In this document: positions 1 through 64,000 of the stretch, piece by piece
Layout of the letters: each line of letters starts with the position of its first letter
Position numbering within the stretch: position 1 is the first letter of the stretch
Assembly: GCA_038870595.1 (NCBI GenBank)
Contig: JAVZJU010000002.1
Span: forward strand, 1 to 64,000
From: Candidatus Bathyarchaeia archaeon
GTDB taxonomy: Archaea; Thermoproteota; Bathyarchaeia; Bathyarchaeales; Bathycorpusculaceae
Direction of reading: 5' to 3'
Length of the DNA stretch: 64,000 nt
Made by a program: the position numbers and the translations under genes
The notes under the pieces: model-generated
Told to the model about the DNA's origin: nothing
Databases searched by the model: none
Seen by the model: the letters and a program-made list of their open reading frames with translations, nothing else

Positions 1-1
1 G

Positions 2-292
2 TGCTTTAAGCCGACGGATGGGTGGACTTATGTGAAGGATACTGGCGTAATCAACACATTCTCAGTCTCGTTCTTAGCGGCTGACGCTTCTAGGCTGAAG
101 GAGCCCATAGTGGTGGCTATCATAAACTTGGACGGCGCCTCTGAAGGCATGGGCATAGTCCACCGCATAGAGGAGTATGGCGACTGGAAAGAAATCAAAA
201 TCGGAATGCGAGTAAAAGCCGTCTGGAAGCCGCCAGAAGAGCGCACAGGCGCCATCACAGACATAAAATACTTCAAACTAGTAAAGGAGTGA
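2..292 (+). CDS. DUF35/OB-fold protein, 5'-partial (reading frame is open to the window edge)
   Basis: Frame 2 has no stop from nt 2. The C-terminal OB-fold-like sequence resembles the downstream DUF35 paralog (KIGMRVKAVWKPPEER vs YIGMKVEAVFKPPSER). Confidence 0.55.
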   Translation, partial: CFKPTDGWTYVKDTGVINTFSVSFLAADASRLKEPIVVAIINLDGASEGMGIVHRIEEYGDWKEIKIGMRVKAVWKPPEERTGAITDIKYFKLVKE

Positions 293-298
293 AAACCC

Positions 299-766
299 AT
301 GAGCCTTGAAAAGATAACCAGTCCGTTTGATGCCCGCCACTGGATAGGCCACATGGAAGCAGACTACCGCTACACGCTCGGCATTGCCGGAGAACGCTTC
401 CTCAAAGAGATTAAGGAAAACGCCCGCATAATAGGGGCTAAATGCCCAAAATGCGGCGTTATCTTTGTTCCGCCAAGGCTTTACTGCGAGAAATGTTTCG
501 CAAAGCTTGAAGAGTGGGTTGATGTTGGCAAAATAGGCGAAGTCTACACATACACAATAGCCACAATAGACATCGACGGCAAAAAACTTGAAAAACCCCA
601 AATATACGCGCTAATAAAGTTTGAGGGCACCCACGGCGGAATAATCCACAAAATAAGCGAAACAGAAAAAGTCTACATTGGAATGAAGGTTGAAGCAGTT
701 TTCAAACCGCCCAGCGAAAGAAAAGCCTCAATAAACGACATAGCCTACTTCAAACCAGCCGAATAG
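299..766 (+). CDS. DUF35 family protein (rubredoxin-like Zn ribbon + OB fold; thiolase/HMG-CoA synthase-associated type)
   Basis: CPKCG...CEKC zinc ribbon followed by an OB-fold segment. Domain order is typical of archaeal DUF35 proteins. Confidence 0.65.
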   Translation: MSLEKITSPFDARHWIGHMEADYRYTLGIAGERFLKEIKENARIIGAKCPKCGVIFVPPRLYCEKCFAKLEEWVDVGKIGEVYTYTIATIDIDGKKLEKPQIYALIKFEGTHGGIIHKISETEKVYIGMKVEAVFKPPSERKASINDIAYFKPAE

Positions 767-825
767 CCTACACCCTATCCTCTTTTTATCGTCGAATTCA
801 ACTCTTTTGCCGTGGCTTAACCCCT

Positions 826-1965
826 TCAGCAGTGCTTTCCTCTTTTCCGCCAGACGGTTATTGTGGCTGTGGGAAGCGTTAACAAAGGCAAAAGCGCCAT
901 AAGTGTTTGGAATTCTGGAACGATTGTTATTTCTACCGTTGAGTGGGGGTAGGTGAAATAGATGATGCTTAATGTTTCATTCTCAAATATCAGCGTGTAC
1001 TCCACTTGAACGTCGTTTACTTTTATGATGAATGGCGGTTGCATAAGGCTATGCGGTATCGTGATTCTGCAGTACCCGTGGGTCTGCCCTATTTGCGATT
1101 CAGAGGCATGTATTACAATTGTTCCGTTGGAGGTGAAGTATTGGAAATAGTCTATTGTTGAGTTGGAAACTATGTCAACATTGAAGCCAAGCGGCGTGCT
1201 GAAGCTTCTGAAAGGCCCCATTAGGGGATAATTGTCAAAGTTTTCCTCTGTGATATAGTATGGCGTGTCGCCTATTCCATCCTCATCAGAGTCCTCGCCT
1301 TCATAATCGCTCCAATAGTTGCCTTCTGATGGATTGCCGCTGCTCCAAAAGTTTGCCGATCCATCGCTTCCAACGTGCTCTTTATTGCCTATGAAATTAT
1401 TATGATAGAAAATGTTATTACAAGAATCTCCAATGTGGATGCCGGTCCAATTGTTGTCTATTATGTTGTTTCCAACTATGCGGTTGTGGTCTGATCCCCA
1501 CCAAATTTCCATGCCGTTCTCAGTGTTGTTTATCAGCGTATTGCCGATTATGGTGCAGTTGACGGCGCCTTCAAGCCAGATTCCATAGTCAAAGCGGGTA
1601 ATGATTAAATTTTTGACAGTTACATTCTCGATTTCCATAAGGTATATTCCAGCTGCCCCGCCGCTTCCTTCTATGGTGTAGCCAGCCCCATCAATTATGA
1701 TATTGGCTCGTTCCACGTCGATGCCGTCGCCGGAGGTTGTTATGTTGCCGGTCAATGTGTAAGTGACGTGGTCGTAGGTTATTATCGGCGCGTCAGATGG
1801 TTCTATAGTTCCATCCGCCCTAATGGTTATGGTTCCGCTCCAGGTCTTGACGGTTTTAACGTTAGCCACTAAGGACAAGCCAAACAGCAAAAGTGCTGTC
1901 AACATTGCGATTAGGGCTAGTCTGCAACTTTTATCCACAAATTTTCCTCGCAAGCTAATGGACAC
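826..1965 (-). CDS. Secreted right-handed parallel beta-helix (NosD/PbH1-repeat) protein with PEF-CTERM-like C-terminal anchor
   Basis: N-terminal hydrophobic signal. Repeated GNxIxxN...G motifs (GNTLINNTENG, VGNNIIDNNWTG, HNNFIGN). C-terminus PEFQTLMALLPLLTLPTATITVW-RKRGKHC = PEF + TM + basic tail. Confidence 0.7.
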   Translation of the reverse strand: MSISLRGKFVDKSCRLALIAMLTALLLFGLSLVANVKTVKTWSGTITIRADGTIEPSDAPIITYDHVTYTLTGNITTSGDGIDVERANIIIDGAGYTIEGSGGAAGIYLMEIENVTVKNLIITRFDYGIWLEGAVNCTIIGNTLINNTENGMEIWWGSDHNRIVGNNIIDNNWTGIHIGDSCNNIFYHNNFIGNKEHVGSDGSANFWSSGNPSEGNYWSDYEGEDSDEDGIGDTPYYITEENFDNYPLMGPFRSFSTPLGFNVDIVSNSTIDYFQYFTSNGTIVIHASESQIGQTHGYCRITIPHSLMQPPFIIKVNDVQVEYTLIFENETLSIIYFTYPHSTVEITIVPEFQTLMALLPLLTLPTATITVWRKRGKHC

Positions 1966-2207
1966 ATACTCTAATTAAACTTTCCATAAAAATCTAAAAC
2001 GTTGAAAATCAGTTCACATTAGATGTTCCTTAATTTTCCATAAATTCAAAAGCAAACGTTCTCTTAACAGCGACTAACGGAAGAACATTTTGCAAATATC
2101 ATCGAGGAGCATGTGGGTTTGTTGAGAGGCGCGGGGTTAGGTTTAAACGAGGTTTAAATTTTCCTTTGATTTTTGGTTCCATAAAGTGGGCTCATCGCGC
2201 AACGCAA

Positions 2208-3023
2208 CTATAAGATTTGGAGTGTGATGTCAATTAGATTTGAAGCAATGCTCATTAATACAGCACTGTAAATGTTGCGAGTCTTCCATGTAACCACAAT
2301 TTTTGCAGCTGAGCCAGCAATGTTTATGGCAATCCAAGGCAGCAGGGCTGATATGAACAATTGATTAGCCAATATTGAAATTACTGCTAGCAAGAAGCCG
2401 TTCTCATAATTTAAATGTGCATTGAACAATATTCCTGTGAAAAATAAGGTTTGAGTGAAAATCGAGATAACTGTGACGAACAAAATCCATAGAATAACGC
2501 CTTCGACAGTGTATCCGTTGATCCATCTGAAACCAAAAAACAAATTCGAGAACAAGAAGAGAGCCGCTATGAAAATCACCCCACAGAAGGCGTAAAGTGC
2601 TGTCTGCTTAAGGTTTTGAACTTTTAAACCGATCTCGCTCAAAGAAACATCACGCCTCAATAGGATCAAGAGCGCCGCTGGAAAAAGCAGAAAAGTTAAC
2701 AGGTTTGTCAATGCATAATTGAAAGTTAAATTGTTGTCTACAAGCGGCTTTTCTGGAAGCGAAATTGGGAAGATAAACTGCAATAACCTCCCATGTAAAG
2801 TGGGATAAAGAAACCCCACCAGAAAAAGCAGAAAACAAACATCAAAAAGGCAGGTTCGCTTCACCCTCTGTTTTTGAATAATTGCCAAGACTAAACAAAC
2901 AGTCCCAAGCAAAATAATGCCCAAGTTTATGCCAATCAAACCGAAATAAATGTTCCAAACACCACACAAAAAGCCCACCCCTCGCGAGGCTAATCCAAAC
3001 TCAAATGTATTTTTGCATTTCAT
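2208..3023 (-). CDS. Polytopic membrane protein, possibly degenerate CPBP/Abi-like intramembrane protease
   Basis: At least 7 hydrophobic segments. FNAHLNYEN resembles the CPBP FxxxH/HxxxN motifs. TQTLFFTG weakly resembles the EExxFRG motif but lacks Glu/Arg. Confidence 0.3.
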   Translation of the reverse strand: MKCKNTFEFGLASRGVGFLCGVWNIYFGLIGINLGIILLGTVCLVLAIIQKQRVKRTCLFDVCFLLFLVGFLYPTLHGRLLQFIFPISLPEKPLVDNNLTFNYALTNLLTFLLFPAALLILLRRDVSLSEIGLKVQNLKQTALYAFCGVIFIAALFLFSNLFFGFRWINGYTVEGVILWILFVTVISIFTQTLFFTGILFNAHLNYENGFLLAVISILANQLFISALLPWIAINIAGSAAKIVVTWKTRNIYSAVLMSIASNLIDITLQIL

Positions 3024-3215
3024 TCATATAAGACTAGCGCACATTCATAAACGAGAGTTTAAACGTAGGTTACAAAACTCAGAGCGGAGGAAGGAATTTG
3101 AAGGCAAATCTCCATGCAAAGCAACTTCCCTCATATCATTGAATGCCCGAATTTTCTGTTAGCGATGACTAAAAGAACGCTGGTTGGCGGTTGAGGCTAT
3201 TTTAAAGGGTCTTTG

Positions 3216-4427
3216 TTATATTTTGTTTAGGGCTTGTTTTAAGTCTGCTATTATGTCTTTTGGGTCTTCTATTCCTAGGGCTAGGCGTACCAGCTGGTCT
3301 GTTATGCCAAGCCTTCGGCGTTGTTCCGGAATTATGAAGTAGTGGGATGATGTGGCTGGCTGTGTTGCCAGGGTTTCTGTTCCGCCTAGGCTTGCCGCCA
3401 AAAGGCATAGTTTTAGGCTTTCCACAAACCGCACTGTTTTCTCAAAGTCGCCTTTTATTTCGAAGCTTACAACTCCGCCGAAGCCTCGCATCTGCTTTTT
3501 GGCTAGGCTGTGCTGCGGGTGGCTCGGCAAACCGGGATAGTAGACTTTGGCGACTTTTGGATGCTTTTCTAGGAATTGGGCTACTTTCATTCCATTTTTG
3601 TTGTGCCTTTCCATTCTTAATGTGAGTGTTTTCAAGCCCCTTAGTAGAAGCCAAGCCGTCGCTGGGTCGAGGGTTCCGCCCAAAATCTTTCTGTTTCGCT
3701 TTAAATTTTGGATGAATTCTTTTGAGCCGCAGACAATGCCGGCGGTTACATCGTTGTGTCCGCCCAAGTATTTTGTGGCGCTGTGGACGACTACGTCTAT
3801 GCCAAACTTTATTGGTGTTAAATTGTATGGTGTTGCGAGGGTGCTATCGACAACCGTTGTTATGCCATGTTTTTTGGCTAGGGTTGCCAAGCGCGGCAAA
3901 TCCACAATTTTCAATGTCGGATTGGTTGGAGTTTCAGCATAAACAACTCTTGTGTTCCTTTTTACGGCTTTTTCCACTTCGCCCATGTCGGTGGCGTCTA
4001 CAAGGTTTACTTCAACTCCGAACCTTGGCAGAAATTCTTGGAAGAAGGTTAGGGTTCCACCGTAAAGGTCTCTTGAAGCCACAATATGGTCGCCCTTCGA
4101 AACCGTTGTGAATATAGCCGTTGTTATAGCCGCCATCCCAGACGCGAAGGCAGCCGCATCCTCCGATCCTTCCAGAAGCGCCATTTTCTTTTCAACAGCC
4201 CGCACAGTGGGGTTGTCGAATCTCGTGTATAAGTAGCCCTCAGCCTTTCCGCTTATAACGTCGATTAGCCGTCTAGTGCTTTTGAAGGCGAAAACTGAGG
4301 TTTCATAAATTGGCGTGGAAACAGCCCCAACGGCGTCGGGTTTTTCACCGCCATGCACAGCCCTTGTGGAAAAGCCTTTCCGCTTTAAAGCCATACGCAT
4401 ATTCACCCGTTTAGACCATTGTTTCAT
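3216..4427 (-). CDS. PLP-dependent Cys/Met metabolism enzyme (cystathionine gamma-synthase / O-acetylhomoserine sulfhydrylase family)
   Basis: STRAVHGG, TPIYETSVF, YTRFDNPT and SATKYLGGHNDV (PLP-Lys) motifs. The ORF track extends to 4478 via a TTG; the ATG at 4427 or 4400 is the more likely start. Confidence 0.8.
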   Translation of the reverse strand: MKQWSKRVNMRMALKRKGFSTRAVHGGEKPDAVGAVSTPIYETSVFAFKSTRRLIDVISGKAEGYLYTRFDNPTVRAVEKKMALLEGSEDAAAFASGMAAITTAIFTTVSKGDHIVASRDLYGGTLTFFQEFLPRFGVEVNLVDATDMGEVEKAVKRNTRVVYAETPTNPTLKIVDLPRLATLAKKHGITTVVDSTLATPYNLTPIKFGIDVVVHSATKYLGGHNDVTAGIVCGSKEFIQNLKRNRKILGGTLDPATAWLLLRGLKTLTLRMERHNKNGMKVAQFLEKHPKVAKVYYPGLPSHPQHSLAKKQMRGFGGVVSFEIKGDFEKTVRFVESLKLCLLAASLGGTETLATQPATSSHYFIIPEQRRRLGITDQLVRLALGIEDPKDIIADLKQALNKI

Positions 4428-4464
4428 GGCTTGTTTTAAGAAATAACTTTTTAGGCTTGACGCC

Positions 4465-4475
4465 AATATTTTAGA
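4465..4475 (+). promoter_or_regulatory. TATA-like element upstream of the mutase operon (divergent from the PLP enzyme gene)
   Basis: aatattttaga lies about 32-40 nt upstream of the ATG at 4507. Confidence 0.3.
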
Positions 4476-4506
4476 CAAAACCGCTTGTGTAGAGGTTTAG
4501 CACATC

Positions 4507-6189
4507 ATGTTTGATAGGCAGAAGATTGAGGAAATAGCCAAGGAAAGAGAACGCTGGGAAAAATCAACACTGCCCAACTGGATTAAGCATTGCCCAGAAC
4601 GCCAAAAAGAGTTCAAGAACCATTCTGGCATGACGATTAAAAGGTTGTACACGCCAGAAGACATCAAAGAAATGGATTACATGAAGGATTTGGGATTTCC
4701 AGGCGAGTATCCCTTCACGCGGGGTTTGCACGCCACCATGTACCGTGGACGCTTATGGACAATGCGGATGTTCGCCGGCTACGGCACAGCGGAAGACACT
4801 AACAAACGCTTCAAATACCTATTAAGCGAGGGCGAAACCGGACTGAGCACGGCTTTTGACTATCCAACAATTATGGGTTATGATTCCGACCACCCGATGG
4901 CTAGGGGAGAGGTGGGCGTCTGCGGAGTAGCCATATCATCGCTTCAAGACATGGAAGTACTCTTTGACGGCATACCGCTGGACAAGGTTACAACTTCCAT
5001 GACAATTAATGGTCCAGCATCTGTTCTACTTGCCATGTATATCGCCGTGGGCGACAAGCAAGGCGTTCCAAGAGAAAAATTGGGCGGCACAACCCAAAAC
5101 GACAATTTGAAGGAGTTCTTCGCCCAGAAGCTCTGCATTTTCCCGCCTAAGCCCTCGCTTAAGCTTTCAGTGGATGTCATAGAATACTGTGCTAGGCACT
5201 TGCCGAAGTGGAATCCCATAAGCATCAGCGGCTACCACATCCGAGAGGCGGGTGCCACCGCACTTCAAGAGTTGGCTTTCACCCTTTATGATGGTATAGC
5301 CTACGTTGAGGAAACCCTTAAAAGAGGCTTAAAAGTGGATGAATTCGCACCCCGCTTATCTTTCTTCTTCGCTTCCCACAACGATTTCTTTGAGGAAATT
5401 GCCAAGTTCCGCGCCGCCAGACGCCTATGGGCTAGGATAATGAAGGAGCGTTTCCACGCCAAAAACCCGCGTTCCATGTGGATGCGCATGCACGTCCAAA
5501 CTTCCGGCTGTACCCTAACGGCACAGCAGCCCCTAAACAACATTGTCCGCACAACAATTCAGGCTTTAGCCGCCGTTCTCGGTGGAACCCAGTCGCTGCA
5601 CACAAACTCCTTCGATGAGGCTTTGTGTCTGCCAACAGAGGAATCCGTTAGAGTGGCGTTAAGAACCCAGCAGATAATAGCCTACGAAAGTGGAGTAGCA
5701 AACACCGTTGACCCATTGGCAGGCTCCTATTATGTTGAGGCTTTAACCAACGAGATGGAGGAGAAAGCCATGGAATACATCCAGAAAATCGACGACATGG
5801 GAGGGGTAATCCCAGCCATAGAGAAAGGCTTCTTCCAGAAAGAAATAGCCGACAGCGCCTACCGCTATCAGCGGGAAATAGATGAGAAAAAACGCATATT
5901 GGTAGGCGTAAACGAATACACCATAGAAGGGGAAGAAATCCCAGTTAAGCTTTTAAGGGTTGACCCAAGCGTTGAGAAAAAGCAGATAGAAAGGCTGCAG
6001 AAACTGCGGAGGGAACGCGCCAACAGAAAGGTTAAGGAAGTGCTGGAAAAACTTCACTACGCGGCTGAGAAGGATGAGAATCTCATGCCAACCATTATTG
6101 AGGCTGTTAAGGCTTACGCCACCCTAGGCGAGATTGTAGATGTCCTGCGAAAAGTTTACGGAGAATACAAAGAACTAATAATAATCTAA
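4507..6189 (+). CDS. Methylmalonyl-CoA mutase, large (catalytic) subunit, archaeal split form
   Basis: [37 protein letters not shown]. Length and motifs fit the MCM alpha N-terminal catalytic domain. Confidence 0.85.
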
Positions 6190-6199
6190 AATCTGAATT

Positions 6200-6625
6200 A
6201 TGAAAGGGGCGAAGCACATGCAAAGTGGAAGAAAAATAAGGGTTCTAATAGCCAAGCCAGGACTGGACAGCCACGACAGAGGAGCAAAAGTTGTTGCAAG
6301 AGCCCTACGCGACGCTGGAATGGAAGTAATCTACACTGGACTTAGGCAGACGCCGGAGCAAATCGTTGAAACAGCCTTGCAGGAGGACGTTGACGTCATT
6401 GGATTAAGCATTCTGTCAGGGGCACACATGGCACTTTTCCCAAGGATAATGGAACTGCTAAAAGAGAAGGGCTTAACAGACGTTCTAGTGTTTGCCGGAG
6501 GCATAATCCCAGAGGAAGACATTCCAGAACTTAAAAAAATTGGGATAAGAGAGGTTTTTGGACCCGGAACCCCAACTGAAACAATTATTAAGTATGTATT
6601 AGAGAATGCTTCGAAAAGAAGATAG
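6200..6625 (+). CDS. Methylmalonyl-CoA mutase, B12-binding small subunit
   Basis: DSHDRG (DxHxxG cobalamin-binding motif), GLSILSGAH, and a Rossmann-like B12-binding domain of about 140 aa. Confidence 0.85.
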
Positions 6626-6644
6626 GAAAAGCCGGTAAAAACCA

Positions 6645-7592
6645 TTGCAGAAAATTGAGGAAATAGCTAAAGGCGTGCTCGCCGGGGACAAAAGAAGCAT
6701 AGCAAGAGCCATAACTATGGCTGAGAACAGCCCGGAAGAATCCCAAAGCCTAATCGCAGCAGTTTATCCCCACACTGGAAAAGCCCACATAATAGGCTTG
6801 ACTGGTCCAGGAGGCTCTGGAAAGAGCACCCTAATAGAAAAAATGGTCCGCGAATATAGACGGAAAGGCAAGACTGTTGGCGTTATAGCCGTCGACCCAA
6901 CAAGCCCCTTTACTGGCGGAGCCTTCCTAGGCGACAGAATCCGCATGCAAGAGTTGAGCACAGACGATGGCGTTTTTATTCGCAGCATGGCGACAAGAAA
7001 CAATCCTGGAGGAATAGCCAAAGCCACAAAAGATGCCGTAAAAATACTGGACGCTTCTGGAAGAGACGTGATAATTGTTGAAACTGTTGGCGCTGGACAA
7101 TCGGAAGTGGAGATAATCAAGGTGGCGCAAACAATAATTGTTATTCATGCTCCTGGGCTTGGCGACGAGATTCAAGCCATAAAGGCTGGGATAATGGAAA
7201 TTGCCGACATATTCGTTGTCAATAAGGCTGACCGCGAAAACGCCGACAAAGCTGTCATGGATATTCAAGCCATGCTACAATTGGATAGTAAGGAGAAGGC
7301 TTGGACGCCGCCAGTAGTAAAGACAGTAGCCCTCACAGGAGAAGGCGTGCCACAACTCATTGAGAAGATAGAGGAGCATTGGCAGTACCTCCAGAAAGGG
7401 ATATTGCACAAAAGAAGCTTGGAGAAGGCTGAGGCGGAGCTTGTTGAAGCCATAAAAGATAAAGTAACAAGCTCAATAATTGAGAAGCTAAAGAGGGAAA
7501 AACGCTTCGAGGAAATTTTAAGGCGGATTGTTGACCGCGAAATAGACCCAGCTTCGGCTGCTGAAAAACTCCTAAACCAAATGTTTGAGTAG
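6645..7592 (+). CDS. meaB: MeaB/ArgK-type methylmalonyl-CoA mutase-associated GTPase
   Basis: P-loop GLTGPGGSGKST, a DPTSPFTGGAFLGDRIRM segment and a NKAD G4 motif. The gene sits immediately downstream of the mutase genes. Confidence 0.85.
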   Translation: MQKIEEIAKGVLAGDKRSIARAITMAENSPEESQSLIAAVYPHTGKAHIIGLTGPGGSGKSTLIEKMVREYRRKGKTVGVIAVDPTSPFTGGAFLGDRIRMQELSTDDGVFIRSMATRNNPGGIAKATKDAVKILDASGRDVIIVETVGAGQSEVEIIKVAQTIIVIHAPGLGDEIQAIKAGIMEIADIFVVNKADRENADKAVMDIQAMLQLDSKEKAWTPPVVKTVALTGEGVPQLIEKIEEHWQYLQKGILHKRSLEKAEAELVEAIKDKVTSSIIEKLKREKRFEEILRRIVDREIDPASAAEKLLNQMFE

Positions 7593-7607
7593 AAGGCTGA
7601 AAAACCA

Positions 7608-8138
7608 ATGCCAAAACTTGAAAAAGGTCTTGTACAAGTCTACACCGGAGATGGAAAGGGCAAAACTTCAGCAGCCTTTGGACTGGCTTTAAGGGCTATA
7701 GGCAGAGGATTAAAAGTCTACATCGTACAATTTATCAAAGGCGGATTTGACTATGGAGAACTTTACATTGTGGATAGGCTGCCAAACCTAACGCTGAAAG
7801 CCTTTGGAAGGGGAAAATTTGTGACAACGCAGCCGCCATCAAAAGAGGATGTTAGGCTTGCAGAAGAAGCCTTCCAACTGGCAGAAAAAACCATCAAAAG
7901 TGGAGAATACGACCTAGTCATACTAGACGAGATTAATGTGGCATTAAACCTTAAACTCATAAGCTTAGAAAGGGTACTGGAACTTATTAAAAGCAAGCCA
8001 AAACATGTGGAGCTGGTTTTAACTGGACGTTATGCACCAAAAGAAATAATTGATGTTGCAGACCTCGTCACGGAAATGCGGGAAGTTAAACATCCCTTCA
8101 AGAGGGGATGTCAAGCGAGGGAAGGAATAGAATTTTGA
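7608..8138 (+). CDS. ATP:cob(I)alamin adenosyltransferase (CobA/CobO/BtuR family)
   Basis: GDGKGKTSAAFGLALRAIGRG P-loop, VQFIKGG, DLVILDEINVAL. Confidence 0.8.
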   Translation: MPKLEKGLVQVYTGDGKGKTSAAFGLALRAIGRGLKVYIVQFIKGGFDYGELYIVDRLPNLTLKAFGRGKFVTTQPPSKEDVRLAEEAFQLAEKTIKSGEYDLVILDEINVALNLKLISLERVLELIKSKPKHVELVLTGRYAPKEIIDVADLVTEMREVKHPFKRGCQAREGIEF

Positions 8139-8770
8139 AGAAACCGCAGAATGCAGAAAAAGAAGCAAAGCAAAATTTTTCAGATGTAATTAAGACTTCA
8201 TGGGTTAAATCCGCCATAATCGTTGGGCTAATTTTTCTCGCCATAGGAATAGCCGCAATATTCATCTTCAAAGCTGTGAATATTGGCAGTTTCCAAATTA
8301 TTTCGGATGTGAAGGCTTTTGCAAGGAATTATGGCGTATTAGGCGTTTTCCTCGCCACTATACTTGCTGGAACAGTCATTCCGCTTGGGAGCCCAGCACT
8401 TGTGGTGGCGGCAGCATCCTTAGGAATTCATCCAATACCGCTAGTGGTTGCCGCAACAACCGGCTTCACAGCAGGCATGACAATAAACTATTTTTTGGCT
8501 TATCGCCTAGGAAGACCATTCGTAACCAAGAAATTTGAAGCTGAAAAACTTGAAGAAGCCACGCTCTTATGGAACCGTTGGGGCTGGATTCTTTATACTC
8601 TTTTTGGTTTGGTTCCATTTCTGCCGGTGGAGTTCTTGGCTCGGGTCTGTGGACTTTTAAAAACAAGCATCAAAACCTTTCTTGTTTTGAGTTTTATGCC
8701 TAGGCTGATAGTTTTCGCCGTCCTCGCATATTTTGGGGAAGCCATCGGCAGTTGGATTGGAATAATTTAG
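8108..8770 (+). CDS. DedA/VTT (SNARE-associated)-like membrane protein
   Basis: Several TM segments. The stretch LVPFLPVEFLARVCGLL...FMPRLIVFAVLAYFGEAIG fits the DedA signature pattern. 30-nt overlap with the upstream gene. Confidence 0.45.
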   Translation: MSSEGRNRILKKPQNAEKEAKQNFSDVIKTSWVKSAIIVGLIFLAIGIAAIFIFKAVNIGSFQIISDVKAFARNYGVLGVFLATILAGTVIPLGSPALVVAAASLGIHPIPLVVAATTGFTAGMTINYFLAYRLGRPFVTKKFEAEKLEEATLLWNRWGWILYTLFGLVPFLPVEFLARVCGLLKTSIKTFLVLSFMPRLIVFAVLAYFGEAIGSWIGII

Positions 8771-8795
8771 GCGTTGGGCTAAAGCAACATGCTGA

Positions 8796-9077
8796 CTATT
8801 TTCTTATGGGCGGTGGAACAGCAATCAAGGTTTGTGTGCGACGAACACCCCTAATCTGCTGAACCCTCTCAATTATTTTTCCAAGCTCCTCAACCTTCGC
8901 AAACTCCACATAAACAATAGCATCAAACTGTCCAGTCACAGCGTGAGCCATCTTAACACCGTCAATTTTTAGGGCTGCCTCTGCAACCTCCCAAATCATG
9001 CCAGCCTCAGCATTTATCAAAATATAAGCTTCCAAATCTTTTAGCCTCCAACATAAGGTAGTTAGTCGATCAAACAT
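8796..9077 (-). CDS. Stand-alone Lrp/AsnC C-terminal (RAM) ligand-binding domain protein
   Basis: 93 aa; the pattern ILINAEAG...AHAVTGQFDAIVYVEF...IRGVRRTQTLIA matches an AsnC-type RAM domain without the HTH. Confidence 0.55.
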   Translation of the reverse strand: MFDRLTTLCWRLKDLEAYILINAEAGMIWEVAEAALKIDGVKMAHAVTGQFDAIVYVEFAKVEELGKIIERVQQIRGVRRTQTLIAVPPPIRK

Positions 9078-9138
9078 AAAAAACTTAGGAAAATTTTTCT
9101 ACAACAATCAAGAAAATTAGTTTCAGTTGTGGTGAATT

Positions 9139-9777
9139 ATGAGGATTTTAGGCGTTGTTGGCTCTAATAGAAAGGACGGGAACTCCTATCTTCTGATAAG
9201 GGAAATGTTAAGAAATGTCTCCCATGAAACAAAAATTGTTCAGATGGCAGAGTTAAACATTAAACCATGTGAACTATGCTTCGAAAAATGTGCACCAAAA
9301 CCTTTCGAATGCGCCCTAAACGATGACTTCCAGAAGCTTTTCGCCGAAATGACACAAGCTGACGAGATAATATTGGCATGTCCATTCTACTTTTATGTTC
9401 CATCAAAGTTTCAAGCATTTCTTGAAAGAGTAAGCTGCTTAGACTATTTCACCCAAGAAAGACACGGCGAAGATAAAAATCCATTAAAGGGTAAGCCATG
9501 CCTACTGGTAGCCGTTTCGGCTTCAGGCAGCAGCTTCAACGCCTTCCAAATTCTCCATCACTTACAAGAGTTTGCATTAATGATGCAAATGAAACCAGTT
9601 ACCTCGCGCTTCTGGCCTTTCATAGGTTTTTCGGCAAAGGCTGGCGGAATTGAGAAAGGCTCTATTCTAAAAGAGACGGAAACTATGAAACGGGCGAGGG
9701 AGTGGACTAACCTATTAATAAAGGATGTGAGAACGTCCAAAAGTAAGATTTGTAAGGCGTTCTATTTTGGCTATTGA
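9139..9777 (+). CDS. NADPH-dependent FMN reductase / iron-sulfur flavoprotein (Isf)-like
   Basis: Flavodoxin-like N-terminus MRILGVVGSNRKDGNSY. Compact Cys cluster CELCFEKCAPKPFEC (CX2CX3CX6C) like the Isf 4Fe-4S motif. Confidence 0.55.
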   Translation: MRILGVVGSNRKDGNSYLLIREMLRNVSHETKIVQMAELNIKPCELCFEKCAPKPFECALNDDFQKLFAEMTQADEIILACPFYFYVPSKFQAFLERVSCLDYFTQERHGEDKNPLKGKPCLLVAVSASGSSFNAFQILHHLQEFALMMQMKPVTSRFWPFIGFSAKAGGIEKGSILKETETMKRAREWTNLLIKDVRTSKSKICKAFYFGY

Positions 9778-10379
9778 CGTTTCTTGAGGAAGTTTTTGAG
9801 GGCTTTTCTTATCTCTTTTAATGTTAGGATTCTTTGTTGGAATTCTGGTTTGAAGGGGTGGGTTTCGCTTTCCAGAAGCTCTTTTAGGCGGGTGTAATAG
9901 GCTTCAAACTCCTCCGGCGTGTTGCTCTTAAACTTGAATATGGCTATTTCGCCCTTTGGGTTTTCCCAGCGCTTATCGTAAGCGTCTATGGGGCGGGTTG
10001 TGCCGAACCGCTCAATGCTCCTCTCCATCAAAATTTCCTTCTCAACATTGAGAACTACGAGTAGGCTGTTGACGGGTGAAACCTTTGATGTTAAAAGAAA
10101 TTCGCGGGTAACATTGTCTGGGGCTGTTGAGTCTATAACGACACTGTAGCCCTTCTTTAGAAGGACATCCCGCATTTCGGCAATAAGCGAATAAACGAGA
10201 AATTCGTCTCGGCATGGAAAACTTTCATAAAAGAGCATTTGCCTCAACTCGTCAACCCCCATTCTGGCTATATAGGGGTAGTCGGCGACAAGCCTCTTAG
10301 CAAGCATGGTTTTGCCAGAAACGGGATAGCCGCTTAAAACAATTAGCCATAAACCTTTAAGGCTGCCACCCATACTCAA
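9771..10379 (-). CDS. P-loop kinase-like protein (AAA_33/PSTK/zeta-toxin-like fold)
   Basis: Walker A LSGYPVSGKTMLAKRL and Walker B-like VVIDST. Specificity is unknown. Confidence 0.45.
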   Translation of the reverse strand: MSMGGSLKGLWLIVLSGYPVSGKTMLAKRLVADYPYIARMGVDELRQMLFYESFPCRDEFLVYSLIAEMRDVLLKKGYSVVIDSTAPDNVTREFLLTSKVSPVNSLLVVLNVEKEILMERSIERFGTTRPIDAYDKRWENPKGEIAIFKFKSNTPEEFEAYYTRLKELLESETHPFKPEFQQRILTLKEIRKALKNFLKKRQ

Positions 10380-10457
10380 CCCTTTATAGTCACCGCTAAT
10401 TAAGGCTTAAACTCCTCCAAAATAAAAGAACAAAATAAAGGAAAAAGGAAAGAGAGT

Positions 10458-11498
10458 CTAAGCGAGTTTTTCTCCACAGTTTGGACAGAACTTAGCCCCG
10501 GCTTGAACCTCGCTTCCACACTTTGGACACTTAACGGTTGATTGCAGCGGGTTTCCACAGTTGGAGCAGAACTTGGCTCCAGCAGGATTTGCTGTTCCAC
10601 ATTTAGGGCAGTTAACTCCCCCAGCCGCCACTTGCAGTGGCGCGCCACAATTGCTACAGAATTTGGCTGTCTGCGGATTCTGGAAATTACATTTTGGACA
10701 TAGTACCATGGGCACCGCCGGTGCTGGTGCCGGTGCTGGCTGAAGCACTTGTGGAAGGATCACTGCCCCGGCCCCTACCGCCGCTCCCGGGCTTTTGGAT
10801 AGGCTTTCAGCCGATTTTTGGACCGTCTCCATTCTTAGAACTTCTGTGGCTGCAACACCAGTTTTCACGTAGAACAGCCTATCCCTCCATTCCGGTGTTG
10901 TGTCGATTCCTTCAAATTTGACGTCTATCAGCTCAAGACCTATTCTTGAGAGGGCGTCGAAAAGCGCGTTTTTAGCCACTAGACTTGTTTCGTCCAGCTT
11001 GCCATAAACCTCTGCAAGCGAGTATTGGCTTAAAGTGTCAATAAGCCTCTCGTTGAAGTATCCCCTCAAAAAGTCTTGAAGCTTGTCGGTTGTGAAGGCT
11101 CCTTGTCCGCCAACCACCTCGTTGACAAAGAGGTTCGGCTCTTCAACCCTAAACCAGAAACTGCCAAAGAACTTTATTGGGGCAAGCTCCTTTGTCTGGC
11201 TTTGGGCGCCAAACCTTCCTTGAAACTGTTTAAGCGAAATGAAGATTACGGTGCATCTGAAGGGAACTTTGTCAAAACCGGCAATTTTAGACAGAATCTT
11301 AGTGAGAAGTGGAAGATTTGCTGTCGTCAAAACGTGGCGTCCAGCCCTAAAAACGTCGTAGGCTTTTCCATCTCTAAAGAAGACTGCAGCCTCATACTCG
11401 TGGACTATTAGGTTGTCGCCCCAAGCTATCTCTTCATTAGGATATCTCCAAACGATATCTTCCTCCCTCGCACCGGTCCACTCTATAACTTTAGGCAT
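10458..11498 (-). CDS. SPFH/Band-7 family protein of the YdjI type with three C-terminal zinc-ribbon repeats
   Basis: The N-terminus KVIEW...EDIVWRYPNEEI...LIV...FFRDGK follows the pattern of B. subtilis YdjI-like proteins. A PAPAPAP linker precedes three CPKCxxxxxxxAKFCxNCG repeats. Confidence 0.7.
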   Translation of the reverse strand: MPKVIEWTGAREEDIVWRYPNEEIAWGDNLIVHEYEAAVFFRDGKAYDVFRAGRHVLTTANLPLLTKILSKIAGFDKVPFRCTVIFISLKQFQGRFGAQSQTKELAPIKFFGSFWFRVEEPNLFVNEVVGGQGAFTTDKLQDFLRGYFNERLIDTLSQYSLAEVYGKLDETSLVAKNALFDALSRIGLELIDVKFEGIDTTPEWRDRLFYVKTGVAATEVLRMETVQKSAESLSKSPGAAVGAGAVILPQVLQPAPAPAPAVPMVLCPKCNFQNPQTAKFCSNCGAPLQVAAGGVNCPKCGTANPAGAKFCSNCGNPLQSTVKCPKCGSEVQAGAKFCPNCGEKLA

Positions 11499-11515
11499 TC
11501 AAATTTCACCTCCCT

Positions 11516-12055
11516 CTAACCCTGCAAACCCCTTAAGATTTCGGTCCTCTGGTCAACCAGCCTGTCCAGCTCCTCAACCTTTGATGTTAAACCGTCCATG
11601 GCTTGCCTCCACTCTTCCCCGCCAACATCCATCTTAACTATTTTTTCAACATCCAACCTTATGGACTCAGCCTTCTCAATAAGGTTTACATCATACTGAA
11701 GAACCTGGTCAAGCTTATCCTCCCGCACCTTAACGGCGTCAAACATTCCAGCATACCCGGCAACAGCCCTATCTATTCGTTGGGTCACCCTGTCAAGGCG
11801 GGATAACAGCGCCTCATACCTGTACGTGTCCTCTCCAGAAAGCTTCTGGGCAACCGACGGATTTGCGAAGCTTCTCCTGAAAATTGTTTTCGCGTCCCTA
11901 AGCCTATTTACAACCTCCATCCTGACGAGGCGGTCGCTTTCCCTCCGCAGCTCTTTCTCCTTGTATCCCCTATACCCCGGGATATAGCCCATGATTCTCT
12001 CTAGGAGGCTTCTTTCCCCGCGAACCTTTTCCAAATATTCTTTCCCGCTCATCAC
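11516..12055 (-). CDS. Coiled-coil protein of unknown function, co-transcribed with the SPFH gene
   Basis: Charged heptad-rich sequence; 4-nt overlap with the upstream membrane-protein gene. Confidence 0.45.
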   Translation of the reverse strand: MMSGKEYLEKVRGERSLLERIMGYIPGYRGYKEKELRRESDRLVRMEVVNRLRDAKTIFRRSFANPSVAQKLSGEDTYRYEALLSRLDRVTQRIDRAVAGYAGMFDAVKVREDKLDQVLQYDVNLIEKAESIRLDVEKIVKMDVGGEEWRQAMDGLTSKVEELDRLVDQRTEILRGLQG

Positions 12056-12399
12056 TTACTCCTCTTATATGCGGCTATACCTATGACAGCCATTATAATT
12101 AAAAGTATCCCCAAGATTAGAAGCGGAGGCACGACCGCGTAGGTTGCTGAAACAACGCCAACGCACGTCATGATAATTCCCCAGACAAGATAAAAGATCG
12201 GGTCTTTACGGCTGAAAAACGAATAAAATAGCGTATAAACTCCTAAGGGACCAAAAATCCATGCTAGAAGGTTGAGATAATCGAAGGTAATTATGTTAAC
12301 ACTGTAAATAACCGCGGCAAAACCTAAAGAGGCAACAAGAACTGCAAGGGCGCCTGCGCCATAGCCGAATGAGGACACCTTCTTTTCAGATTTCAACAT
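12052..12399 (-). CDS. Small integral membrane protein (3 TM)
   Basis: Hydrophobic segments; head of the apparent operon with the SPFH gene. Confidence 0.45.
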   Translation of the reverse strand: MLKSEKKVSSFGYGAGALAVLVASLGFAAVIYSVNIITFDYLNLLAWIFGPLGVYTLFYSFFSRKDPIFYLVWGIIMTCVGVVSATYAVVPPLLILGILLIIMAVIGIAAYKRSK

Positions 12400-12500
12400 T
12401 TTTCCTCCAATTCTGCAATGATATTTTCCGGCATCGCCCTATTAAAGTTTCACAAAAATGGCTTTATGGAGGTTTAACTTTACAGAGGCGATTCCAGCTG

Positions 12501-13205
12501 CTACTTTAGGATTAGCGGATATATCTCTTTAGCCACATATTCTAGGTATTTTTCCTTGTCTGTTAAGTTAAAAATGGTTACTGAGGCGTCTCTGGTTATG
12601 CCGACCACATAGCCGTACTCTCTTGATCTTGCCACCATGTACCATAGGTCGCCGTGCTTGCAATAATCCTCAAAAAGCGAAGTGTTCACCAAGTCCGGTC
12701 CATAAAGCGAAAGCTTGTTCACGTTGGGAATATCCACATTGTCGAAAAAAGTGATTTTTGTGTCTTCTGGATTTTTCAGGTGAAACTCGCGGAGGGTTTC
12801 AGGCGGTATGCGGGCTTCCACCACTCCGCCGACACGGTCGAAGAGGATTTCACTTATTTTGTTGGCTATGAAATTGGCTAGGCGTTTCTTCTCAACAACT
12901 GTTAGGAATGTGGCGTCCTCCAGTTTGGAGAAGCTGAAGAGGGCTTCAACCGTGCGGGGAAGGGGTGCGACCTTACCTCTGTGGAAAACGTTAATTATGT
13001 AGTCGTGGGAGTAGACACCCCTAAGCATGTTCTCATCTGGTTTTGGAAGAAGCCCCACAACCTCTGTTACAAGTGTAAACTTGTAGTCGCCCTCCTCATA
13101 GGATTCTTCAACACGGTAGCCTTCAAGCCTAGAAGCAACATCGTCCAAGGGAAGCGGTTCTGAAAGTCGAAAGACCTTTCCGGCAACAACCATTAATATC
13201 GCCAA
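12501..13205 (-). CDS. Hypothetical protein, divergent from the SMC-like operon
   Basis: Long ORF with no recognised motif. Confidence 0.4.
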   Translation of the reverse strand: MAILMVVAGKVFRLSEPLPLDDVASRLEGYRVEESYEEGDYKFTLVTEVVGLLPKPDENMLRGVYSHDYIINVFHRGKVAPLPRTVEALFSFSKLEDATFLTVVEKKRLANFIANKISEILFDRVGGVVEARIPPETLREFHLKNPEDTKITFFDNVDIPNVNKLSLYGPDLVNTSLFEDYCKHGDLWYMVARSREYGYVVGITRDASVTIFNLTDKEKYLEYVAKEIYPLILK

Positions 13206-13402
13206 ACACGTATAATGGCGCGTTGAAGACTAAAGCCTTACGCTTGAGCATTTTAATCGTAGCAATAGTAACTTTAATCCGTCTAAGAATTTGTTAAAAT
13301 ATAGGTTCGCCTTAGTTGCAAGTTGCCTAATTGTTTTAATAAGAGTTTTTATCCTCTATTTTATACTGCATAAGGGCAAGGCGTTAGAGGAAAAGAAAAC
13401 AG

Positions 13403-15325
13403 ATGCTAGTCAGCGAGGTGATCCTTGAAAACTTCATGAGCTATGAGTATGCTAGGGTGCCCTTTAAACCCGGAGTGAACGTGGTTTGTGGTCCCAATGG
13501 TGCTGGGAAGTCCTCGCTTTTGTTGGCTATTTCTGTGGCTCTTGGGCAGTCTTACACTGAGCGTTCCAGGAAGCTCAGCGACTTGATCCGTTGGGGTAAG
13601 GATCAAGCCCGTGTTACGCTTATACTTGATAATTCTAAGAGGGGCGGGAAACGCCCAGTTCCAAAGTTTAACAAGGACCAGATTTTTTTGACGAGGGTTT
13701 TGAGGCGGGATGGCAAGTACTGGTTTGAGTTGGAGAATAGGGCTGCTTCAAAGCAGGACGTGGAGAGGCTTTTGGCTAGGCTGGGCGTTGACCCGGACAA
13801 CATGCTTATTATTATGCATCAGAACATGGTGGAACAGTTTACAGTGCTTTCCCCCCAAGATAAGCTGAAAATGGTCGAGGCGGCTGTTGGGCTTGAGGCT
13901 TACCGCGAAAACGTTTTGGAAGCCCAGAAAAAGCTCACTCGCATATTAAGCCAAGAAGAGTCCATAAGCAAGCTTTTGGAGTCGGCGGAGCAGACCCTCA
14001 ACTATTGGAGAGAGCAATACGAAAGGTTTCAAGAGAAGAAGCAGTTGATGGCTAAGAGGCACTTCTTGGAGCGAGAACTTGCCTGGGCTGAGGTAAACCG
14101 AAGAGAAGACATGGTTAAAGATTTAGAGGCAAAACTTGAGGAAGAATTATCCCTGTTAAGGCAGATTGAAGGAGAAGCCAAAATCGCCCATGAACAGCTT
14201 CAAACACAGCAGAGCCAGCTTGAAAGGCTTAAGGGCGAATGGAAGAGAAGCCTCAACGAAACCATAGCTCTCGAACGGGAAAAAGCTGGAAGCCAAGCCA
14301 CAGTCTCGCTTTGTGAACAGCTACTGGCAGAGGCAGCCTTCATAGAAAACGAGGCTCAAAGCGGCAAACAGCATTTGAAGCTTTTAAAAACTGAAAGCTT
14401 AAAGGAGCTTATAGAAAGCTCGCGGTTGAAGGTTTCAAAGCTTGATGAGGAGCTGGGCAGAAAACTGTCGGAGACGCGGATTCTTGAGGAGCAGATGGAG
14501 AAGGTTGGAAGCCAGATTCTTGACGCTCGGGTTAGGCTTGCACTTTTAAATTATAGGATGGAAAATTCGAAGGCAAACATTGAGGGTTTGGACAAAGCGC
14601 TTAAAGATGCAAAAGCCCAGCTGGATGTGGCTGTTAAGAGGGCTGAGGAAACTGGACCAAGAATCGCCGTAGTTAAGAGTGTTGGCGAAATCTTAGATGA
14701 AATCCGTGTCATTGATGGGCACTTGGCGGCTTTGGCTGGAGTTTCAGAAGATGTGGAACGCATGTACGAGTCTTACTCACAGCTTTACTTGGAGCTTAAG
14801 GAGAAAGCGCGGCTAGTGGCTGAAAACCGTGAAAAAGCTTTAGAAGAGGTTAAGGCTCGGATGCAAGCTTGGCGAACAGTAATCCAAAACCTTCTAGACC
14901 GTGTAAATTTGGAGTATCAGAAGATTTTGGTGAGTTCTCAGGCTGTTGGCGAGGTTAGGCTTGTGAATGAGCATGACATTGAGGCGGCTGGACTTGAAAT
15001 TCTTGTGGGGTTTAAGGGTGGAAAACCAGTGCCGCTTAATGCTTACACGCAGAGCGGAGGCGAAAGAACAACAGCCACCATGAGCTTCTTGTTGGCTTTG
15101 CAGCAGCATGTGCGCTCGCCCTTCCGCGCAGTGGACGAGTACGATGTGCACATGGACCCGAAGAACCGAGAAATAATAGCTCAAATGCTGATTTCAATGG
15201 TTAAGAATGCGAACGCTCAATATGTGGTGATTACTCCAAGCCAAGTGACTTTCGCGAAGGATAATGTTAACATTATTACTGTTCAGAATGTTGAAGGAAA
15301 GTCGATAATCAAAGAGGTTGCCTAA
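13403..15325 (+). CDS. SMC/Rad50-like ABC ATPase, half-length and hinge-less
   Basis: Walker A GPNGAGKSSLLLA, Q-loop IMHQNMVEQF, about 330 aa of predicted coiled coil, ABC signature QSGGERTTATMSFLLAL, Walker B RAVDEYDVHMD. No hinge or Zn-hook motif. Confidence 0.75.
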   Translation: MLVSEVILENFMSYEYARVPFKPGVNVVCGPNGAGKSSLLLAISVALGQSYTERSRKLSDLIRWGKDQARVTLILDNSKRGGKRPVPKFNKDQIFLTRVLRRDGKYWFELENRAASKQDVERLLARLGVDPDNMLIIMHQNMVEQFTVLSPQDKLKMVEAAVGLEAYRENVLEAQKKLTRILSQEESISKLLESAEQTLNYWREQYERFQEKKQLMAKRHFLERELAWAEVNRREDMVKDLEAKLEEELSLLRQIEGEAKIAHEQLQTQQSQLERLKGEWKRSLNETIALEREKAGSQATVSLCEQLLAEAAFIENEAQSGKQHLKLLKTESLKELIESSRLKVSKLDEELGRKLSETRILEEQMEKVGSQILDARVRLALLNYRMENSKANIEGLDKALKDAKAQLDVAVKRAEETGPRIAVVKSVGEILDEIRVIDGHLAALAGVSEDVERMYESYSQLYLELKEKARLVAENREKALEEVKARMQAWRTVIQNLLDRVNLEYQKILVSSQAVGEVRLVNEHDIEAAGLEILVGFKGGKPVPLNAYTQSGGERTTATMSFLLALQQHVRSPFRAVDEYDVHMDPKNREIIAQMLISMVKNANAQYVVITPSQVTFAKDNVNIITVQNVEGKSIIKEVA

Positions 15326-16155
15326 TGCAGTCAAAGCGGGAACGCGTCAAAATTGGGCGGGAGAGGCTTCAGCGGGTTATTGAGATGTGCCGAGCTGTTG
15401 AGGAGCGCTCCCTAGACCCCTTTCTGGTGGATGTGGACGAGATAATTAGGGTTGTTAGGGAGTTTTTCCCAGAGTGGGAGCAGCCTGAAGACCTATGCCT
15501 AGACGCAGAGGCAATAAACCGCCTCGCATCGGTTGTTAGGCTTCAAAGCGAATGGGTTAGACACCGCTCAACATCCCTTTACACAGACCCCTTTCTCCTA
15601 GAGGAGAAGATAAAACGAATGGAGAAAGAAGCCATTGTAGATGCTTTTGTTGGCTCTTGGCACCCAATAGTGGAGTTTGAACAGATTTCGCTCCACAGCC
15701 TAAAAGAAGCGCTGCGCTATTGGGAAAGTCTCCCGCCACTAAAAGATAGGTGGAAAGAGTTCCCACCACCAGAAGAGGCTGGCGGAGCCGCCACCCGAGA
15801 GGAGCTTATAAGGCTTAGGATTTTGCAGGATAAAGCCTTCACAGAGGAATTGGAAAACTTTTGGAATGAGTTGAAAAGGCTGGTTGGGGAGAAGGGCGAG
15901 AATGGCAGAATCCGATACTGGGATTTTGTTGGTGCTGAAACCTATGAGGAGACAACCCGCAGAGCTTTCATGACAAGTTTTCTTGTAACTTATGGTTATG
16001 CAACCCTTGAGGTTCACCCATTGGAGGAAGAAATCTTCGTTAAGCCTTTTGAGAGGCAACAGAGGCGCATTGCCAAAAAACAGCTGGTTTCGATACCCAT
16101 AGCCATAACTGTTGAGGAGTGGGAAAAGTGGAAGAGGGGAAACCAAAATGAGTAG
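15325..16155 (+). CDS. scpA: ScpA-like kleisin
   Basis: N-terminal SLDPFLVDVDEII...ASVVRLQSEW resembles archaeal ScpA (IDPWxIDIxE...AS.L.R.KSE). C-terminal FMTSFLVTYGYATLEVHPLEEEIFVK resembles the ScpA C-terminal winged helix. Start overlaps the SMC-like stop. Confidence 0.55.
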   Translation: MQSKRERVKIGRERLQRVIEMCRAVEERSLDPFLVDVDEIIRVVREFFPEWEQPEDLCLDAEAINRLASVVRLQSEWVRHRSTSLYTDPFLLEEKIKRMEKEAIVDAFVGSWHPIVEFEQISLHSLKEALRYWESLPPLKDRWKEFPPPEEAGGAATREELIRLRILQDKAFTEELENFWNELKRLVGEKGENGRIRYWDFVGAETYEETTRRAFMTSFLVTYGYATLEVHPLEEEIFVKPFERQQRRIAKKQLVSIPIAITVEEWEKWKRGNQNE

Positions 16156-16705
16156 GAGGAAAGCTGTCTACGCCAGCAAAATGAAACGCGCCGTCCACAT
16201 GCTTTTCTACCGAAGACATAAAAAGCCCGGAGTGAAAGGCTGGGAACTCCGAAAAGCCTTGGGCTCAGACTACCCAAAAGTCCTAAACATTTTGGATGAG
16301 TACTTGAAACCTTTGGACTTGCAGGTTAAAATGGTTTTTGAAGAGGAGAAGCCAGCCGCTGAAAAGCCAACGCTGGAAGAATTGGACAAGGCGAGGTTTT
16401 ACATAACCCTAAGGGGTGATTTAACGCCTAAAGAGGCTAAGATGGTTGGTTGGCGCATAGACGACTTGGCTGGACTAGCCATAACAATAGCCTACATAAT
16501 CTCGAAAAAGGGAAAAGCACCCCGCAAAGAGGTGGAAGAACTTTTACGCGAGAAGCTGCCGGGCTGGAAGGTGGGCTTAAACATAGACCGCTACATACGT
16601 TATGGCTATTTAACCCAAGATGAAAACGAACAGCTGTACCTGGACTGGAGAACAAGAGCGGAAGTAGACCAAAAAGCACTGATAGACTTAATTTTATCCA
16701 AGTAA
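16148..16705 (+). CDS. scpB: ScpB-like winged-helix protein (tentative)
   Basis: About 185 aa with two winged-helix-like segments. Its position after the kleisin is the main argument. The ORF track starts at 16112; the ATG at 16148 is more likely. Confidence 0.35.
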   Translation: MSRRKAVYASKMKRAVHMLFYRRHKKPGVKGWELRKALGSDYPKVLNILDEYLKPLDLQVKMVFEEEKPAAEKPTLEELDKARFYITLRGDLTPKEAKMVGWRIDDLAGLAITIAYIISKKGKAPRKEVEELLREKLPGWKVGLNIDRYIRYGYLTQDENEQLYLDWRTRAEVDQKALIDLILSK

Positions 16706-16849
16706 AAACTAAACTGTTTTTCTTCTCCCCACTAATCTTGTAAGCAATCAGTCTTTAGCTGAGCTTTAGACCATTTGACCATTTAAGGCCAAATATCAAG
16801 AGACGAAACACCAACGCAGAATCCCAGACTTATTAAAAAAGGATAGCTA

Positions 16850-17386
16850 TCAGAAGAGCCAACCACTGCTCTTCCGCCATTTCTTCTTAGGTTTGGTTTT
16901 TGGTTTAGGCATATTATTTATTTCTCGATTAATTTGTTCTATTGTTAGTTCTTTAGCTAGAGCATTGACATATTGACGCTTAGTTGGAGGCGATCTTGTT
17001 TCACCGAACAAGCCCTCAGAAACTCTTCCTTTAACCCTTATCCTGTGCCTTTGTGCAAGATATTTGAGCTCGCTCAAGTTCAATTTTTGCAAAAGTTTCT
17101 TGGCTCTTTTTTCTGGTGTCTCGGGTAAACCAAGCTTTTTCCTAACTTCTTTTAATGAAAGAGTTCTCATCGACTTGTTGCATGTAGGACAAAGTAGGAT
17201 GGCGTTCCTTAAGGTCAATTTTCCTCCTTTCGCGTGGGCTCTGTTGTGACCTATTTCAAAGTTGAAAGGGTCGACTTTTTTCCCACAAATTTGACATATG
17301 CCCCTATCTCTTTCGTAAACCATTTTCTTCAGAATTTTGCTAGGGGTTGGTCTTCTTTCTTCCTCCCAGAACAACACCAATCCCAA
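16850..17386 (-). CDS. HNH endonuclease with Lys-rich C-terminal tail
   Basis: CQICGKK...HNRAHAKGG...LLCPTCN (CxxC...HN...H...CxxCN). The tail is KPKTKPKKKWRK. Likely start at the internal Met MVYERDRG. Confidence 0.65.
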   Translation of the reverse strand: MGLVLFWEEERRPTPSKILKKMVYERDRGICQICGKKVDPFNFEIGHNRAHAKGGKLTLRNAILLCPTCNKSMRTLSLKEVRKKLGLPETPEKRAKKLLQKLNLSELKYLAQRHRIRVKGRVSEGLFGETRSPPTKRQYVNALAKELTIEQINREINNMPKPKTKPKKKWRKSSGWLF

Positions 17387-17548
17387 AATAAAATGCCAAA
17401 TTAAACTTTAAATAATTATTGTTTAAGAAGCCTTTTCACGTACTTGTTTTATTTTGTTCGATGTCTATGTGTGTGATACGTGTTGGTATTATGTGACCGG
17501 AGAGTTAGAGTTGGTTAAAAACGAAGCCATTTAAGAATATAGCTGATT

Positions 17549-17734
17549 CTATTTTCTGATTTTTCTGTAGAGATAGGCTATTATGTCAATTATAATTATT
17601 GCTGTGAGAACTAAGAGGGGGCTTCCTAAAAACTGGCTTAGGAAAGATTCTTCTGCCGCGTAAACACGGTTGATTAAGGCGGACGCTATCAGTAATATGT
17701 GAATAGTGATGATTGTAGCTAAATTTTTCTTCAT
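17549..17734 (-). CDS. Small membrane protein (possible)
   Basis: 61 aa with two hydrophobic segments immediately downstream of nusA. Unsupported otherwise. Confidence 0.2.
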   Translation of the reverse strand: MKKNLATIITIHILLIASALINRVYAAEESFLSQFLGSPLLVLTAIIIIDIIAYLYRKIRK

Positions 17735-17770
17735 GTTTGCTTCGCCCTTCTTTTCTGTTTTTGGCGCGTT

Positions 17771-18208
17771 TTAGACTATGCTGACGTTTTGTATCTGGAA
17801 GTAGCGTTTCACCAGCATGCGGAGGCGCTCAGCGTTCCTTCCATTCTTCCCTATGGCTACACCCTTGTCTCTTGGGTGAACTGACACAACGGCTATTGTT
17901 CTGCCGTCTGGTCTCTCGGTTATCCTAACCTCTTGGACGTTGGCTGGTTTCAAAGCGTTTTTAATGAACTGGACTGGGTCTTCAGAGTACTCTATTATCT
18001 CGTGTTTTTTGCCCGTCATTCGCTCCAGAAGCCTAATGTTTCTTCCGCCCTTGCCTATGGCTGCGCCGATGTCGCCTTCTTTTACAACCATGATTACGCG
18101 TCCCTGCTCATCGTCAACTATGCAGTCTTTGACGCTGGCGCCGCTTACACTTTCGAAGAGGGCTATATACTTCATTTCTGTGCTGGTGATTTTTATGCCG
18201 CTACTCAT
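17771..18208 (-). CDS. nusA: Archaeal NusA-like transcription termination factor (two KH domains)
   Basis: GxxGxxI KH motifs (IGKGGRNIRLL, IGKNGRNAERL). Canonical position after rpl30e. Confidence 0.85.
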   Translation of the reverse strand: MSSGIKITSTEMKYIALFESVSGASVKDCIVDDEQGRVIMVVKEGDIGAAIGKGGRNIRLLERMTGKKHEIIEYSEDPVQFIKNALKPANVQEVRITERPDGRTIAVVSVHPRDKGVAIGKNGRNAERLRMLVKRYFQIQNVSIV

Positions 18209-18543
18209 TCGCTTCCTCCTTCGGACTCCTCTGCTTCCTCCATAGGCTCTACTAACTTAAGAATTTCTGAATCGCCGGGCTCTCTTATAGTTAACGCTGA
18301 AACAAGGAAGGGTTTTCCACAAACAGCAGCCAAATCCGTCGAAGAACCCCTATAAACAATTAATGGAACATTGGAAAGCTTGCAGTAATACTCCAAGTCG
18401 CTGCGAATCTTAGCTGGACAATTAGAAGCCACAATAATCATCTTCGCCTTTCCAGTTTTAGCGCTTTGAATCGCGAAATTAGAGCCAAAAGAAACCTTGC
18501 CGGTTTTCACAGCTGTTGAAATAGCCTTGTCAATGTCTATCAT
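18205..18543 (-). CDS. rpl30e: Ribosomal protein L30e
   Basis: 112 aa with VKTGKVSFGSN...AKMIIVASNCP...YYCKLSNVPLIVYRGSS; between rpoA and nusA as in archaea. Confidence 0.85.
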   Translation of the reverse strand: MIDIDKAISTAVKTGKVSFGSNFAIQSAKTGKAKMIIVASNCPAKIRSDLEYYCKLSNVPLIVYRGSSTDLAAVCGKPFLVSALTIREPGDSEILKLVEPMEEAEESEGGSE

Positions 18544-21500
18544 TTGCTCTCTCTCCTAAGATCAGAAGTGGACATAAACAACTCCACAAGCCCGGTGCCG
18601 ACAGGTATGGACTGCCCAACAATAACGTTTTCAGTTACGCCTTCCAGCGGGTCGCTTTCCCCTCTTATGGCAGCCTCAACAATGTTTGGAACAGTAATCT
18701 CGAAGGCAGCCCTCGCCAATACACTTGCCTTTTTGCCGCTGACACCGTGCCTGCCGATTTGCTGCACCTCGCCCGTCGCAGTCATCATATCAGCCACGAG
18801 CATAACGTGGCGGATGTCAACGTCCAATCCTTGCTCCTCTAAAACGCTCTTAGCCTCCTGGATTAAGACGTTTCTGGCAGCCTCGATGCCCAAGGTTTTG
18901 GCTATTTCATGAACGTTATTGGTCGTCGTCCTAGTGGTGTCAACTCCGTAAACTTCTAAAACTTTGGGAAGGTTTGAGCCGTCGGTGCGTATAACCCATT
19001 CGCCATGCTCCTCTGTCACAAGGACACGTTTTATGCCCGGTACACCCTTAATGTAAAATGATGAGACCTTGTCGAGAAGCCTTTTTAGGGCTTCTGGCTT
19101 TTTAGGCTTAACGTGGATGCGGTTTCCAGCCATCTTCACCGTGCAGTTGGCAATCTTCACCTTCTCCTTAAGCTCCTGTATTGTGACGCCCCTATCCTCC
19201 ATCATAGCCTTATTCAATTCAACGATAATTTCTCCGCGCACAGGGTCTTGGTATATGGCCTGGGCAATGTTTTCGACAGTGGTGTGAAGTATGTTTCTGG
19301 CTATTTTTACAGCCGTTTCTCTACTTTTACGGTGCTTCTCATCTAGGTAAATTACCATTATAGGTGTTGATGGAATCCTCCTCGCGTCAACAATTTCTAT
19401 GAGTCGAGGCAAACCTAAGGTAACGTTTTGCTCTCTAACACCAGCATAATGGAACGTTCTAAGGGTCATCTGCGTGCCCGGCTCACCTATGGACTGGGCG
19501 GAAACTATTCCCACGGCTTCACCCGGCTCCATTAAAGCACGTTTGTAGTGCTCAACGGTTAGCTCTATGGCTTTGTCAATGCCTTCCTTGCTGAGTTTCG
19601 CCTCTGTTAAGCTCTGCTTTAGCTCGCTTATCAGCAAGGGTGTGAGCTGGTCTTCAACAGCTTTAAGCTTTTCCTTAATGTATTCTGGAGACGCTGGCTT
19701 GCCCTTCTCCATGCCAATTCTTATTTGTTCAACGAGGCGGCTGACGTTCACAGCCTTTCCATGGTCGCTTTTAGCCGGGTCAACGCCGTCTTCGCCATAC
19801 TTGAACTGGATTATGTCGCCGGTCGAGCTTCTAACAGTGCCGTCATATTCTAGGCGTAGATGTTCCAAAGCGTTAATTAGGCGTCTCTGCATGTAACCGC
19901 TCTGTTGTGTTCGGACAGCTGTGTCCACAAGCCCTTCACGTCCACCCATGGCGTGGAAGAAGAATTCTATGGCATCTAAACCCTTCTGGTATGAGGAGTA
20001 AACGAAACCCCTCGCCTTTGGAGACGGGTCGCCGAACTTGAAGTGGGGCAGTGTTCTCCCCAAATAGCCGCGCATTATACGTTTTCCACGAACAGCTTGT
20101 TGCCCAACACAAGCACTCATCTGCCCAATATTGAGGCTTGACCCTCTGGCGCCGGTCCTCGTCATGACTATGCCAGAATTGTCAAGGGTGAAGTCCTCGT
20201 CGGCGATTTTTCCAGATTCGTCTCTGGCTTTAGCCAGTTCATTCATAACATAGATTTCAAATGAGTCTTCAAGGGTTTGTCCAGGAAGCCTCGGCAGTGT
20301 GCCGTCGCGGTAACTCTTGATAAGCTCCTCAATCTTCTTTTCAACCCTCTCCATTACCTTCTTTATTTTTGTTTCAGCTTGAGGAGAAAGAACCAGCTCG
20401 TCGTAGGAGTAGGAGAAGCCCCGCATTGTTATGAAAAGCTTCAAAAGCCTCGTAATCTTGTTTATAAATCCGCGTCCAGCAGCCGTCCCATAATCCTTAA
20501 TTATTCTGTGAAGGAGGCTTTCAGACTGCTCAGCACCTACAGCCTTTCTGTCAATCACACCGCATATTAGTTGACCGTTCTTGACAACCACGTAGGCGTC
20601 GTAGGGGCACTCCTCCTTTAGGCATTTGACACATCCACGGCAGGTGTTTGCCTTCAAAACATAGTTCAAATCCTCTGGCAAGAATAGGCTGAAAATTTGT
20701 TTGCCGCTCCACATGGGCTGAGGTTCTTTGATTTGGGGTTTTGGAAGCGGACCATTATAGCCAGCAGCGATTAAGAGTCGGCTTACTTCATCTCTTGTTA
20801 GGTAGTTTGATTTTCTTGTGAAAAGATATGCAGCCGTTATAAAGTCTCTTATAGCCCCAATTATTGGACCGCCGAAGCGTGGAGAAAGAATTTGGTCTTG
20901 AACTTGCATTAGGAGAAGCGCCTCTGTTTGGGCTTCCTCGCTTTGCGGTATGTGAAGGTTCATCTCGTCCCCGTCGAAATCTGCGTTATATGGTGGACAG
21001 ACGCATAAGTGCAGGCGGAAAGTCTTGTAAGGCAAGACTCGCACGTAATGCGCCATAATAGACATTCTGTGGAGGGATGGTTGACGGTTAAAAATGGCTA
21101 TATCACCATTTCTTAGGTGGCGTTCAACAATGTAGCCCGGCTCTAAAGATTCAGCAATCTTCTCCCGGTCAGTGACAAATTCAAGTCTTATCCTTTTGCC
21201 GTCTGGACGGATAATGTAAAGGGCTCCGGGATATTTAGAGGGGCCGTTTATGACAAGTTTTCGCATTTCCTCAATGTTCCACGAGGTCACCTTTTCCGGA
21301 ACTGAAAGCCTCATGGCAACCTCCAACGGAACACCAACCTCGTTAATGTCGAGGTTTGGGTCTGGAGAAATCACTGTACGCGCTGAGAAGTCAACACGTT
21401 TCCCGGAGAGGTTGCTTCTGAACCTTCCCTCTTTGCCCTTAAGCCTCTGGGAAAGCGTTTTAAGAGCCCTTCCAGAGCGGTGCCGTGCCGGCGGAATACC

Positions 21501-22361
21501 CGAAGCCTCATTGTTAAAGTACGTTGTCACATGGTATTGGAGAAGCTCCGATAAGTCTTGAATTATAAGGGTTGGGGCACCAGCCTCCATGTTCTCTTTT
21601 AAGCGCTGGTTTATGCGAATTATGTCCACAAGCTTGTGGGTTAAGTCGTCCTCGGAACGTATGCCAGACTCCAAAGTTATTGAGGGACGCACATATACTG
21701 GTGGGACTGGTAAGACTTGGAGAACCATCCATTCCGGACGGGCTGTTTTGGAATCGAAACCCAAAAGTTCCAAATCGTCGTTCGGTATGCGTTCAAGTCT
21801 TTCTCTAACCATACTGGGCGTTAGAGGCTGAGAACCGCTTTCAGGAATTTCCTCGCTGAACTTTGTGGGCTTTTCAAAGGTTATTTTATATTGGGGAGAG
21901 TTGCAGTGAGGGCAAGTTTTAGCCCTTATTTCTTGGGTAATTCGCTTAAATATTTCATCTGGAACAGTTCCCAACAGCTGGCGGGTTCTATCGATTCTTG
22001 TCCTCAACTTTTTAACGGCGTCTTCTGGAAGTAGAATTCGCCCACAGTTTCTGCATGTAACCCTAAGAAGGTCGTATATTATTTTTGCAAATTCTATGTG
22101 GATTATTGGGACGGCTAGCTCTATATGTCCGAAATGTCCAGGACAGCGTATAGCCGTGTTGCCACACGTCTTGCATCGCTGTCTCGGTTCAAGAGTGCCA
22201 AGCCTTCCATCCATAAGCCCAGCGGTTATTGGAGCGCCATCCTCATCGTAGGTGTCCGGCGTTTGAATTTCAACCACTGAAAGTTTACGTATTTCCTGAG
22301 GTGAGAATAAGCCGAAACGGATTTCGTCAACAACTTTATGGGCGACTTCCTCAACCGCCAT
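18540..22361 (-). CDS. rpoA: DNA-directed RNA polymerase subunit A, fused A'+A'' (single 1273-aa ORF)
   Basis: The N-terminus has the Zn-binding CxxC...CPGHFGH clamp and the NADFDGDEMN active site. The C-terminus has the trigger loop GEPGTQMTLRTFHYAGV and an A''-type end IPVGTGLVELF. One uninterrupted frame. Confidence 0.85.
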   Translation of the reverse strand: MAVEEVAHKVVDEIRFGLFSPQEIRKLSVVEIQTPDTYDEDGAPITAGLMDGRLGTLEPRQRCKTCGNTAIRCPGHFGHIELAVPIIHIEFAKIIYDLLRVTCRNCGRILLPEDAVKKLRTRIDRTRQLLGTVPDEIFKRITQEIRAKTCPHCNSPQYKITFEKPTKFSEEIPESGSQPLTPSMVRERLERIPNDDLELLGFDSKTARPEWMVLQVLPVPPVYVRPSITLESGIRSEDDLTHKLVDIIRINQRLKENMEAGAPTLIIQDLSELLQYHVTTYFNNEASGIPPARHRSGRALKTLSQRLKGKEGRFRSNLSGKRVDFSARTVISPDPNLDINEVGVPLEVAMRLSVPEKVTSWNIEEMRKLVINGPSKYPGALYIIRPDGKRIRLEFVTDREKIAESLEPGYIVERHLRNGDIAIFNRQPSLHRMSIMAHYVRVLPYKTFRLHLCVCPPYNADFDGDEMNLHIPQSEEAQTEALLLMQVQDQILSPRFGGPIIGAIRDFITAAYLFTRKSNYLTRDEVSRLLIAAGYNGPLPKPQIKEPQPMWSGKQIFSLFLPEDLNYVLKANTCRGCVKCLKEECPYDAYVVVKNGQLICGVIDRKAVGAEQSESLLHRIIKDYGTAAGRGFINKITRLLKLFITMRGFSYSYDELVLSPQAETKIKKVMERVEKKIEELIKSYRDGTLPRLPGQTLEDSFEIYVMNELAKARDESGKIADEDFTLDNSGIVMTRTGARGSSLNIGQMSACVGQQAVRGKRIMRGYLGRTLPHFKFGDPSPKARGFVYSSYQKGLDAIEFFFHAMGGREGLVDTAVRTQQSGYMQRRLINALEHLRLEYDGTVRSSTGDIIQFKYGEDGVDPAKSDHGKAVNVSRLVEQIRIGMEKGKPASPEYIKEKLKAVEDQLTPLLISELKQSLTEAKLSKEGIDKAIELTVEHYKRALMEPGEAVGIVSAQSIGEPGTQMTLRTFHYAGVREQNVTLGLPRLIEIVDARRIPSTPIMVIYLDEKHRKSRETAVKIARNILHTTVENIAQAIYQDPVRGEIIVELNKAMMEDRGVTIQELKEKVKIANCTVKMAGNRIHVKPKKPEALKRLLDKVSSFYIKGVPGIKRVLVTEEHGEWVIRTDGSNLPKVLEVYGVDTTRTTTNNVHEIAKTLGIEAARNVLIQEAKSVLEEQGLDVDIRHVMLVADMMTATGEVQQIGRHGVSGKKASVLARAAFEITVPNIVEAAIRGESDPLEGVTENVIVGQSIPVGTGLVELFMSTSDLRRESK

Positions 22362-22362
22362 G

Positions 22363-25300
22363 TTAGGCCCTCTCCTTAAGCTTTAATTTTGGCGCTACAC
22401 AAAGGCTCATCAGTTCTTGTAGAAGAAGCTTAAAGGCATAGGAGACTATTACAGGCGAGATTTTAGCCTTGTCTTCGCATATTCTGCAAACATATTTCCT
22501 CTGTTTTAGGTCGTAGTAGGCTATGTAGCCGCAGTTCTCACAAATGTAAAGAGTATACTTATCCGACTCCTCCAAAAGCCTGTCACGTAGGAGCATGGCA
22601 GCTCCATGTCCGATAAGGCAGTCCCTCTCCATTTCGCCGAAGCGCAGTCCACCTCCGCGGGCTCTTCCTTCCGTCGGCTGCCTCGTTAACATTTGCACTT
22701 GTCCTCTGGCCCTTGCGTGGATTTTGTCTGCAACCATGTGGTGGAGCTTCTGATAGTAGACTATGCCCACGAAAACATCTGCCACAAACTTTTCACCCGT
22801 CACGCCGTTGTAGAAGACCTCTTCCCCACTGTGGCTGAAACCAAGCTTTATTAGGGCTTTTCTCAAGTCCTCTGCCTTCTCGTTTGAGAAGGGTGTTCCA
22901 TCAACCGGCTTGCCCCTCATGGCTGCAACTTTGCCAGCTATAGACTCTATAAACTGTCCAATAGTCATTCTCGACGGGATGGCGTGGGGATTAATTATAA
23001 TGTCTGGAACTGTACCGTCCTCCGTGAAGGGCATATCCTCTTGTGGCACAATAAGCCCTATAACGCCTTTCTGTCCGTGGCGGGATGCAAACTTGTCGCC
23101 AAGCTCTGGGATTCTCTGGTCTCTAACCCTAACCTTCACGAGTTTACTTCCCTCGCCAGACTCTGTTATGAAGACGGCGTCTACGATTCCTGTTTCTGAT
23201 GGGCGCATGTCCACGGAGGTGTCCCGCATTGAAGGCCCCTTAACCTCAAACTCCTTATATTCTTCTAGGAATCTTGGCGGGCTTGTTCTTCCTATCAGAA
23301 CGTCTCCACCGGTAACTTGGGCTTCTAGGCTTATTATGCCGTCTGGCTCCAAAAGCCTATAATATTGTTCGCCTCTGAAACCCCTTGTTCCCGGTTCTGG
23401 TATGACAAATTTGTCTTTAAGTCCGCCCATATATTGGCGGCATTCAGCTTCATATATGCGGTAGAATGTGGATCGCCCCAAGCCCCTTTCAATTGAGGCT
23501 TTGTTGAAGATTAGGGCGTCCTCCATGTTGTAGCCTTCATAGGATAGAACCGCCACTATACAGTTCTGCCCTGATGGGCGAAGCTTATAGCCCATAACTT
23601 CCATTAGAGTTGTTTCAACCAGCGGCGTCTGTGGATAATGCAGTATATGCGACCTTGAATCAACACGTAATGGGAAGTTTGTGGCGAAGATTCCGAGCGC
23701 CTGCTTTGCCATAGCTGCTTGATAAGAGTTGCGGGGTGACTGATTGTGCTCCGCATAGGGTATTGTTGAGGCGCAAATTCCGAGAATTGTGTGGGTTGAA
23801 ATTTCCAGGTGGGTGTGTTCTGGGGTTATTTCTTCAGCGCTTATGGCGACGTAGGCGTTTTCCTCCTCCTCAGCATCCAAATATTCAATTATGCCATCTT
23901 TAACAAGGTCTTCAAAGGACAACCCGCCATGGTTAATCTTTTCTATATGCTCTGGCTGAAGCCTCGGGGTGCCATTTTCAACTATTATTAGTGGTCTTCT
24001 AACCCTTCCCTCGTCGCAGTTAACGTATATTTCCTCTCTTTCACCATACTCCTTAGGGAAGTAAGCGATGTTAACTTCTGTTGAGATTTCTCCCATGCGC
24101 CGGCGTTGCCTAAACTCTTGAACCACCTTTTCTGGAGTGGCACAATAGCCAACAATTGTTCCATCCACGAAGACTTTTGCACCGTAACGCTTGAGCGTTT
24201 CATTTGCCTCGTAGACCGGCGTGACGCCCATGCTAAACAGTATTTGCTTAATCTTTTCGGGGTTTACTCCGACGGATATGGAGGCTGATAAGGCAAGGTT
24301 CTTAACCAAGCCGCAGTTTGAGCCTTCCGGCGTCTCATTCGGGCATAGGCGCCCCCAATGGGTTGAGTGCAAGTCTCTAGCTTCAAAGTTTGGCTGGCTT
24401 CTGCTGAGCGGCGACTGAAGCCTTCTCAAATGGCTTAGGGTGGAAAGGTAATTTGTCCTATCGAGAAGCTGGGTTACACCAACGCGTCCTCTTCCCCAGT
24501 TTCCCGTGGCAAGTGCGTGCTGAAGCCTTTCGGTTATTATGCCTGGGCGCACGGCAGCCGAAACAGTAATTATTGGTCCTTTGACACCTATCCTTTCAAG
24601 CTGGTATTTTATATCTCTTATAAGGTTTCGGAAGGCTACGCGGAACAAGTCTGCCAGCAGTGGTCCAGCAAGCCTCAAACGCTTGTTTTTGAAGTGGTCT
24701 TTGTCGTCTGGTTTCCGCCTTCCAAGCTTTAGCTCGATGACTCTGCACGCCATCTCGCCCAAGAATATGGCTTTTTCACGGCGGCTCTGGTTTGTCCTTC
24801 CAAGGTGAGGTAAGAAGTTCTTATCTATGGCTGCTTCAGCCTTCTGAATACGGTATTCCTCAACTTGCCCGTGGGCTACGCGATTTCCAATAAATAATAT
24901 TGCGTCTCTAACGGTGTCGACGCCCAAAGCCTTCTCGAAGGATGGCTCCAGCTCACTTTGGATTTCCTCGTCAACCGAGACGGCTTCGGCAATCTCTTTG
25001 TCAGACTCAAGTCCCAAGGCTCGCATAACAATGACGAAGGGGACTTCTGTTGGCACTCCTGGCATCGTGACGTATAGGGCGCCATCAGACTTCATCTTCA
25101 GCTCTATTCTTGCTCTAAAGCCAACGGTTGTGGAGAAGAGTTTGGCTTGGTAGACAGGAGTTGCGCCCTTTTCGTCTATGTCAACGATTATGCGGTTTGG
25201 AGCTAAATCCTCCATAGCCACTATGACACGTTCAGAACCATTAACAATGAAGTAGCCGCCTGGGTCGTCTGGGTCTTCGCCAACGGCTATTAGTTCTTCG

Positions 25301-25728
25301 CGGGAAAGCTGCGACAAGAAGCAAAGTTTAGACTTAAGCATTACGGGAATGTTGCCGATAAAAACGAGTTCCGTGTCCTGCTCTCTGCCGTCTACAACCG
25401 GCGTCATTTCAAGGGCTATTGGCGCCGCGTAGGTGAGGTTTCGAACCCTAGCCTCTATTGGGTAAATTTCATGTTTTGTGCCGTCAACCTCAGTCACATA
25501 CGGACCGCTTATCCTCGTCTGGGGGTCGATTATCCAGATTTGTCCGAGCTTAACAGTGTAGGGGCATTCCGGAACCTCTATTGGGATTTCTCCAACCTCG
25601 TCTATAACCTCTTGCAAGCCATGATCTATAAACTCATTGTAGGAGTCCAGGTGCTGGCGAACCAGCCCCTTCTCTTTGAAGAAAGCCTTTAACAGCGTAT
25701 TCACATCTTCTTTTGAACATTTAACCAT
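22363..25728 (-). CDS. rpoB: DNA-directed RNA polymerase subunit B (unsplit)
   Basis: 1121 aa with GEMERDCLIGHGAA and a C-terminal CxxCG Zn motif. Stops 1 nt before the rpoA start. Confidence 0.9.
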   Translation of the reverse strand: MVKCSKEDVNTLLKAFFKEKGLVRQHLDSYNEFIDHGLQEVIDEVGEIPIEVPECPYTVKLGQIWIIDPQTRISGPYVTEVDGTKHEIYPIEARVRNLTYAAPIALEMTPVVDGREQDTELVFIGNIPVMLKSKLCFLSQLSREELIAVGEDPDDPGGYFIVNGSERVIVAMEDLAPNRIIVDIDEKGATPVYQAKLFSTTVGFRARIELKMKSDGALYVTMPGVPTEVPFVIVMRALGLESDKEIAEAVSVDEEIQSELEPSFEKALGVDTVRDAILFIGNRVAHGQVEEYRIQKAEAAIDKNFLPHLGRTNQSRREKAIFLGEMACRVIELKLGRRKPDDKDHFKNKRLRLAGPLLADLFRVAFRNLIRDIKYQLERIGVKGPIITVSAAVRPGIITERLQHALATGNWGRGRVGVTQLLDRTNYLSTLSHLRRLQSPLSRSQPNFEARDLHSTHWGRLCPNETPEGSNCGLVKNLALSASISVGVNPEKIKQILFSMGVTPVYEANETLKRYGAKVFVDGTIVGYCATPEKVVQEFRQRRRMGEISTEVNIAYFPKEYGEREEIYVNCDEGRVRRPLIIVENGTPRLQPEHIEKINHGGLSFEDLVKDGIIEYLDAEEEENAYVAISAEEITPEHTHLEISTHTILGICASTIPYAEHNQSPRNSYQAAMAKQALGIFATNFPLRVDSRSHILHYPQTPLVETTLMEVMGYKLRPSGQNCIVAVLSYEGYNMEDALIFNKASIERGLGRSTFYRIYEAECRQYMGGLKDKFVIPEPGTRGFRGEQYYRLLEPDGIISLEAQVTGGDVLIGRTSPPRFLEEYKEFEVKGPSMRDTSVDMRPSETGIVDAVFITESGEGSKLVKVRVRDQRIPELGDKFASRHGQKGVIGLIVPQEDMPFTEDGTVPDIIINPHAIPSRMTIGQFIESIAGKVAAMRGKPVDGTPFSNEKAEDLRKALIKLGFSHSGEEVFYNGVTGEKFVADVFVGIVYYQKLHHMVADKIHARARGQVQMLTRQPTEGRARGGGLRFGEMERDCLIGHGAAMLLRDRLLEESDKYTLYICENCGYIAYYDLKQRKYVCRICEDKAKISPVIVSYAFKLLLQELMSLCVAPKLKLKERA

Positions 25729-25752
25729 TATGAATCAACCCCGCAATTTCCA

Positions 25753-25762
25753 CTTTAAATCG
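25753..25762 (-). promoter_or_regulatory. TATA-like element upstream of rpoB
   Basis: ctttaaatcg on the plus strand (gatttaaag on the coding strand), about 25-30 nt upstream of the rpoB ATG. Confidence 0.3.
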
Positions 25763-26053
25763 ACGATGGAGGGATGAACGTGGTGCGGGTTTCCTCAAAC
25801 TTTTAATTTCCTCCGCTTTTGGGTCATCCAGTTTTAAAAAGTCTCCAATAGATTGAAGCTAAACACGTAAAACTGCACAGCTCACTAATAAACTTTTTTG
25901 TGGAAAAATCCATGTCCTCAGCCCCACAAAGCCAAGAAAACCAACATTTATTGGGCTTTTCCAAATTCAATAGAAGCCCGCTCCTCTAGTTTTCCGGTTT
26001 AGAAAATGCAGACGGTAAGCTTAAATCTCATCATTCCATTCTTTGAAAAATGG

Positions 26054-26174
26054 GCGGCGGTAGCCAAGCTAGGTCAAAGGCGGAGGACTCAAGATCGGCA
26101 TTTAAAAAGGCTAAACCCTATGAGTCATCCTCTCCCGTAGGGGTTCGCCGGTTCAAATCCGGCCCGCCGCACCA
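26054..26174 (+). tRNA. tRNA-Leu(CAA), class II with long variable arm, 33-nt intron after position 37, encoded CCA
   Basis: Acceptor GCGGCGG/CCGCCGC. Anticodon stem GAGGA/TCCTC with loop CTCAAGA split by the intron 26095..26127. Variable arm CCCGTAGGG. T-arm GCCGG-TTCAAAT-CCGGC. Discriminator A then CCA. Confidence 0.8.
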
Positions 26175-26176
26175 TT

Positions 26177-26196
26177 TGAGCAACTAAAGTTGCTCA
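26177..26196 (+). terminator. Hairpin (8-bp stem, TAAA loop) followed by a T-rich tract downstream of the tRNA
   Basis: tgagcaac-taaa-gttgctca followed by aaatttactcattttacttcttt. Confidence 0.4.
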
Positions 26197-26322
26197 AAAT
26201 TTACTCATTTTACTTCTTTGATGTGCTCTAGGATGGAGAATTAACAAAATCGGTGTTAATAGAAAAGATTTTGTGCTAAAAAGACCATATTTAATTAGGC
26301 TAAATTCTGGACGGATACTAGA

Positions 26323-27387
26323 GTGACAATTAGCAAGAAGGGCGAAGTTAAATTAGATGCGCCTCTTATTCATTCTGATGCTCAGCTTTGCCACGTAGAT
26401 AGCCTTTCAATGACTTTAAGGTACATAGGGGATAGATATGAACCTTGGTATATTGGCGGGACATCGAGGCGTTTCTTCGGATTCGGATATTATCCAAGCA
26501 AAGAATACGTCCAAATTCGAACGGGTACTTTTCCTTTAAAAGCCCTATTAACCTTCCTTAAAGAACATGGTTACTCGTTTCAATTCCTTCAGGGAAAATC
26601 ATGGAATGACGCTTTTCCTATTCTGAAAAAATTTCTATTGAATGGTTTGCCTGTTTTAGTGATAAGTCACATGGGCTGGCTTTCATATAACAAAGAATAT
26701 GAGATATTTAGAAAGTTAGGTGGTGTTGTAGACCATTACGTTGTAATCACAGGTTTAAGGGATGATGAGGTGGTCTACGTGAATGACCCTAATCCAGATT
26801 TCTTCAGAAAGGATGCAGAATTAGCCATACAAGACTTCAGGATTGGATGGGCTGAAAAGATACCAGAAATATATCAGTCTTGCCCGATGCTTGTTGTAAG
26901 TAGGAGAAAACACAAACCAGAGTTAAAGAAAATTCTAGCAAAATCGCTGCAGCGCGCGTTAAAACAGATGCACACAAAGAGAGGTGCAACGGGAATCGCG
27001 GGCTTAAAGAAGGCAAGCAAAGAAATACCCGAACTTCTTCGAGAAGATGCGCTTTCAATTAGGAATTCACTTGAAGAATTTGCCTATTTCAGGTTTAGGG
27101 TGATAGCAACCGAAGCCAAATATGCCAGCAAATTCTTGGATTATGCAGCTAAAGAGCTCAATATTCCCGAGCTGAAAATTTCTGCAAAAAAGTTGCTAAT
27201 CGCATCAGACTGTTTTAAAGGGCTAAGAAACCTTTTTATAAATTGCGTGCAGGGTCAAAGAAAATTAACCGATATTGCAGATGATACAGAAATATTATTG
27301 GTCAAAGCTTACGAAGCAGAAAGGGACTGTTTTCTCAATTTAGCATCATTAAAGTATGCCCTATTTCGCCACAACGAATATGAGTAA
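26323..27387 (+). CDS. BtrH-N/DUF4872-like protein (papain-like fold, tentative)
   Basis: Architecture and size match proteins with BtrH_N plus a C-terminal helical domain. Candidate Cys in AQLCHVDS. Confidence 0.35.
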   Translation: MTISKKGEVKLDAPLIHSDAQLCHVDSLSMTLRYIGDRYEPWYIGGTSRRFFGFGYYPSKEYVQIRTGTFPLKALLTFLKEHGYSFQFLQGKSWNDAFPILKKFLLNGLPVLVISHMGWLSYNKEYEIFRKLGGVVDHYVVITGLRDDEVVYVNDPNPDFFRKDAELAIQDFRIGWAEKIPEIYQSCPMLVVSRRKHKPELKKILAKSLQRALKQMHTKRGATGIAGLKKASKEIPELLREDALSIRNSLEEFAYFRFRVIATEAKYASKFLDYAAKELNIPELKISAKKLLIASDCFKGLRNLFINCVQGQRKLTDIADDTEILLVKAYEAERDCFLNLASLKYALFRHNEYE

Positions 27388-27402
27388 TGGGGATGAGAGG
27401 CG

Positions 27403-27609
27403 ATGATACACTCGACGATGGTGCATAGGCAGCATGCCAAGCAAGGTATCGGCTCACTGCTTGTCCAAAGCTTTGCAGAACTCGCCTTCGAACGAGGCGC
27501 TAATGTGATAGAAGATGATGTTGAAGAGGGTCCCGACAAGTTCTATGAAAAATGCGGGTTCAAGAAGACATGCATCTGGTATTCAATGGTATTAAAAAAG
27601 AAAGTTTGA
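27403..27609 (+). pseudogene. GNAT acetyltransferase remnant (C-terminal motif A/B only)
   Basis: 68 aa with HAKQGIGSLLVQSFAELAFERGA...FYEKCGFK (acetyl-CoA-binding motif A and the C-terminal motif). It lacks the N-terminal half; the upstream gene leaves no space for it. Confidence 0.45.
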
Positions 27610-28121
27610 ATCTTTTCAAAAGATGAAGTTGACGATGTGCAATAGGCTTCGAAAAATAAATATCTAGGACCAAAAGGGTGTTGCATATTTGGAAGATCCC
27701 TCTCGTTGTATTTTTGTTGCACTTTTATACCATAATGTTTATTAAGACTTGCGATATAGTGGCTGAAAGCAGGATGAAAGAATGAGAAAAAGACTAGACA
27801 CAAAAATAACCCAGAAACTTGAAGAGGCGAAATCTGAAACGTTAACGGTTGAATTTCTCATATGCGAGACTCTGATTCGCAACAAAACAGTTTAAGAAAA
27901 CATAAAACGTGCAAAACGTACTCAAATTTTTAAAGCAGCTTCTCGTTTTCTACCATAACAAAAGTGGAAGAAGAACATGGTTAATAAAAAAAGTCTTGCA
28001 GGTAGATGCGGACTGTATCGTGGCGCATGAGGAATCTATAGGAACTACAAAGAGCCTTTTACTGGGCAAAGGATATATCCTACTGTTGGTTTAGAAACCC
28101 TACAATTCAAAAAACAATTGC

Positions 28122-29054
28122 GTGTTAGAAAGGCGAATACGTGTGGAGTTGAGAGATAAGGTACTTAAACTGAAGAAAGAGAAGAAAGCCATAATACTCG
28201 CACACAACTACCAGCGACCAGAGATTCAGGACATTGCAGACTACGTCGGCGACAGCATAGAACTAAGCAAAAAAGCCATGGAAGAGAAAGAAGCGGAAAT
28301 AATTGTTTTTGCAGCTGTGGATTTTATGGCTGAATCCGCAGCTATTCTGAACCCTGAAAAGAAGGTTTTGCTGCCCTCTGCTGGCGCCCGCTGTCCTATG
28401 GCTCAGATGCTGACTGTTGATGAGATTAAGAGGTGGCGTGTGCTTTACCCGCTTGTGCCGCTGGTTTTGTATGTTAACACTTTGGCTTCTGCAAAAGCTT
28501 ATTGCGATGTCTGTTGCACGTCAGCCAACGCCGTCGAAGTGATAAACGCCTTGGATGCTGAAACGGTTCTTTTTGGACCGGACCACAACTTGGCGGAGTA
28601 CGTACAGGAAAAGACTGGAAAAACAGTTATTCCGATTCCAGAACGTGGTTTTTGCCCAACCCATCTCCTCTTCCAACCGGAAGAAGTGCAGATTCTCAGG
28701 GCTGATTACCCGGATGCTGTTGTCATGGTTCATCCGGAGTGTACGGCTGAAATGCGGAAAATAGCCGACTTCATTGGGAGCACGTCCCAAATGTGCCGAT
28801 ACGCAAAGGAAAGTAACGCTGAAACATTTATTGTGGCAACAGAGGAAGGGCTTCTGCACCGTTTGAGGAAGGATAATCCTGGTAAACGTTTTGTTTTGGC
28901 TTATGAGGGCGCCGTCTGCCCCAACATGAAGCTTAACACTCTTGAAAGAATTTACACAGCCCTTAAAGAGGAGAAGCACGTGGTCACTGTTCCAGAGCCA
29001 ATAGCAAGCAAAGCTAGAAAAGCCCTAGAAAAAATGTTTGAAATAACGCATTAA
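28122..29054 (+). CDS. nadA: Quinolinate synthase A
   Basis: ILAHNYQRPEIQDIADYVGDS, FMAESA, the Cys ligands CPMAQM, FCPTH and HPEC. GTG start. Confidence 0.85.
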   Translation: MLERRIRVELRDKVLKLKKEKKAIILAHNYQRPEIQDIADYVGDSIELSKKAMEEKEAEIIVFAAVDFMAESAAILNPEKKVLLPSAGARCPMAQMLTVDEIKRWRVLYPLVPLVLYVNTLASAKAYCDVCCTSANAVEVINALDAETVLFGPDHNLAEYVQEKTGKTVIPIPERGFCPTHLLFQPEEVQILRADYPDAVVMVHPECTAEMRKIADFIGSTSQMCRYAKESNAETFIVATEEGLLHRLRKDNPGKRFVLAYEGAVCPNMKLNTLERIYTALKEEKHVVTVPEPIASKARKALEKMFEITH

Positions 29055-29068
29055 AAGCTCTCATCTTT

Positions 29069-29485
29069 TCAAAGCGAGACAATCATTGTTTTTAGAAGCT
29101 TAACACCCCGCTTTGATGAAAGTTCATCGCTTAACCGTCGAATTTCAGCAGCGTCACCCTTAACCGCTATGGCTTCTAAGCAATCCCGCTCTGTCAAGTG
29201 AATATGCATTGTTGAAGAGATTATGCCAGCATAATGGTGCTGTACATCCGTGAGGGCGTCTTCTAAACCCCTAACCTCATGGTCATAGAGAAGCATTAAA
29301 ACCCCGGCTTGAAGACCTTTTTCCTCTTGAAGCCACTTACGCTCGGAAACAAAGAGTCTAACAGCGTCTTGAACAGCCTTGGAGCGATTTTCGTAGCCCA
29401 TTTTTTGGATAACCCCATCGAAGTCTCTTAAAAGGTTTGGCGGAAAGGTCACGCTTACTCGCACTATTTTTTCAGTTTTCGCCAT
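29069..29485 (-). CDS. nikR: NikR-type nickel-responsive regulator (ribbon-helix-helix + C-terminal metal-binding domain)
   Basis: RHH N-terminus VRVSVTFPPNLLRDFDGVI...SKAVQDAVRLF. C-terminal HHYAGIISSTMHIHLTERDCLE (H-x13-HxH-x5-C pattern). Confidence 0.7.
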   Translation of the reverse strand: MAKTEKIVRVSVTFPPNLLRDFDGVIQKMGYENRSKAVQDAVRLFVSERKWLQEEKGLQAGVLMLLYDHEVRGLEDALTDVQHHYAGIISSTMHIHLTERDCLEAIAVKGDAAEIRRLSDELSSKRGVKLLKTMIVSL

Positions 29486-29570
29486 GAAGACCACGTTTTT
29501 ATTTTGTGTTTTTGACCATAAAGTTTTTATGCAATGGATATTACGTTTTTATAAAAAAGTATTACTAAGG

Positions 29571-30104
29571 ATGAAAATGCACCACTTTAAACCAATTGAC
29601 ATAGCCATAATAGCCATATTCTCAGCCTTGTGGGCGGCATTAAACCTTACAGTAGGACCCTTAGGATTCACGCTGTTTCATTTGCCCATATTTTGCGATT
29701 TCTCTGTCTATTTTACTTTGCTTTTGGCTACTTGGGCTTCTGGAAGAACTGGAATACCGTCAATGGTCGGCGTAATAGGCGCATTAATAGTGCTGGCAAT
29801 GAGGCCAGAATCAACGCAGATGATAGGTTTTCTAGCGTCAGCCATCTTCTTTGACGCCTTAATGACGCTGTGCAAACATAAAATTAACCTCAAACCCTAC
29901 AATATGGCTGTAGCAGCCATTGCAACAATAATATCTGCCTATTTTGCAGGTGTAGTCATTGGAACAGTTTTCATGGCTAGATCTTTGGAGTGGTCGCTGA
30001 CATTTTGGGGCGCGTGGCACTTGATGGGTGGAATAATAAGCCTAGTAATTGCTCTACCAGTGATAGGAGCGCTTGAAAAGGCGAAGGGAATAAAAAGTGC
30101 TTGA
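29571..30104 (+). CDS. Polytopic membrane protein, ECF-transporter S-component-like (putative metal/cofactor uptake)
   Basis: Five or six TM helices, about 180 aa, divergent from nikR. The ATG at 29571 has a tttttataaaa element about 25 nt upstream; the track start at 29484 would overlap the nikR start. Confidence 0.4.
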   Translation: MKMHHFKPIDIAIIAIFSALWAALNLTVGPLGFTLFHLPIFCDFSVYFTLLLATWASGRTGIPSMVGVIGALIVLAMRPESTQMIGFLASAIFFDALMTLCKHKINLKPYNMAVAAIATIISAYFAGVVIGTVFMARSLEWSLTFWGAWHLMGGIISLVIALPVIGALEKAKGIKSA

Positions 30105-30546
30105 TGAAAAAGAAGCCCTAACGCTTGAAATTAGGAACGCTGAAAACCTTCATGGGCATCTTGGACCATTCCTAGTTATAGGAGTAAAAATGGCGAGGTT
30201 GGCAAAGAAAACGTTAAACGTGGACAGGGACAAACAGTGGGACTTGCAGGTTATGGCGGAGCTCCCATTAACAGCACCTTTTTCATGCGTCCTCGACGGC
30301 ATCCAGGCAACCACTCAATGCACCGTGGGGAATAGAAAACTTGAGGTAAAGAATTCTAACGAAGGCATGGTGGCAATTTTTAAACTCAAAAGTCAAAACA
30401 AGGCCTTGAAAATTCACGTAAACAAGCAAATGGTAGAAATGCTTAAACAACAACTTTTAAAAGGCGTGTCCAACGAGGAGCTTGCTTGGAAAATAGCGAA
30501 CACGCCAGAAAATCAGCTATTTAAGTTGAAAATGAATAAATTCTAA
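30097..30546 (+). CDS. FmdE-domain protein
   Basis: NLHGHLGPFLVIGVKMA matches the FmdE HGHxCPG-type motif region. 8-nt overlap with the upstream membrane gene. Confidence 0.55.
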   Translation: MLDEKEALTLEIRNAENLHGHLGPFLVIGVKMARLAKKTLNVDRDKQWDLQVMAELPLTAPFSCVLDGIQATTQCTVGNRKLEVKNSNEGMVAIFKLKSQNKALKIHVNKQMVEMLKQQLLKGVSNEELAWKIANTPENQLFKLKMNKF

Positions 30547-30565
30547 TCTTTGCCACCATATTTTA

Positions 30566-31387
30566 GTGTCTGGCATGCTTAGATGGGAATGCATCACCAA
30601 AGATTTCGTGGCTGTCAGTGTTGGCAAAGAATACAACGGAGAGCCATATTATTGGACAACCTTCTACTATTACAATGGATTGGTCGTAGACACTGGCTGT
30701 CCGCACACGGCGGAAGAAGCTGCAAAATTTATAGAAGATATGAGGTTAAATGTTAGGGCTGTCCTATTAACCCATCATCATGAGGACCACTGTGGCGGAG
30801 CCCCAATTTTCAGAGAAAGGTTCGGCATTGAAGTTTTTGCCTCGCAAAAGTCGCTGGAAATCTTGGCAAAACCTCCAGAAATCCCAACTTATAGGCAAGT
30901 GGTTTGGGGTCAACCTAAACCAGTCAAAGCTACCCCGCTCAAGGAAACCATCAAGGTCGGCGACTTAATGGTTAAAACTTTTGAGACGCCAGGGCACAGC
31001 TTTGACAGCGTCTCCTTTCTAGTTGAAGACTACTTATTTATTGGAGATTTGGTGACGAACCCTAGTCCAGTTATTATGATGCGGGATGAAAACCTAGCGG
31101 AAACGGTAAATTCGCTTAAAATGATTACAAATTTAGATTTTGAGAAAGCCTATGGAGGACACGATCTTTTGGACAAAAACGCCCTCATTAAGGTTTTAGA
31201 AAACATTTCAGCGTTGAAAAATAATGTTGAAGCTCTCCAGAGTGAAGGGCTAAATGTGGAGCAGATTGTGGAAAGGCTCTTTTCAAAAGTGCCTAAAAAG
31301 GTTTTGCAGATGGAAATTGTAAGCCAAGGTGAATGGTCAAGGAAGAACCTTGTTGAAGCGCTTTTAAAATGGGACAAGAATGATTGA
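30566..31387 (+). CDS. MBL-fold metallo-hydrolase
   Basis: LTHHHEDHCGG (HxHxDH) plus downstream His/Asp ligands (PGHS, GGHD). Confidence 0.75.
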   Translation: MSGMLRWECITKDFVAVSVGKEYNGEPYYWTTFYYYNGLVVDTGCPHTAEEAAKFIEDMRLNVRAVLLTHHHEDHCGGAPIFRERFGIEVFASQKSLEILAKPPEIPTYRQVVWGQPKPVKATPLKETIKVGDLMVKTFETPGHSFDSVSFLVEDYLFIGDLVTNPSPVIMMRDENLAETVNSLKMITNLDFEKAYGGHDLLDKNALIKVLENISALKNNVEALQSEGLNVEQIVERLFSKVPKKVLQMEIVSQGEWSRKNLVEALLKWDKND

Positions 31388-31817
31388 AGATCTCAAAACA
31401 GCCAAAAAGAAACTCCTCGAAAATGGTTTAACACTTGTAATAGTTAGGGATTCCAAGGTGCTCTTTGAAAGTAATGCCCACGGAGTTTCCGCCTTCCTAG
31501 AAGCTTTAGAAAAACTTGGAAAAAAAATGAGAGAAGCGTCGATTGCGGATAAAGTCGTTGGAAAGGCTGTAGCATTACTCTGCATTTACGCTAAAGTTAG
31601 GGCTGTCTACGCTTCAACCCTCAGCATTAAAGCCAAACAAATATTTGAAAACTACAACGTCCATTTCGAATGGAATAGGCTTGTAGAAAAGATACTGGAT
31701 GCTTCTGGAAAGGATGTTTGCCCCTTTGAAAAAGCCGCCATAGAGGTTAACGATCCAAAAGATGCTTATAGAAAGTTTAAAGCGCTTCTGGAAAACCTTA
31801 AAAGCGATAAAAAATGA
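31380..31817 (+). CDS. DUF1893-family protein
   Basis: 145 aa; the pattern TLVIVRDSKVLFES...DKVVGKAVALLC...CPFE matches the DUF1893 profile as recalled. Confidence 0.4.
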   Translation: MIEDLKTAKKKLLENGLTLVIVRDSKVLFESNAHGVSAFLEALEKLGKKMREASIADKVVGKAVALLCIYAKVRAVYASTLSIKAKQIFENYNVHFEWNRLVEKILDASGKDVCPFEKAAIEVNDPKDAYRKFKALLENLKSDKK

Positions 31818-31826
31818 GGATGCGGT

Positions 31827-32261
31827 ATGTTTGGGGAGCGCGAAGGGTTTATATCAGAAAACGACGTTGAACTGAAACATATCAGAGAAAGAAAGCTGCG
31901 CGAATTAATGAAAGAATTTGAGGAGAAGAAAAGTTTGAGCGGACAAGTAATTCACATCACAGATTCAAATTTCAAAGAAATAGTGGGCAAAAATCCACTT
32001 GTGCTGGTTGACTTTTTTGCAGACTGGTGCATGCCCTGCAGAATGATGGCACCAGTTATAGAGGAACTGGCAAGGGAGTATGCTGGCAAAGTTCTTGTTG
32101 GAAAAATCAATGTTGACGAAAATCCGGCAACAGCCGACCGATTTCAAGTTTTCAGCATACCAACCCTTGTAATCTTGAAAGCTGGAGAAGAAGTTGATAG
32201 GATAGTGGGCTTTGTACCAAAAAGCCAAATTGAAGTCCGCCTCAAAAAATATTTGGAGTGA
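31827..32261 (+). CDS. Thioredoxin
   Basis: FFADWCMPCRMMAP (WCxPC) and FSIPTL, with an N-terminal extension of about 40 aa. Confidence 0.8.
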   Translation: MFGEREGFISENDVELKHIRERKLRELMKEFEEKKSLSGQVIHITDSNFKEIVGKNPLVLVDFFADWCMPCRMMAPVIEELAREYAGKVLVGKINVDENPATADRFQVFSIPTLVILKAGEEVDRIVGFVPKSQIEVRLKKYLE

Positions 32262-32452
32262 AAAAGGGACATGGACTTGCATGAGCGCAGAGTTATAGGC
32301 GCCCTTCTACTTCTTTTAGGTGTATCCCTATTCGCCATAGGCTTATACACTGGACAGGTAAACGCCATAATTGAACTTTTAAAGAGAGCCTTTAGACCTT
32401 TAGGCTTTTAGGCGGAAAATGAAAAAACTTAACTTCACGTAGCCTAATCTAA

Positions 32453-33043
32453 TTGGTTTATTTGACGGGTGAATGCATGAGCCCAAAAGTTGAAGGTGAA
32501 AATGGCGAGAAGGAGGCAATCCTTGAAGTTGCAAAGCTTATGCTGGCCGCAGCGAGAACAGCCCCAAAAACGGCCGGGATAGACGACATTTTAACGCTGA
32601 TTGTTTATGGCGAGGAGAAGGACGCCATAGCCGAAAAGATGGAAGAGATAGCCGAACAAAGAAAAATTGACGGATTTAAACGAGACGCGAAAAATGTGAA
32701 GGACTCTGAAGCCGTAGTTTTAATAGGAGTTAGGGGGAGCAAAAGCATAGGAATCAGTTGCGGAGCATGCGGTTACAAAAACTGTAGTGAGTTTGAAGAA
32801 GCAAAAAAACTGGCGGGACAAGACTTTACTGGTCCAACATGCCTTTTTAAGGCTTTAGACCTTGGAATAGCCCTAGGCTCAGCGGTTAAAATTGCAAGTC
32901 TCTTAAACATTGACAACCGCATAATGTACCGTATAGGCACAGCGGCACTAAAGTTGAACCTGCTACCTGAAGCAACAGTTGCAATGGGTATACCGCTTTC
33001 GGCAAAGGGCAAAAACATATACTTTGACAGAAGATGGCCTTAA
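32453..33043 (+). CDS. DUF2148-like protein with CxxCx5C motif
   Basis: ISCGACGYKNC cluster. Likely start at MSPKVEG (32477). Confidence 0.4.
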   Translation: MVYLTGECMSPKVEGENGEKEAILEVAKLMLAAARTAPKTAGIDDILTLIVYGEEKDAIAEKMEEIAEQRKIDGFKRDAKNVKDSEAVVLIGVRGSKSIGISCGACGYKNCSEFEEAKKLAGQDFTGPTCLFKALDLGIALGSAVKIASLLNIDNRIMYRIGTAALKLNLLPEATVAMGIPLSAKGKNIYFDRRWP

Positions 33044-33072
33044 GCCTTAAAGCTTTGTAGCCGCTTTCAGCC

Positions 33073-33681
33073 TTAGCTTTGGCTCTTCATTTTCTCATAC
33101 ATTTTCTCTAATGTCCACTTGACACTTGACTTAAGCTCTTTTAGTCGTTCTGCATCAAAATTTTTGACGTGAATTTCGCGGATAATTTCGCCGTCCCTAA
33201 CAATATTGTAGGAAAAAATTTCTTCGGGCTTTAGCTTTCCAGCCTTAGCTAGTTCGCCATCCTTCTGTTGCATCCTCGCCAAAACCCTTTCCACCAAAAA
33301 CTGATTAAACGGCGGCGTGTTAACATTGAATTTTTTGTCTTCGGCTAAGACAATTTTTAGGAAGGCTTCACCCACGTAGAGTGTTGCAAGCAGTTCACCA
33401 GCAGCAGTTTTCAAGGGGATAACTTCTTTAAACTCTGGCATCTGCGCCGGTAGCTGAATCACCATCTCCTCTTCTTTTGTTGGCACAGCCACTGCTGGAA
33501 GTGTCGGCGCTGGGGCTTTAGCAATTTCAGCTCGTTTAAATCCTTTAGCCAAAAGAACAGAGTTCACAGCTTCTAAAATTGATTTTAGCTCTCTAAGCTC
33601 TGATTCAAGTTTTTCAACTCTTCTTTCAAGCTTCTTTTTGAAGGCTAGAAGCCTCTTAACCTCTTCAGCCTCTTCAGACAT
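33073..33681 (-). CDS. Hypothetical protein, coiled-coil N-terminus
   Basis: ORF only. Confidence 0.4.
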   Translation of the reverse strand: MSEEAEEVKRLLAFKKKLERRVEKLESELRELKSILEAVNSVLLAKGFKRAEIAKAPAPTLPAVAVPTKEEEMVIQLPAQMPEFKEVIPLKTAAGELLATLYVGEAFLKIVLAEDKKFNVNTPPFNQFLVERVLARMQQKDGELAKAGKLKPEEIFSYNIVRDGEIIREIHVKNFDAERLKELKSSVKWTLEKMYEKMKSQS

Positions 33682-33743
33682 GCCCGCCCACAGCTAAGGA
33701 TATGGCGCTTTCTACTTATCAAATCTTTGCTAAACCAAAAATT

Positions 33744-34232
33744 TCAGAGAGTCTCCGCTAACGTGCAATCCTCAAGGCTGGGCTTTAGGTTGGCGTACTC
33801 TTCAATTTTTATTCCAAACTCTTTTTCAAGAAAGTTTTCAAACTCTTGGAAAACTGTGCTGTCTGTAAAATTCAGTTTAACACAAGTGTTCCGCCCATGT
33901 GTGAGGGGACTCAAATCGTAGAGGGCAATCCTTTTTGAGAAGTCCGGATTTTCAAGGAAAAAGTTTAAGAGGGTTTCGGGCGGCGTTTCGGAGAAAACCC
34001 AAGCCATATAAGAGGCTTCCACAACTCGGTAGGATAGGCCTTCACGAACAACACACTTTCTGTTTTGGGCAATATTCCGAAAGGATGAGGGGTGAATGTT
34101 TCGAGTTAATAGGAAATTGTGATATTTGCGGTCAACCTCAACCCAGTCTTCACTTTCAGAGGTTTTCCAACCACGGAACCTGCAAGTTTCCTTAAACTTT
34201 TTCAGAATTTCCCAAATCCTTGATGTTTTCAT
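33744..34232 (-). CDS. Hypothetical protein
   Basis: ORF. The ATG at 34232 is preferred over the TTG at 34244. Confidence 0.4.
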   Translation of the reverse strand: MKTSRIWEILKKFKETCRFRGWKTSESEDWVEVDRKYHNFLLTRNIHPSSFRNIAQNRKCVVREGLSYRVVEASYMAWVFSETPPETLLNFFLENPDFSKRIALYDLSPLTHGRNTCVKLNFTDSTVFQEFENFLEKEFGIKIEEYANLKPSLEDCTLAETL

Positions 34233-34254
34233 CTTCTGACACAAACCTCTCTGT

Positions 34255-34279
34255 TAGAATCTTCTAGAAGAATATTCTA
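34255..34279. promoter_or_regulatory. Nested palindromes in the divergent intergenic region upstream of the Lrp/AsnC gene
   Basis: TTCTAGAA (34262..34269) and AGAATATTCT (34269..34278), flanked by TAGAAT/ATTCTA. An AAAATTG x3 cluster sits nearby at about 34327..34360. Confidence 0.3.
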
Positions 34280-34587
34280 TCCCACAGATTTAAACTTATT
34301 TGTCAGTTTATCTGCAAAAATGTAGCTTTAAAAATCAAAAATTGAAAAATTGTAGGTTAAAAATTGTTTTTATGACAATTTTCCGGAAAATGCAAAGGAA
34401 GTTTTTGGAGCATTATTTAAGAATAGGAAACACGCGTACAGATTTTACCATAGCTATTTCATTGCTTTTTCCGGTGCTATTTAATCGAACATTTTCCAAT
34501 TTTAAACTGTTTTTTCTACATTTTTCCGACAACAAACGATATATTGCTTAGGCGTTTCTAGATAGGGAGTATTAGCAGGGCTATAAG

Positions 34588-35109
34588 TTGCGCGTCAAAA
34601 ACAACATGTTAAGCCTCGACTCAACGGACATCAAAATATTGGAAATGCTGCAAGAGGACGCCAGACAAACCTATATGACTATTGGCAAACGCTTAGGAAT
34701 AGCCCACTCCACAGTCTACGACAGAATAAAGCGGATGGAGCAGCACGGCATAATAAAAAAGTACACAGCCCTCATAGACTCTGAAAAAGCTGGAGCCAAA
34801 AACGTAACAGCTATAATGACAATAATCACAGACCCAAAAGAAAGCGAGAAAGTAGCTGAAAAACTCTGCAGGGTTCCCCAAGTCGCAGAAGTCTACACAT
34901 CCCTATCAGAAGAACTCCAAATAATAGCAAAAGTCATAGCCGAAAACCAGGAAAGTCTCCACGAGTTTATCGCCAGCACAGTTGCTCCGCTTCCGGGAGT
35001 TCTGCGAATCCGCACATCCATAATTACAAAAAAGTTTAAGGAAACCCAACCTTTAATAATAAATGACCCGAAAAAGTTAACACCAACAGAGGACAAAAAT
35101 AGACAATAA
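34588..35109 (+). CDS. Lrp/AsnC family transcriptional regulator (full length: HTH + RAM)
   Basis: LDSTDIKILEMLQEDARQTYMTIGKRLGIAHSTVYDRIKRMEQHGIIKKY, then a RAM domain. Confidence 0.8.
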   Translation: MRVKNNMLSLDSTDIKILEMLQEDARQTYMTIGKRLGIAHSTVYDRIKRMEQHGIIKKYTALIDSEKAGAKNVTAIMTIITDPKESEKVAEKLCRVPQVAEVYTSLSEELQIIAKVIAENQESLHEFIASTVAPLPGVLRIRTSIITKKFKETQPLIINDPKKLTPTEDKNRQ

Positions 35110-35125
35110 GAAGGGAGAAACAAAA

Positions 35126-35464
35126 GTGAAAAAGGAAACGGAAATAAAAGCCTTAAAAATTGTTCCGAGAGAGAAAGCCTTCTATTTCTTTACATCGATA
35201 GGGAACTATACTGGCGAAAGCGCCTCATCGCTGGAAGAGTTTATGGAAAAAATAAACGAAGTTAACGTGAAATCTTTAGAGTTTCACCTTTACCGCGGAG
35301 ACTTCGAAAAATGGATAAACGAAGTCCTAGAGGATGCAGTGCTAGCTGAAGAAGTAAGAAAATTGAAAACGGCAAGCTTGACAGGGGAAAACCTTCGAAA
35401 CCAATTATACATGACGGTAGCTAGAGAATTAAAGCGTTTAACAAACGCAGTCTCACTCACATAA
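35126..35464 (+). CDS. Small hypothetical protein (GTG start, GGGAG upstream)
   Basis: ORF with an RBS-like GGGAGA 8 nt upstream. Its 3' end overlaps the convergent gene 35290..36357 by 175 nt, so one of the two ends is uncertain. Confidence 0.3.
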   Translation: MKKETEIKALKIVPREKAFYFFTSIGNYTGESASSLEEFMEKINEVNVKSLEFHLYRGDFEKWINEVLEDAVLAEEVRKLKTASLTGENLRNQLYMTVARELKRLTNAVSLT

Positions 35465-36357
35465 AAATTCTTAGACAATGCTGATTTTAAGGACACTTCT
35501 GATTCTTGCGCTTCTTTAATCAAGTCTGATATTTTCAAGTTGCTAACAGGTGGAGAGTCAGGATAAAATCGGAGATGTGAAGGAATTTTAAACGACCAGT
35601 CCGGATAGGCCTCTCTAACGGCTTGCCCTATAGTTTTATTTCCATAGAAAAGGCGTTGTATCAGTTTTATTATTTCCCAATCTGAATGCGTTATTGAAAC
35701 CCAGCTATCCCAGCCTATATAAACAGTTGCACCCTTACTACGGAAAGCTTCTGCCATATGTATACCTGCTGTTTGGTTCAGGGTTTGACATCCCATCGCA
35801 ATAACTATGCTCTTGGGAAAAGTGCCCTCTAACTCCTTTACGAAATCTGATGCGAAAGCAAAATACTTTTTAATTGTTCCAGAAATATTTAGCTCGCCCA
35901 TAACCAGAAGCCCTTTATTTTGCAGTTCTCCGTATTTCCAAGAATCATACCGCTCGGATGTAAAGAAGTCTACTGCTGAACCGTCTTTTCGCAGTGCGGC
36001 ATGGGTTCTTAAAATTATTATGCCATAATTGCCTTTAGCCAGTCCCTTGAAAAATTCAACTTTGGTCTGAGTATAATTGTAATATGCAACTGTAAAATTG
36101 TGTTCTTCCAAAAGGTCGGTCATAGCATCAACAAAAGTTTGATTGTAAAAATCTTCGCTGAGCTGGTCGATTATCGCAGCTTTAAGTGAGAACTTAACCT
36201 CGCTTTCTGAGGCTCGCCAGAAAAACTGGTATATTACCGCGCCTAAAATTATGATGACAGCTAGCGTTATTGAAATCGCTAGCAATTTCTTGTTTAATAG
36301 TGGTTTTTTTGCCTCTTTTCCCTGAGCTTTTTTCATTTTTCGAGTTTTCTCCGACAT
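35290..36357 (-). CDS. N-terminally membrane-anchored extracellular protein, possible clan-CD-like His/Cys dyad
   Basis: Lys-rich N-terminus plus a TM segment. His in IIILRTHAA and Cys in VIAMGCQT after hydrophobic strands. The C-terminal 58 aa may be read-through. Confidence 0.3.
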   Translation of the reverse strand: MSEKTRKMKKAQGKEAKKPLLNKKLLAISITLAVIIILGAVIYQFFWRASESEVKFSLKAAIIDQLSEDFYNQTFVDAMTDLLEEHNFTVAYYNYTQTKVEFFKGLAKGNYGIIILRTHAALRKDGSAVDFFTSERYDSWKYGELQNKGLLVMGELNISGTIKKYFAFASDFVKELEGTFPKSIVIAMGCQTLNQTAGIHMAEAFRSKGATVYIGWDSWVSITHSDWEIIKLIQRLFYGNKTIGQAVREAYPDWSFKIPSHLRFYPDSPPVSNLKISDLIKEAQESEVSLKSALSKNFYVSETAFVKRFNSLATVMYNWFRRFSPVKLAVFNFLTSSASTASSRTSFIHFSKSPR

Positions 36358-36413
36358 AGGCTATGGTAGCCTCTAACCGGGTTTTTATGTATAGAATAAG
36401 AAGGGTTAAAGGG

Positions 36414-39400
36414 TTATTTTCTCTTGCGTTTTGTTAGGCTTAAAAGCGAGGCGAATAGTGCCATCAGCATTGTGTACGCCATTGCTGGTGTTATTGGAGT
36501 GTTTTTAGTTAGGGCTATTGAGTATCCTCCAACTGGGACGGATGAGACTGTTACTCGGGCGGGGTCTGATTGGGCTGGGTTGCCCGCAGCATCCGTAACC
36601 TTCAGCATTACGTAATATGTGCCGGTTGCTGTCGGCGTAAAGACAAAGCTGCTGGATGTCGCTCCTGGGACTGGATTGTTGTTTACGAACCATTGGTATG
36701 TGTAGGGTGGTGTTCCGCCGCTAGCGGTGGATGTGAAGGTTACTTGTTGCCCCACCAGTATTGAGACGCTCATGGGGCTTATCGAAACTGTTGGCGGTGT
36801 TGGCGCCGTCTTAAAGAAGGCTTTTAATACGTAGTTGTTGTTCATTGTGACCGTGTAAGTTGTGGCTGTGCCCACATTTGTGCCATTAAGCTCCCAATGG
36901 TCAAAAATATAGCCGCTGTTTGGAATTGCCGTGACTTGAACCAGCGAGCCAGCAGAATAAGTGTATGTGCCCGGAGCCGGATTCGTTGTGCCGCCCGTTG
37001 TTGTCTCGATTTTCAGCGTGTAGGTTGGCACCACTGCAGTGTAGTGGGCGGTGGCGGTATGGGGTGCATTCATAACCACTGTTATTGGGTTTACCCCGCT
37101 TCCCTGCGATGCGCCGTCGACATCCCAGTATTGGAACGTGTAACCCGCCACAGTTGGCGCGGTGAGCTGAACGCTCTGCGCGGAATCATACCAGCCCTCT
37201 CCCGGAATCGTCGCAATGCCTGGCGGGTCGGTGCGCACAGTCAAATAGTATTGGACTTGGTAGGAGGCGCTTACAGTGAAGGGTGCATTCACGGTTTGTG
37301 GCGATGGCGGATTAACGCCTATTAGGATGTAGCGTACTCCTAGAACCGCCCCTGGAACAATGTCTTGGTAGGCGTATGTGATTTGGGAGCCCGCAAGAAC
37401 CCAGACTGTGAAGGGCACTGTTTCTGTTGGGTCTGTGTCAGCCGTGTAGGTGACTGTTGGAGCCACGCCAGAACCCGTCTGCGTGAAAGTTACAGCATAC
37501 TGGGTCTTCCAGTTTGCCACAGCCGTTTTTGGACCATCCATAATTATTGGGTTGCTTTGGGCGTAGTTTGTTCCGGAGGCGTCGCCGCCCCAGCTTACAA
37601 AAACTCTGCGGGTTCCGTTCCCATGGTCAACCAAGCCTGTATTCAGTGTTGCGTAGGCTGTTGCTCCGCTTGGATACCAGCCTTCTCCGCCCACTGTGCC
37701 GAAGGGGGAGGTAACCGTCAAATAATATTCTAGGGTGTAGTGGGCGGTGGCTGTGTGATTAGCGTCCATAACCACTGTTATCGGGTTGCCATTCTTTGGC
37801 GTTCCGTCAATATCCCAATAGCTAAACTTGTAACGCACACCAAGCGAAACTGGGACAGAATCTGGAGCTGTAAGCTCTACTCCTGTGCCTTCGTTATACC
37901 AGCCTTCACCTGGAATTGTCGTTACGCCAGCGGGGTCTGTCTTAACTGTTAGGTAGTATCTGCGTAAAACAACCGTGACTGTTTTCGTTTCTGTGTCCCA
38001 TCTGCCCTCACTATCTGTAACGTTTAGCGTTACGATGTAGTCGCCTGCTGATTCATAAACATGAGTTGTTATCGGATCACTTTCTTCAACTATTGGCGTA
38101 CCATCACCAAAATCCCAAGCATAGGTGACTATCGTTCCGCCGTCGGGTGTGGATGCTGAAGCATCAAAAGTAACCGTTTCGCCTCTCTGGGGATAGTAGG
38201 GAGTCCACCAGAAATCTGCAATGGGAGCCTTCTCAACAGTTATCTTCTTTGACGCGGTGTCCCATTTTCCTTCGCTGTCAGTAACGTTTAATGTAACTGT
38301 GAAAGTGCCATAAGTTGAATACGCATGGGTTATTACTGGACTGCTTGTTGTTGTGACGTTACCATCACCAAAATCCCAAGTATAACTGACTATTACTCCT
38401 CCATCTGGTGAGGAGGCAGAGGCATCAAAAGTAACAAGCTCATGGACAAGCGGGTCTGGCGGCGAAAAAGTGAACGCGGCAACTGGATGTTGGCTAACAT
38501 GGATTGTGGCGGTTTCATCATCCGTCAAGCCATCGTTATCCGTGACTGTTAGCTTAACAGAATAGTCTCCATAAGATGTGTACTTGTGGGTTATTATCGG
38601 GTTAGATGTTGTAGTAATGTTGCCATCACCAAAATCCCACTTATAGCTTACAATATAGCCGTCTGGGTCATAGCTTCCAGAAGCATCAAAAGTAACAAGC
38701 TCATTAACCTCCGGATAAGTTGGAGCATACGTGAACGCTGCGAAGGGTGGCTGAGGTGGCGGAGGCCCTGCTTGAAAGAAAACTGTGGAGTCGGCTGAAA
38801 GCGGGTTGTGAACTATCTGACCATCCCAGGTCACGCTTCCAGAAGTCGACTTTCCATAAGCGTCAAAATGCATTCTCACACCAGTAGGATCGGAAAAAGC
38901 CACAGAAACAACCAATGTTTTATAGCCTTTTTTAGGAATCAAACCCACATTAATGACGGTGTCGTTAAAATAGGTTGGGTAAACATCGCCACTAGGCCAA
39001 GTCCAAAGCTTATAGGGTTTAGGCGTACCCCAATGAAAAGCGGATTTAGGCACGCTCGTGCCATTAACAACCAAAGAAACAAGCTTACCATAACCAGCAT
39101 CGTTAAGTGCAATAACCAAACGAGTATCATAAGACCTCAAAGAACTACTCGTATTATTAATTCGGACAAGAAAAGTTTGAGAAGCCCCGGTCAAATTCAA
39201 AAACCAACACTCAGAAAGCCAAGGATCCGTGTTATAACCTAGATAAGTACCTTCAGGCAAAGAAACCTTAAGAATAGCACAGGGCGTCGCACTAACAGGA
39301 TGAACAAAAACCGTGCAAACCACCAGAAAATCCAGTAAAAACATTAATAGTAACAAATGCTTAAACTTTGAATGCAGATGCCCTCTCCCCTTCGGCAAAA

Positions 39401-39473
39401 AATAATTACGCCTCAAACACATATAAGCCTTACTAGAATTATCTTCTAGCGTGCAACCCCAAACAGAGCGCAA
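36414..39473 (-). CDS. Large secreted surface protein with three PKD domains, Ig-like domains and a C-terminal TM anchor + KRKRK tail
   Basis: WDFGDG...T/V.D PKD motifs x3, an Ig-like GGTPPYTYQWF domain, and the C-terminus AMAYTMLMALFASLLSLTKRKRK. Confidence 0.75.
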   Translation of the reverse strand: MRSVWGCTLEDNSSKAYMCLRRNYFLPKGRGHLHSKFKHLLLLMFLLDFLVVCTVFVHPVSATPCAILKVSLPEGTYLGYNTDPWLSECWFLNLTGASQTFLVRINNTSSSLRSYDTRLVIALNDAGYGKLVSLVVNGTSVPKSAFHWGTPKPYKLWTWPSGDVYPTYFNDTVINVGLIPKKGYKTLVVSVAFSDPTGVRMHFDAYGKSTSGSVTWDGQIVHNPLSADSTVFFQAGPPPPQPPFAAFTYAPTYPEVNELVTFDASGSYDPDGYIVSYKWDFGDGNITTTSNPIITHKYTSYGDYSVKLTVTDNDGLTDDETATIHVSQHPVAAFTFSPPDPLVHELVTFDASASSPDGGVIVSYTWDFGDGNVTTTSSPVITHAYSTYGTFTVTLNVTDSEGKWDTASKKITVEKAPIADFWWTPYYPQRGETVTFDASASTPDGGTIVTYAWDFGDGTPIVEESDPITTHVYESAGDYIVTLNVTDSEGRWDTETKTVTVVLRRYYLTVKTDPAGVTTIPGEGWYNEGTGVELTAPDSVPVSLGVRYKFSYWDIDGTPKNGNPITVVMDANHTATAHYTLEYYLTVTSPFGTVGGEGWYPSGATAYATLNTGLVDHGNGTRRVFVSWGGDASGTNYAQSNPIIMDGPKTAVANWKTQYAVTFTQTGSGVAPTVTYTADTDPTETVPFTVWVLAGSQITYAYQDIVPGAVLGVRYILIGVNPPSPQTVNAPFTVSASYQVQYYLTVRTDPPGIATIPGEGWYDSAQSVQLTAPTVAGYTFQYWDVDGASQGSGVNPITVVMNAPHTATAHYTAVVPTYTLKIETTTGGTTNPAPGTYTYSAGSLVQVTAIPNSGYIFDHWELNGTNVGTATTYTVTMNNNYVLKAFFKTAPTPPTVSISPMSVSILVGQQVTFTSTASGGTPPYTYQWFVNNNPVPGATSSSFVFTPTATGTYYVMLKVTDAAGNPAQSDPARVTVSSVPVGGYSIALTKNTPITPAMAYTMLMALFASLLSLTKRKRK

Positions 39474-39552
39474 CTTTGAAAATTAAAGAGAATTTTCGAG
39501 CTTCGGAATCTAGTTTATAAGACACTATTTTCAATTTTAACGTTAGAGTCTG

Positions 39553-40833
39553 GTGAAAACATTGAGGCAAAAAACTCTTCCAAAAACATTCTTAACTTTT
39601 ATGATTTTAGCATCAGCGTTCGCCTATGCACTCTCAACCACCATTTCTTCAAGCGGAAAGTCCATTTCTAGCAATGAAATTCGGGTGGGTTCAGGCGAAT
39701 CCATTCAAGAGGCAATAAACAACGCCAACCCCGGAGACACCATCATAGTTTCGCAAGGAACCTATAAGCAGTGGGATATAGTTGTTAACAAGACTTTAAA
39801 GATTGTTGGAGAAAACCCCGAAAACACCATTCTAGATGGAAATGGTACTGCACAGTACATTTTTCATGTAATTGCAAATAATGTATTTATAGGAAACTTT
39901 ACCCTTAAAGGCATGAACCCCGACCCGAACACTTATAGTTATGCCCTTGGAATAGCCAATACTTTGAACGTCACAGCAAAAAATCTCATAATCACCGATA
40001 CAGTAATTGGAATCGATGTGCAATCGTCAAACTTCAGTAAAGTGTTAAACAATCAATTTAGGGAATGCAAAGGTTGGGCTTTACGCTTACACAAAGCAGG
40101 TTGCAATAATACCATCGTGAGCAACAATTTTGAAAATAATACCATAGCCATAACCTTTGCAGATGCTTCAAGCAAATTTAACAAAATTTACCATAACAAC
40201 TTTATCAACAACACGAGGAATGTTGTATCATATTCAATAAATTATTTTGATAACGGTTATCCTTCCGGCGGAAACTACTGGAGTAATCATACCAAAACAG
40301 ACTTGAAGCACGGAGTCTATCAAAACGAAAGTGGCAGCGACGGCATAGTGGACGAAGTTTATTATGAATGGGGGGCAACAGATAACTATCCTTTAGTGTA
40401 CCCGCTTACAATCCTTAAAATCATCGTTGACGAGAAAATATTTGAGATTGAAGTTTCAACAAATTCAAGTTTAAACTCCTACACGTTTAACTTTGAAATG
40501 AAAAGCTTAAAACTGTTCTTAATGGGTGGAGAAGACGCTGTTGGAGCTTGTAGAATCTCGATTCCTAAGGAGCTTTTATCATGTGACCAGCTATCACAGT
40601 GGAATATTACGCTATCTAGCAATGGACAATTGAGCTTCTTGGAATATTTAGCCTTAGAGGATGCTGAAACAACATATCTGTACTTTACGTACAATCAATC
40701 AGACAGTTTCGAAATAGAGGTGATAGGGATAAATGCCGTACCAGAATTTCCGTCAATAGCATCAATAATTATTTTACTTGTGGCAGCCACAGCGATTATT
40801 CTGTTTAAAAGCAAATTTTCTAAAAAGCGTTAA
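39553..40833 (+). CDS. Secreted parallel beta-helix (NosD-like) protein with PEF-CTERM-like anchor
   Basis: Signal peptide and PbH1-like repeats. C-terminus NAVPEFPSIASIIILLVAATAIILF-KSKFSKKR. Confidence 0.7.
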   Translation: MKTLRQKTLPKTFLTFMILASAFAYALSTTISSSGKSISSNEIRVGSGESIQEAINNANPGDTIIVSQGTYKQWDIVVNKTLKIVGENPENTILDGNGTAQYIFHVIANNVFIGNFTLKGMNPDPNTYSYALGIANTLNVTAKNLIITDTVIGIDVQSSNFSKVLNNQFRECKGWALRLHKAGCNNTIVSNNFENNTIAITFADASSKFNKIYHNNFINNTRNVVSYSINYFDNGYPSGGNYWSNHTKTDLKHGVYQNESGSDGIVDEVYYEWGATDNYPLVYPLTILKIIVDEKIFEIEVSTNSSLNSYTFNFEMKSLKLFLMGGEDAVGACRISIPKELLSCDQLSQWNITLSSNGQLSFLEYLALEDAETTYLYFTYNQSDSFEIEVIGINAVPEFPSIASIIILLVAATAIILFKSKFSKKR

Positions 40834-40841
40834 AATTTCAC

Positions 40842-41342
40842 CTACTTTTGCCAGACATCTTTGGGAATGTGAAGAGTTATTGTTGCGCTTTCTGTTTCCT
40901 TGCAGCCAATTGTTAAAACATCGTCTAGCACAATTTCGCCATTATCGTTAATTGGAACTATATAATTTTCGAAATAGAGGGTAGATAGATCATTGCACCA
41001 TGACTCTCCTTTATTGAGGTGGGGATGAGGGCTCACATACTCTTCATGGGGCGACTGATTATTCTGCATTATTATCGAGGTGGCTTCGCCTCCTATGGCT
41101 GTTATGTTCAGGTATACACGTTTAACAATAATCGACTTGTTCGTGCCTGGATTCGGCTCCCAATCTACTTTCCACACTTTTATGTCGAAGTAATCTTTAG
41201 CTGATGGTCTTGGCTGTTGTGACTGTCTTACGGCTGATAAAACCGTCAATGTAATGAATATTAATGCTAAAGCGACAAGTAAATGTTTTAATTTTAACTT
41301 GAACTTCTTCCTTTCTTTACGCAACTCTCTAAGCCCTTCCAA
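40842..41342 (-). CDS. N-terminally anchored hypothetical extracellular protein
   Basis: Lys-rich N-terminus plus TM; no motif recognised. Confidence 0.35.
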   Translation of the reverse strand: MEGLRELRKERKKFKLKLKHLLVALALIFITLTVLSAVRQSQQPRPSAKDYFDIKVWKVDWEPNPGTNKSIIVKRVYLNITAIGGEATSIIMQNNQSPHEEYVSPHPHLNKGESWCNDLSTLYFENYIVPINDNGEIVLDDVLTIGCKETESATITLHIPKDVWQK

Positions 41343-41370
41343 TTTTAAAAAAGGAAAACAAAGATAAAAA

Positions 41371-41577
41371 TTAAGCGGTTAAGCCCCCGAGGTAGTAGAA
41401 TAGTATTCCACCTAAAAGGAGTGTTAAGGCAACGGATATTATCACGAGGGCGTCTTTTCTCTCAATGTTTCCGCCTAATTTCTTCACGCTAATATAAAGT
41501 GCGAGGAAAAAGTTCACCACAACGATTCCGCATAAAGTTAAAATCATTCCAGTTATTTGTAGTAACGGGTTTGCCAA
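41371..41577 (-). CDS. Small two-TM membrane protein
   Basis: 68 aa with two hydrophobic helices. Confidence 0.3.
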   Translation of the reverse strand: MANPLLQITGMILTLCGIVVVNFFLALYISVKKLGGNIERKDALVIISVALTLLLGGILFYYLGGLTA

Positions 41578-41619
41578 AGCTAAACAGCCTTCAATAGGAT
41601 ATAAAAAGATAGGGAAATT

Positions 41620-43671
41620 TTAAATTTTTGATGTTTTGAAAACTTTTTTCTTGGGAAAAGTTTTTGTTGCAGCTATTATGAGCGACGCCATCAACAGAGC
41701 CATCAGTAGCAGGTGGATTTGCTCAGACACCATACCTGACCCTTGAACTTTTACGACTGCATCGTAGTCTTCGAATACAAATTCTACGTAAATGTAAGTG
41801 TTTGTGTTGTCAGAGGTTATTTGGGGTGTGACTTCTACACCGTCTATGTAAACTTTCCAGCTGTCCCATATGAGATCTTTTGGAAGGGTTATGTTTACAT
41901 AAGCTGATGTGCCCGGAGCACCAGTGACTTGTAGAAATTCAATCCATGCGCCTGCAATGTTGTGGTTTATTGCGTTTGCAATTACTGATGTATTAGTGTG
42001 GGTTAAGATTGTGAAACCGAGCAGTTGATGGGCTACGGGGGAGACCAGCTTGTAAGTGTAAGTGGCGTTTTCTATCGTGAATGGTATGTCATTTTCTGCA
42101 GCGTTTAGTATAAATGTGTCCTCATACGGGTTGACCAAGCCCACTGTACATGTAGATTGAGGTGAAAGTGGTTGACGAATTATTTTTAGTTTTACTTGGC
42201 ATAGGACACCTGTGCCGTTAAACGTCCAATAGGGGTCGTTTATGTACGTGCAACCCCAGCTTACATAACCTGGACCAACATCTAGTGACGGAGTTATCAT
42301 TGCCCTGTTGGCACCAGCGAAAACGTGGTCTGATGGAAGAGATATTTCTGTGAAGTTTAGGAGTGTTGGGTCCCAGGTTAGATGGATCTGCCAGTTCTGC
42401 AAGTCCTCAACATCAACAACAGTGACATTGAAGGTTATTTCATCTCCCACTTTAGTCATGTTTGAGTAGTAGGTTGTTACTCCGTTGGCTGCCGTGACTC
42501 TGATGATGGCTGTGGGTGTTACCACTCTGACCGTGGCTGTTTTTTCTAATGTGGTACCTGCTGAGTCTGTCACCTTAACTTTTACATATTCAACGCCTTC
42601 GGTTGAGAAGGTGAAGGTTGCGGATGTCTGGTTTTCGTACGCCGTTTCTTCTATGTCGTTTCGGAACCATTGTATTTTATAAGGCGGCACTCCGCCTGAA
42701 ATTGTGGCAGTGAATGTTTTACTTCCACCAACATTAATGATAACCGTAGCTGGCATCAATTGTAATGATAATTCTGCAAGTTTCAGATAGGATGAAGCAT
42801 TTTTGCTAACCCCGACATAGTCGGTTACTTGGACTGTCACTTTATGAAGACCTGCCACTGTTATTGGGTAGCATTCCCAAGAAGTTTGGTTAAAGGCTTC
42901 TGTGACTTCTATTTCCGTGCCATTTGGCCATTGGAAGAACCATTGATATGTGTAGGGCAATGCTCCGTAAAGTGCTGTGGCTGTAAAGGTTTTGGTTTCG
43001 CCATAGTTCACTTTTATTGGGCTTGTATACGTGCCTAAGGGACTTATAGAAACCGTCAAATCGTCAATGTATGTGTAGGTTGCATCTTCCACCGTGAAGA
43101 GTATGTCGTATCCCGGTCCATTTAGTAGGAACGTGCTGTATCCGATTTCTGCTAAGGTGAGGTTGCAGGTTGCTGGGAAGGATGGTGGGGTTAAGATTTT
43201 TAATTTCACTTGGCATAGGACGCCTGTTCCGTTAAACGTCCAATAGGGGTCATTGATATATGTGCAGCCCCACATAACGTAGCCTGGACCAACATCTGGT
43301 GGTGGGGTTATCATAGATCTTGCTCCCGGAGTGCCTGGGGGTTGGATCGCTGAATCAATTGGGGCGAAAACGTGATCCCTAGGCAGATAAATGCTCGAGT
43401 ACTCAAGGAGTACTGGGTCCCAGGTTAGTTTAATCTGCCAGTTCTGCAAGTCCTCAACATCAACAACAGTTATGTTAACGATGAACGTGTCTCCTGGCTT
43501 AGTAGTGTTGGCGTAAAATGTGTTATTAACAGGTAAGACCACAATTTTTGTTCCGTCCTGCGCACTTGTTTGGGGCGTGAAGAGTGGAATCATGCCTAGC
43601 ATCAGAAAAGCAGAGATTAACATTGGAAAAACTTTCCTTATACTTTTATGTAAGTTCATCTGAATTTTCAC
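41620..43671 (-). CDS. Membrane-anchored scaffoldin-like protein with two cohesin-like modules
   Basis: Signal peptide. Two ~150-aa modules: PGDTFIVNITVVDVEDLQNWQIKLTWDPVLLEY...WGCTYINDPYWTFNGTGVLCQVKLKI, repeated at aa ~390-520. Two Ig-like PPYxYQWF domains. C-terminal TM plus KKK. Confidence 0.65.
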   Translation of the reverse strand: MKIQMNLHKSIRKVFPMLISAFLMLGMIPLFTPQTSAQDGTKIVVLPVNNTFYANTTKPGDTFIVNITVVDVEDLQNWQIKLTWDPVLLEYSSIYLPRDHVFAPIDSAIQPPGTPGARSMITPPPDVGPGYVMWGCTYINDPYWTFNGTGVLCQVKLKILTPPSFPATCNLTLAEIGYSTFLLNGPGYDILFTVEDATYTYIDDLTVSISPLGTYTSPIKVNYGETKTFTATALYGALPYTYQWFFQWPNGTEIEVTEAFNQTSWECYPITVAGLHKVTVQVTDYVGVSKNASSYLKLAELSLQLMPATVIINVGGSKTFTATISGGVPPYKIQWFRNDIEETAYENQTSATFTFSTEGVEYVKVKVTDSAGTTLEKTATVRVVTPTAIIRVTAANGVTTYYSNMTKVGDEITFNVTVVDVEDLQNWQIHLTWDPTLLNFTEISLPSDHVFAGANRAMITPSLDVGPGYVSWGCTYINDPYWTFNGTGVLCQVKLKIIRQPLSPQSTCTVGLVNPYEDTFILNAAENDIPFTIENATYTYKLVSPVAHQLLGFTILTHTNTSVIANAINHNIAGAWIEFLQVTGAPGTSAYVNITLPKDLIWDSWKVYIDGVEVTPQITSDNTNTYIYVEFVFEDYDAVVKVQGSGMVSEQIHLLLMALLMASLIIAATKTFPKKKVFKTSKI

Positions 43672-43726
43672 CTAGCAAACCTTTTTCATTCTATGCCATA
43701 TTTTAGCTTTACGGTTTAAAAATAGG

Positions 43727-45397
43727 CTATATAACTCTGTATCGCTCTTTTGGACTAGGCTCCTTTTCAGGTCTCTTCTTGTACCAGACAACAGTAACCC
43801 CGAGGGCTCCAAAAAAGGCTATAGCTGCATATAATTCCCAGCCTGTGCCGGATTCGCTTTGAGCTTGTATTACGGTTACATGTATGTCATGTGATATTGA
43901 TGAGTATAGTCCTTCGTCGTCGAAGACTATGAGGGTGACTGTATAGTCTCCTCCTTGTCCAGTATATGTAAATGTCGCTACTAGTTCTGTTGGCTTGGTT
44001 ATGTTGTAGGCTTGCATTTGGGTTTCTTCCATTTCTCCGTAGAAGTCCCATATGGCGTATACGATTTCTCCGTCTTCATCATACGTGTATCTTTCAGTTT
44101 CTGTGCCATATGCGTTGAAGATGACTTCTTGGTCTGGCATAGGTTGCAGTGGTGTCCATGTAAAGTTGACTATTGGGCGCTGTCCCACAAAGATTATTTT
44201 GCTTGTTGAATTGTAAAGTCCGTCGTTGTCAAAGGCTGTTAGGGTGACGTTGTAAAGGCTGTTTTTGGAGAGGGTGAACGTTACGTTTTCATCCGTCGTG
44301 GTTTCGTTCCAGAACTCAACGGGTACATAGTTTATTTTTACGCCTTTTGGCTTGAATTGTAGGCGGGTTAAGTTCCATAAGTATTGGGTGATGGTTCCAT
44401 CTGGGTCAAAGCTTCCTGTCGCGTTAAGCGTTATTGTTGCATTAGCCCCTATTGGTACGTAGGGGTTTTCAGGGTCGTAAGTGAAGCTTATCTGTGGGGG
44501 AATTCCAACAAAAATTACTTGCGTTTTTGAACTGTTTTGGTTTTCGTTGTCTGTCACCGTAAGGTTGACGTACTTTATTCCGTATGTTGTATATGTGTGA
44601 TTGACGCTTTGCTGGTTTGTTGTTGTGTTTGTTCCGTCTCCAAAGTCCCAAGTGTAGTTTGCAATATAGCCGTCTGGGTCGTAGCTTCCAGAAGCGTCAA
44701 AGGTCACTGGTTGGTTTGGTTTTGGGTATTGGGGCTGCCATGTGAAAGCCGCTATTGGCGGAGATTTAGCCCCATAAACTGTGACTTGGAAGGATTCGGA
44801 TGTAAACGGAATTTCAATTGAATCTGAGTTCCATAAGAAGGAGTCATCGTCATAGTCTGGGCTTCCTGTTGGAATTATGCTCAGCGTGAAGGTTCCTATT
44901 TTTATGGCTGTGAAGTTTATTTGGCAAAGTATTGCCTGAGAAGTTGTTACGGCGTCGTTCCAGTTGAGGAGGCTTGCGCCTAGAAAGACGTAGCCATAGC
45001 CTGGAGGAGCCTTTCGGGGTTGTTGATTATAGATCTCCGGTTGTACCTGCTGTATTTTTTTGTTGTAGAATACGAAGTTTGGGTTGTTTGTGGGTAGCCA
45101 TGCACCTGTACATTTAACTTTGCTATATTCGAAGCTTATTGCCACTTGAAAAGTAACTATGTTTTGTGTTAAACCCGTAAGTGTAACATTCACGGTGAAT
45201 GAATAGCCCCCTAACGGGATGGGAGTGGATTCGTTGCCCAATATGACGCTGTTCTCTCCAGTTTTTGAATCGATAATCCGGATTGTCCTCTCTTGAGCTT
45301 CTGCAAAAAATCTTAATTGGCTGGAAACGGTTAAAAGCATAATTTGACCTAATATCAAAATAATGAGAGCTTTGTTAAGTAATTTCACCATTTTCAC
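43727..45397 (-). CDS. Membrane-anchored surface protein: divergent cohesin-like N-domain + PKD domains + C-terminal TM
   Basis: N-terminal TM. FTVNVTLTGLTQNIVTFQVAISFEY...ILCQINFTAIK resembles the cohesin-like pattern. ANYTWDFGDGTNTTTNQQSVNHT PKD. C-terminal TM plus KKRPEK. Paralog of 52962..54506. Confidence 0.6.
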   Translation of the reverse strand: MKMVKLLNKALIILILGQIMLLTVSSQLRFFAEAQERTIRIIDSKTGENSVILGNESTPIPLGGYSFTVNVTLTGLTQNIVTFQVAISFEYSKVKCTGAWLPTNNPNFVFYNKKIQQVQPEIYNQQPRKAPPGYGYVFLGASLLNWNDAVTTSQAILCQINFTAIKIGTFTLSIIPTGSPDYDDDSFLWNSDSIEIPFTSESFQVTVYGAKSPPIAAFTWQPQYPKPNQPVTFDASGSYDPDGYIANYTWDFGDGTNTTTNQQSVNHTYTTYGIKYVNLTVTDNENQNSSKTQVIFVGIPPQISFTYDPENPYVPIGANATITLNATGSFDPDGTITQYLWNLTRLQFKPKGVKINYVPVEFWNETTTDENVTFTLSKNSLYNVTLTAFDNDGLYNSTSKIIFVGQRPIVNFTWTPLQPMPDQEVIFNAYGTETERYTYDEDGEIVYAIWDFYGEMEETQMQAYNITKPTELVATFTYTGQGGDYTVTLIVFDDEGLYSSISHDIHVTVIQAQSESGTGWELYAAIAFFGALGVTVVWYKKRPEKEPSPKERYRVI

Positions 45398-45495
45398 CCT
45401 TGATTATCTTAAAGTCTCTTGGATAAATGAGATTAAGTTGAATATTTATGTTTGTTGCCCAGAAGGATTTAAAGCGGTATGGAAAAATGGGGGTA

Positions 45496-47685
45496 TTAGC
45501 AGCGTTTCATAAAGTTCATGCAGCATGTACCAATGTCTCGAAGGTCGATTCTCCCATCCCTGTTCAAGTCATAGTAGTGGTCCCACCTTGGATCACCTGG
45601 TTTTGCCCCGTAGCGGCTGCATACGTCGTTAATGTCCCGCATATCCACGACTCCATCGCCGTTAACGTCGCCCATGATTCTTATTTTGACTTTACCATCT
45701 TCAAGGGTGTTGTCTGACAAGTTGAATTCGTATGGTACTGGTCCAGCCAGAGCTGAGATTGTGTAATTGTGACAGTATGGAACATTCTTGGTGTCCCAAC
45801 TTATGATTATTGTTAATTCTTCGTTAGGCGGCAAGTCGTTAACTGTGACTGTTGGTCCGAGATTGCTGTCATAGTAGATTTTCACTTCAAAAGTTTCTGT
45901 TATGTTTCCCTTGTTTTTAACCGTCACAGTGATGTTAACTATCCAGCCTTGATAAGCGATATTCAAATCCGTGGACAAAGAGGTGACTGCTACATCCCTT
46001 ATTAATCCTATAAATATTCCGTGGTGGACTTCATGAGTTACTGGCTCATTATTGATGTTTAGAAGCAGCGTATCGGTGAGGTTTATGGGGCTTACACCCA
46101 AAGCTACAACGACGAACTCGACCCTCATTACGGGTTTAGGCTCGTATGTTGTTATTCCTTGGCGATATGTTATGTTTGCCCAGATATAGCCAGCCTCATC
46201 GTCTATCAAAATTTTCTTGAGAGGCGTTTGTCCGGATATGGGTAAAACTGCCACATTAATCTCCAGTATTACTGATGGAATATATGTCAAATTGAATATG
46301 CATGTTTTAAGGTTTTCAACATCATCCACCGTCACATTTATTGTAAATGTTGTTCCAGGCAAGTATTCCGGACCGCTGACTTCGCTTGGGTCAATTGCCA
46401 GCGTAGCGAGTAGAACATTATTGAAATATCCGTCTTCACTTGTCGCCGGAATAGGATTGCCTAACGGGTCTCGCAAATCAACATCAGCAAGTTTCAGGAT
46501 CGTCCGCCCTAAGTCTAAGACTTGAAATGTCACCGTTGCAAGTTTTCCGTTTCCCTCCGCCACATCTGATGGGGAAGTTAGTTGGCAACTCATGTAAACA
46601 CGACCATGAGTGGAGTTGTAATCATTCTCGATTGTAAAGGTGAAGCTTGTTGGACCTATCGATGATAAGAAGTCTCCTTCATACACGTCTGTGGCTGATA
46701 GTAGAGTTCTGTTAAAGAATATTGCTGCTTCCCAAGAATGGAGGGTTACAGCATCCCTTATCAAAAGGCTTATGTTAAATGCTTTCCCAGGCGTAAGGGA
46801 CGGGTCAACAATACTATGCGGGTCTATATAAACAACAGGTCCACCAGTCCTTCGGACGATTGCCGTGGCGTTAGCTTTCGCACTTGCCTTGTCTGTAACT
46901 TTCACTGTTACTTTATGGTCGCCCAACAATGTTATTGGCGGAGTTGTCCAAACCGTTGAGTTTTCAGCGTTTTTGTCCTCTATTTCCGTGCCATTAGGAT
47001 ATCTAAAATACCATTGATACTTGTAGGGGGTTGGACCGTTTTTGGCTGTTGCCGTGAAAGTTACTTGACCGCCTGGATCAACTACAACAGGTCCAGGAGG
47101 GCTTAAAGTAACTTTCAGCTCATCAATGTACGTGTAGGTTGCATCTTCCACCGTGAAGGGTATGTCGTATCCAGGTCCATTTATTAAGAACGTGTTGTAT
47201 CCGATTTCTGCCAAGGCGAGGTTGCATGTTGCTGGGAAGGACGGAGGCGATAGGATTTTCAGTTTTACTTGGCATAGAGTCCCTGTGCCGTTAAATGTCC
47301 AGTATGGCTCATTAATATATGTGCAGCCCCAAATCACGTAGCCGGGGCCTGTTTCTGGCGGTGGAGTTATCATTGCTTTTCCAGAACCGGCGAAGACGTG
47401 GTCTGGTGGAAGGGAAACCGACACGTATGCCAGTAGTGCTGGATCCCATGTTAATTTTATTTGCCAATTTTGCAAGTCAACAACGTCAACAACAGTTATG
47501 TTAACTGTGAATGTGGATCCTGGAAGGGTCACATTTGCATAAAATTTGTTTGTGGCGGGCAAAACCTTCAATTTTGTGCTGCCAGGTCCAGATTTTACTG
47601 GGATTGCTGGTAACAAGGCAAGAGTCAATGTTAAAAGAATTAAAGCTGTTGAGAGCTTGGCTCCCCTTTTAGCATTTAGAAGCAT
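45496..47685 (-). CDS. Adaptor scaffoldin-like protein: three cohesin-like modules + CARDB-like domain + C-terminal type-I-like dockerin
   Basis: Signal peptide. Cohesin-like 1 (GSTFTVNITVVDVVDLQNWQIKLTWDPALL...WGCTYINEPYWTFNGTG), 2 (PGKAFNISLLIRDAVTLHSWEAAIFF) and 3 (PGTTFTINVTVDDVENLKTCIFNLTY). Dockerin DVNGDGVVDMRD...DLNRDGRIDLRD. Confidence 0.7.
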   Translation of the reverse strand: MLLNAKRGAKLSTALILLTLTLALLPAIPVKSGPGSTKLKVLPATNKFYANVTLPGSTFTVNITVVDVVDLQNWQIKLTWDPALLAYVSVSLPPDHVFAGSGKAMITPPPETGPGYVIWGCTYINEPYWTFNGTGTLCQVKLKILSPPSFPATCNLALAEIGYNTFLINGPGYDIPFTVEDATYTYIDELKVTLSPPGPVVVDPGGQVTFTATAKNGPTPYKYQWYFRYPNGTEIEDKNAENSTVWTTPPITLLGDHKVTVKVTDKASAKANATAIVRRTGGPVVYIDPHSIVDPSLTPGKAFNISLLIRDAVTLHSWEAAIFFNRTLLSATDVYEGDFLSSIGPTSFTFTIENDYNSTHGRVYMSCQLTSPSDVAEGNGKLATVTFQVLDLGRTILKLADVDLRDPLGNPIPATSEDGYFNNVLLATLAIDPSEVSGPEYLPGTTFTINVTVDDVENLKTCIFNLTYIPSVILEINVAVLPISGQTPLKKILIDDEAGYIWANITYRQGITTYEPKPVMRVEFVVVALGVSPINLTDTLLLNINNEPVTHEVHHGIFIGLIRDVAVTSLSTDLNIAYQGWIVNITVTVKNKGNITETFEVKIYYDSNLGPTVTVNDLPPNEELTIIISWDTKNVPYCHNYTISALAGPVPYEFNLSDNTLEDGKVKIRIMGDVNGDGVVDMRDINDVCSRYGAKPGDPRWDHYYDLNRDGRIDLRDIGTCCMNFMKRC

Positions 47686-47767
47686 TTTCTTCTCCTCTCC
47701 TCGTTATTACTGCTCACTATTTTGATATAAAGATTCTGGAAATAAATTCTACCGAGAGGATGCCGTT

Positions 47768-50700
47768 CTAGTAATATTTGGCAGTCTTGCCATAGTTGCC
47801 ACAGGCGATGCCGATGTCACGCATATCTACTTTGCCATCATTATTCACATCTTTATTGGGGTCCCAGTTGGGCTTTGACGGGTTTGTTCCGAACTTGTTA
47901 CATATCGCCCCCACATCGCGCATATCCACTTTGCCCTCTGGAACTCCTTGAGCTATGCTTGTTACATCTCCTGAGATTACTATTAGAACCGAACATTTGA
48001 TGTAAAGGTTGTTTGAGATGTTGCCTTCTCCTAAAACCGGCACTGCATAAGCACTAACAGTATAATTTCCATATGCCAAGTTTGTTGTGTCCCAAGATAA
48101 ACTGGTAATTATAGATTGCCCAGGCAGTATCGTTTGGATAAATTTTGTTCCTATGGTCTGGTTGGCATACGTGTTATTGGACCAGTAAACGATTATTTGA
48201 ACATTTGACTCTGTAAAGTTACCGTTATTTTTTGTCGTTACGTAAATTAGGGTTCCATAATCTCTACCTATATATTTTTTCATGGGAATTGGTTTACTTA
48301 GGTTCACGTTTGGTGTGCTAGCTGTAACATTTTCTATACTTATGTCAGCGTATTCTACTCTGATTTGGCAGGATTTACTATTGTCAGACGGGTTTTCATC
48401 CACAATTGGTGGTTGGAGAGTGGCGCTAACAGATATTATGTAATTTCCAGCAGACAGACTTGTCGTGTCTAAATAGATTGTGAGGGTTTGCTGTTTTCCC
48501 CTTCCAAGGTTTATAGAAGTTGTGTAGAAGTTTGTGGTATTGTATGATGCTGTAACACTTATTGTTTCAGTGAATGATCCTTTATTCCATATAGTTGCGT
48601 TGATTGTTGCTGTTTCACCTTTTTTGACCGGCGTCTTTAGAGGTATGACTTTTAAGACGGCTACATCATGGTTTGAGCCTTGTATCGCATAGAGTTTGCC
48701 ATCTTTGGAGGTTACGTATATGATGTCATTTAGTACAGCTGGTGATGAGTCAATTATTCCTCCAGTTTGGTAGCTCCACCAAATTTCGCCACTTTCTTCT
48801 TCTATTGCGTAAAGCCTTCCTGTTGTCGTTCCCACTATAACTTTGCGTTCGGCCACTAGAGGAGATGACCATTTTATTGGTCCAATTTCTTTACTCCAAA
48901 GTAAGTTGCCAGTCAACGCGTTAAGGGCATATAGTTTACCGTCTGTTGAGCCTACAAAAACTGTATTGTCAGCTATCGCTGGTGAAGAGTATATCTCGCT
49001 GTTCGTCGTTAAGTTCCATAAAATTGTGCCAGTTTGGGCGTCTAAAGCATAGATTTTCTTGTCTCTTGAACCTGTGAAAACTCTATCGTTGGCAAACGAT
49101 GGGGATGAGTAGATACCGACTCCTGGTGCTAGGTTTTTCCTCCATAGAATTCCCCCAGTTATTTCATTTAATGCGTATATACTGCCATTTTGGGTTGCCA
49201 CGAACACCTTGCCGCTTGCTGCAGCGGGAGACGTGTAGACCGCTCCGTCGAGGGTGCTTGTCCAGATAGTTGTTCCGTTTATATAAAAGGCGTAGACTTT
49301 TCCATCTGTGGAACCGATAAATACTTTATTACCATAGATGACTGGAGAGGAATAGACTGGACCTCCAGTTGTTATGCTATATTTTACGCTACCATTTGTT
49401 GCATTTACTGCATATACAAGTCCATTTTCTGATCCTATGAAGAGTAAGTTGTCTGTGTAGGCTGGGGAGGAGTAGATTTTGTATCCTGGGGCTGGTGTTG
49501 TTTTCCATATGAGCGCTCCGTTTGTTGCATTAAAAGCGTATAGTGTTCCGTTTATTGACCCTATGAAAACTTTATTTCCAACAATTGCGGGGGAGGATTG
49601 CATCCATTGTTCGGTGCTTGTTGACCCTATTGTTTTTTGCCATTTGGTTGAGTTAGCTGTCGATGCTAACGAGGAGGATGAGCCTTTGTGTTTGGGGTCG
49701 TGGCGGAACATGGGCCAAGCTTCTGTTACTATTACTAGTCTTTCAGTTGAGTTGTATATTCCTTTATTGTTGGTTACTGTTAATTTGACCGTGTAGTATC
49801 CGCCCATGTCGTATATGTGGGTAACTATCTGGCCTTTCGCTGTGGTTCCGTCGCCAAATTGCCATGTATAGTCTATGATGGTTCCGGTTGGGTCGTAACT
49901 TGCTGAGCCGTCGAAGGTGACTGTTTGGCAGACCATTGGATTACTTGGAGAATATGTAAACTGTGGAACGGGCCCTAGAACTAAGAAGCTTTTTATGTCA
50001 ATCGCTGTTGAAATTTGATATTCGGTTGTTGCATATATCACATATTTGTCAGCAGGTATATCCGTTGCTGGGAGTTTAAATGTTACATTAAAGTATTGGG
50101 GTTGCGGTGGCATTGAGGGAGTTGTTGTGCTTATATAGAATTTTGCCTTTTTTTCTGGACAATATGGGGCTCCTAGATTTTTTGGGTAGTCCTTGAATAG
50201 GCTTACTGATACTTGTGCTTCGCCAGTTGGCGCGTGACTTGGTATTGGCATCGAGGAAAGAAGCTTTACGGTTTGACCTCCTTCAATTGTAAAACCTGAC
50301 GTAAAGAATGCTGTTAGGGGTGTGTTATCAGAGCATTGCACATAAACGGCTATTAATACATACCTGTTTACTACGTCGAAGTTTTTTATTGTTATATTGA
50401 GGTAGGCCGTGGTTCCACGGCTAAAAAGGTTCTTTGGTGTTCCTTGTGAGTCGCAGGTGTACATGTCTAAGATTTGTACGCGCCAGTATCTGCCTGAAAC
50501 GTCGCCTGTTTCAACCGTTCTTAAGACAAAGGGGTTTCCGTTTGGGAAGTCTACCTGGATGGCAGCTATTGTGTCGGTTTTTAGTGCTCCGTCCAAGGTT
50601 ACGTTTCCTGTTATTATTACTGTTTCTCCTGCGTTGTAGGTTGGTTTGTTTGTTGTTATGTTTATGTCTAGTATGTAGGCTTTTGCTTGTTGTGTTAATA

Positions 50701-50794
50701 TGCTTATGTGAAGGGTTAGAATTATTAATATTAAGAACGTTGTGATTGTGAGTTTTTTGATTTGGTTTTTTGGGGATGAATTCATAAGCTTCAC
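47768..50794 (-). CDS. Secreted PKD + PQQ-like beta-propeller + CARDB-like protein with C-terminal dockerin
   Basis: YTWQFGDGTTAKG...KLTVTNNKG PKD. Eight or more repeats of the G.LYA.NA.NG...W type (PQQ-like blades). Dockerin GKVDMRD...DVNNDGKVDMRD. Confidence 0.7.
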   Translation of the reverse strand: MKLMNSSPKNQIKKLTITTFLILIILTLHISILTQQAKAYILDINITTNKPTYNAGETVIITGNVTLDGALKTDTIAAIQVDFPNGNPFVLRTVETGDVSGRYWRVQILDMYTCDSQGTPKNLFSRGTTAYLNITIKNFDVVNRYVLIAVYVQCSDNTPLTAFFTSGFTIEGGQTVKLLSSMPIPSHAPTGEAQVSVSLFKDYPKNLGAPYCPEKKAKFYISTTTPSMPPQPQYFNVTFKLPATDIPADKYVIYATTEYQISTAIDIKSFLVLGPVPQFTYSPSNPMVCQTVTFDGSASYDPTGTIIDYTWQFGDGTTAKGQIVTHIYDMGGYYTVKLTVTNNKGIYNSTERLVIVTEAWPMFRHDPKHKGSSSSLASTANSTKWQKTIGSTSTEQWMQSSPAIVGNKVFIGSINGTLYAFNATNGALIWKTTPAPGYKIYSSPAYTDNLLFIGSENGLVYAVNATNGSVKYSITTGGPVYSSPVIYGNKVFIGSTDGKVYAFYINGTTIWTSTLDGAVYTSPAAASGKVFVATQNGSIYALNEITGGILWRKNLAPGVGIYSSPSFANDRVFTGSRDKKIYALDAQTGTILWNLTTNSEIYSSPAIADNTVFVGSTDGKLYALNALTGNLLWSKEIGPIKWSSPLVAERKVIVGTTTGRLYAIEEESGEIWWSYQTGGIIDSSPAVLNDIIYVTSKDGKLYAIQGSNHDVAVLKVIPLKTPVKKGETATINATIWNKGSFTETISVTASYNTTNFYTTSINLGRGKQQTLTIYLDTTSLSAGNYIISVSATLQPPIVDENPSDNSKSCQIRVEYADISIENVTASTPNVNLSKPIPMKKYIGRDYGTLIYVTTKNNGNFTESNVQIIVYWSNNTYANQTIGTKFIQTILPGQSIITSLSWDTTNLAYGNYTVSAYAVPVLGEGNISNNLYIKCSVLIVISGDVTSIAQGVPEGKVDMRDVGAICNKFGTNPSKPNWDPNKDVNNDGKVDMRDIGIACGNYGKTAKYY

Positions 50795-50880
50795 ACCTAA
50801 TATTTTCTGAAGGTTTGATTTAGCTTTTATTTTTGTTTTTACACAAAAAATGGGGGTGTTGGTGGGGTTTGGCGTTTATT

Positions 50881-52839
50881 TTATGGTTTGACTATGTAGA
50901 AGTCTATGGTGTTGGTTACTTCTGGGCAGTAGGGTACTCCGCCGTTCCATGGGAATTTGTCGAAGGCGTTGGCGAAGACTTTTCCTTTGCCTACTACGGC
51001 GTTGGTTGGTAGTGGTATGACTGGTTCCCATGGGTCATATGTCTTGAAGGGTGGTGTTTCGCATGCTAGGTAGTCGTAGTATATGTATTCGCCCCATCCT
51101 ACCTCTGTTTGCAGGTAGTCTGAGCCTATGAAGAATCCTAGTTCGTCGTAGACGGTTACTGTTAGGGTTACGTTGAGCTTTTGCATGCTGTAGGTTCCAT
51201 ATATTACTGTGAAGTCTAATGGGTCTCCGCCTGTCTTGCGTTGCACGTACTGCGTGTGTTTGGGTTCAACGCTTAAGACGTCCACCTTCCACCATACCCA
51301 GAAGCCTAAGGTGTCATTAACTTTTTGTTGGGCTACTTCAACTGTGGCTATTACGCGCCATTTGCCGAAGATTTCGTCTTCTGGGTTTTCGCATGGCCAT
51401 GGTATCCTGAAGGATACATGGGCTATGCCGTTTTGGTCTGTTGTTGCTTCTCTATATATGTCGTAGCCGTTGTGAATTATGTGGAAGCCTACAAGCTTCT
51501 GTTGTACTGGATACTCATTGTATTCTACTTTCGCGAATAGGTCAACAAGCTCTTGTGGCGCGAACATGTCGCTGGGCATGTGTGGGCCTTGTCCGCCATA
51601 TGGGCTTGGGTATTGCGTGTACAGGTCTATTTTGAGACCGAGAATCCTCATTGGCGCCCTGTAGTGGCAGTCCACCGTCGAGCTTGATATGGCCATCATG
51701 TACTGGTTTAATGCGTATGTGTCTTCGTCGAATTTGAAGTCTATAAACTCGATCCAAGTCCAATCTTCTTTGGGTGATATTGTTTCGTAGATGGCTTTGA
51801 AGTAAACCGTCATCAGCCTTGCTCCGTCAGGTCCAACACTTACGAATGGCGGGTGATATGGTTCGGCAGGTGGACTGTCTGGCAATAGTATGGCGCCAAA
51901 CATTGAGTAGTTGTAGCCGTCTGGAATCGGTGTTAATGGCGGTGGCCTGTTATGCTGGTTTATGTCTGCTACATACATGACTCCGCCTGGGTAGTATTGG
52001 AATGCCTCTAGAAGTGTTCCATTCGCATAGTACATGCCCGTGGGACCTGGGTCTGGCACTATGAAGGTTGTGTTCCACATGAGGCTGAACTGGAAGCCTA
52101 TTATCTCCCAGCCTGCAGCAACATTTTTAACCCATATTTCAAGTCCGAAGACGTCGCCTATCTTTTCTGGTTTGCAGACGGCTGGCTTAATGAAGAATGT
52201 TGGGTAGTAGGGTGGAGCAACCCACTCATACTTGTAGTGGGCATCAACCCCTGTGAAGGTAATGTCATAGCCAGCACCGTTCAATAGGAATGTGCTTTCG
52301 CCCTCCCCTGCAATTTGAATGTCGCACTCCAAAACCTTTGGTGAAATTTGAGAAACTCCTTTTTTAACCTTCAATTCCAGCCTGAAGAGGGTTCCAGTGC
52401 CGTTGAAAGTCCAGTAGGGGTCATTGATGTATGTGCAACCCCAAACAAACATGCCTGTTCCTATTGTCGGGGTTGGAGTTATCATCGACCTTGCAGCTCC
52501 GGCGAAAACATGGTCTGCTGGAAGCTCATGACCAGCGTACTCAAGGAGCGATCCATCCCATGTTACGTTAACTTGCCACAGTTGCAGGTCGGTTACATCC
52601 CTAACAGTGATGTTTACCCAGAAAGTACCCCCGACGCCGATCATCTCTGATGTGAAGTAGAACAGATGATCTCCGTCTGTAGGATCAACAACCTCAACAG
52701 TTGTCCCGGGCTCAGCTTTACCAGAGGGTACAAAGACCAGCAGTGTGCTTAATGTCAGTAGAACAGCCAATGTGATACTAGAAAGTTTGCTAAATTTCCT
52801 TTCCATTTTCTCCCTTCTCCTTCTATTCAGCAATATCAA
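50881..52839 (-). CDS. Secreted protein with two cohesin-like modules and a large uncharacterised domain
   Basis: Signal peptide (likely start MERKF). GGTFWVNITVRDVTDLQLWQVNVTWDGSLLEY...WGCTYINDPYWTFNGTGTLF, and a second module GDVFGLEIWVKNVAAGWEIIGFQFSLMW. No TM and no dockerin. Confidence 0.6.
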   Translation of the reverse strand: MILLNRRRREKMERKFSKLSSITLAVLLTLSTLLVFVPSGKAEPGTTVEVVDPTDGDHLFYFTSEMIGVGGTFWVNITVRDVTDLQLWQVNVTWDGSLLEYAGHELPADHVFAGAARSMITPTPTIGTGMFVWGCTYINDPYWTFNGTGTLFRLELKVKKGVSQISPKVLECDIQIAGEGESTFLLNGAGYDITFTGVDAHYKYEWVAPPYYPTFFIKPAVCKPEKIGDVFGLEIWVKNVAAGWEIIGFQFSLMWNTTFIVPDPGPTGMYYANGTLLEAFQYYPGGVMYVADINQHNRPPPLTPIPDGYNYSMFGAILLPDSPPAEPYHPPFVSVGPDGARLMTVYFKAIYETISPKEDWTWIEFIDFKFDEDTYALNQYMMAISSSTVDCHYRAPMRILGLKIDLYTQYPSPYGGQGPHMPSDMFAPQELVDLFAKVEYNEYPVQQKLVGFHIIHNGYDIYREATTDQNGIAHVSFRIPWPCENPEDEIFGKWRVIATVEVAQQKVNDTLGFWVWWKVDVLSVEPKHTQYVQRKTGGDPLDFTVIYGTYSMQKLNVTLTVTVYDELGFFIGSDYLQTEVGWGEYIYYDYLACETPPFKTYDPWEPVIPLPTNAVVGKGKVFANAFDKFPWNGGVPYCPEVTNTIDFYIVKP

Positions 52840-52961
52840 TTTTGTCGCTAGTAAAATTTAAGGATTCCGGAATTATCTTCTATCCAAAACAAAAATAAGC
52901 ATGCATCAACATTTTAATTCAAGATAAACTAAAAACACAAAAGCCCAAGGAGGACAAACAC

Positions 52962-54506
52962 GTGCAAAAAAGGCGGACATCAACAATAATAATCATTGCG
53001 GCAATCCTATCTATTGGAATCCTGTCCCAGTCGCTAAATCTTCAATCCTTAGCACAAACACGTGTAATAAAGATTGCTGATATGAAAACAGGCTCAAATT
53101 TCATAACCCTCGGAAGTCAAAGTAATCCAATACCTTTAGGCGGATACCAATTCACGGTTAACGTCACCCTAGAAGGCCTAACAAACAACCTTTACGTTTA
53201 TCAAATCGCAGTTAAATTTGACAAAGACAAAATTCGCTGCACATCCGCGTGGATAAACAGAAACGACCCAAATTTTGTCTTCTACTCCCACAAAAGCCTC
53301 ACCTACATTCCACCCGCTGCCATAGACAACACTGAAGGATACGTGGTTTTAGGCGCCTCATTGATAGGCGACCGCCAAGTAGACGTTTCAAAGGGGCTGT
53401 TATGCCAAATAAACTTCACAGCCATAAAAAAGGGCGAAACACAAATTGAACTCATTCCAACTGGTTACGAACCCTACGACACATTTTTAGGATACTTTGA
53501 AGACGATAATTTAAGGTACATATCCTTCACAACAGAGAACTTTAACTGTATAGTTCAAGCATCACAAACTCCACCATTAGCTTCATTCACATTTAACCCA
53601 AAAAACCCCGAAGCAAACCAACCAGTGACCTTTGACGCTTCTGGAAGCTACGACCCAGACGGCTATATTGCAAACTACACTTGGGACTTTGGAGACGGAA
53701 CAAACACAACAACAAACCAGCAAAGCGTCAATCACACATTCACATCGAACGGCGCCTACAACGTCACGCTGACAGTTTACGATAATAGCACCCGCAGCAG
53801 TTCAACACGCGAAGAAGTGCAGGTGGGACGCCTCCCTATCGTTAAATTTACATATCAACCCGCCCAAATACAACCGTTCCAACCAGTTACATTCAACGCC
53901 GCCGAAAGCCAAGACCCCGATGGAACAATAGCCAGATACGTCTGGAATTTTGGAGACGGCAACACGACAACCACTTACACCCATCAAATAACACACATCT
54001 TCAATAGCAGAGGCGCTTTCAGAGTTAATTTAACAGTTTATGATAATGAAGGACTACACAACTCAACGGCTAAAGAAATTTTTGTTGGAAAACCCCCATC
54101 TCCAAACTTCACCTACACCACTCCGCGAGCCGTCGAAGACTACTTTATCGTAACCTTTAATGCATCACAAAGCCAAGCTGGAGAAGAAGATGGCTATATT
54201 GTTTCCTACGTGTGGGATTTCGACGACCACATCGGCATAGTAGAAACACAATCTCCAATAATAGAACACATTTACATGGAGGGAGACTATGAGGTAAAAC
54301 TCACAGTTTACGACAACAACGGATTACACAATTCAATCACAAAAACTATAAAAGTTAAGGTAGAGAAAACGAAAGAAACGAATGGAACAGATATAACAAT
54401 CTACCTCGTCGCAGCTGCGGCCGCGATATTAGTTATTATTGTGGTGTTAAAACTGGTTAGAAAAAAATCCACATCTATAAAACAAAAGAAGAAAAAGAGA
54501 AAGTAA
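52962..54506 (+). CDS. Membrane-anchored surface protein: cohesin-like N-domain + 3-4 PKD domains + C-terminal TM/KKKKRK (paralog of 43727..45397)
   Basis: N-terminal TM. YQFTVNVTLEGLTNNLYVYQIAVKFD...LLCQINFTAIKKG. WDFGDG / WNFGDGN PKD motifs. C-terminal TM. Confidence 0.6.
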   Translation: MQKRRTSTIIIIAAILSIGILSQSLNLQSLAQTRVIKIADMKTGSNFITLGSQSNPIPLGGYQFTVNVTLEGLTNNLYVYQIAVKFDKDKIRCTSAWINRNDPNFVFYSHKSLTYIPPAAIDNTEGYVVLGASLIGDRQVDVSKGLLCQINFTAIKKGETQIELIPTGYEPYDTFLGYFEDDNLRYISFTTENFNCIVQASQTPPLASFTFNPKNPEANQPVTFDASGSYDPDGYIANYTWDFGDGTNTTTNQQSVNHTFTSNGAYNVTLTVYDNSTRSSSTREEVQVGRLPIVKFTYQPAQIQPFQPVTFNAAESQDPDGTIARYVWNFGDGNTTTTYTHQITHIFNSRGAFRVNLTVYDNEGLHNSTAKEIFVGKPPSPNFTYTTPRAVEDYFIVTFNASQSQAGEEDGYIVSYVWDFDDHIGIVETQSPIIEHIYMEGDYEVKLTVYDNNGLHNSITKTIKVKVEKTKETNGTDITIYLVAAAAAILVIIVVLKLVRKKSTSIKQKKKKRK

Positions 54507-54538
54507 ATTCTCAAAAGTTGGAAACTGTTTAACTATTT

Positions 54539-55723
54539 CTATTTGCTTACTGCGTAGCAAGCAACAAAATGCCCGTCACCAACATCAACCAGCTTAGGTT
54601 CTGAACTCTTACAAACATCCATGGCTTTGGGACATCTCGGATGGAATCTACAACCGGGAGGGGGATTAACAGGACTCGGAACCTCACCAGTAATGGGTGG
54701 ACGCTCCCTTCTCTTTGTTGGATCTGGAATTGGAATAGCTGCAAACAACGCTTGTGCATAAGGATGCAGAGGCTCTTTGTAGAGCGTTTCAGTTTTTGCT
54801 AGCTCCACAATTTTACCAAGATACATAACAGCTACTCGGCGACTTATACATTCAACAACGCTTAAGTCGTGGCTTACAAACATGTAGGTGATGCCTAGCC
54901 TCTTTTGAAGATCTTGGAATAAGTCTAGAAGTTGGGCTCTAACTGAAACATCGACAGATGATGTGGGCTCATCTAAAACAATGAATGCAGGACGTGTGAT
55001 AATTGCCCTTGCAACGGCAATCCTTTGCCTTTGACCTCCGCTGAACTCATGTGGATACCTATAAAGATGCTTTTCAGTTAAGCCCACGTTTTCAAGCGCC
55101 TCAACAACCATATCATAGACTTTTCGTCCAGTGGCTATTCCCTGTGCAACGATTGGCTCAGCGACTATGTCCTTAACAAGCATTCTGGGATCCAGCGATG
55201 TTGTTGGGTCCTGGTAGACTATTTGCATAAATCTCCTCAACTTTCTCAATGATGAGAATGAGGCTTTCGTTAAGTCGTATTGCCTATGACGGGGGATTTT
55301 GTCCCGCAAATAGGAAATTAGTTCCTGTTCTTTCATGTTCCTAACTTTGGTAACTTCATCTTTGGATAGATATTTCATGCCATAGCTTTTTATAGCATTC
55401 TTAAACTTTTCAGAAACCGCTTTAGCGCGCTTTGGATCTGAAGTTTTTGCTTCCTCCTCAAGCCTTTCAATTTCCAGAAATTCGTAATTGGGTGCATTAA
55501 ATATTATTTTTCCATCGTTTGGTTTGTAAAGCCTTAGGATAGTTTTTCCCAGCGTTGTTTTTCCACATCCAGATTCTCCCACTACTCCGAAGGTTTCGCC
55601 TTTAAATATTTTGAAGGACACTCCGTCAACTGCTTTAACTTCGGCTACTTTCCTTTTCAAAACGCCGCCGAGGATGGGGAAGTATTTTTTAAGATTCTCA
55701 ATTTCTAGAAGGGTAGTTTCCAC
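54539..55723 (-). CDS. Oligopeptide/dipeptide ABC transporter ATPase (OppF/DppF-like)
   Basis: GESGCGKTT Walker A, LSGGQRQR signature, C-terminal oligopeptide-type extension with [12 protein letters not shown]. Confidence 0.85.
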
Positions 55724-55725
55724 TT

Positions 55726-56889
55726 TTATTCCTCCACTTTAGTATATAAGTGGCATGCAACTTCGTGTCCTTTTTCTACTTCAACAAGATTCGGCTTAAC
55801 TTTTCGGCATATTTCCATAGCGTATGCGCATCTCTCATGAAATCTGCATCCAGGAGGCGGGTTGATCAGGCTTGGAACAGTGCCTGGTATAGAGACAAAG
55901 GGGTGGCCTGGTCTCGGTATTGACTGTAGTAAAGCTTGCGCATAGGGGTGTAGGGGTTTCTTGAAGAATGTCATAACATCTGCAACTTCAACAACGTTTC
56001 CAGCATACATGACTGCAACTCTTTCGCATAGCTCTGCAACCACGCCCAAGTCGTGCGTCACATATAATATTGATGAGCCAAATTTGTCTCTAAGTTCCTT
56101 TATAAGATGTAATATTTGCATCTGCACCGTAACATCGAGGTTTGTGGTGGGCTCGTCGGCTATCAATAATGTTGGATTGCATGTTAACGCCATTGCAATT
56201 ACAACTCTTTGGGCCATGCCGCCGCTTAATTCGTGGGGGTACATGTCAACAACCCTTTCAGGGTCGGGGATTCTGAGAATCCTGAGAAGCTCAACTGTTT
56301 CTTTTCTAACAACCTGTTGAATTCTTTTCTTGAATCCTCTTAATAGAGGGATTTTTGAGGCCATTCTAACGGTTAGTGCTTTGGGGTTTCGTAACATTTT
56401 ATTTAGCAACGATAAGTGGCGTTTGTAAAGCCATCTCTTCGTTCCCCTAGCGGTTTTAAGGCTTTCTTCAACGTTGTGTATGGCTTTTTTTGTGATTTCT
56501 TCCATTCGGTGGTGATAGAAAACTTCAGCGATTTGATCGCCTACTGTGTAGACTGGGTTTAATGCTGCTCTTGGTTCCTGGAATATCATTGAGATGTATC
56601 TGCCTCTTATTTTTAGAAGTTCGCTGGTTTTCAGATGCAGCAGGTCAAGCTCCTTTTCCTCTGTATTGAATTTTATACTACCCTTTTCTATGCTTCCGGG
56701 CGATATTACCATCGCTAGCATTGATAGGCTTGTTACGCTTTTTCCACATCCTGTTTCGCCCACTAGTCCTAGGACTTCGCCTTTTTTGATGTAAAGTTTT
56801 ACTCCGTCAAGGGCTTTTACAATTCCGTCGTAGGTGTAGAAGTTTATGTACAGATCCCTTATTTCAGCGATGGTTTCTTTTTCTTCCAA
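55726..56889 (-). CDS. Oligopeptide/dipeptide ABC transporter ATPase (OppD/DppD-like)
   Basis: GETGCGKS Walker A, LSGGMAQR signature, C-terminal [11 protein letters not shown]. Confidence 0.85.
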
Positions 56890-56894
56890 GGCTT

Positions 56895-57860
56895 TTATCT
56901 CCTCCTATACAATGGATCCAATATGTCCCTGAAGGCGTCGCCTAACAAGTTCCATCCCAAGCAGAACAAGGTTATGAATAGCCCCGGATACATAAAAGTC
57001 CACCAATACTTAAATCCATACGTGGCCCAGTTTATTGACATATTGATTAGCTGTCCCCAGTCGGCATATCTTGGCGGAGCTCCGAGGCCGAGGAAACTTA
57101 GAGCTGCCGCAAAGAGCACTATGGAACCAAAGTCGAGGGAAGCCACAATTATTACCGGGTATATGGCGTTTGGAAGTATATGCCGCGTTATTATTCTAAG
57201 GTCTGATGCTCCTGACGCTTTTGCGGCTTCAATGTAGTCTTCTGTTCTTACTCTTAAAACTTCGCCTCTAATAAGCCTTGTATATGAGGGCCATCCAACA
57301 AGTATGATTGAAAGGATTGCAGCGTCTATTCTTGTCCATTGGCCGGTTCTTGTCAGGGTTACGATTAAAGCCATCGTTAATATGAGCCCGGGAAATGCTA
57401 GGATTATGTCTGTGAAGCGCATTATTATTTCGTCTATTATTCCGCCATAGTATCCCGCAATTGTTCCTAAGGTTATTCCTATTGCGAGGATTGCGGGGAT
57501 TATTAGTAGGCCTAGTCTGAATGCGTAGATTGTTCCCCATATGCAGCCGTAGTACAAGTTTATGTTTAATGGTGTTATTCCGAAGGGGTACTCTGAACTT
57601 GGTGGTTGCGGAAGCTGATATATTTTGTTTTCGCGTAACGGTGGGATTTCAAAGGGATCTCTTAGAGGTGTTCCAAAATCGGGATGAATTGGGGGTGCTA
57701 AAACTGGCGCTAGTATGGCTACGAAAGCAAAGAAAATCACCAGTCCTAACCCTATGAGGGATAACGGAGTTTCGATTATCCTTTTCAGTGTGAATTTTAA
57801 CTCTTTTATTCTGGGTTGCATCCTTCTCTTGAATTCTGAAACCTTTTTTTCTTTGGCCAT
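56895..57860 (-). CDS. ABC transporter permease (OppC/DppC-like)
   Basis: Six TM segments and an EAA-like loop (AAKASGASDLRII). Confidence 0.8.
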   Translation of the reverse strand: MAKEKKVSEFKRRMQPRIKELKFTLKRIIETPLSLIGLGLVIFFAFVAILAPVLAPPIHPDFGTPLRDPFEIPPLRENKIYQLPQPPSSEYPFGITPLNINLYYGCIWGTIYAFRLGLLIIPAILAIGITLGTIAGYYGGIIDEIIMRFTDIILAFPGLILTMALIVTLTRTGQWTRIDAAILSIILVGWPSYTRLIRGEVLRVRTEDYIEAAKASGASDLRIITRHILPNAIYPVIIVASLDFGSIVLFAAALSFLGLGAPPRYADWGQLINMSINWATYGFKYWWTFMYPGLFITLFCLGWNLLGDAFRDILDPLYRRR

Positions 57861-57862
57861 CT

Positions 57863-58903
57863 TTACCCCAACCTTATTCTTGGATCTATATAGGCGTAAA
57901 GAATGTCTACTATCAAGTTGGATATGACGAAAATTATGGCTGAAAAGAAGGCGTATGCTATTACAATAGGTACATCCATAGCTATAGCCGCGTAGGCAGC
58001 CCAGTTTCCTATTCCGCCAAAACGGAAAACAGTTTCTGTTATTGTTAGTCCTGTTAACATGCCGCTTACGAGGAGCCCTGAAATTGTTACGACTGGGATT
58101 AGGGCGTTTCTTCTTGCATGTTTGTAGATTACTTCTTTTCTTGATAGTCCTTTTGCCCTTGCTGCAACAATGTATGTTTTGCTTAATGCTTCGAGCATGC
58201 TTGACCTCGTTACTCTAACCATTGTGGCGGATTGGATGAAGACTAAAACGGTAACCGGTAATATTAGGTGCTTTAACGCGTCTAGGAAGGTTGCAAAGTC
58301 TCCATTTATGAGGGAGTCTATTGTTATTAGTCCTGTATATTCTCGAATTTGCCCGGTGCTGATTCCGAGTAAGTACTTTCCAATGTTTGTTAGCCTTCCA
58401 GTAGTTGTCCATCTTAACTGGGCTACAAATATGCTGATTAGTATGACTCCGAAGAAGAAGGATGGGAGGGAAGTCCCCAATATTGAGGCTACTCTTGAAA
58501 CGTGGTCTGGGAGTTTGTCACGGTTTGCGGCTGAAACTGTGCCAAGCCATATTCCGAAAAACACTATTATTGGAGCGCTATATAGCACTATTTCTAGTGT
58601 TGCCGGAAACCTTTTGGCAAAGCCTTCTAAAACTGGTTCGCCGCCGTATATCTCTGAGTATCCAAAATTTCCCTGAAACATTTGGGTAATCCAGTTGTAG
58701 AATTGGACAAAAACAGATTCGTTTAAACCGTACTGTTTTATGACGATGTCTATTTGGCGGAACTGCTTAGGGTCTGTTATATAAATTGATGCTCTTGCTT
58801 CTGGGGGGATAAGCTGCATCACGGCGAAAATTAGAAGTATGACACCAAATAGTACAGGGATTAAAAGTAACAGTCTACGGATAATGTATTCCCTTAAGCC
58901 CAT
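57863..58903 (-). CDS. ABC transporter permease (OppB/DppB-like)
   Basis: Six TM segments and the EAA-like motif EALSKTYIVAARAKG. Confidence 0.8.
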   Translation of the reverse strand: MGLREYIIRRLLLLIPVLFGVILLIFAVMQLIPPEARASIYITDPKQFRQIDIVIKQYGLNESVFVQFYNWITQMFQGNFGYSEIYGGEPVLEGFAKRFPATLEIVLYSAPIIVFFGIWLGTVSAANRDKLPDHVSRVASILGTSLPSFFFGVILISIFVAQLRWTTTGRLTNIGKYLLGISTGQIREYTGLITIDSLINGDFATFLDALKHLILPVTVLVFIQSATMVRVTRSSMLEALSKTYIVAARAKGLSRKEVIYKHARRNALIPVVTISGLLVSGMLTGLTITETVFRFGGIGNWAAYAAIAMDVPIVIAYAFFSAIIFVISNLIVDILYAYIDPRIRLG

Positions 58904-59045
58904 ACTAATCCCTTTGTTAAAGAAGTTTGAGGAATTTATAACCTTGTCGCATTAAATGTGTGGTTTGGGTTGAGTAAAAGAAGTTCTTACTAATTTTGGT
59001 TCTATTGGCACAAAAAAGGGGGGGAGGTTTACGGTGAATACAGTT

Positions 59046-61673
59046 TTATGGTTGGGTTGTATGTCCGAAGTGTTTGCTGGCTAAGCCTATGTCTCTCATG
59101 TCGATTTTGCGGTCTCCGTAGATGTCTGAGCCTCCGCAGCCATATGTGCCTGGGGCCCATCTAGGATCGTATGGTGGTGTTGCGGCTGGGTCTGGTGCTT
59201 TTGCTCCGAAGTGTTTGGATATGTAGCCTATGTCTCTCATGTTGCATACTCCGTCAGGTATGCCTACTGTGGGGCCTGTTATGTCAGCCCAGCATGCAGG
59301 GCTTGGTTGTGGAACTGTTGGATTTACAGCTTTGTATTGTTTGTAGAAATACGCTGACGGGTATAGGCCGTTGTAGTACCAGCCTTTCAGCCAGTACTTT
59401 TGCCATCTTCTTCCTGTGGTTTGGATTATTGGGAAGCTTGGGCAGTCGGCGATGTAGATGTCGTCTAGGTCTGCGTAGTATGTGGCTCTTTGTGGGCCGT
59501 CTGGTGTTTTAACTGCTATGTCTATTAGTTGGTCTTTGTTTAGGTGTGTTCTTGGGCCGAGTGTTCCGCACCATCCGTTCCAAGCTGTGTAGTTTTGGTA
59601 GTAGCTGAAGTCTCCGTAGCTGTGCATGTATGGGCGGACCCAGTTGTCGGCGTCTGCAAAGTCTGCCAGCCAGCCGATTAAGTATAATGGCATTTCATAG
59701 GCTTCCAGCATTTCTAGGTATGTTGCCCAGTCTGGTCCTTGAACTTCAATTATGAAGCTTTTGCCGTACTGGCTGTTTATGGCGTCGAAGGCTGCTTTTA
59801 TGTATTCGCATGCCAGCCTTCTCGGGTCGTTGCCGCTGTTGTAGTAGATGATCATTTTGAAGCCGCCCCAATCCCAGACGCTCTTTGTTTCGCCGTCTTG
59901 TGTGAACATGGCTTGTTGAAGTTCAGTCTTTATCTTTTCTAGGTCGTAGTTGTAGGTCCATGGTGGGTCTGGCTTCTTTGTATAGTAGTCTGGCACTAGA
60001 CCGTAGATTAGTGGTGTTTCTCTGCATATGCCCTCGTCCATCCAGACGTCGTGTATGTATTTGCCGTGGTCGAATGCGTAGGCGAAGGCCCTCCTAGTGT
60101 GGGTGTTGTTGAAGAAGTCTGTTGGTATGCCGTCTGGGAACCTTCCGCTGTATATGGCTGGCGATTCTGGACTGATGGTGAATGTGAAGAATACTGCGTC
60201 CATGGCTAGTACTGGCGATATGTTCTTTATCGTTATTATTGCAGGGTCTATTGTTATCATTCTAGCCGGGTCGTTGGGGTCTAGGAGCTCCATCATGTTG
60301 GCTCTTGGCACGGCACAGACGTCCAGCTGGCATGCCAAGAAGGCTGTTTTTCTGGTGGTCCAGTCTGCAATGTATTCTATGTCTACGTATTCGAGGTAGC
60401 CTGGCAGGCGGACCAGTTCACCTGTGCTCTGAACCGTGTAGAAGGGTGCTGGCCAGCCTCTCCAGTAGTTGGGGTTCCTCTGGAGCACCACTAGGTTTTG
60501 GGCTGCGCTTGCAACCACAACTCTGTAGGGGCCTGTACCGGCATAGTTTTCAGGCTTTATAGACTGGATTGGTGAGACGTAGCCGAAGGCTATGCAGTGG
60601 CGCCATGACTCAAACCAGTCTGGTATGCCGTTTTCTGCCACTGAGCCTGTATAGCGTCCGTCGTCGCTGAAGAGTTCATCGTCCCAGCATCCCTTGCCCA
60701 TACACCAGTCTTTGTCCAATATTGATGCCCATGTTTGGCTCATGATTTGTTTGAAGGCTGCATCTGGGAAGGTTATTCCCAGGTTGAAGCGTACAATTGG
60801 TGGGTCTGGGTCTGTGCTGACAATTTCAATGGCGCTATCTATCAGGAATGAGAGTTCCAGCGCATCTTCTGGGTTGCCTGTGTCCCAGAAGTCGCTGTTC
60901 ATTTGGTCGAAGAAGGGTTTGTAGAACATCCACATGGGGCTGCCGTACTGGTCTTGGACAAGTCCACGCCTGAAGGAGTATAAAACGTCGCCGATGTCGA
61001 ATTGACCCACAACGTTGCCATCTTTATCATAGAAGAATATCGCAGGGTCTGTTCTTAATCGGAAGTCGTAGTAGAAGCGGTGCGCCACTATCTTTCCAAT
61101 GTTGGCATCGACGCTGATGGTTTGCCATGTGCGGATTTTAGTATTTCCACCCTCTACCCCTCTTACGTAGATGACATCAACTGGGCCGAAAACTCCGTCT
61201 GGGTTGTTGTCAACCCAGCCGACAATTTCAAAGGCTGAGTTGTTCAAATATATACCGGTAGGGTCTGCTGGAATTGGCACAGTATCGCTCATGAACGTAG
61301 CAATTATTTCTTGGCGGTTTGGAACGTTTACGGCTAAGCGTGGTCTGAACTCCCAATACTGCTCTTCAACATCCCATACAATGCCCGGATACAACGGGTT
61401 GACAACATCGCCGCCCATCTCAATCAAAGTATCATAAACATTGAAAAGCAGCTCGCCGCTGGCCGTATCATAAGCCCTCACAGGGTCAGCTCGCCTGGGA
61501 CCCCAAGCAATAGTCCCTTCATATATCGTTGTCGGATCATAATTTTCTGGCTGTGGTGGACCGGTAGCAAATACAGGAGCAAACACTGGAATTAGAAGTG
61601 CAGCTGTAGCAACTAATGCGAACAAACTTGCCTTCTTCATATCTCTCCTTCTCCCATTTTCCAATTTCCGCAA
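59046..61673 (-). CDS. Family-5 ABC substrate-binding protein (Opp/Dpp/Nik type), unusually long, with C-terminal dockerin
   Basis: Signal peptide (MKKASLFALVATAALL), SBP_5-like core (LQRNPNYWRGW), several insertions giving 875 aa, and a C-terminal PDGVCNMRDIGYISKHFG...DIYGDRKIDMRDIGLASKHFG dockerin. First gene of the opp operon. Confidence 0.75.
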   Translation of the reverse strand: MRKLENGRRRDMKKASLFALVATAALLIPVFAPVFATGPPQPENYDPTTIYEGTIAWGPRRADPVRAYDTASGELLFNVYDTLIEMGGDVVNPLYPGIVWDVEEQYWEFRPRLAVNVPNRQEIIATFMSDTVPIPADPTGIYLNNSAFEIVGWVDNNPDGVFGPVDVIYVRGVEGGNTKIRTWQTISVDANIGKIVAHRFYYDFRLRTDPAIFFYDKDGNVVGQFDIGDVLYSFRRGLVQDQYGSPMWMFYKPFFDQMNSDFWDTGNPEDALELSFLIDSAIEIVSTDPDPPIVRFNLGITFPDAAFKQIMSQTWASILDKDWCMGKGCWDDELFSDDGRYTGSVAENGIPDWFESWRHCIAFGYVSPIQSIKPENYAGTGPYRVVVASAAQNLVVLQRNPNYWRGWPAPFYTVQSTGELVRLPGYLEYVDIEYIADWTTRKTAFLACQLDVCAVPRANMMELLDPNDPARMITIDPAIITIKNISPVLAMDAVFFTFTISPESPAIYSGRFPDGIPTDFFNNTHTRRAFAYAFDHGKYIHDVWMDEGICRETPLIYGLVPDYYTKKPDPPWTYNYDLEKIKTELQQAMFTQDGETKSVWDWGGFKMIIYYNSGNDPRRLACEYIKAAFDAINSQYGKSFIIEVQGPDWATYLEMLEAYEMPLYLIGWLADFADADNWVRPYMHSYGDFSYYQNYTAWNGWCGTLGPRTHLNKDQLIDIAVKTPDGPQRATYYADLDDIYIADCPSFPIIQTTGRRWQKYWLKGWYYNGLYPSAYFYKQYKAVNPTVPQPSPACWADITGPTVGIPDGVCNMRDIGYISKHFGAKAPDPAATPPYDPRWAPGTYGCGGSDIYGDRKIDMRDIGLASKHFGHTTQP

Positions 61674-61693
61674 AACAATTATCCTCTGACTGG

Positions 61694-61704
61694 TATATAA
61701 ATTT
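61694..61704 (-). promoter_or_regulatory. TATA box for the SBP/opp operon (leaderless geometry)
   Basis: tatataaattt, centred about 26 nt upstream of the ATG at 61673. Confidence 0.35.
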
Positions 61705-61770
61705 GATGGAAAAAAGTTTCAGTACAACCTTCTATAAGCAAAACCAAACCACCAATCAAAAACAATAGAG

Positions 61771-61780
61771 TTTTATATTA
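61771..61780 (+). promoter_or_regulatory. TATA box for the divergent gene 61797..62069
   Basis: ttttatatta, about 22 nt upstream of the ATG. Confidence 0.3.
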
Positions 61781-61796
61781 CAGAAAATCATAAAAT

Positions 61797-62069
61797 ATGA
61801 GGGGAAGGGGCGCTCAAATGAGCTGGCTAATAGTGGAACTCAAATGCCCCGAACACGGCCTAGAACGTTTCAAAATAAAAGTAATAAAAAAGTACAACAT
61901 AAACCCCCGACAAATAATGCCAAAATTCAGAACCAGACCAAAACACGAACTCAGCGGCATTGTGGTAGGGAGATACGTACATGAAAAAGAAATAAGGGAC
62001 TATGTAATCCGCTACTTCGCCCAAACAGGACTACTAGACAACGTCTTAAGCATAAGACTAAAAGTTTAA
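61797..62069 (+). CDS. Small hypothetical protein
   Basis: ORF with an adjacent TATA element. Confidence 0.35.
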   Translation: MRGRGAQMSWLIVELKCPEHGLERFKIKVIKKYNINPRQIMPKFRTRPKHELSGIVVGRYVHEKEIRDYVIRYFAQTGLLDNVLSIRLKV

Positions 62070-62132
62070 AAATTTATAAACAAAAGTGCACATAATTAAT
62101 TTAGGGAAACTTCTAGGAAGAACGCAAGGAAA

Positions 62133-62630
62133 ATGTACGGTTTAAGAGAGCAACTTAAAGAAAGGATAGCAGATCTTACCATCTGCACAGCCATAGTTAT
62201 ATATGTAATTGGACTATGTAACCTAACAGCATTAGGTTCATTCATTTTTATTGCTTGTAGCTACCTTGGAACCATACTATTATTAATTGGAATGCTAACA
62301 AAAATAGGAATGCTCCCAACAAAATTAAAGTCAAAAAATGGCGCCACAGTTATACTACTAACGATTTCTGCCCTAACGATTACATCCGCCATCCTCATAT
62401 TCTTTATAGACATACAAATAACTTACACCTATTCAAGTCCAAGACCAATGACCACCCCGCCATCAGCAACATATGCAGGCGACTTCTTCGACCTGCCAGG
62501 ACCAGAATTATACAAGCTAGGAGGAACCAATGTAACCCTCCGCAGACCCTACACTTGGCTACTACAACCATTATTAATTATCGGAGGACTACTCTTCATA
62601 GCCGCCATAGCAATCCAATTTATTCTATAA
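62133..62630 (+). CDS. Integral membrane protein (4-5 TM)
   Basis: Hydrophobic segments. Confidence 0.4.
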   Translation: MYGLREQLKERIADLTICTAIVIYVIGLCNLTALGSFIFIACSYLGTILLLIGMLTKIGMLPTKLKSKNGATVILLTISALTITSAILIFFIDIQITYTYSSPRPMTTPPSATYAGDFFDLPGPELYKLGGTNVTLRRPYTWLLQPLLIIGGLLFIAAIAIQFIL

Positions 62631-62632
62631 AA

Positions 62633-63079
62633 CTAAAAACCCACAAAATGCAGAATCTTAAATAAAACACCCAACCCGAAAGATGCAAGACCAGCACGCA
62701 TAAGAAGAACACTCAACCAAAGATACGGACGCTCTGTAGATAAAATCACTTTAAAACCCAAAACAGCCCCTTTAAAAATTTCTGCTACAATTCGATAAGA
62801 TTCAACGGTTAAAAATCCAAAAAGAGTGATCGAAGCCGTTACAAAAACAATAGCTAAGCAAATCAGAATTGTGCCAACACCACTAAACGAACGCAAACCA
62901 CCGGCAAAGAAACCAAGTTGTATAAGTAAACCGAAAGCCGAAAAAACTATCCCGATAAAAAAGCTCGCAGCGAAAAAAAGAGAGCCGAACCCATTATAAA
63001 TGGACAAGCTTACGATGAGAAGTATCACACCTATCAAAAAAACAATCTTTCCAACATTATCCATAAGCCAATCCAGCAT
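62633..63079 (-). CDS. Integral membrane protein (4 TM)
   Basis: Hydrophobic segments. Confidence 0.4.
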   Translation of the reverse strand: MLDWLMDNVGKIVFLIGVILLIVSLSIYNGFGSLFFAASFFIGIVFSAFGLLIQLGFFAGGLRSFSGVGTILICLAIVFVTASITLFGFLTVESYRIVAEIFKGAVLGFKVILSTERPYLWLSVLLMRAGLASFGLGVLFKILHFVGF

Positions 63080-63156
63080 ACACTCAACCAGATAAAAAAA
63101 TACAAGACCATACTTAAATTTTTAACTAACAAAAGCTAAGTCACAGAACGTTTATA

Positions 63157-63594
63157 TTGTCGCAGAATAGAATTAAAATAAAGTTCGGAATAACAATGAA
63201 ACGCTACTGGTCCAATAGAAACATCGATCTGAAAGCTCTAAAAGAAGAGGTAATCGAACTCTTAAAAGAAGATTACTTTGACATAGATACACATGAAATG
63301 GAAGACGCCTATCAAATAATTGCAAAATCCTCCCCAAATTATAACCTAGACGGACATGTAATAATTACGCTGCAAGGGAAACCAGAAGAAGTTTCAATCG
63401 AAATAGAGCTCCAGAGGAAAAGACAAAGAATCTTTACAGCCCCCCTCCTGCTAACTTTCCTAGGAGGTGGATACTGGCTCTCACAACGCCTAAAATCCGA
63501 CGAGGAATGGCTAGAATTTAAAAGAAGGTTCTGGGAACGGATAGACGTAATTATAACAAATTTAGGCAGCTCGGTTAATCAACATACCACATAA
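63157..63594 (+). CDS. Hypothetical protein with one TM segment
   Basis: ORF. Confidence 0.35.
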   Translation: MSQNRIKIKFGITMKRYWSNRNIDLKALKEEVIELLKEDYFDIDTHEMEDAYQIIAKSSPNYNLDGHVIITLQGKPEEVSIEIELQRKRQRIFTAPLLLTFLGGGYWLSQRLKSDEEWLEFKRRFWERIDVIITNLGSSVNQHTT

Positions 63595-63756
63595 AGTTTT
63601 GATTCTCCCAAAAAACCAAAAGCCTACACGCCAACATAAACTTGGCCCTCTTCAAAAAGCCTCATTTAAAATAACTACGTAGCCCAGGCCGCGCCAAAAA
63701 GCGACATTTCAAAACGTAAAAAAGAAAGGTCGGTAATGGAATGGAAATGGAACGCC

Positions 63757-64000
63757 CTACATGCCCTTCTTACCAAAGTTTAGAATTGCTATGCCAACGT
63801 CGCGCATATTAATTATCCCATCAGCGTCAAGGTCGCATTGAGGCTTATACCGCTCATCACCCTCCTTAGCGTTAAAAACACGCACCACTTCGCCGATGTC
63901 TCTCATATTAACTATGCCATCACCGTTAACGTCTGGACTTCTAACATCGCTTCGCATGCAAATGTAGAGGTCACATGTAGCATATGGCGGTCCAAGGTAG
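63757..64000 (-). CDS. Dockerin-containing protein, C-terminal fragment (gene continues beyond the window end)
   Basis: The reading frame stays open to nt 64000. DVNGDGIVNMRDIG...DLDADGIINMRDVG forms two Ca-binding dockerin loops. Confidence 0.65.
   Translation of the reverse strand, partial: YLGPPYATCDLYICMRSDVRSPDVNGDGIVNMRDIGEVVRVFNAKEGDERYKPQCDLDADGIINMRDVGIAILNFGKKGM

Follow-up and report, generated by a model that had tools for sequence, protein, structure and literature searches.

SMC5/6 is the least understood of the eukaryotic SMC complexes, and its archaeal relatives are known from phylogenies only. In the textbook view, the hinge of an SMC protein is the domain of constitutive dimerisation and the gate for DNA.

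The SMCs of Bathyarchaeota group with SMC5 and SMC6 in published trees, where they have been named "SMC5/6-related aSMC" (Yoshinaga & Inagaki 2021). Archaeal SMC5/6-related operons of the same type and gene order as the one analysed here have been reported from the TACK and Asgard groups, among them the Bathyarchaeia, with Bathyarchaeota E29_bin60 as a published example operon (van Hooff et al. 2024/25, bioRxiv 10.1101/2024.01.07.573240). In the same study, Bathyarchaeia were scored with neighbouring Nse4-related and Nse1/3-related genes, the kleisins adjoining Nse1/3-type kites being assigned to the Nse4-related group in the published tree, and an example Bathyarchaeota genome carries an SMC5/6-related operon together with a separate condensin-like operon. 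Bathyarchaeia also carry a separate ScpB-like kite, and at least one of them has a separate SMC/kleisin/ScpB operon (bioRxiv 10.1101/2024.01.07.573240). Both van Hooff et al. and Yoshinaga & Inagaki (2021) treated these archaeal proteins as hinge-dimerising SMCs and built their trees without the coiled coils, and neither mentions an ATPase of about 640 aa that lacks both hinge and hook.

The operon analysed here lies in a window of 64,000 nucleotides, the whole stretch of DNA that was studied, from a Candidatus Bathyarchaeia archaeon (GCA_038870595.1 JAVZJU010000002.1:1-64000). It agrees with the published archaeal SMC5/6-related operon in gene content, order, strand and host group as well as in its affinity to SMC5/6 and, by weak matches, to Nse4. 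The ATPase is nearest to SMC5/6, the kleisin carries an Nse4_C signal and matches to ScpA or ScpB are lacking; therefore, we assign the locus, with a probability of about 80%, to that operon type, as the Bathyarchaeia version of an archaeal SMC5/6-related chromosome-maintenance complex in which an SMC-type ATPase is joined by an Nse4-like kleisin and a kite of putative Nse1/3 type. Earlier publications cover operons of this type, their affinities to Nse4 and Nse1/3 and their occurrence in Bathyarchaeia, so that the present finding refines a known system and does not add a new one. The pairing of the ATPase with kleisin and kite genes, which an earlier, sequence-only reading of this DNA had taken for ScpAB homologs and considered notable, is the published norm for SMC5/6-related operons. 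The features of the locus are listed in Table 1.

Table 1. Features of the SMC-kleisin-kite operon, numbered from the first nucleotide of the window.
Feature	Position	Strand	Basis
Candidate archaeal TATA-like element, TTTATA	13360..13365	+	Consensus-level reading of sequence only
Short SMC5/6-related SMC-type ABC ATPase, 640 aa	13403..15325	+	Pfam SMC_N, PDB matches, homolog lengths
N-terminal head half, aa 1-165 (Walker A 30-37, Q140)	13403..13897	+	Motif scan; aligns with yeast Smc5 residues 44-249
Ascending coiled-coil helix, aa 165-320	13895..14362	+	AlphaFold2 helix, pLDDT ~90
Apex turn, aa 321-330, where a hinge or zinc hook would be	14363..14392	+	AlphaFold2 loop, pLDDT 56-65
Descending coiled-coil segment, aa 331-510, interrupted twice	14393..14932	+	AlphaFold2 secondary structure
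C-terminal head half, aa 511-640	14933..15322	+	Motif scan; aligns with yeast Smc5 residues 869-1053
Nse4-like kleisin, 276 aa	15325..16155	+	Sub-gathering Pfam Nse4_C matches, junction sequence
Kite-type tandem winged-helix protein, 185 aa, basic N-terminus	16148..16705	+	Homolog lengths, AlphaFold2, Foldseek
Candidate archaeal terminator, T-rich stretch GTTTTTCTTCT directly past the kite stop codon	16716..16726	+	Read from sequence

Three same-strand ORFs with overlapping ends were confirmed at 13403-15325 (640 aa), 15325-16155 (276 aa) and 16112-16705 (197 aa from a TTG), where the sequence-only reading had placed them. The translational coupling of ATPase and kleisin that it had proposed was also seen, as the two genes meet in a TAATG junction in which the kleisin ATG and the upstream TAA have one base in common. 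Because most kite homologs are 184-191 aa long, the kite most likely starts at ATG 16148 (185 aa) and not at TTG 16112 (197 aa); with that start, kleisin and kite genes overlap by 8 nt (ATGAGTAG). The three genes form one translationally coupled operon, the G+C content of which is level with its surroundings. The TATA-like candidate is situated about 40 nt upstream of the ATPase ATG, inside a 197-bp intergenic region common to the ATPase gene and a divergent gene (12501-13205), and an HNH endonuclease gene is found on the opposite strand 145 bp downstream of the kite.

Pfam SMC_N matched the ATPase over residues 3-627 (1.3e-37), and a motif scan retrieved all head motifs: Walker A GPNGAGKS (30-37), Q-loop Q140, QSGGE (550-554), Walker B PFRAVDE (573-579) and D-loop DEYDVHMD (578-585), followed by VVITP (608-612), which places an SMC5/6-type "TP" at the position of the canonical SMC H-loop. 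In a residue-level alignment, the ATPase and yeast Smc5 have in common QSGGER, PFR.VDE,.MD and QY..ITP. AlphaFold2 modelled the coil as an antiparallel hairpin of about 345 aa with about 155 residues per strand and a 10-residue turn, at a pLDDT of about 90 that concerns the coil, the heads being poorly modelled. The ascending helix (165-320) shows a heptad-type hydrophobic periodicity of 3.5 residues and would span about 23 nm if helical throughout. On the descending side, the model has helices at 331-417, 427-443 and 451-510, separated by breaks at 418-426 and 444-450 which possibly are joint-like interruptions; the sole proline of the coil sits in the first of them (proline/glycine map), and G418, P419 and R420 were invariant among close homologs. 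A globular hinge is absent from the model, Pfam SMC_hinge did not match the ATPase, and the protein contains no CxxC zinc hook, its sole cysteines being C29 and C304. When the query was aligned with 28 short-form representatives of the family, the apex (aa 301-340) was the least conserved and most length-variable segment. The ATPase consists of a complete ABC/SMC head and a single coiled-coil arm, the tip of which is a plain turn of low conservation, which agrees with the earlier description of a protein with complete ABC head motifs, about half the normal SMC size and devoid of hinge and zinc hook.

Among solved structures, the best phmmer matches of the ATPase were yeast and human SMC5 (1.9e-33) and SMC6 (1.5e-28), ahead of prokaryotic Smc (archaeal Smc head 5xei, 2.3e-26). 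When 1.84 billion representatives were scanned, animal SMC6 and SMC5 and a functionally unnamed choanoflagellate protein came first among the full-length relatives from outside the archaea, and one family member carries the JGI label "structural maintenance of chromosomes protein 5". By similarity ranking, the nearest non-archaeal relatives of the ATPase are SMC5 and SMC6; such raw rankings are not decisive, because P0374, a long paralog within the family, had a slightly higher score with archaeal Smc than with SMC5. All of the 120 closest homologs are 639-651 aa long, representatives of 50%-identity clusters usually measure 548-685 aa, and CxxC is absent from every short-form representative. 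Judging from these sequences, the short, hinge-less form is the norm for the family in Bathyarchaeia and Nitrososphaeria, and an Asgard relative (P0454) does match SMC_hinge.

The kleisin matched Pfam Nse4_C at aa 204-270 (E 0.006). The same model was matched by all 37 aligned kleisin homologs (best 1.9e-5) and by 4 more distant kleisins, that is by 41/41 members, always in the C-terminal 70-75 residues and always with 16-25 bits, below the Pfam gathering score of 26. Nse4_C was the sole recurring Pfam match across the family, one homolog of which has a precomputed PF08743 match. SMC_ScpA was matched neither by the kleisin (E<=1) nor by its 37 homologs (E<=0.1), PADLOC and NCBIfam returned nothing for the 276-aa protein, and a profile search of the family against the PDB gave no match. 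Thus, the previous claim that the kleisin termini match ScpA could not be upheld, the recurring signal being a weak one to Nse4_C.

For the kite, AlphaFold2 predicted, with low confidence, the topology H-H-E-E followed by H-H-H-E-E, which corresponds to a tandem winged helix. The top five Foldseek matches of this model were a MAGE-G1/NSE1 complex, JetB (three chains) and Nse1 (E 1e-3 to 6e-3), and ScpB was not among its top 50. The Pfam models for ScpB, MAGE and Nse1 did not match the kite, and ScpB profiles found neither the kite (E<=1) nor any of 28 kite homologs (E<=10). Of the "ScpB-like winged-helix gene" noted earlier, the winged helix, which is of kite type, was retained and the ScpB assignment was dropped.

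These results bear on whether the locus could encode a miniaturised canonical condensin, in which a shortened Smc would work with true ScpA and ScpB orthologs in chromosome organisation and segregation. We consider this improbable. A kleisin and kite architecture is found in both systems, the archaeal Smc head is matched by the ATPase, and SMC_prok_A (TIGR02169) is its best NCBIfam match; however, the score of the latter (172.9 bits) is far under the cut-off of 729.4, as is that of TIGR02168 (148 bits, cut-off 567). Moreover, SMC5 and SMC6 rank above Smc, the sole kleisin-family signal is Nse4_C, and SMC_ScpA and ScpB are matched neither by the proteins of the window nor by the 37 kleisin and 28 kite homologs, whereas Bathyarchaeia have their separate ScpB-like kite (bioRxiv 10.1101/2024.01.07.573240).

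Homologs number thousands for each of the three proteins, and genes for the SMC (about 640 aa), kleisin and kite were contiguous in 59/62 related Bathyarchaeia loci with enough upstream flank, so that the operon is not a product of chance. Relatives of the kite were present in 386 species genomes, with 80-100% identity across the best 80 Bathyarchaeia species loci, and a more divergent operon (L082) is 42-52% identical with the same gene order. The neighbours of the operon are NusA-KH, L30e, RpoA and RpoB. Equivalents of Nse2, Nse5 and Nse6 were not found nearby. Almost all members of the class have the operon genes, and the operon is a vertically inherited housekeeping system and not a mobile defence module.

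Indeed, such a range of species, high conservation and fixed synteny are the opposite of patchy defence islands. A role of the locus in defence against phages or plasmids, as a Lamassu (LmuB-type) or Wadjet/MksBEF module in which an SMC-like sensor of foreign DNA triggers an effector, is very improbable. PADLOC models for LmuB (5.4e-23), mad3 (1.2e-31) and JetC (5.7e-8) matched the ATPase, JetB chains appeared among the top structural matches of the kite, and the HNH gene is close by; nevertheless, the ATPase matches are of the generic ABC-head kind, that to JetC being limited to residues 122-307 of the coiled coil, and the HNH gene was detected in only 2/80 related loci; in the loci L025 and L031, NusA comes directly after the kite. 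The kleisin, the kite and both neighbours were without match to LmuA, LmuC, JetA, JetB or JetD: PADLOC found nothing for the two partner genes or for the ORF upstream, and its sole matches to the downstream HNH gene were models of the HNH-nuclease type (restriction-enzyme, PtuB). Pfam revealed neither a Toprim nor a DUF3883-type effector, and no Toprim gene lies nearby. Wadjet (JetABC[D]) and Lamassu (LmuACB) do resemble the locus in having an SMC-family ATPase, and Wadjet also in its kleisin JetA and its kite JetB, a structural look-alike of the low-confidence kite model; they differ from it in those missing partners, in the missing nuclease and in its housekeeping distribution. The Lamassu alternative of the sequence-only reading found no backing at 15325-16155, which lacks any LmuA, DUF3883-type or other PADLOC match.

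A comparably small probability is given to an asymmetric SMC5/SMC6-like heterodimer, in which the short ATPase would pair with a second SMC, either a long zinc-hook paralog or a canonical SMC. Eukaryotic SMC5/6 is a heterodimer, and long proteins of 1016-1058 aa with heads 42-47% identical to the ATPase exist in other Bathyarchaeota, but the long paralog comes from other lineages, its locus (L081) has neither kleisin nor kite, an arm of 155 residues could not pair with one of about 400, and separate homodimers have been argued for in published work. Least probable is an ASRP (ClsN/Sph) or Rad50-like repair ATPase lying by chance beside two small genes: a length of about 600-650 aa resembles that of Sph, weak NCBIfam matches to ASRP (NF045487, 6.2e-19), Rad50 (3.2e-24) and arcadin-4 (1.2e-14) were obtained and Rad50 was the top Foldseek match of the low-quality full-length model, but the scores are far under the cut-offs (68 bits vs 300, <=85 vs >=700 and 53 vs 860, respectively), the ATPase has no CxxC and no Mre11 neighbour, and the synteny with kleisin and kite is strict. 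ASRPs possess a CxxC zinc hook, and their gene neighbourhood is not conserved (PMC9389158), which, with the low ASRP score, removes the basis for the earlier comparison with Sph/ClsN. ASRPs (ClsN/coalescin, Sph1/2) and Rad50 resemble the present protein as archaeal ABC ATPases that are short or SMC-like and have a coiled coil but lack a canonical hinge; they have the hook and lack kleisin and kite, whereas here the hook is missing and the partners are strictly conserved.

The SMC5/6-related assignment leaves clear differences from the described complexes. With the eukaryotic SMC5/6 core the locus shares the head motifs QSGGER, PFR.VDE.D.MD and ITP, a kleisin whose C-terminal winged helix is putatively of the Nse4_C type, and kite rather than hawk partners. 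However, eukaryotic SMC5/6 is built on a Smc5-Smc6 heterodimer, whereas the single ATPase gene found here presumably gives a homodimer; the eukaryotic ATPases are about 1,100 aa long, in contrast to the 640 aa of the hinge-less archaeal protein, and their kites are Nse1 and Nse3, compared with one kite gene without a RING domain. Smc-ScpAB likewise combines an SMC ATPase, a kleisin and a tandem winged-helix kite within a single operon, and a 2:1:2 stoichiometry is presumed for both, but its arm measures about 47-50 nm, against about 23 nm here, where there is neither a hinge nor a match to ScpA or ScpB profiles. SMCs in the strict sense (Smc, SMC1-6) carry a hinge at the tip of strands of about 300-350 residues, whereas the strands of the present ATPase have about 155 residues and are joined by the 10-residue turn.

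By analogy with the solved structures of Smc5/6, Smc-ScpAB and cohesin, two ATPase heads would engage around two ATP molecules. The kleisin would bind one ATPase at the neck through its N-terminal helices and the second ATPase at the cap through its Nse4_C-like, C-terminal winged helix. The basic kite would sit as a dimer on the middle of the kleisin, and the engaged heads would clamp DNA against the kite/kleisin module in the manner of DNA-bound Smc5/6, until ATP hydrolysis releases or resets the clamp. As there is no hinge, the contacts between the two ATPases would probably be limited to the engaged heads, the bridging kleisin, the dimeric kite and perhaps a zipping of the arms; a tip-to-tip dimerisation of the ATPase, which is compatible with the monomer model, is conceivable. 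The kleisin/head compartment would be kept and a hinge-closed arm compartment would not; therefore, an ATP-gated DNA clamp or short-range bridge for chromosome maintenance or repair is more likely, on this structural analogy, than a long-arm loop extruder.

We propose, tentatively and with slightly less than even confidence, that Bathyarchaeia and Nitrososphaeria have, as their standard SMC5/6-type complex, a hinge-less, hook-less SMC-kleisin-kite machine with arms of about 23 nm, which would act as an ATP-gated DNA clamp held together only by heads, kleisin and kite. If this is true, it would be a minimal natural SMC complex and the hinge would be dispensable for a conserved cellular SMC function, while the zinc-hook relatives of other Bathyarchaeota and the hinge-bearing ones of Asgard archaea would document apex swapping within one family near the root of eukaryotic SMC5/6. 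The widespread form in Bathyarchaeia and Nitrososphaeria is without hinge, yet keeps its kleisin and kite under strong purifying selection. If confirmed, it would offer a small three-protein natural system in which the need for a hinge and long arms could be probed (clamping vs loop extrusion), it would call for caution in surveys that count short hinge-less proteins as ordinary SMCs, and it would constrain the form of the archaeal SMC5/6 ancestor.

Three ORFs for an SMC-type ATPase, a kleisin and a winged-helix (kite) protein follow each other on the same strand, as the sequence-only reading had described them. The ATPase and kleisin genes meet in the junction TAATG, where the stop and start codons have one base in common. 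For the kite, the downstream start codon is the most likely one, giving 185 aa, because its homologs are mostly 184-191 aa long; a start there gives the gene an 8-nt overlap, ATGAGTAG, with the kleisin stop. By consensus, TTTATA about 40 nt 5' of the first ATG is a candidate promoter-type element and a T-rich run after the last stop a candidate terminator. The G+C content of the operon equals that of its surroundings, and no second SMC-like gene was found within the 64-kb window. A Bathyarchaeia host is indicated by the close homologs, which are all labelled so, and by an NCBI MAG protein with 100% identity to the ATPase.

Coordinates of the operon, of motifs in its ATPase, and of neighbouring and related features
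Feature	Location	Strand	Remark
ATPase ORF	13403-15325	+	640 aa
Kleisin ORF	15325-16155	+	276 aa
Third ORF (kite)	16112-16705	+	longest reading; likelier start ATG 16148
Walker A GPNGAGKS	aa 30-37 of ATPase
Q140	ATPase
QSGGE	aa 550-554 of ATPase
PFRAVDE	aa 573-579 of ATPase
D-loop DEYDVHMD	aa 578-585 of ATPase
VVITP	aa 608-612 of ATPase
SPFH/Band-7 protein	10458-11498	-	three or four zinc-ribbon repeats at C-terminus
Small conserved ORFs	11516-12055, 12052-12399		after SPFH gene; no family match
Divergent ORF	12501-13205	-	234 aa
HNH endonuclease gene	16850-17386	-	between kite and NusA-KH; Pfam HNH 1.3e-8, weak match to IscB HNH region
RpoA	18540-22361	-	single 1,273-aa ORF, A'/A'' unsplit
RpoB	22363-25728		1,121 aa; upstream of RpoA
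Large predicted surface proteins	36414-54506
L010 (related locus)			exception: 173-nt gap, kleisin to kite
L031 (related locus)	2307-5983		exception: kleisin and kite separated by four unrelated ORFs (131-370 aa)
L025 (related locus)	5995-6579		exception: lone kite beside NusA and RpoA; ATPase and kleisin absent within 6 kb
L081 (long paralog)	4843-8019		no adjacent kleisin or kite

The ATPase is an intact SMC-type enzyme with a short hairpin arm that lacks a dimerisation domain. Pfam SMC_N covers residues 3-627 (1.3e-37), while SMC_hinge gave no match even at E<=1; apart from C29 and C304 the sequence has no cysteine, and it contains no CxxC. In an AlphaFold2 model, run with 29 homologs, the heads were poorly modelled and the coil well: the middle of the protein (pLDDT about 90) forms a single long helix at residues 165-320, a 10-residue turn at 321-330 (pLDDT 56-65) makes up the apex, the returning helices span 331-417, 427-443 and 451-510, and no globular domain appears at the tip. 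A Foldseek search with this model returned generic SMC-superfamily matches only. In an alignment of the query and 28 short family representatives, conservation was lowest and length variation greatest at residues 301-340, column identity being 0.10-0.16 there versus 0.6-0.8 in the heads. Head motifs, Pfam, CxxC scan and model together bear out the earlier description of a complete head and about 330 aa of coiled coil with neither hinge nor hook.

Among all PDB sequences, the ATPase matched SMC5 best (yeast, 1.9e-33; human, 1.5e-27), together with SMC6 (1.5e-28), and archaeal Smc came behind them (2.3e-26). Residue-level alignment with Smc5 revealed the common motifs QSGGER, PFR.VDE,.MD and QY..ITP. 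When 1.84 billion cluster representatives were scanned with HMMER, a tight family stood out at E<1e-100, mostly of 548-685 aa, whose named short members belong to Bathyarchaeia, Nitrososphaeria and Nitrososphaerota, one of them carrying the JGI label 'structural maintenance of chromosomes protein 5'. Next in the scan came proteins of 1,000-1,140 aa with 24-30% identity to the ATPase; ten of these were looked up, and the two with functional names were insect SMC6 and SMC5, a third being an unannotated choanoflagellate protein and the remainder having no name.

The one Pfam signal of the kleisin is Nse4_C at residues 204-270 (E 0.006), which recurred in 37 of 37 aligned homologs (best 1.9e-5) and in four remoter kleisins, including a 42% identical one from the metagenomic contig L082, all with scores below the Pfam threshold of 26 bits; one homolog also has a precomputed PF08743 match. 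No ScpA, NCBIfam or PADLOC family matched the kleisin, and single-sequence and profile searches of the PDB returned nothing meaningful for it. The kite matched no sequence family and, by single-sequence or profile search, no PDB sequence, and 28 of its homologs hit no relevant Pfam family at E<=10. Its AlphaFold2 model, built from a shallow alignment with rows 87-98% identical, reached a pLDDT of 52 yet contains two helix-helix-strand-strand units; fold searches with it were weak because of that low pLDDT. The ScpA and ScpB labels of the sequence-only reading are better replaced by the tentative labels 'Nse4-like' for the kleisin and 'Nse1/3-like' for the kite.

Archaeal 'SMC5/6-related' SMCs, chiefly from TACK lineages including Bathyarchaeota, have been shown to branch with eukaryotic SMC5 and SMC6 (Yoshinaga & Inagaki, 2021). 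Van Hooff et al. (bioRxiv 10.1101/2024.01.07.573240) distinguished a condensin/cohesin-related set, made up of SMC, kleisin and ScpB-like kite, from an SMC5/6-related set of SMC, Nse4-related kleisin and Nse1/3-related kite; in their Supplementary Table 3, Nse4-related and Nse1/3-related genes sit next to each other in several Bathyarchaeia, and the example Bathyarchaeota E29_bin60 has both operons, each ordered SMC, kleisin, kite. The operon in the window therefore belongs to a described kind, most probably as a hinge-less, short-armed version of the archaeal operon related to SMC5/6. The proposal of a mini-condensin held as far as a hinge-less SMC operon is concerned, and the ScpA/ScpB identity of the partners found no profile support. 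A canonical Smc-ScpAB complex is improbable here, given that the partner profile evidence is contrary and that a separate ScpB-type set has been published for Bathyarchaeia. The short form itself appears to have gone unremarked: both papers introduce SMCs as hinge dimers and excluded coiled coils before tree building, neither mentions a short or hinge-less form in text or supplements, and full-text literature searches returned nothing on it.

Relatives of the kite are encoded in 386 genomes of a scan with one genome per GTDB species. The best 80 of these are all close relatives from Bathyarchaeia and so did not deepen the profiles; identities to the window proteins are 80-100% for the kite and 63-94% for both ATPase and kleisin. 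Upstream flank sufficed at 62 loci, of which 59 kept the contiguous gene order, with ATPases of 639-655 aa; the exceptions are L010, L031 and L025 (see table). L082 carries a copy of all three genes, arranged alike, at 42-52% identity. The operon neighbourhood is a housekeeping one, with a NusA-type KH protein, L30e, unsplit RpoA and RpoB in its flanks. A Lamassu or Wadjet defence module, the former having been the alternative offered from the sequence, is very unlikely: the ATPase gives generic head matches only, effector and partner-profile matches are absent, and the distribution is near-universal and syntenic among housekeeping genes.

The HNH gene downstream of the kite was ruled out as an effector of the system, being found in just 2 of the 80 related loci (L001 and L003). 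Since NusA-KH directly follows the kite in L025 and L031, this gene was probably inserted as a mobile or selfish element and stands apart from the system. On the other side, the divergent 234-aa ORF had no Pfam, NCBIfam, PADLOC or PDB match; at least 44 related loci have it 5' of the ATPase gene, directly adjoining in about 27, at 74-97% identity. L30e and NusA-KH lie downstream of RpoA, which also occurs unsplit (1,274 aa) in L025. Farther along the window, the predicted surface proteins (1,019, 1,008, 729, 556 and 514 aa) contain PKD repeats, PQQ-type beta-propellers, and cohesin and dockerin domains, and two large ORFs of the same cluster (683 and 652 aa) match no family.

Some Bathyarchaeota encode paralogs of 1,016-1,058 aa (P0374/P0514, P0377, P0381 and P0426) that share 42-47% identity with the ATPase in their heads and proximal coils, with about 400 extra apex residues and, at mid-length, a central C[DE][KR]CGS motif that looks like a zinc hook. 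A metagenome scan with the long paralog gave two loci only; in the one long-paralog locus recovered, L081, neither kleisin nor kite follows the gene. Pfam detects an SMC_hinge domain in P0454, an 835-aa relative from the Asgard archaeon Candidatus Freyarchaeum. A single head family thus shows three types of apex, namely a plain turn, a hook-like motif and a hinge. Membership of the ATPase itself among ASRPs (ClsN/Sph) or Rad50 is very unlikely: ASRPs form a separate family whose members carry zinc hooks and lack conserved neighbours (PMC9389158), while the ATPase lacks a hook, is strictly linked to kleisin and kite, and scored far under every NCBIfam equivalog cut-off (SMC_prok_A, 173 bits against 729; Rad50, 85 against 700; ASRP, 68 against 300; arcadin-4, 53 against 860). 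A RecN-like reading was rejected as well.

The ATPase is strictly coupled genetically to a basic winged-helix protein and to a kleisin whose C-terminus resembles Nse4_C. By analogy with solved structures of Smc5/6, Smc-ScpAB and cohesin, two heads would sandwich ATP, the kleisin would link one ATPase, at its neck, to the other, at its cap, and be bound by a dimer of the kite, and DNA would be clamped atop the engaged heads. As conservation is lacking at the apex, the ATPase dimer would be held by heads, kleisin and kites, although a tip-to-tip contact may occur, the model being that of a monomer. Such a complex would clamp or bridge DNA in an ATP-gated manner instead of extruding loops with long arms. 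The value of the SMC5/6-related operon is not that of a new system; it would lie in a minimal natural SMC complex and in the origins of SMC5/6.

Follow-up and report, generated by a model that had tools for sequence, protein, structure and literature searches.

Table 1 of Nunoura et al. 2011 (PMC3082918) scores RpoA as a “fusion” for Caldiarchaeum and also for Thaumarchaeota and Korarchaeota; Crenarchaeota and Euryarchaeota are entered as “split”. Da Cunha et al. 2017 (PMC5484517) refer to “fused Thaumarchaea and Bathyarchaea sequences”, and in surveys of Asgard archaea split versus fused RpoA is a standard table column (PMC6478937). Two further sources, PMC7203096 and bioRxiv 2025.11.11.687807, contain nothing on split or fused RpoA. 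The unsplit RpoA of Bathyarchaeia and their relatives, which is normal for this group and its sister group, is thus already known and has been tabulated since at least 2010–2011, and the gene described here is an ordinary example of it.

The window, i.e. the whole stretch of 64,000 nt that was analysed, contains rpoA as one ORF with an ATG start and 1273 codons, and the ORF scan revealed no interruption; in most archaea the largest subunit consists of two chains. The gene belongs to the following cluster:

22363..25728, minus strand: rpoB (rpo2), unsplit, 1121 aa (ORF, Rpb2 domains 1–7)
18540..22361, minus strand: rpoA (rpo1), unsplit, 1273 aa plus stop (ORF list, translation, Pfam Rpb1 domains 1–5)
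18205..18543, minus strand: gene for ribosomal protein L30e, overlapping the rpoA stop by ATGA
17771..18208, minus strand: archaeal NusA gene (KH domains), ATGA overlap with the L30e stop

The operon context rpoB-rpoA-rpl30e-nusA is therefore of the archaeal type, with rpoB upstream and its stop 1 nt from the ATG of rpoA. The closest relatives retain this gene order as well as the next three genes beyond it. The arrangement suggests that rpoA would be co-transcribed and tightly coupled with the unsplit rpoB upstream and with L30e-nusA downstream. No ORF of at least 60 aa that could represent rpoH is present upstream of rpoB within 25729–26050, and S12 and S7 genes were not found downstream of nusA. 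As to tRNA genes in the window, ARAGORN predicted none and Rfam one, which contains an intron; this has no bearing on rpoA.

All five RNA_pol_Rpb1 domains of Pfam are found in the single rpoA frame, with E-values from 6e-97 to 2e-30. The scores for PF04997, PF00623, PF04983, PF05000, and PF04998 are 105–325 bits, compared with gathering cut-offs of 25–40, and the protein is a member of the RNA polymerase largest subunits (Rpb1 / beta' / archaeal Rpo1). Rpb1 domain 5 (residues 794–1213) crosses the site at which the subunit is split in other archaea. The parts and motifs of the protein are:

19722..22361, minus strand: A' (Rpo1N)-equivalent part, residues 1–880 (alignment to Sulfolobus A' and Thermococcus/Pyrococcus Rpo1N)
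20958..20987, minus strand: catalytic Mg2+-binding motif NADFDGDEMN, residues 459–468 (translation)
19863..19964, minus strand: bridge-helix block FFFHAMGGREGLVDTAVRTQQSGYMQRRLINALE, residues 800–833 (aligns to yeast Rpb1 812–878)
19689..19721, minus strand: junction linker RIGMEKGKPAS, residues 881–891 (alignment with split relatives)
18543..19688, minus strand: A'' (Rpo1C)-equivalent part, residues 892–1273 (alignment to Sulfolobus A'')
19437..19499, minus strand: trigger-loop motif AQSIGEPGTQMTLRTFHYAGV, residues 955–975 (aligns to the Rpb1 block ~1029–1107)

Residues 800–833 are what we take to be the bridge helix, in line with the established Rpb1 nomenclature. The original prediction of a single 1273-aa RpoA frame that carries both NADFDGDEMN and the trigger loop was accurate in its coordinates, length, and motifs, as judged from the ORF, the Pfam domains, and the structure alignments.

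The two halves were delimited by comparison with solved structures. Residues 3–875 of Sulfolobus A' (880 aa) match residues 8–880 of the window RpoA, and residues 8/10–387/390 of Sulfolobus A'' (392–395 aa) match residues 892/893–1263; Rpo1N and Rpo1C of Thermococcus and Pyrococcus align likewise. The alignment of split A' and A'' sequences, which had been proposed as a means of finding the former junction, places it at residues ~881–891. In split relatives, the stop codon and the Met that initiates A'' correspond to residues ~884–888 (19698–19712), within the short linker of variable sequence that is seen in the fused proteins. By homology, the clamp, the bridge-helix half of the cleft, and the Mg2+ active site would be contributed by the N-terminal ~880 residues, and the trigger loop, the jaw, and the other half of the cleft by the C-terminal ~380 residues; the translated linker of 11 residues would join the A' and A'' halves covalently. 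The linker lies exactly where the gene of Crenarchaeota, Euryarchaeota, and most Asgard archaea is interrupted by a stop codon followed by a restart.

The distribution of the unsplit state was analysed with one genome per GTDB species. The scan yielded 598 confirmed relatives, the best 80 of which were kept; each locus was cut into stop-to-stop ORFs, and these were matched to the window protein. All relatives in the comparison are metagenome-assembled genomes (MAGs). The locus sample contains neither Thermoprotei nor Korarchaeia, and the wider distribution of the unsplit state is taken from the literature. Among these best 80 of 598, the leading matches come exclusively from Bathyarchaeia MAGs, with identities of 63–90%, the nearest being L030 (JAWBOH010000023, 90% identical; GTDB species representatives), and they are followed by Nitrososphaeria/Thaumarchaeota and Aigarchaeota-type genomes with 54–60%.

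The rpoA frame is uninterrupted in 35 of the 35 junction-covering loci labelled Bathyarchaeia and in all three Bathyarchaeia-like loci with other bin labels (L027, L028, and L072), giving 38/38 for the Bathyarchaeia-like loci among the best 80 of 598 relatives. The same is true for 34/34 Nitrososphaeria/Aigarchaeota-like loci, so that the unsplit frame was found in a total of 72/72 loci of both types (best 80 of 598). Six further loci of the best 80 are split at the aligned junction, into genes of 880–902 aa and 382–403 aa: L060, L062, and L067, labelled Hadarchaeota, L069, labelled Hodarchaeota, and L073 and L077, labelled Methanosarcinales. The remaining two, L076 and L080, end before the junction. 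A neighbor-joining (NJ) tree of 30 sequences (1239 columns, unrooted) separates fused and split sequences by one bipartition with 100/100 bootstraps, and the window RpoA adjoins L030 inside a Bathyarchaeia clade that also has 100/100. The unsplit RpoA is a class-level character common to Bathyarchaeia and Nitrososphaeria (Thaumarchaeota/Aigarchaeota) and, as judged from the literature, to Korarchaeota. The original prediction had left a choice between a lineage marker and a fusion through loss of the inter-gene stop; the 72/72 unsplit loci among the best 80 of 598 relatives, together with the literature (PMC3082918, PMC5484517), speak for the former.

For the linker codons 876–895, the pooled pN/pS between the window and nine relatives is 0.22, with a pS of 0.5–1.1, i.e. 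synonymous sites are near saturation; the value for the whole rpoA gene is 0.13. Among 34 Bathyarchaeia sequences the linker shows just two indels, both of whole codons, and the P-A-S motif is kept. With a pN/pS of ~0.2 and with whole-codon indels only, the junction is therefore translated and under purifying selection. A frameshift hidden at the junction was also considered and rejected: the other two frames around it are full of stops, and neither conceals an alternative frame. Homology and coding constraint suggest that one polypeptide of ~140 kDa is made, and that it would work as A'+A'' does; no feature of the sequence points to the contrary. We are highly confident that the window rpoA is an ordinary, vertically inherited Bathyarchaeia gene, in which the largest catalytic subunit of the single RNA polymerase of archaea is encoded as one chain of ~1273 residues.

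Three other explanations of the long frame were weighed. The best of them, although itself very improbable, accepts the long frame as real and adds a separate A''-like product, made by internal initiation at Met884. The ATG at codon 884 (19710–19712) indeed lies no more than 2–4 residues from the point at which A'' begins in split relatives, but Met884 is not conserved and is replaced by A, S, K, E, V, or Q in most Bathyarchaeia. Furthermore, the upstream sequence AGAATTGGC is without a clear SD-like purine run, in contrast to the GGAGG or GGTG of the split loci. Met884 was therefore rejected both as a relic and as an internal start of A''.

The second explanation, a recent fusion private to this genome or genus through mutation of the inter-gene stop codon, would be mechanistically easy with split genes that are in frame, but the chance that it applies is minimal. 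The unsplit state is found in every Bathyarchaeia sequence of the sample, including those with only 63% identity, and in Nitrososphaeria with 55–60% identity, the linker length agrees to within 1 residue across both groups, and L030, L001, and the other nearest relatives are unsplit; a private fusion is likewise hard to reconcile with the single, fully supported bipartition of the tree. The third explanation, that A' and A'' are truly separate and that a miscalled base erased the stop codon, could draw on the in-frame spacing of only 0–12 nt in split relatives, where one such base could mimic a fusion, but it has an equally negligible probability in view of the uninterrupted frame in 72 independent assemblies of related genomes (best 80 of 598), the purifying selection on the linker, its conserved residues such as the P-A-S motif, a junction without the SD-like motif and the conserved ATG arrangement, and the published unsplit frame of the Bathyarchaeia lineage (PMC5484517). 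Both sequencing error and private fusion are excluded because the linker is under selection and the frame is shared by related assemblies. This also settles the concern that a stop/start junction might have been masked near codon ~880.

The preferred reading, i.e. an inherited unsplit gene, leaves the relationship between the two states to be considered. The split loci represent three lineages, and in 6/6 of them the A'' ATG follows the A' stop in frame at a distance of 0–12 nt. The split junctions differ from the fused linker by zero to a few residues in length; for L073 and L077 the difference is zero, and their stop and Met align to G887 and K888 of the window protein. Because of this in-frame geometry, one or two point mutations would interconvert the split and fused states in either direction, for which the three independent lineages are suggestive. 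Whether the RpoA state of archaea in general is such a one- or two-mutation toggle is more doubtful, and we regard it as a tentative possibility. If the geometry holds across all split archaea, a nonsense mutation to which a restart was coupled would have produced the split, or loss of the stop the fusion.

As a rare genomic change, split versus unsplit RpoA has figured in debates on the root of the Archaea and on how Thaumarchaeota, Aigarchaeota, Bathyarchaeota, and Korarchaeota are related, and also in those on tables of Asgard “eukaryotic signatures”. If the toggle exists, the character may be more prone to homoplasy than was assumed in rooting the Archaea, and the window would be just one ordinary fused example. 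It extends the list of Bathyarchaeia genomes by one, with RpoA in the expected state, and alters none of these arguments. A practical use is that of a taxonomic flag: the combination of rpoA and rpoB that are both unsplit indicates Bathyarchaeia, Nitrososphaeria, or Korarchaeia, and helps to detect mis-binned contigs, for example the three loci with other bin labels mentioned above.

Among the known systems compared here are the bacterial beta' subunits (RpoC). They share a homologous core with the window RpoA (E ~1e-77 to 1e-86) and are also unsplit at the junction position, but they are far more distant and contain lineage-specific insertions. The split of cyanobacterial beta' is at a different site (Da Cunha et al. 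2017, PMC5484517).

The eukaryotic subunits Rpb1, RPA1, and RPC1 are single chains like the window RpoA, and the similarity (E ~1e-270 to 1e-294) covers the clamp, active-site, bridge-helix, and trigger-loop blocks. The bridge-helix block of Rpb1 (812–878) corresponds to window residues 799–865, and the trigger-loop block (~1029–1107) to residues ~915–993. However, the eukaryotic subunits have 1390–1970 aa versus 1273 aa in the window. An enlarged foot domain is absent from the window RpoA, which has ~50 residues (866–914) between the bridge-helix and trigger-loop blocks versus ~150 (879–1028) in Rpb1. The C-terminal heptad-repeat domain of Pol II (CTD) is also absent, and the window RpoA ends with ...LFMSTSDLRRESK at residue 1273. 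The eukaryote-like aspect is no more than the continuity of the chain, and the resemblance to the eukaryotic arrangement that had been predicted is overstated: it is correct in this respect, but does not extend to the CTD or the foot.

Among archaea, the split Rpo1N and Rpo1C of Sulfolobales and Thermococcales (PDB 2PMZ, 2WAQ, 4QIW, 8CRO) are collinear with the window RpoA over its whole length. The split loci labelled Hadarchaeota, Hodarchaeota, and Methanosarcinales are collinear as well, and all of these split systems have the same catalytic motifs and operon position. The split systems have a stop and a restart, with an SD-like motif inside the 3' end of A', where the window has sense codons (884–888). 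No substantive difference separates the window protein from the unsplit “A-type” RpoA/Rpo1 of Bathyarchaeota, Thaumarchaeota/Nitrososphaeria, Aigarchaeota (Caldiarchaeum), and Korarchaeota: these are likewise one chain of ~1250–1330 aa, with the junction at the same position, a linker length within a residue or two, a similar G-K/x-P/K-A-S/T motif, and an rpoB that is also unsplit.

The split rpoA loci, in which A' and A'' are separate genes, have their junctions at the following positions:
L060 (labelled Hadarchaeota), 6300-6370
L062 (labelled Hadarchaeota), 8590-8660
L067 (labelled Hadarchaeota), 8600-8670
L069 (labelled Hodarchaeota), 7005-7080
L073 (labelled Methanosarcinales), 3340-3410
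L077 (labelled Methanosarcinales), 8605-8675

The A'' ATG is in frame with the A' stop codon in 6/6 split loci, with a spacing of 0-12 nt, and a purine-rich, SD-like run is found within the 3' end of A'. Judged from this arrangement of the sequence, one stop-to-sense mutation in the split loci would generate a fused protein with a linker of approximately the length found in the window.

Three related loci have labels that are discordant with their rpoA genes, i.e. L027 (Methylomirabilota bacterium), L028 (Methanocella sp.), and L072 (Aquificota bacterium). All three genes are unsplit and of the Bathyarchaeia type, with 63-80% identity to that of the window, and L027 falls among Bathyarchaeia in the tree. 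Binning contamination is the likely explanation for the presence of such genes in these MAGs.

The neighborhood downstream of nusA contains:
16850-17386, (-) strand: HNH endonuclease gene (178 aa, PF01844)
13403-16705, (+) strand: SMC/RecF-like ATPase (640 aa) and two ORFs (276 and 197 aa)

The HNH endonuclease gene separates nusA from the downstream genes that are conserved. No tblastn counterpart was detected in the available flanks of the best 80 of 598 related loci, and the corresponding gap in L030, the closest relative, is only ~280 nt. Possibly, the gene is a mobile-element insertion adjoining the RNAP operon. The two ORFs that follow the ATPase overlap each other and have no Pfam match; in the closest Bathyarchaeia, all three genes are conserved as neighbors of the RNAP operon.

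The features on the rpoB side are:
22363-25728, (-) strand: rpoB (1121 aa, one gene, all seven Rpb2 domains)
26054-26171, (+) strand: tRNA gene (Rfam, 45 bits)
26323-27387, (+) strand: 354-aa protein gene (weak peptidase C39-like/BtrH_N matches)

The tRNA has a long variable arm, and its anticodon loop is interrupted by an insertion of ~33 nt (intron); ARAGORN reported no tRNA in the 64-kb window, including this one. The 354-aa protein gene, between the tRNA and nadA, has no tblastn match in any of the best 80 of 598 related loci. NadA was detected upstream of rpoB in three relatives only (L001, L003, and L004), and the 354-aa protein gene may be an insertion because it is missing from the NadA-rpoB interval in all three.

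Further away lies a series of genes for large proteins that are predicted to be secreted or at the cell surface:
36414-54506: PKD repeats, PQQ-like beta-propeller, cohesin and dockerin, and NosD-like domains

No Pfam match was obtained for two ORFs in this region (41620-43671 and 50881-52839), which are 650-680 aa long.

In many archaea, rpoH lies upstream of rpoB, and the canonical archaeal cluster is rpoH-B-A-L30e-nusA-S12-S7. No rpoH-sized ORF is present upstream of rpoB (25729-26050), and S12/S7 genes were not found downstream of nusA. Compared with the canonical order, the RNAP cluster of the window is shortened at both ends. The rpoB gene is unsplit, i.e. there is no B'/B'' division; RpoB is listed as "fusion" in Caldiarchaeum, Thaumarchaeota, and Korarchaeota (Nunoura 2011, Table 1, PMC3082918).

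What the first reader, a model, noticed from the sequence alone, without database searches (positions are those of the whole stretch)
44593..44718. Perfect 126-bp inverted repeat shared by two paralogous surface-protein genes 8.9 kb apart
The segment 44593..44718 is identical to the reverse complement of 53614..53739 (within 52962..54506, + strand). It encodes QPVTFDASGSYDPDGYIANYTWDFGDGTNTTTNQQSVNHT in both genes, while the flanking sequence has diverged. This implies recent gene conversion between the PKD domains. It could also mediate inversion of the intervening ~9 kb, which includes the adaptor and PQQ-dockerin genes.
Basis: seen in the sequence. Interest (0 to 1): 0.6.

Follow-up and report, generated by a model that had tools for sequence, protein, structure and literature searches.

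The report
Gene-conversion patch between two archaeal surface-protein genes
Two diverged, oppositely oriented surface-anchor genes in a hot-spring Bathyarchaeia genome share one perfectly identical 126-bp stretch. It is a real but ordinary footprint of recent DNA copying from one gene into the other, and nothing shows that it flips the 9 kb between them.

Summary
Window 44593-44718 is the exact reverse complement of 53614-53739. The match cannot be extended, and it is the longest exact repeat in the 64 kb (the next is 38 nt).

It lies in the first PKD domain of two paralogous genes with the layout cohesin, three PKD domains, membrane anchor: A (43727-45397, minus strand) and B (52962-54506, plus strand). 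Elsewhere these genes are only 51% identical in DNA.

Inside the tract all 40 codons for shared residues are identical, against 78 of 184 outside (p = 2e-13). A second MAG of the same species carries the tract, exact in A and 125/126 in B. A syntenic sister species (~80% nt identity) has the same gene order but no shared run longer than 19 nt. Tract characters match the A clade, so A was probably the donor and B the recipient.

The best reading is a recent, short, non-crossover gene conversion. I found no evidence of inversion: three assemblies are collinear, no recombinase gene is in the window, and the repeat is not conserved.

One caveat: 126 equals k-1 for the SPAdes k=127 used for the sibling MAG. 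Paralog-specific flanks and the sibling's 121-nt run argue against an artefact.

This is a new instance of a known process and of low-to-moderate interest.

The parts
44593..44718 (-). Tract copy in gene A, first PKD domain, residues 228-268. Probable donor copy.
   Evidence: Exact 126-nt match to the reverse complement of 53614-53739. The identical sequence with A-type flanks is present in the sibling MAG contig JAVZOA010000043.1. It carries A-clade characters (NQ..NHT, no 1-codon deletion, and codons shared with A orthologues P0002 and P0003).
53614..53739 (+). Tract copy in gene B, first PKD domain, residues 219-259. Probable recipient copy.
   Evidence: Exact match. In the sibling MAG it is 125/126, with one synonymous C>T at window position 53618, giving a longest exact run of 121 nt. 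The B orthologue in sister species L002 has a different sequence with a 1-codon deletion here.
43727..45397 (-). Gene A, 556-aa ORF (called as 543 aa in NCBI). Layout: signal/TM, cohesin-fold domain, three PKD domains, C-terminal TM helix and a conserved ...RPEKEPSPKERYRVI tail.
   Evidence: ORF list. Pfam PKD_4 E=2e-30. AlphaFold model of the N-domain has pLDDT 96.8, and the 50 listed Foldseek PDB hits are all cohesin modules. The Pfam Cohesin model hits 7 of 20 family members.
52962..54506 (+). Gene B, 514 aa (= NCBI MEM3616524.1). Same architecture as A but with a lysine-rich tail. Paralog of A.
   Evidence: BLASTP of A against B gives 43% identity, E=7e-126. Pfam PKD_4 E=3e-55. Identity with P0018.
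44719..53613 (.). The 8,895-nt segment between the repeat arms. It holds the 5' parts of A and B (the two genes are head-to-head) and three minus-strand genes: 45496-47685 (cohesin/CARDB/dockerin adaptor), 47768-50794 (PKD/PQQ beta-propeller/CARDB/dockerin) and 50881-52839 (652 aa, no Pfam hit; cohesin-like N-terminus by DNA repeat family D1).
   Evidence: ORFs and Pfam. Repeat families. The same gene order and orientation are seen in the sibling MAG (L009) and in the sister species (L002).
38600..38696 (-). First PKD domain of a third PKD-rich surface protein (gene 36414-39473). It is 80% identical to the tract over 97 nt and shares the block GACCCAGACGGCTATATTG, including the lineage-specific Tyr-Ile codons.
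   Evidence: Self-BLAST. Codon alignment.

Best explanation
The repeat is the footprint of a recent ectopic (between-paralog) gene conversion.

Genes A and B are old paralogs encoding membrane-anchored cohesin-PKD proteins. They sit head-to-head at the two ends of a cohesin-dockerin surface-complex gene cluster in a hot-spring Bathyarchaeia genome (order B26-1, family UBA233, genus JAGTQI01).

The likely sequence of events is inferred, not shown. A break or stalled fork in the first PKD domain of B was repaired by homologous recombination. The template was the equivalent, most conserved part of A, 8.9 kb away in inverted orientation or on a sister chromosome copy. At most 126 nt were copied from A into B, and the event resolved without crossover, so gene order stayed the same.

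What is shown: the identity pattern, the sharp paralog-specific boundaries, the lineage-specific timing (after the split from the ~80%-identical sister species, before the split of two ~99%-identical strains), and the A-like character of the tract.

What is inferred: the recombination mechanism (RadA-type strand invasion or template switching seeded on less than 20-25 nt of pre-existing identity) and the non-crossover resolution.

The tract now forms a 126-bp inverted repeat. In principle it could support rare inversion that swaps the cohesin heads between the two PKD/anchor stalks, but nothing indicates that this occurs or is selected.
For: 1. The match is exact and maximal at 126 nt and is the longest repeat in the window.
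2. Synonymous sites: 40/40 identical codons at shared residues inside the tract, against 78/184 outside (Fisher p=1.7e-13). Background nt identity is 51%.
3. Flanks on both sides are paralog-specific and match their orthologues in sister species L002 (A_w-A_L2 73-80% and B_w-B_L2 76-81%, against about 48-54% between the A and B paralogs). Inside the tract A_w=B_w and both are about 73-75% identical to either orthologue. This is the classic phylogenetic incongruence.
4. Sister species L002 has the identical gene order and orientation, but its A' and B' share no run longer than 19 nt.
5. An independent MAG of the same species (GCA_038882535.1) differs from the window by 0.5-1.8% in this region. 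It has the tract exact in A and 125/126 in B, each with parental flanks.
6. Direction: the tract has the A-clade-specific ...NQ..(I/V)NHT segment and lacks the B-clade 1-codon deletion. Every site that looked B-like against A_L2 is also present in A orthologue P0003.
7. Only two copies of a 60-nt core of the tract exist in the species-representative genome.
8. Homogenised PKD cores are common in this protein family: 46 of 120 homologues have exact internal repeats of at least 15 aa centred on the same motif. In L006 two PKD repeats are 93% identical in DNA over 168 nt.
9. Precedent: conversion between inverted tuf paralogs (PMC5485169) and between archaeal paralogs (PMC4632066, PMC6053082).
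Against: - No reads were available, so the identity rests on assembled consensus sequences.
- The length, 126 nt, equals k-1 for the SPAdes k=127 used for the sibling MAG and probably for this one (PMC11094006). This is an uncomfortable coincidence.
- Before the event, homology was low: about 76-79% identity with runs of at most 19-24 nt, judged from the sister species. That is a poor substrate for classical homologous recombination and implies relaxed homology requirements or template switching.
- The donor direction rests on a few dozen informative sites. The central codons (YIANYT) are unique to this lineage, so a third, unsampled donor cannot be strictly excluded; the sibling MAG is only 71% complete.
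Confidence: 0.85

Rival explanations
1. Recombination switch. The inverted repeat is maintained because it mediates reversible inversion of the 8.9-kb segment. Inversion would exchange the cohesin heads and promoters of A and B between the two PKD/anchor stalks, in frame, and would rewire which downstream genes follow which promoter.
For: The geometry fits. The two genes are head-to-head, the tract is in the same reading frame at homologous positions, and inversion would give two intact chimeric genes and regenerate the repeat. In Salmonella, about half of the selected tuf conversions between inverted paralogs came with inversion (PMC5485169), so a locus that has converted may also cross over.
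Against: - All three assemblies (window, sibling MAG, sister species) are collinear.
- The repeat is absent from the sister species, which has the same gene arrangement, so it is not a conserved functional element.
- No tyrosine or serine recombinase gene was found among the window ORFs of at least 150 aa that were scanned; the ORFs left unscanned are overlapping antisense ones.
- No chimeric A/B protein appears among the top homologues in a 5.8-billion-protein search, although this test has low power.
- Neither assembly breaks at the repeat. The repeat is shorter than k=127 and than the reads I assume were 150 nt. Inferred, using my own knowledge of how SPAdes behaves: a substantial recombinant subpopulation would have created a branch there.
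Confidence: 0.06
2. Assembly artefact. The identity was created by the assembler or by polishing, for example collapse of similar paralogous k-mers, and the real B or A copy is different.
For: The length is exactly k-1 for the largest SPAdes k (127) used in the study that produced the sibling MAG. Both genomes are short-read MAGs.
Against: - A repeat shorter than k shares no graph vertex at k=127, so each copy with its own flanks must be supported by real 128-mers (inference from my own knowledge of the method).
- The boundaries coincide with ancestral paralog-specific differences seen in the orthologues (CCA/GCA and TAY/TTY).
- A MAG from a different sample, distinguishable by SNPs, has the same tract. 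Its B copy has one mismatch, giving a 121-nt run that is unrelated to k.
- I know of no assembler step that would produce a sharply bounded internal patch of identity between flanks that are 50% identical.
Confidence: 0.04
3. Third-party donor. Both A and B were converted independently, or in one event each, by a third PKD domain elsewhere in the genome, rather than A converting B.
For: The central codons (Tyr-Ile-Ala-Asn-Tyr-Thr) are found in neither the A nor the B orthologues. A 19-nt block including Tyr-Ile is shared with the first PKD domain of the neighbouring gene 36414-39473. The sibling MAG is 71% complete, so unsampled PKD genes may exist.
Against: The 60-nt core occurs only twice in the representative genome and only twice in the window. 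The third gene is only 80% identical over 97 nt. The 3' third of the tract is clearly A-clade in character.
Confidence: 0.04
4. Extreme purifying selection or convergence acting on the nucleotide sequence, for example an embedded RNA or regulatory element, keeps the two copies identical.
For: The tract covers the most conserved core of the PKD fold. In the sister species this core is also more similar between paralogs (76-79% nt) than the rest of the genes (about 48%).
Against: Orthologues of each gene differ from the tract at about 25% of positions, so the nucleotide sequence is not conserved over time. Synonymous identity between the paralogs in the sister species is only marginally raised (19/29 against 85/178, p=0.057). 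No Rfam family matches there.
Confidence: 0.01

Closest known systems
tufA/tufB gene conversion in Salmonella enterica (Hughes 2000; Paulsson, Hughes et al. 2017, PMC5485169)
   Same: Two paralogs lie in inverted orientation on one chromosome. Transfer is non-reciprocal and in contiguous tracts by homologous recombination. The same intermediates can resolve as inversion of the DNA between the genes.
   Different: The tuf genes are about 99% identical over 1.2 kb, 762 kb apart, essential, and the process was measured experimentally. Here the paralogs are 51% identical, 8.9 kb apart, and the tract is an isolated island seeded on very little homology. The organism is an uncultivated archaeon, and the event is inferred from sequence only.
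Concerted evolution of archaeal and prokaryotic paralogs (mtrA duplicates in methanogens, PMC4632066; survey in PMC6053082)
   Same: Paralogs within a genome are more alike than orthologues across species because of gene conversion. Archaeal examples are documented.
   Different: Those cases are long-lasting and recurrent over whole genes or domains. This one is a single recent patch of at most 126 nt with, at most, weak hints of earlier exchange at the same place.
Homogenised repeat modules in cohesin-dockerin scaffoldins (for example C. thermocellum CipA Coh3-Coh8, over 94% identical; abstract of bioRxiv 10.64898/2026.01.19.700288 as listed)
   Same: Repeated beta-sandwich modules of a cohesin-dockerin surface assembly are kept similar by recombination. 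This locus also shows 74-83% DNA similarity among its cohesin modules.
   Different: Those are tandem direct repeats within one gene in cellulolytic Firmicutes. Here the exchange is between PKD domains of two separate, inverted genes, and no dockerin-bearing carbohydrate-active enzyme was seen.
Programmed DNA inversion systems (Hin/Gin invertases, the R64 Rci shufflon, Bacteroides invertons)
   Same: Inverted repeats flank a segment. In shufflons the inversion swaps alternative parts of a surface-protein gene in frame.
   Different: Those systems use short conserved recombinase sites and a dedicated, usually adjacent, recombinase, and both orientations coexist. Here the repeat is a 126-nt stretch of coding homology, it is not conserved in the sister species, there is no recombinase gene, and only one orientation is seen.
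Non-cellulosomal archaeal cohesins (Archaeoglobus fulgidus, PDB 2xdh)
   Same: The N-terminal domains of A and B have the cohesin fold, and 2xdh is among the Foldseek hits. Dockerin-bearing partners are encoded next door.
   Different: Sequence similarity to solved cohesins is undetectable by profile search. The dockerin proteins here are a PQQ beta-propeller protein and a cohesin adaptor.

Membership tests
Ectopic (interparalog) gene-conversion tract | A contiguous run of identity between paralogs, far above background and including synonymous sites | tested here: met
   126/126 nt against a 51% background. 40/40 identical codons against 78/184, p=1.7e-13.
Ectopic (interparalog) gene-conversion tract | Phylogenetic incongruence: the tract groups paralogs within the lineage, while the flanks group orthologues across lineages | tested here: met
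   Four-sequence codon alignment with sister-species orthologues. No shared tract in the sister species.
Ectopic (interparalog) gene-conversion tract | Non-reciprocal transfer: one copy keeps its own ancestral-type sequence (donor) and the other is overwritten | tested here: inconclusive
   Tract characters fit the A clade (NQ..NHT, no deletion, codons shared with P0003), which favours A to B. However, six central codons are unique to this lineage, so the pre-event sequence of A cannot be reconstructed with certainty.
Ectopic (interparalog) gene-conversion tract | A real feature of the genome, not of one assembly | tested here: met
   A second MAG from another sample has the tract in both genes (126/126 and 125/126) with parental flanks. 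Read-level confirmation was not possible.
Programmed invertible DNA switch / shufflon | A dedicated site-specific recombinase encoded at or near the element | tested here: not met
   Pfam scans of 43 of the 46 window ORFs of at least 150 aa found no tyrosine or serine recombinase or invertase; the 3 unscanned ORFs overlap larger genes on the opposite strand.
Programmed invertible DNA switch / shufflon | Inverted repeats conserved among relatives that carry the element | tested here: not met
   Syntenic sister species L002 lacks the repeat; its longest shared run is 19 nt.
Programmed invertible DNA switch / shufflon | Both orientations coexist in populations | not testable with these tools
   Three assemblies share one orientation. 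Reads are unavailable. A metagenome scan for the tract core returned nothing.
Cohesin-dockerin surface assembly (context of the two genes) | Cohesin-fold module(s) on an anchored scaffold protein | tested here: met
   AlphaFold model pLDDT 96.8. The 50 listed PDB Foldseek hits are all cohesin modules (best E=5e-9), and 75 matches have E<=0.001. Pfam Cohesin hits in 7 of 20 family members and in the adaptor gene. A C-terminal TM helix is visible in the sequence.
Cohesin-dockerin surface assembly (context of the two genes) | Dockerin modules on partner proteins | tested here: met
   Pfam Dockerin_1 matches in 45496-47685 (E=7e-7, above the gathering score) and in 47768-50794 (E=5e-4, just below the gathering score).
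Cohesin-dockerin surface assembly (context of the two genes) | Cellulosome sense: dockerin-bearing carbohydrate-active enzymes | tested here: not met
   The dockerin proteins are a PQQ beta-propeller protein and a cohesin/CARDB adaptor, and no glycoside hydrolase domain was found. It should therefore be called non-cellulosomal.
PKD domain | Match to the Pfam PKD models over the tract region | tested here: met
   PKD_4 and PKD match at A residues 212-295 and B residues 204-283, E from 1e-30 to 1e-55.

The most novel reading that the evidence does not exclude
The conversion-generated 126-bp inverted repeat acts as a recombinase-independent flip-flop. Rare RadA-mediated inversion of the 8.9-kb segment would swap the cohesin heads and promoters of the two anchor proteins between their PKD/anchor stalks. 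It would also re-partition the operon, giving population-level variation in how an archaeal cohesin-dockerin surface complex is assembled. More broadly, the PKD core may be a recurrent conversion hotspot that keeps making such substrates in Bathyarchaeia surface-protein loci.
Probability: 0.06. Interest if true: 0.55.

Novelty: new member of a known kind. Interest (0 to 1): 0.22.

Why it matters
- It is a clean, datable example of homologous recombination acting between strongly diverged (51% identical) paralogs in an uncultivated archaeal class that has no genetics. The tract is short and its boundaries are sharp. This suggests relaxed homology requirements, or template switching, in this lineage.
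- It shows how modular surface proteins (PKD and cohesin repeats) in archaeal cohesin-dockerin loci evolve in concert.
- It creates a substrate that could invert an operon-sized segment.
- On the practical side, it illustrates that exact repeats just below the assembler k-mer size survive inside MAG contigs and need read-level validation.
- None of this overturns current understanding.

Tried and rejected
1. Exact look-up of gene B (twice: as the window ORF and as P0018) and of the NCBI version of gene A (P0122) in the contig index gave 'not on record' each time. The source contig of the window could therefore not be fetched.
2. A scan of JGI metagenome contigs for a 60-nt core of the tract gave 0 hits, so no further strains or alternative junctions were found.
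3. A profile of the N-terminal domain searched against PDB sequences gave no hit even at E<=10. The cohesin assignment needed a structure prediction and a fold search.
4. I looked for chimeric A-head/B-stalk proteins among the top database homologues and for disagreement between N-domain and C-terminal similarity across 23 family members. There were no clear chimeras. The test has low power because only two genomes of the species are public.
5. I tested whether the sister species shows an older conversion at the same spot. Synonymous identity is only marginally raised (p=0.057), so recurrence is not established.
6. A naive count of informative sites against a single A orthologue gave 14 A-like to 10 B-like. 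Adding a second A orthologue (P0003) showed that the 'B-like' sites are also A-clade states, so I dropped a bidirectional mosaic model.
7. I tested whether strain differences in the adaptor gene reflect conversion from the paralogous cohesin module. The window allele matches the paralog at 23 of 43 differing sites, against 11 for the sibling allele. This is suggestive only.
8. Literature searches for cohesin or dockerin in Bathyarchaeia/Bathyarchaeota found nothing specific to this locus.
Full report
**1. Observation**

Window 44593-44718 is exactly the reverse complement of 53614-53739 (126/126 nt). The match cannot be extended by a single base on either side. It is the longest exact repeat, direct or inverted, in the 64-kb window; the next is a 38-nt direct repeat between two cohesin modules. 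An ungapped comparison of the flanks falls to 52% identity on one side and about 70%, then about 35%, on the other. The repeat finder reports the wider similarity as a 297-nt arm pair at 75%.

**2. The two genes**

- The arms lie in ORF A (43727-45397, minus strand, 556 aa) and ORF B (52962-54506, plus strand, 514 aa).
- The proteins are 43% identical (E=7e-126) and share one architecture: an N-terminal hydrophobic leader, a ~180-aa domain, three PKD domains (Pfam PKD_4/PKD, E from 1e-30 to 1e-55), a C-terminal transmembrane helix and a basic tail.
- The ~180-aa domain is a cohesin.
  - An AlphaFold model built on 20 homologues has pLDDT 96.8.
  - Its 50 listed Foldseek hits in the PDB are all cohesin modules, including the non-cellulosomal cohesin of Archaeoglobus fulgidus, 2xdh.
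  - The Pfam Cohesin model hits 7 of 20 family members.
  - A sequence profile alone found nothing in the PDB.
- The genes are head-to-head, so the 8,895-nt segment between the arms contains both 5' halves. It also contains three minus-strand genes:
  - a 652-aa protein with no Pfam hit;
  - a PKD/PQQ-beta-propeller/CARDB/dockerin protein;
  - a cohesin/CARDB/dockerin adaptor.
- Downstream of A is a double-cohesin anchored protein (41620-43671). Next to B is an Opp/Dpp-type ABC transporter operon.
- The organism is a Bathyarchaeia archaeon. The sibling genome is classified as o__B26-1; f__UBA233; g__JAGTQI01 and comes from a Tengchong hot spring.

**3. Is the identity more than chance or constraint?**

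In a codon alignment, A and B are 51% identical in DNA outside the tract, and the next longest exact run is 28 nt. At residues that are identical in both proteins, all 40 codons inside the tract are identical, against 78 of 184 outside (Fisher p=1.7e-13). Synonymous sites are therefore saturated everywhere except in the tract. Protein-level selection cannot explain this.

**4. Comparative evidence**

*Sister species.* It is about 80% identical in DNA over 12 kb (ENA ERZ3623746 NODE_64, locus L002). It has exactly the same gene order and orientation (ABC transporter, B', 643-aa protein, PQQ-dockerin, adaptor, A', double cohesin).
- Its A' and B' share no exact run longer than 19 nt.
- In the four-sequence codon alignment the flanks group by orthology. 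A_w-A_L2 is 73-80% and B_w-B_L2 is 76-81%, against about 48-54% between the A and B paralogs of the window.
- Inside the tract A_w=B_w, and both are about 73-75% identical to either orthologue.
- The bases immediately outside the tract (CCA against GCA upstream, TAT against TTC downstream) are the same paralog-specific states seen in the sister species.

*Second MAG of the same species.* This is GCA_038882535.1, isolate DRTY-6_201912_bins_76. It covers the region on two contigs that are 99.5% and 98.7% identical to the window.
- Its A copy has the exact 126-mer with A flanks.
- Its B copy differs at one synonymous position (window 53618, AAC to AAT). That gives 125/126 and a longest exact run of 121 nt.
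- Its contigs break at window ~45280 and ~45911, not at the repeat.

*Timing.* The event post-dates the split from the sister species and pre-dates, or recurred around, the split of the two strains.

**5. Direction**

The 3' third of the tract carries features found only in the A clade...N-Q-x-x-(I/V)-N-H-T and no 1-codon deletion. These are shared by the A orthologues P0002 and P0003 and are absent from the B-clade proteins P0033, P0030 and P0023.

A count against one A orthologue gave 14 A-like to 10 B-like sites. All the 'B-like' sites are also present in the A orthologue P0003. The tract is therefore compatible with a wholly A-derived sequence, with A as donor and B as recipient.

Six central codons (YIANYT) are unique to this lineage. 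A 19-nt block containing Tyr-Ile is shared with the first PKD domain of the neighbouring gene 36414-39473, which may mark an older short patch.

**6. Mechanism**

The best-supported mechanism is non-crossover homologous-recombination repair (or template switching) that copied at most 126 nt from A into B. This step is inferred.

Judged from the sister species, the pre-existing homology was only about 76-79%, with runs of at most 19-24 nt around the WDFGDG motif. The event must therefore have been seeded on very short identity.

Homogenised PKD cores are frequent in this protein family. Of 120 homologues, 46 contain exact internal repeats of at least 15 aa centred on the same motif; P0020 has 56 aa and P0015 has 45 aa. 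The P0015 repeats are 93% identical in DNA over 168 nt. Exchange at this core therefore seems to be a general habit of these genes.

**7. Inversion**

Geometry allows it. A crossover within the tract would invert 44719-53613 and yield two in-frame chimeras, A-head/B-stalk and B-head/A-stalk. In Salmonella, about half of the selected conversions between the inverted tuf genes were accompanied by inversion (PMC5485169).

However, there is no support for it here:
- All three assemblies are collinear.
- The repeat is not conserved in the sister species.
- No recombinase gene was found among the window ORFs of at least 150 aa that were scanned.
- No chimeric proteins turned up.
- Neither assembly branches at the repeat.

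The sibling MAG was assembled with SPAdes at k up to 127 (PMC11094006). The 126-nt repeat is shorter than k and shorter than the reads, which I assume were 150 nt. Continuity through both copies therefore implies that the parental junctions dominate in both samples. This is an inference from my own knowledge of how SPAdes works.

**8. Artefact check**

126 equals k-1 for k=127, which needs to be stated openly. I could not think of an assembler step that creates a sharply bounded patch of identity between flanks that are 50% identical. The boundaries coincide with ancestral paralog-specific bases. The sibling assembly shows a 121-nt run with one internal mismatch. I therefore treat the length as a coincidence. 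Ascertainment may add to it, because longer exact repeats tend to break short-read contigs and so are less often seen inside one contig. Read-level confirmation is still the decisive missing step.

**9. Comparison with known systems and verdict**

This works like the classical ectopic gene conversion known from tufA/tufB, rRNA operons and archaeal paralogs such as mtrA (PMC4632066, PMC6053082). It meets the defining features I could test. It is not a member of the programmed-inversion systems: there is no recombinase, no conserved repeat and no second orientation. The surrounding locus is a non-cellulosomal archaeal cohesin-dockerin assembly.

The finding is real, well explained and a new instance of a known process. 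Its interest is low to moderate. The only notable open possibility is rare inversion mediated by the repeat.

Noticed in passing
window 46250-47750 (adaptor gene 45496-47685, cohesin modules): Divergence between the two strains is very uneven. It is 6-10% per 250 nt here, against 0 in 49000-50750 and about 0.5% in the A-side contig. In the part of the adaptor gene covered by the sibling contig, 64 synonymous and 31 non-synonymous codons differ. At 43 differing sites that can be aligned to the paralogous cohesin module at 42981-43530, the window allele matches the paralog 23 times and the sibling allele 11 times. This could be allelic import from a diverged lineage or a further interparalog conversion.
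   Followed up: partly
window 38600-38696 (gene 36414-39473, first PKD domain): A third PKD domain is 80% identical to the tract over 97 nt. It shares the block GACCCAGACGGCTATATTG, including the Tyr-Ile codons that the A and B orthologues of other species lack. This may be an older short conversion patch linking three genes.
   Followed up: partly
window 44899-44926 and 53403-53430: A second exact inverted match of 28 nt between A and B lies in the cohesin domain, around the conserved LCQINFTAIK motif. Runs of 19-31 nt occur at the same place in the other orthologue and paralogue comparisons (the B orthologue pair has a 22-nt run about 30 nt away), so it looks like a strongly conserved motif rather than a conversion.
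   Followed up: partly
window 42386-42423 and 43433-43470; 43040-43497 and 47099-47523: Cohesin modules are similar in DNA both within the 683-aa double-cohesin protein (a 38-nt exact direct repeat) and between that protein and the adaptor (75% over 458 nt, 83% over 282 nt). The sister species shows 81% over 546 nt at the equivalent place. Modules of this locus appear to evolve in concert.
   Followed up: partly
tract length against assembly parameters: The exact repeat length (126) equals k-1 for the largest SPAdes k-mer (127) used in the study that produced the sibling MAG (PMC11094006). I judged it a coincidence, but it should be checked against reads.
   Followed up: partly
sibling MAG contigs L001/L004 and L009, against window 45280-45911: The sibling assembly breaks twice in about 630 nt. 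This stretch covers the first 39 codons of gene A, the intergenic spacer and the dockerin-encoding 3' end of the adaptor gene. The cause is unknown; strain heterogeneity or a dockerin repeat are possibilities.
   Followed up: no
homologues P0020, P0015, P0017, P0013, P0082, P0089; locus L006 10655-10822 and 10919-11086: Many archaeal PKD-repeat surface proteins contain long exactly repeated peptide stretches (up to at least 80 aa) between their own PKD repeats, centred on the same xFDASxSxDPDGxIxxYxWDFGDG core. In L006 the two repeats are 93% identical in DNA.
   Followed up: partly
window 26054-26171 (+): Rfam finds a tRNA of 118 nt (45 bits) that ARAGORN does not report. The length suggests an intron-containing archaeal tRNA.
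   Followed up: no
window 18540-22361 (-): A single 1273-aa ORF carries RNA polymerase Rpb1 domains 1-5, so the largest subunit appears unsplit. From my own knowledge, it is split into A' and A'' in most archaea. Related locus L008 also has a 1272-aa gene.
   Followed up: no
window 36414-61673: The whole neighbourhood looks like one extracellular capture-and-uptake module. It contains several cohesin-bearing anchored proteins, two dockerin proteins, PKD-rich and NosD/beta-helix proteins, and an adjacent Opp/Dpp-type ABC transporter with an 875-aa solute-binding protein. The arrangement is conserved in L002 and partly in L006.
   Followed up: partly

Follow-up and report, generated by a model that had tools for sequence, protein, structure and literature searches.

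Domain organisation and predicted secretion of protein T

The stretch analysed here, 64,000 nucleotides from a Candidatus Bathyarchaeia archaeon and referred to below as the window, encodes 8 cohesins in 5 proteins within ~25 kb. The cohesins fall into four sequence classes and are accompanied by three Pfam-supported dockerins and one dockerin-like module. Our target is the protein termed T, with the following features:

45496..47685 (-): T, an ORF with ATG start that spans exactly these positions, 729 aa
47587..47685 (-): predicted signal peptide, aa 1-33, a basic n-region and a hydrophobic segment (aa 9-33)
47122..47583 (-): cohesin 1 (M1), aa 35-188; Pfam Cohesin is the sole match; class 1
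46846..47121 (-): PKD/Ig-like insert, aa 189-280, confined to the closest T orthologues
46414..46845 (-): cohesin 2 (M2), aa 281-424; Pfam Cohesin is the top match; a separate sequence class
46000..46413 (-): cohesin 3 (M3), aa 425-562; Pfam Cohesin is the sole match; a separate sequence class
45691..45999 (-): CARDB beta-sandwich module, aa 563-665, directly preceding the dockerin; Pfam CARDB 31.1 bits for the isolated segment
45499..45690 (-): dockerin, aa 666-729; Pfam Dockerin_1 (PF00404) 35.5 bits for the isolated segment, cut-off 22.9

As evidenced by Pfam and the structure model, T has the order signal peptide, cohesin 1, PKD/Ig, cohesin 2, cohesin 3, CARDB and dockerin. With the whole protein as query, Cohesin (PF00963) scored 39.5 bits (cut-off 24.1), Dockerin_1 29.8 bits (cut-off 22.9) and CARDB 25.4 bits (cut-off 22.7), while PKD at 22.5 bits fell just short of its cut-off of 23.5. 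Neither a CBM nor a GH family was found in T by the Pfam and NCBIfam scans, and NCBIfam gave nothing useful for T or for its neighbours A, B and D. This is the layout of an adaptor scaffoldin, a non-catalytic, secreted protein that combines more than one cohesin with a dockerin. A sequence-only reading had described T as three cohesins plus a dockerin, which is correct, but it had overlooked the PKD/Ig insert (aa 189-280) and the CARDB module (aa 563-665). The orthologue P0001 is full-length, of equal length and 86% identical.

We infer that T is secreted, since its N-terminus carries a basic and hydrophobic stretch, no other membrane-spanning segment was found in the protein, and N-glycosylation sequons are enriched. 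Residues 9-23 form a low-confidence helix in the structure model, and a second hydrophobic 19-mer (aa 524-542) falls inside the beta-strands of cohesin 3. The 17 sequons compare with 6.8 +/- 2.4 expected, a 2.5-fold enrichment, and the count was reached in 0 of 500 shuffles; A and B show the enrichment too, whereas cytoplasmic controls do not.

The cohesin modules

Scored as isolated segments against Pfam Cohesin, M1, M2 and M3 yielded 20.1, 15.1 and 18.1 bits, each under the cut-off. The family profiles, searched against the PDB, reached solved cohesins first, and for all three modules the best match was 3l8q, at 4.7e-13 for M1, 6.5e-6 for M2 and 6.8e-4 for M3; M1 also matched type II cohesins at ~1e-6. 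Each pair of modules is homologous from end to end (hhalign E 4e-17, 5e-14 and 2e-19, with 4e-17 for M1 and M2). The proposal of three cohesin-like modules is borne out by these searches, and the outcome that would have spoken against it, a grouping with CARDB or invasin, did not occur: Cohesin was the top family and structures of neither kind were among the PDB matches listed for the three profiles.

Structure prediction agrees with this assignment. The nine-stranded beta-sandwich (jelly-roll) of the cohesin fold is present in T, and 10-residue blocks of M2 have pLDDT values mostly of 76-96. A Foldseek search with the full model of T matched the CipA CohI9-X-DocII chains 4fl4_C (6.2e-12) and 3kcp_A (8.2e-11), but the remainder of the list consisted mostly of generic multi-Ig proteins (complement, integrins, ciliary proteins), and M3 was therefore modelled alone. 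With this model, of pLDDT 96.4, 50 of the 50 matches listed were cohesins, headed by 2xdh with TM 0.77/0.78. Judged by profile and fold, the modules prove to be three bona fide cohesins of three different sequence classes, for which Ca2+-dependent dockerin binding is predicted.

Sequence clustering of the modules, as suggested in the earlier reading, placed M1 in class 1 with the cohesins of the neighbouring proteins A and D, and M2 and M3 each in a class of its own. Cohesin 1 of T is 78% identical to cohesin 1 of A and 57% to the other cohesin of that protein. The adjacent PKD/Ig insert reached sub-threshold Pfam scores for PKD (22.5 bits) and Ig_3 (22.9 bits), matched the Ig-like structure 9d7z at 3.7e-5, and was modelled poorly (pLDDT mostly 29-60). 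It is collinear with the first Ig domain of A, and the neighbouring cohesin has 75% nucleotide identity to that of A. In the majority of the family, ~40 members, cohesin 1 belongs to another subclass with a mean identity of 36% to that of T. These relationships suggest a domain swap that would have put an A-type cohesin and Ig domain into a single sub-lineage, comprising T and P0001-P0004.

The CARDB-dockerin region

The two Ca-binding loops quoted in the sequence-only reading are present in the dockerin of T as DVNGDGVVDMRD (aa 673-684, 45634..45669) and DLNRDGRIDLRD (aa 706-717, 45535..45570), and the Dockerin_1 score over its cut-off upholds the assignment. Both loops are canonical, with D1, N3, D5, D9 and D12, at a spacing of 33 residues, and each is followed in the model by a helix (682-689 and 715-723, pLDDT ~93). 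The repeats are nearly symmetric (M/L-R-D-I). Residues G672, D673, D684, D706 and D717 are invariant across 44 family members, and dockerins of known structure were matched with 2y3n_B at 1e-5 and 4u3s_B at 6e-5.

Neighbouring genes

The cohesin and dockerin proteins around T and the adjacent importer are the following:

41620..43671 (-): protein A, signal peptide-cohesin-Ig-Ig-cohesin-C-terminal domain-TM; membrane-anchored, two cohesins
43063..43557 and 42046..42516 (-): cohesins of A, aa 39-203 and aa 386-542; family HMM 220.8 and 218.6 bits
43727..45397 (-): protein B, signal peptide, divergent class-4 cohesin, 3 PKD (Pfam), apparent C-terminal hydrophobic anchor
44774..45295 (-): cohesin of B, aa 35-208; family HMM 45.0 bits
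47768..50794 (-): protein C, signal peptide, N-terminal domain, PKD, PQQ/BamB-like beta-propeller, 2 CARDB, dockerin (Pfam)
47780..47989 (-): dockerin of C; Dockerin_1 25.3 bits for the isolated C-terminus
50881..52839 (-): protein D, signal peptide, class-1 cohesin, conserved C-terminal domain of ~440 aa
52222..52710 (-): cohesin of D, aa 44-206; family HMM 201.1 bits
52962..54506 (+): protein E, signal peptide, class-4 cohesin, 3 PKD (Pfam), C-terminal TM with basic tail
53058..53552 (+): cohesin of E, aa 33-197; family HMM 52.4 bits
54539..58903 (-): Opp/Dpp-type ABC importer, predicted for peptides or oligosaccharides (Pfam)
57863..58903 and 56895..57860 (-): importer permeases (Pfam)
55726..56889 and 54539..55723 (-): importer ATPases with oligo_HPY (Pfam)
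59046..61673 (-): family-5 substrate-binding protein (SBP), Pfam SBP_bac_5 120.9 bits; signal peptide only
59058..59291 (-): C-terminal divergent dockerin-like module of the SBP; family dockerin HMM 37.7 bits
63760..64000 (-): dockerin at the C-terminus of an ORF truncated by the window end, motifs at 63799..63933; Dockerin_1 36.8 bits

The genes for D, C, T, B and A lie on the same strand with gaps of 55-98 bp. Predicted topology gives A and E a signal peptide as well as a C-terminal TM helix, and T, C, D and the SBP the signal peptide alone. A had been read from the sequence as a membrane-anchored two-cohesin protein, and this holds: besides the family HMM scores, its two cohesin segments reach 20.3 and 18.3 bits with Pfam Cohesin, and a signal peptide at the N-terminus is complemented by a C-terminal TM segment (aa 647-673, 41653..41733) and a basic tail. 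No SLH or LPXTG family was found in A with Pfam and NCBIfam, as expected for an archaeon. The C-terminus of B, hydrophobic AAIAFFGALGVTVVW with a basic tail, was read by eye and lies under the hydropathy threshold. In D we found neither a TM segment nor a dockerin; 7 of 9 members of its family match Pfam Cohesin, and the C-terminal ~440 aa gave no match, the family profile finding only the N-terminal cohesin in PDB and Pfam.

Besides T, three gene products of the window carry a dockerin or dockerin-like module: the propeller protein C, the SBP_bac_5 protein and the ORF cut by the window end. C is 39% identical to the CARDB-dockerin region of T and is a candidate cargo, so that the suggestion of cohesins for cargo is matched by dockerin-bearing candidates encoded alongside T. 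The SBP module contains a duplicated (D/N)MRDIG...KHFG and is not recognised by Pfam Dockerin_1; duplicated (D/N)MRD(I/V)G segments are common to all four dockerins of the window.

Other genes in the window encode a NosD-like beta-helix protein, large PKD/Flg_new_2 surface proteins and archaeal RNA polymerase. A scan for promoters and terminators of the bacterial type, inapplicable to an archaeon, gave 29 versus 23.7 and 11 versus 11.9 in shuffles, without enrichment, and was set aside.

Conservation in Bathyarchaeia

The closest homologues of T are found in Candidatus Bathyarchaeia. In a scan of GTDB genomes with the dockerin peptide pattern only, the longer matches among those listed were likewise from Bathyarchaeia. 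The cluster, consisting of the Opp-type importer with its dockerin-like SBP, D, T and membrane-anchored cohesin proteins, is conserved across this group. The importer adjoins cohesin genes in 7 of 8 informative loci; in L005, which at 28% identity is the most distant of the relatives analysed, no ABC importer lies within 10 kb. Of 9 loci, 8 have D upstream of T, adjacent or with one dockerin-protein gene in between, and 6 have cohesin proteins that are TM-anchored or of A/B type on the downstream side. Dockerin-like modules on the SBP, as detected by the dockerin HMM, recur in five loci (L001, L003, L004, L027 and L028).

The families of T and A are neighbours in the window and in L001, L003, L030 and L005, but the two-cohesin anchor A is missing beside the T gene in L027, L028 and L029; three single-cohesin TM-anchored proteins replace it in L027, and L028 and L029 have no anchor beside the gene. 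The dockerin-bearing gene is that of propeller protein C here, and encodes PKD-dockerin proteins or an S8 protease in relatives, in one case an S8 protease of 2,200 aa with its own cohesin and dockerin.

This pattern bears on the reading of T as an adhesin, in which the cohesin-fold, PKD and CARDB sandwiches would attach directly to polymers or partner cells, and the dockerin alone would engage in cohesin-dockerin contact. CARDB and PKD domains are characteristic of surface and adhesion proteins in archaea (PMC5244752), roles in cell-cell contact have also been proposed for ANME in the account of PMC9012536, and the NosD-like and PKD/Flg_new_2 neighbours fit such a role. Nevertheless, 3-4 dockerins and 8 cohesins are co-encoded and co-conserved, for which cognate pairs are the simplest explanation, and solved archaeal cohesin-dockerin pairs bind specifically according to work cited in PMC9012536. 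We consider direct adhesion unlikely.

Relation to known cohesin-dockerin systems

Bacterial cellulosomes are the setting in which cohesin-dockerin pairs are best known; their role elsewhere, notably in archaea, is described as open (PMC5244752, PMC9012536). A cellulosomal reading of the T cluster was considered and rejected for want of any CAZyme or CBM: across the 64-kb window and the flanks of 9 relatives, neither the cluster nor the dockerin carriers yielded a glycoside hydrolase or a CBM. In the window, T has neither the CAZyme partners nor the CBM of a cellulosomal scaffoldin, and A ends in a TM helix and basic tail instead of being anchored by SLH or sortase. The logic of CipA/ScaA invoked in the sequence-only reading thus stands for the scaffoldin architecture, but not for a cellulosome.

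The likeness to CipA and to Acetivibrio cellulolyticus, whose adaptor scaffoldin (3l8q, a type II cohesin dyad) was the best profile match of the T modules, lies in the multiple cohesins, the C-terminal dockerin after a beta-sandwich module and a cell-bound cohesin partner encoded nearby. T differs by the lack of a CBM, by dockerins that are not on glycoside hydrolases and by an identity of only 13-18%; the dockerin follows a CARDB module in T but an X module in CipA, and the anchor is a C-terminal TM helix in A versus SLH repeats or sortase in bacterial cellulosomes. T is related to bacterial scaffoldins but archaeal and not cellulosomal, and the type of system is not new.

ANME archaea possess scaffoldin-like proteins with one dockerin and up to five cohesins, as well as dockerin-tagged NikA/OppA SBPs, a system for which surface display was proposed, as reported by Chadwick et al. 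2022 (PMC9012536). The T cluster shares with them the archaeal, non-cellulosomal setting, the protein with multiple cohesins and a dockerin, and SBPs of the Opp/Nik family as dockerin carriers (PMC9012536), the dockerin of our SBP being recognised by the family HMM and not by Pfam. The ANME belong to Halobacterota lineages, however, and Bathyarchaeia to another phylum; the likeness stated here is one of architecture. In Bathyarchaeia the scaffold gene is moreover syntenic with an importer operon, D and TM-anchored cohesins, a cluster not described for ANME in the portion of PMC9012536 on which we draw.

The non-cellulosomal cohesin of Archaeoglobus fulgidus (2xdh) has 16% identity and was not reached by the T sequence profiles. 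The A. fulgidus proteins contain single cohesin and dockerin modules and are not known to form a three-cohesin scaffold. The bindosome of Sulfolobus offers a functional analogy only, as an archaeal surface organisation of ABC-transporter binding proteins, with no homology implied. It was reportedly described by Zolghadr et al. as a surface assembly of sugar-binding proteins, and is said to depend on pilin-like signal peptides of class III and on an assembly system resembling that of type IV pili, not on cohesin-dockerin pairs.

Mode of assembly

We think it rather likely that this Bathyarchaeia archaeon builds a cohesin-dockerin surface assembly that is not a cellulosome, and that T, secreted and probably N-glycosylated, serves in it as a non-catalytic scaffold subunit. 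The membrane-anchored cohesins of A, B and E would provide points of attachment to the cell surface, and the dockerin of T would dock onto one class of them. The cohesins of T could in turn display dockerin proteins, namely the SBP and propeller protein C, and in relatives PKD-dockerin proteins or the S8 protease. The outcome would be a more abundant and further-reaching surface display of nutrient-capturing proteins over the ABC permease. Note that adjacency of genes in the T cluster is no proof of physical interaction, and the pairings named here are candidates.

The sequence-only reading had suggested that the T dockerin could bind A, giving two tiers. In the strict form of this arrangement, the T dockerin would bind specifically to the two cohesins of A and cargo would sit on the T cohesins, as is the case for the pairs ScaB/ScaC in Acetivibrio cellulolyticus and CipA/SdbA in C. 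thermocellum. The architecture and topology of both proteins point to it, as do the adjacency of the two families in the window and four further loci, the resemblance of the CARDB-dockerin dyad to the anchoring X-dockerin dyad of CipA (Foldseek 4fl4_C and 3kcp_A), and the proximity in sequence of the M1 class to type II (anchoring) cohesins. Against it stand the 78% identity of T cohesin 1 to that of A, with cohesin 1 and Ig collinear between the two proteins at 75% nucleotide identity, and the three loci where no A-type protein lies beside T. As T cohesin 1 belongs to the class of A's cohesins, a simple hierarchy, with a dockerin specificity set apart from that of the protein's own cohesins, is not evident. 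In this T would depart from bacterial adaptor scaffoldins and their clean hierarchy, and the shared class argues, on the strength of the sequence grouping, against a clean separation. A dockerin that binds A would therefore probably bind T itself, and D too. Strict two-tier assembly seems to us possible, but doubtful.

The presence of an anchor-class cohesin together with a dockerin in T is also the reason for proposing that T polymerises, its dockerin binding cohesin 1 of the next T, head-to-tail from a membrane anchor. The resulting extended fibres or mesh would display cohesins 2 and 3. The common class of T cohesin 1 with the cohesins of A and D, the restriction of the A-type cohesin and Ig swap to T and P0001-P0004, and the near-symmetric dockerin repeats, which fit dual binding, are consistent with this. 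It presupposes, however, a putative recognition of class-1 cohesins by the T dockerin, and most family members, ~40, carry the different cohesin 1 subclass. Such self-assembly is improbable in our view.

Implications for nutrient uptake

Bathyarchaeia are uncultured and globally abundant. Within the scaffold assembly that we favour, the importer SBP appears, from its dockerin-like module, to be a client of the cohesins. We tentatively propose that the cluster may form a nutrient-harvesting complex in which the anchored cohesins and T would concentrate the importer's dockerin-tagged SBP at the cell surface and hold the propeller protein, or in a relative the S8 protease. If this were true, capture or degradation of extracellular polymers would be physically coupled to uptake, and for the first time a scaffoldin system outside cellulosomes would be given a physiological role, in a highly abundant archaeal lineage of sediments. 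With 8 cohesins of four classes, membrane anchors and an adjacent importer, the locus is a compact and conserved test case for how an archaeal surface assembly is wired, and for whether nutrient uptake by Bathyarchaeia is organised by scaffolds of this kind. For protein engineering, its modules may also be a source of new orthogonal cohesin-dockerin pairs.

Architecture of the probable scaffold protein

The sequence-only reading had described a gene at 45496..47685 encoding three cohesin-like modules and a dockerin. This proved right: the ORF occupies exactly these coordinates on the minus strand, and both dockerin strings quoted there were found in the product, at aa 673-684 and 706-717. A PKD/Ig and a CARDB module had been missed, and the complete arrangement of the protein, here termed T, is as follows.

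45496..47685, minus strand: T, ORF of 729 aa with an ATG start
aa 1-33: predicted signal peptide
aa 35-188: cohesin 1
aa 189-280: PKD/Ig module
aa 281-424: cohesin 2
aa 425-562: cohesin 3
aa 563-665: CARDB module
aa 666-729: dockerin

The start codon is supported by the orthologue P0001, which shares 86% identity and is of equal length. In whole-protein Pfam searches Cohesin (39.5 bits, cut-off 24.1), Dockerin_1 (29.8 bits, cut-off 22.9) and CARDB (25.4 bits, cut-off 22.7) were recognized, and PKD remained marginally below its cut-off (22.5 bits, cut-off 23.5). The predicted topology comprises a signal peptide only; a hydrophobic 19-mer at aa 524-542 falls inside the beta-strands of cohesin 3.

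A grouping of the cohesin-like modules with CARDB or invasin families had been named as the outcome that would speak against a scaffoldin, and it was not observed, as Pfam segments and PDB profiles gave cohesin and the modules proved related to one another. Scanned singly, modules 1 to 3 (M1, M2 and M3) had Cohesin as the sole or top Pfam family, with sub-cut-off scores of 20.1, 15.1 and 18.1 bits, and none matched a CARDB or invasin family. One profile per module, built on 17-19 diverse homologues and searched against all PDB sequences, returned a cellulosomal cohesin as top match every time (M1, 4.7e-13; M2, 6.5e-6; M3, 6.8e-4), namely 3l8q, the A. cellulolyticus cohesin dyad, followed for M1 by a run of type II cohesins at about 1e-6. 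In profile-profile comparison the three modules were mutually homologous over their full length (E-values of 4e-17, 5e-14 and 2e-19).

Both dockerin repeats carry the canonical calcium-loop ligands D1, N3, D5, D9 and D12 followed by a helix; they are near-symmetric (VDMRDI and IDLRDI), and G672, D673, D684, D706 and D717 are invariant among 44 family members. The CARDB-dockerin dyad recurs in the neighbouring protein C (39% identical across 155 aa), the CARDB residue Cys638 (45772..45774) and the C-terminal Cys729 (45499..45501) occur together in 40 of the 44 members and are both missing in three, and Foldseek aligned the full T model with the CipA CohI9-X-DocII chains 4fl4_C and 3kcp_A at 6e-12 to 8e-11. 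By analogy, these three findings suggest an X-dockerin-like unit, in which a Cys638-Cys729 disulfide or metal clasp, reminiscent of X-dockerin dyads, possibly ties the dockerin C-terminus to the preceding beta-sandwich.

Cohesins and dockerins in the window

HMMs derived from the modules of the T family were searched against every ORF of the window and detected eight cohesin modules in five proteins, as well as four dockerins.

41620..43671: A, two cohesin modules
43727..45397: B, one cohesin module
45496..47685, minus strand: T, three cohesin modules and a dockerin
47768..50794: C, dockerin (Pfam 25.3 bits and family HMM)
50881..52839, minus strand: D, one cohesin module
52962..54506, plus strand: E, one cohesin module
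59046..61673, minus strand: SBP, family-5 ABC substrate-binding protein of Opp/Dpp/Nik type, with a C-terminal divergent dockerin-like module at 59058..59291
63760..>64000, minus strand: ORF running off the window end, with a canonical dockerin in its C-terminal 80 aa (36.8 bits in Pfam)

The dockerin-like tail of SBP is not recognized by Pfam; it scored 37.7 bits with the family HMM and shows a visible duplicated (D/N)MRDIG...KHFG motif, and the orthologues in L001, L003, L004, L027 and L028, five of the related loci, also possess such a module. A signal peptide and, at the C-terminus, a TM segment with a basic tail are seen in both A and E; on the strength of this topology and its two HMM-detected cohesins, the description of A as a membrane-anchored two-cohesin protein holds. 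In B, a signal peptide is accompanied by a C-terminal hydrophobic stretch, AAIAFFGALGVTVVW, and a basic tail, both seen in the sequence, the stretch itself falling below the hydropathy threshold. C, D and SBP have a signal peptide only, and for SBP neither topology prediction nor the C-terminal 70 residues as read gave a C-terminal TM anchor. T, A and B contain about 2.5 times the shuffled number of N-glycosylation sequons, and the observed count was reached in 0 of 500 shuffles; the same comparison showed no enrichment in SBP or in the cytoplasmic controls RpoA and methylmalonyl-CoA mutase. The C-terminal ~440 aa of D are strongly conserved (73% mean column identity among 9 homologues), and no match to them was found in Pfam, NCBIfam or PDB sequences.

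Cohesin classes and dockerin specificity

Sequence clustering, proposed earlier for predicting specificity, divided the eight cohesins by pairwise identity into four classes.

Cohesin classes in the window (protein letter and module number)
Class 1: A1, A2, T1 and D1, mutual identity 46-78%
Class 2: T2 alone
Class 3: T3 alone
Class 4: B1 and E1, mutual identity 51%

Cohesin 1 of T is 78% identical to cohesin 1 of A at the amino acid level, and its mean identity to cohesin 1 of family members that have no PKD module is only 36%. Together with its Ig module (46846..47583, minus strand) it is collinear with cohesin 1 and Ig1 of A (42772..43557, minus strand), with 75% nucleotide identity over 458 nt. 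As the PKD insert is moreover restricted to the four closest of 102 homologues, these data point to a domain swap by which the sub-lineage of T would have gained an anchor-type cohesin and Ig module from the adjacent paralogue A.

The class-1 cohesins of T and D also bear on the two-tier assembly that had been proposed, with the T dockerin plugging into A. If it does recognize the cohesins of A, it would probably recognize D and T itself as well, and this would hint at chained molecules instead of a clean hierarchy of two tiers. The other option is that the T dockerin would target another cohesin class.

Conservation and gene neighbourhood

The order Coh1-Coh2-Coh3-CARDB-Doc was found in about 45 of the 102 homologues and the Coh-Ig-Ig-Coh architecture of A in about 30. 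The close homologues with a named source and the listed genome matches reaching beyond the dockerin are nearly all from Candidatus Bathyarchaeia MAGs, the exception being P0064, a partial 437-aa match labelled Patescibacteria group bacterium. Archaeal RNA polymerase genes are present in the window.

Comparison of nine loci, the window and eight relatives with 28-64% identity, revealed a recurrent cluster: SBP_bac_5 with its dockerin-like tail, two permeases, two ATPases with oligo_HPY, D, a variable dockerin protein, T, membrane-anchored cohesin proteins, small ORFs, a NosD-like beta-helix protein and a large PKD/Flg_new_2 protein. The variable slot holds C in the window and a ~325-aa protein or a ~520-aa PKD-dockerin protein elsewhere, and the anchor slot mostly contains B and A, with L027 having three TM proteins of one cohesin each. 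Of the 8 informative loci, 7 have an adjacent ABC importer, whose genes are Pfam-confirmed in the window. Eight of the nine loci carry D upstream of T, seven of them with D placed between T and the ABC operon; in the eighth, L029, the contig ends just upstream of D. Downstream of T, TM-anchored or A/B-type cohesin proteins follow at six of the nine loci. D-C-T-B-A of the window are co-stranded with intergenic gaps of 55-98 bp.

Several further genes were noted at these loci. A ~2,200-aa protein (L028:14834-21433, minus strand) combines Peptidase_S8 (subtilisin) and CARDB domains with a dockerin (67 bits) and a cohesin of class 1 (131 bits), an enzyme that is at once dockerin client and cohesin provider. 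The NosD-like surface protein of the window (39553..40833, plus strand) terminates with VPEF followed by a hydrophobic stretch and a basic tail, with a sub-threshold match to the PEF-CTERM archaeal sorting signal TIGR03024 (18.3 bits, cut-off 23); the gene has a matching position in L003, L004 and L030, and the L005 copy bears a dockerin. An Lrp/AsnC-family regulator (34588..35109, plus strand) borders the surface-protein cluster, as does an AsnC-type regulator at the corresponding edge in L004.

A probable non-cellulosomal surface assembly

The comparison of T with CipA/ScaA adaptor scaffoldins stood with respect to scaffoldin logic and failed with respect to the cellulosome. Pfam and NCBIfam searches found no glycoside hydrolase or carbohydrate-binding module in T or the dockerin carriers of the window, and the anchors of the cluster are TM helices and not SLH or sortase signals; a cellulosome was therefore rejected. 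We consider it reasonably likely that T is secreted and serves as a scaffold subunit in a surface assembly of non-cellulosomal type that displays proteins with dockerins; the binding protein of the neighbouring Opp-type importer is probably among them. That the cohesin-dockerin complex would harvest nutrients, coupling extracellular capture with uptake, is a tentative and rather doubtful extension.

Cohesins and dockerins have been known in archaea since the A. fulgidus genome. A search of full-text literature for Bathyarchaeota or Bathyarchaeia with dockerin yielded incidental co-mentions only, and no description was found there of a conserved gene order uniting scaffold and anchors with a transporter whose binding protein is dockerin-tagged. 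According to Chadwick et al. 2022 (PMC9012536), multi-cohesin scaffoldins were long thought missing from archaea, some ANME proteins combine one dockerin with as many as five cohesins (see also PMC5244752), and common dockerin carriers include NikA/OppA-type binding proteins. Given these ANME proteins, T is of a kind already known, here found in a different archaeal phylum.

As a separate observation, the ORF at 18540..22361 (minus strand, 1,273 aa) contains Rpb1 domains 1-5, so that A' and A'' of the largest RNA polymerase subunit are fused into one unsplit chain. This subunit is split in most archaea, a one-piece form being known from Nitrososphaeria (Thaumarchaeota).
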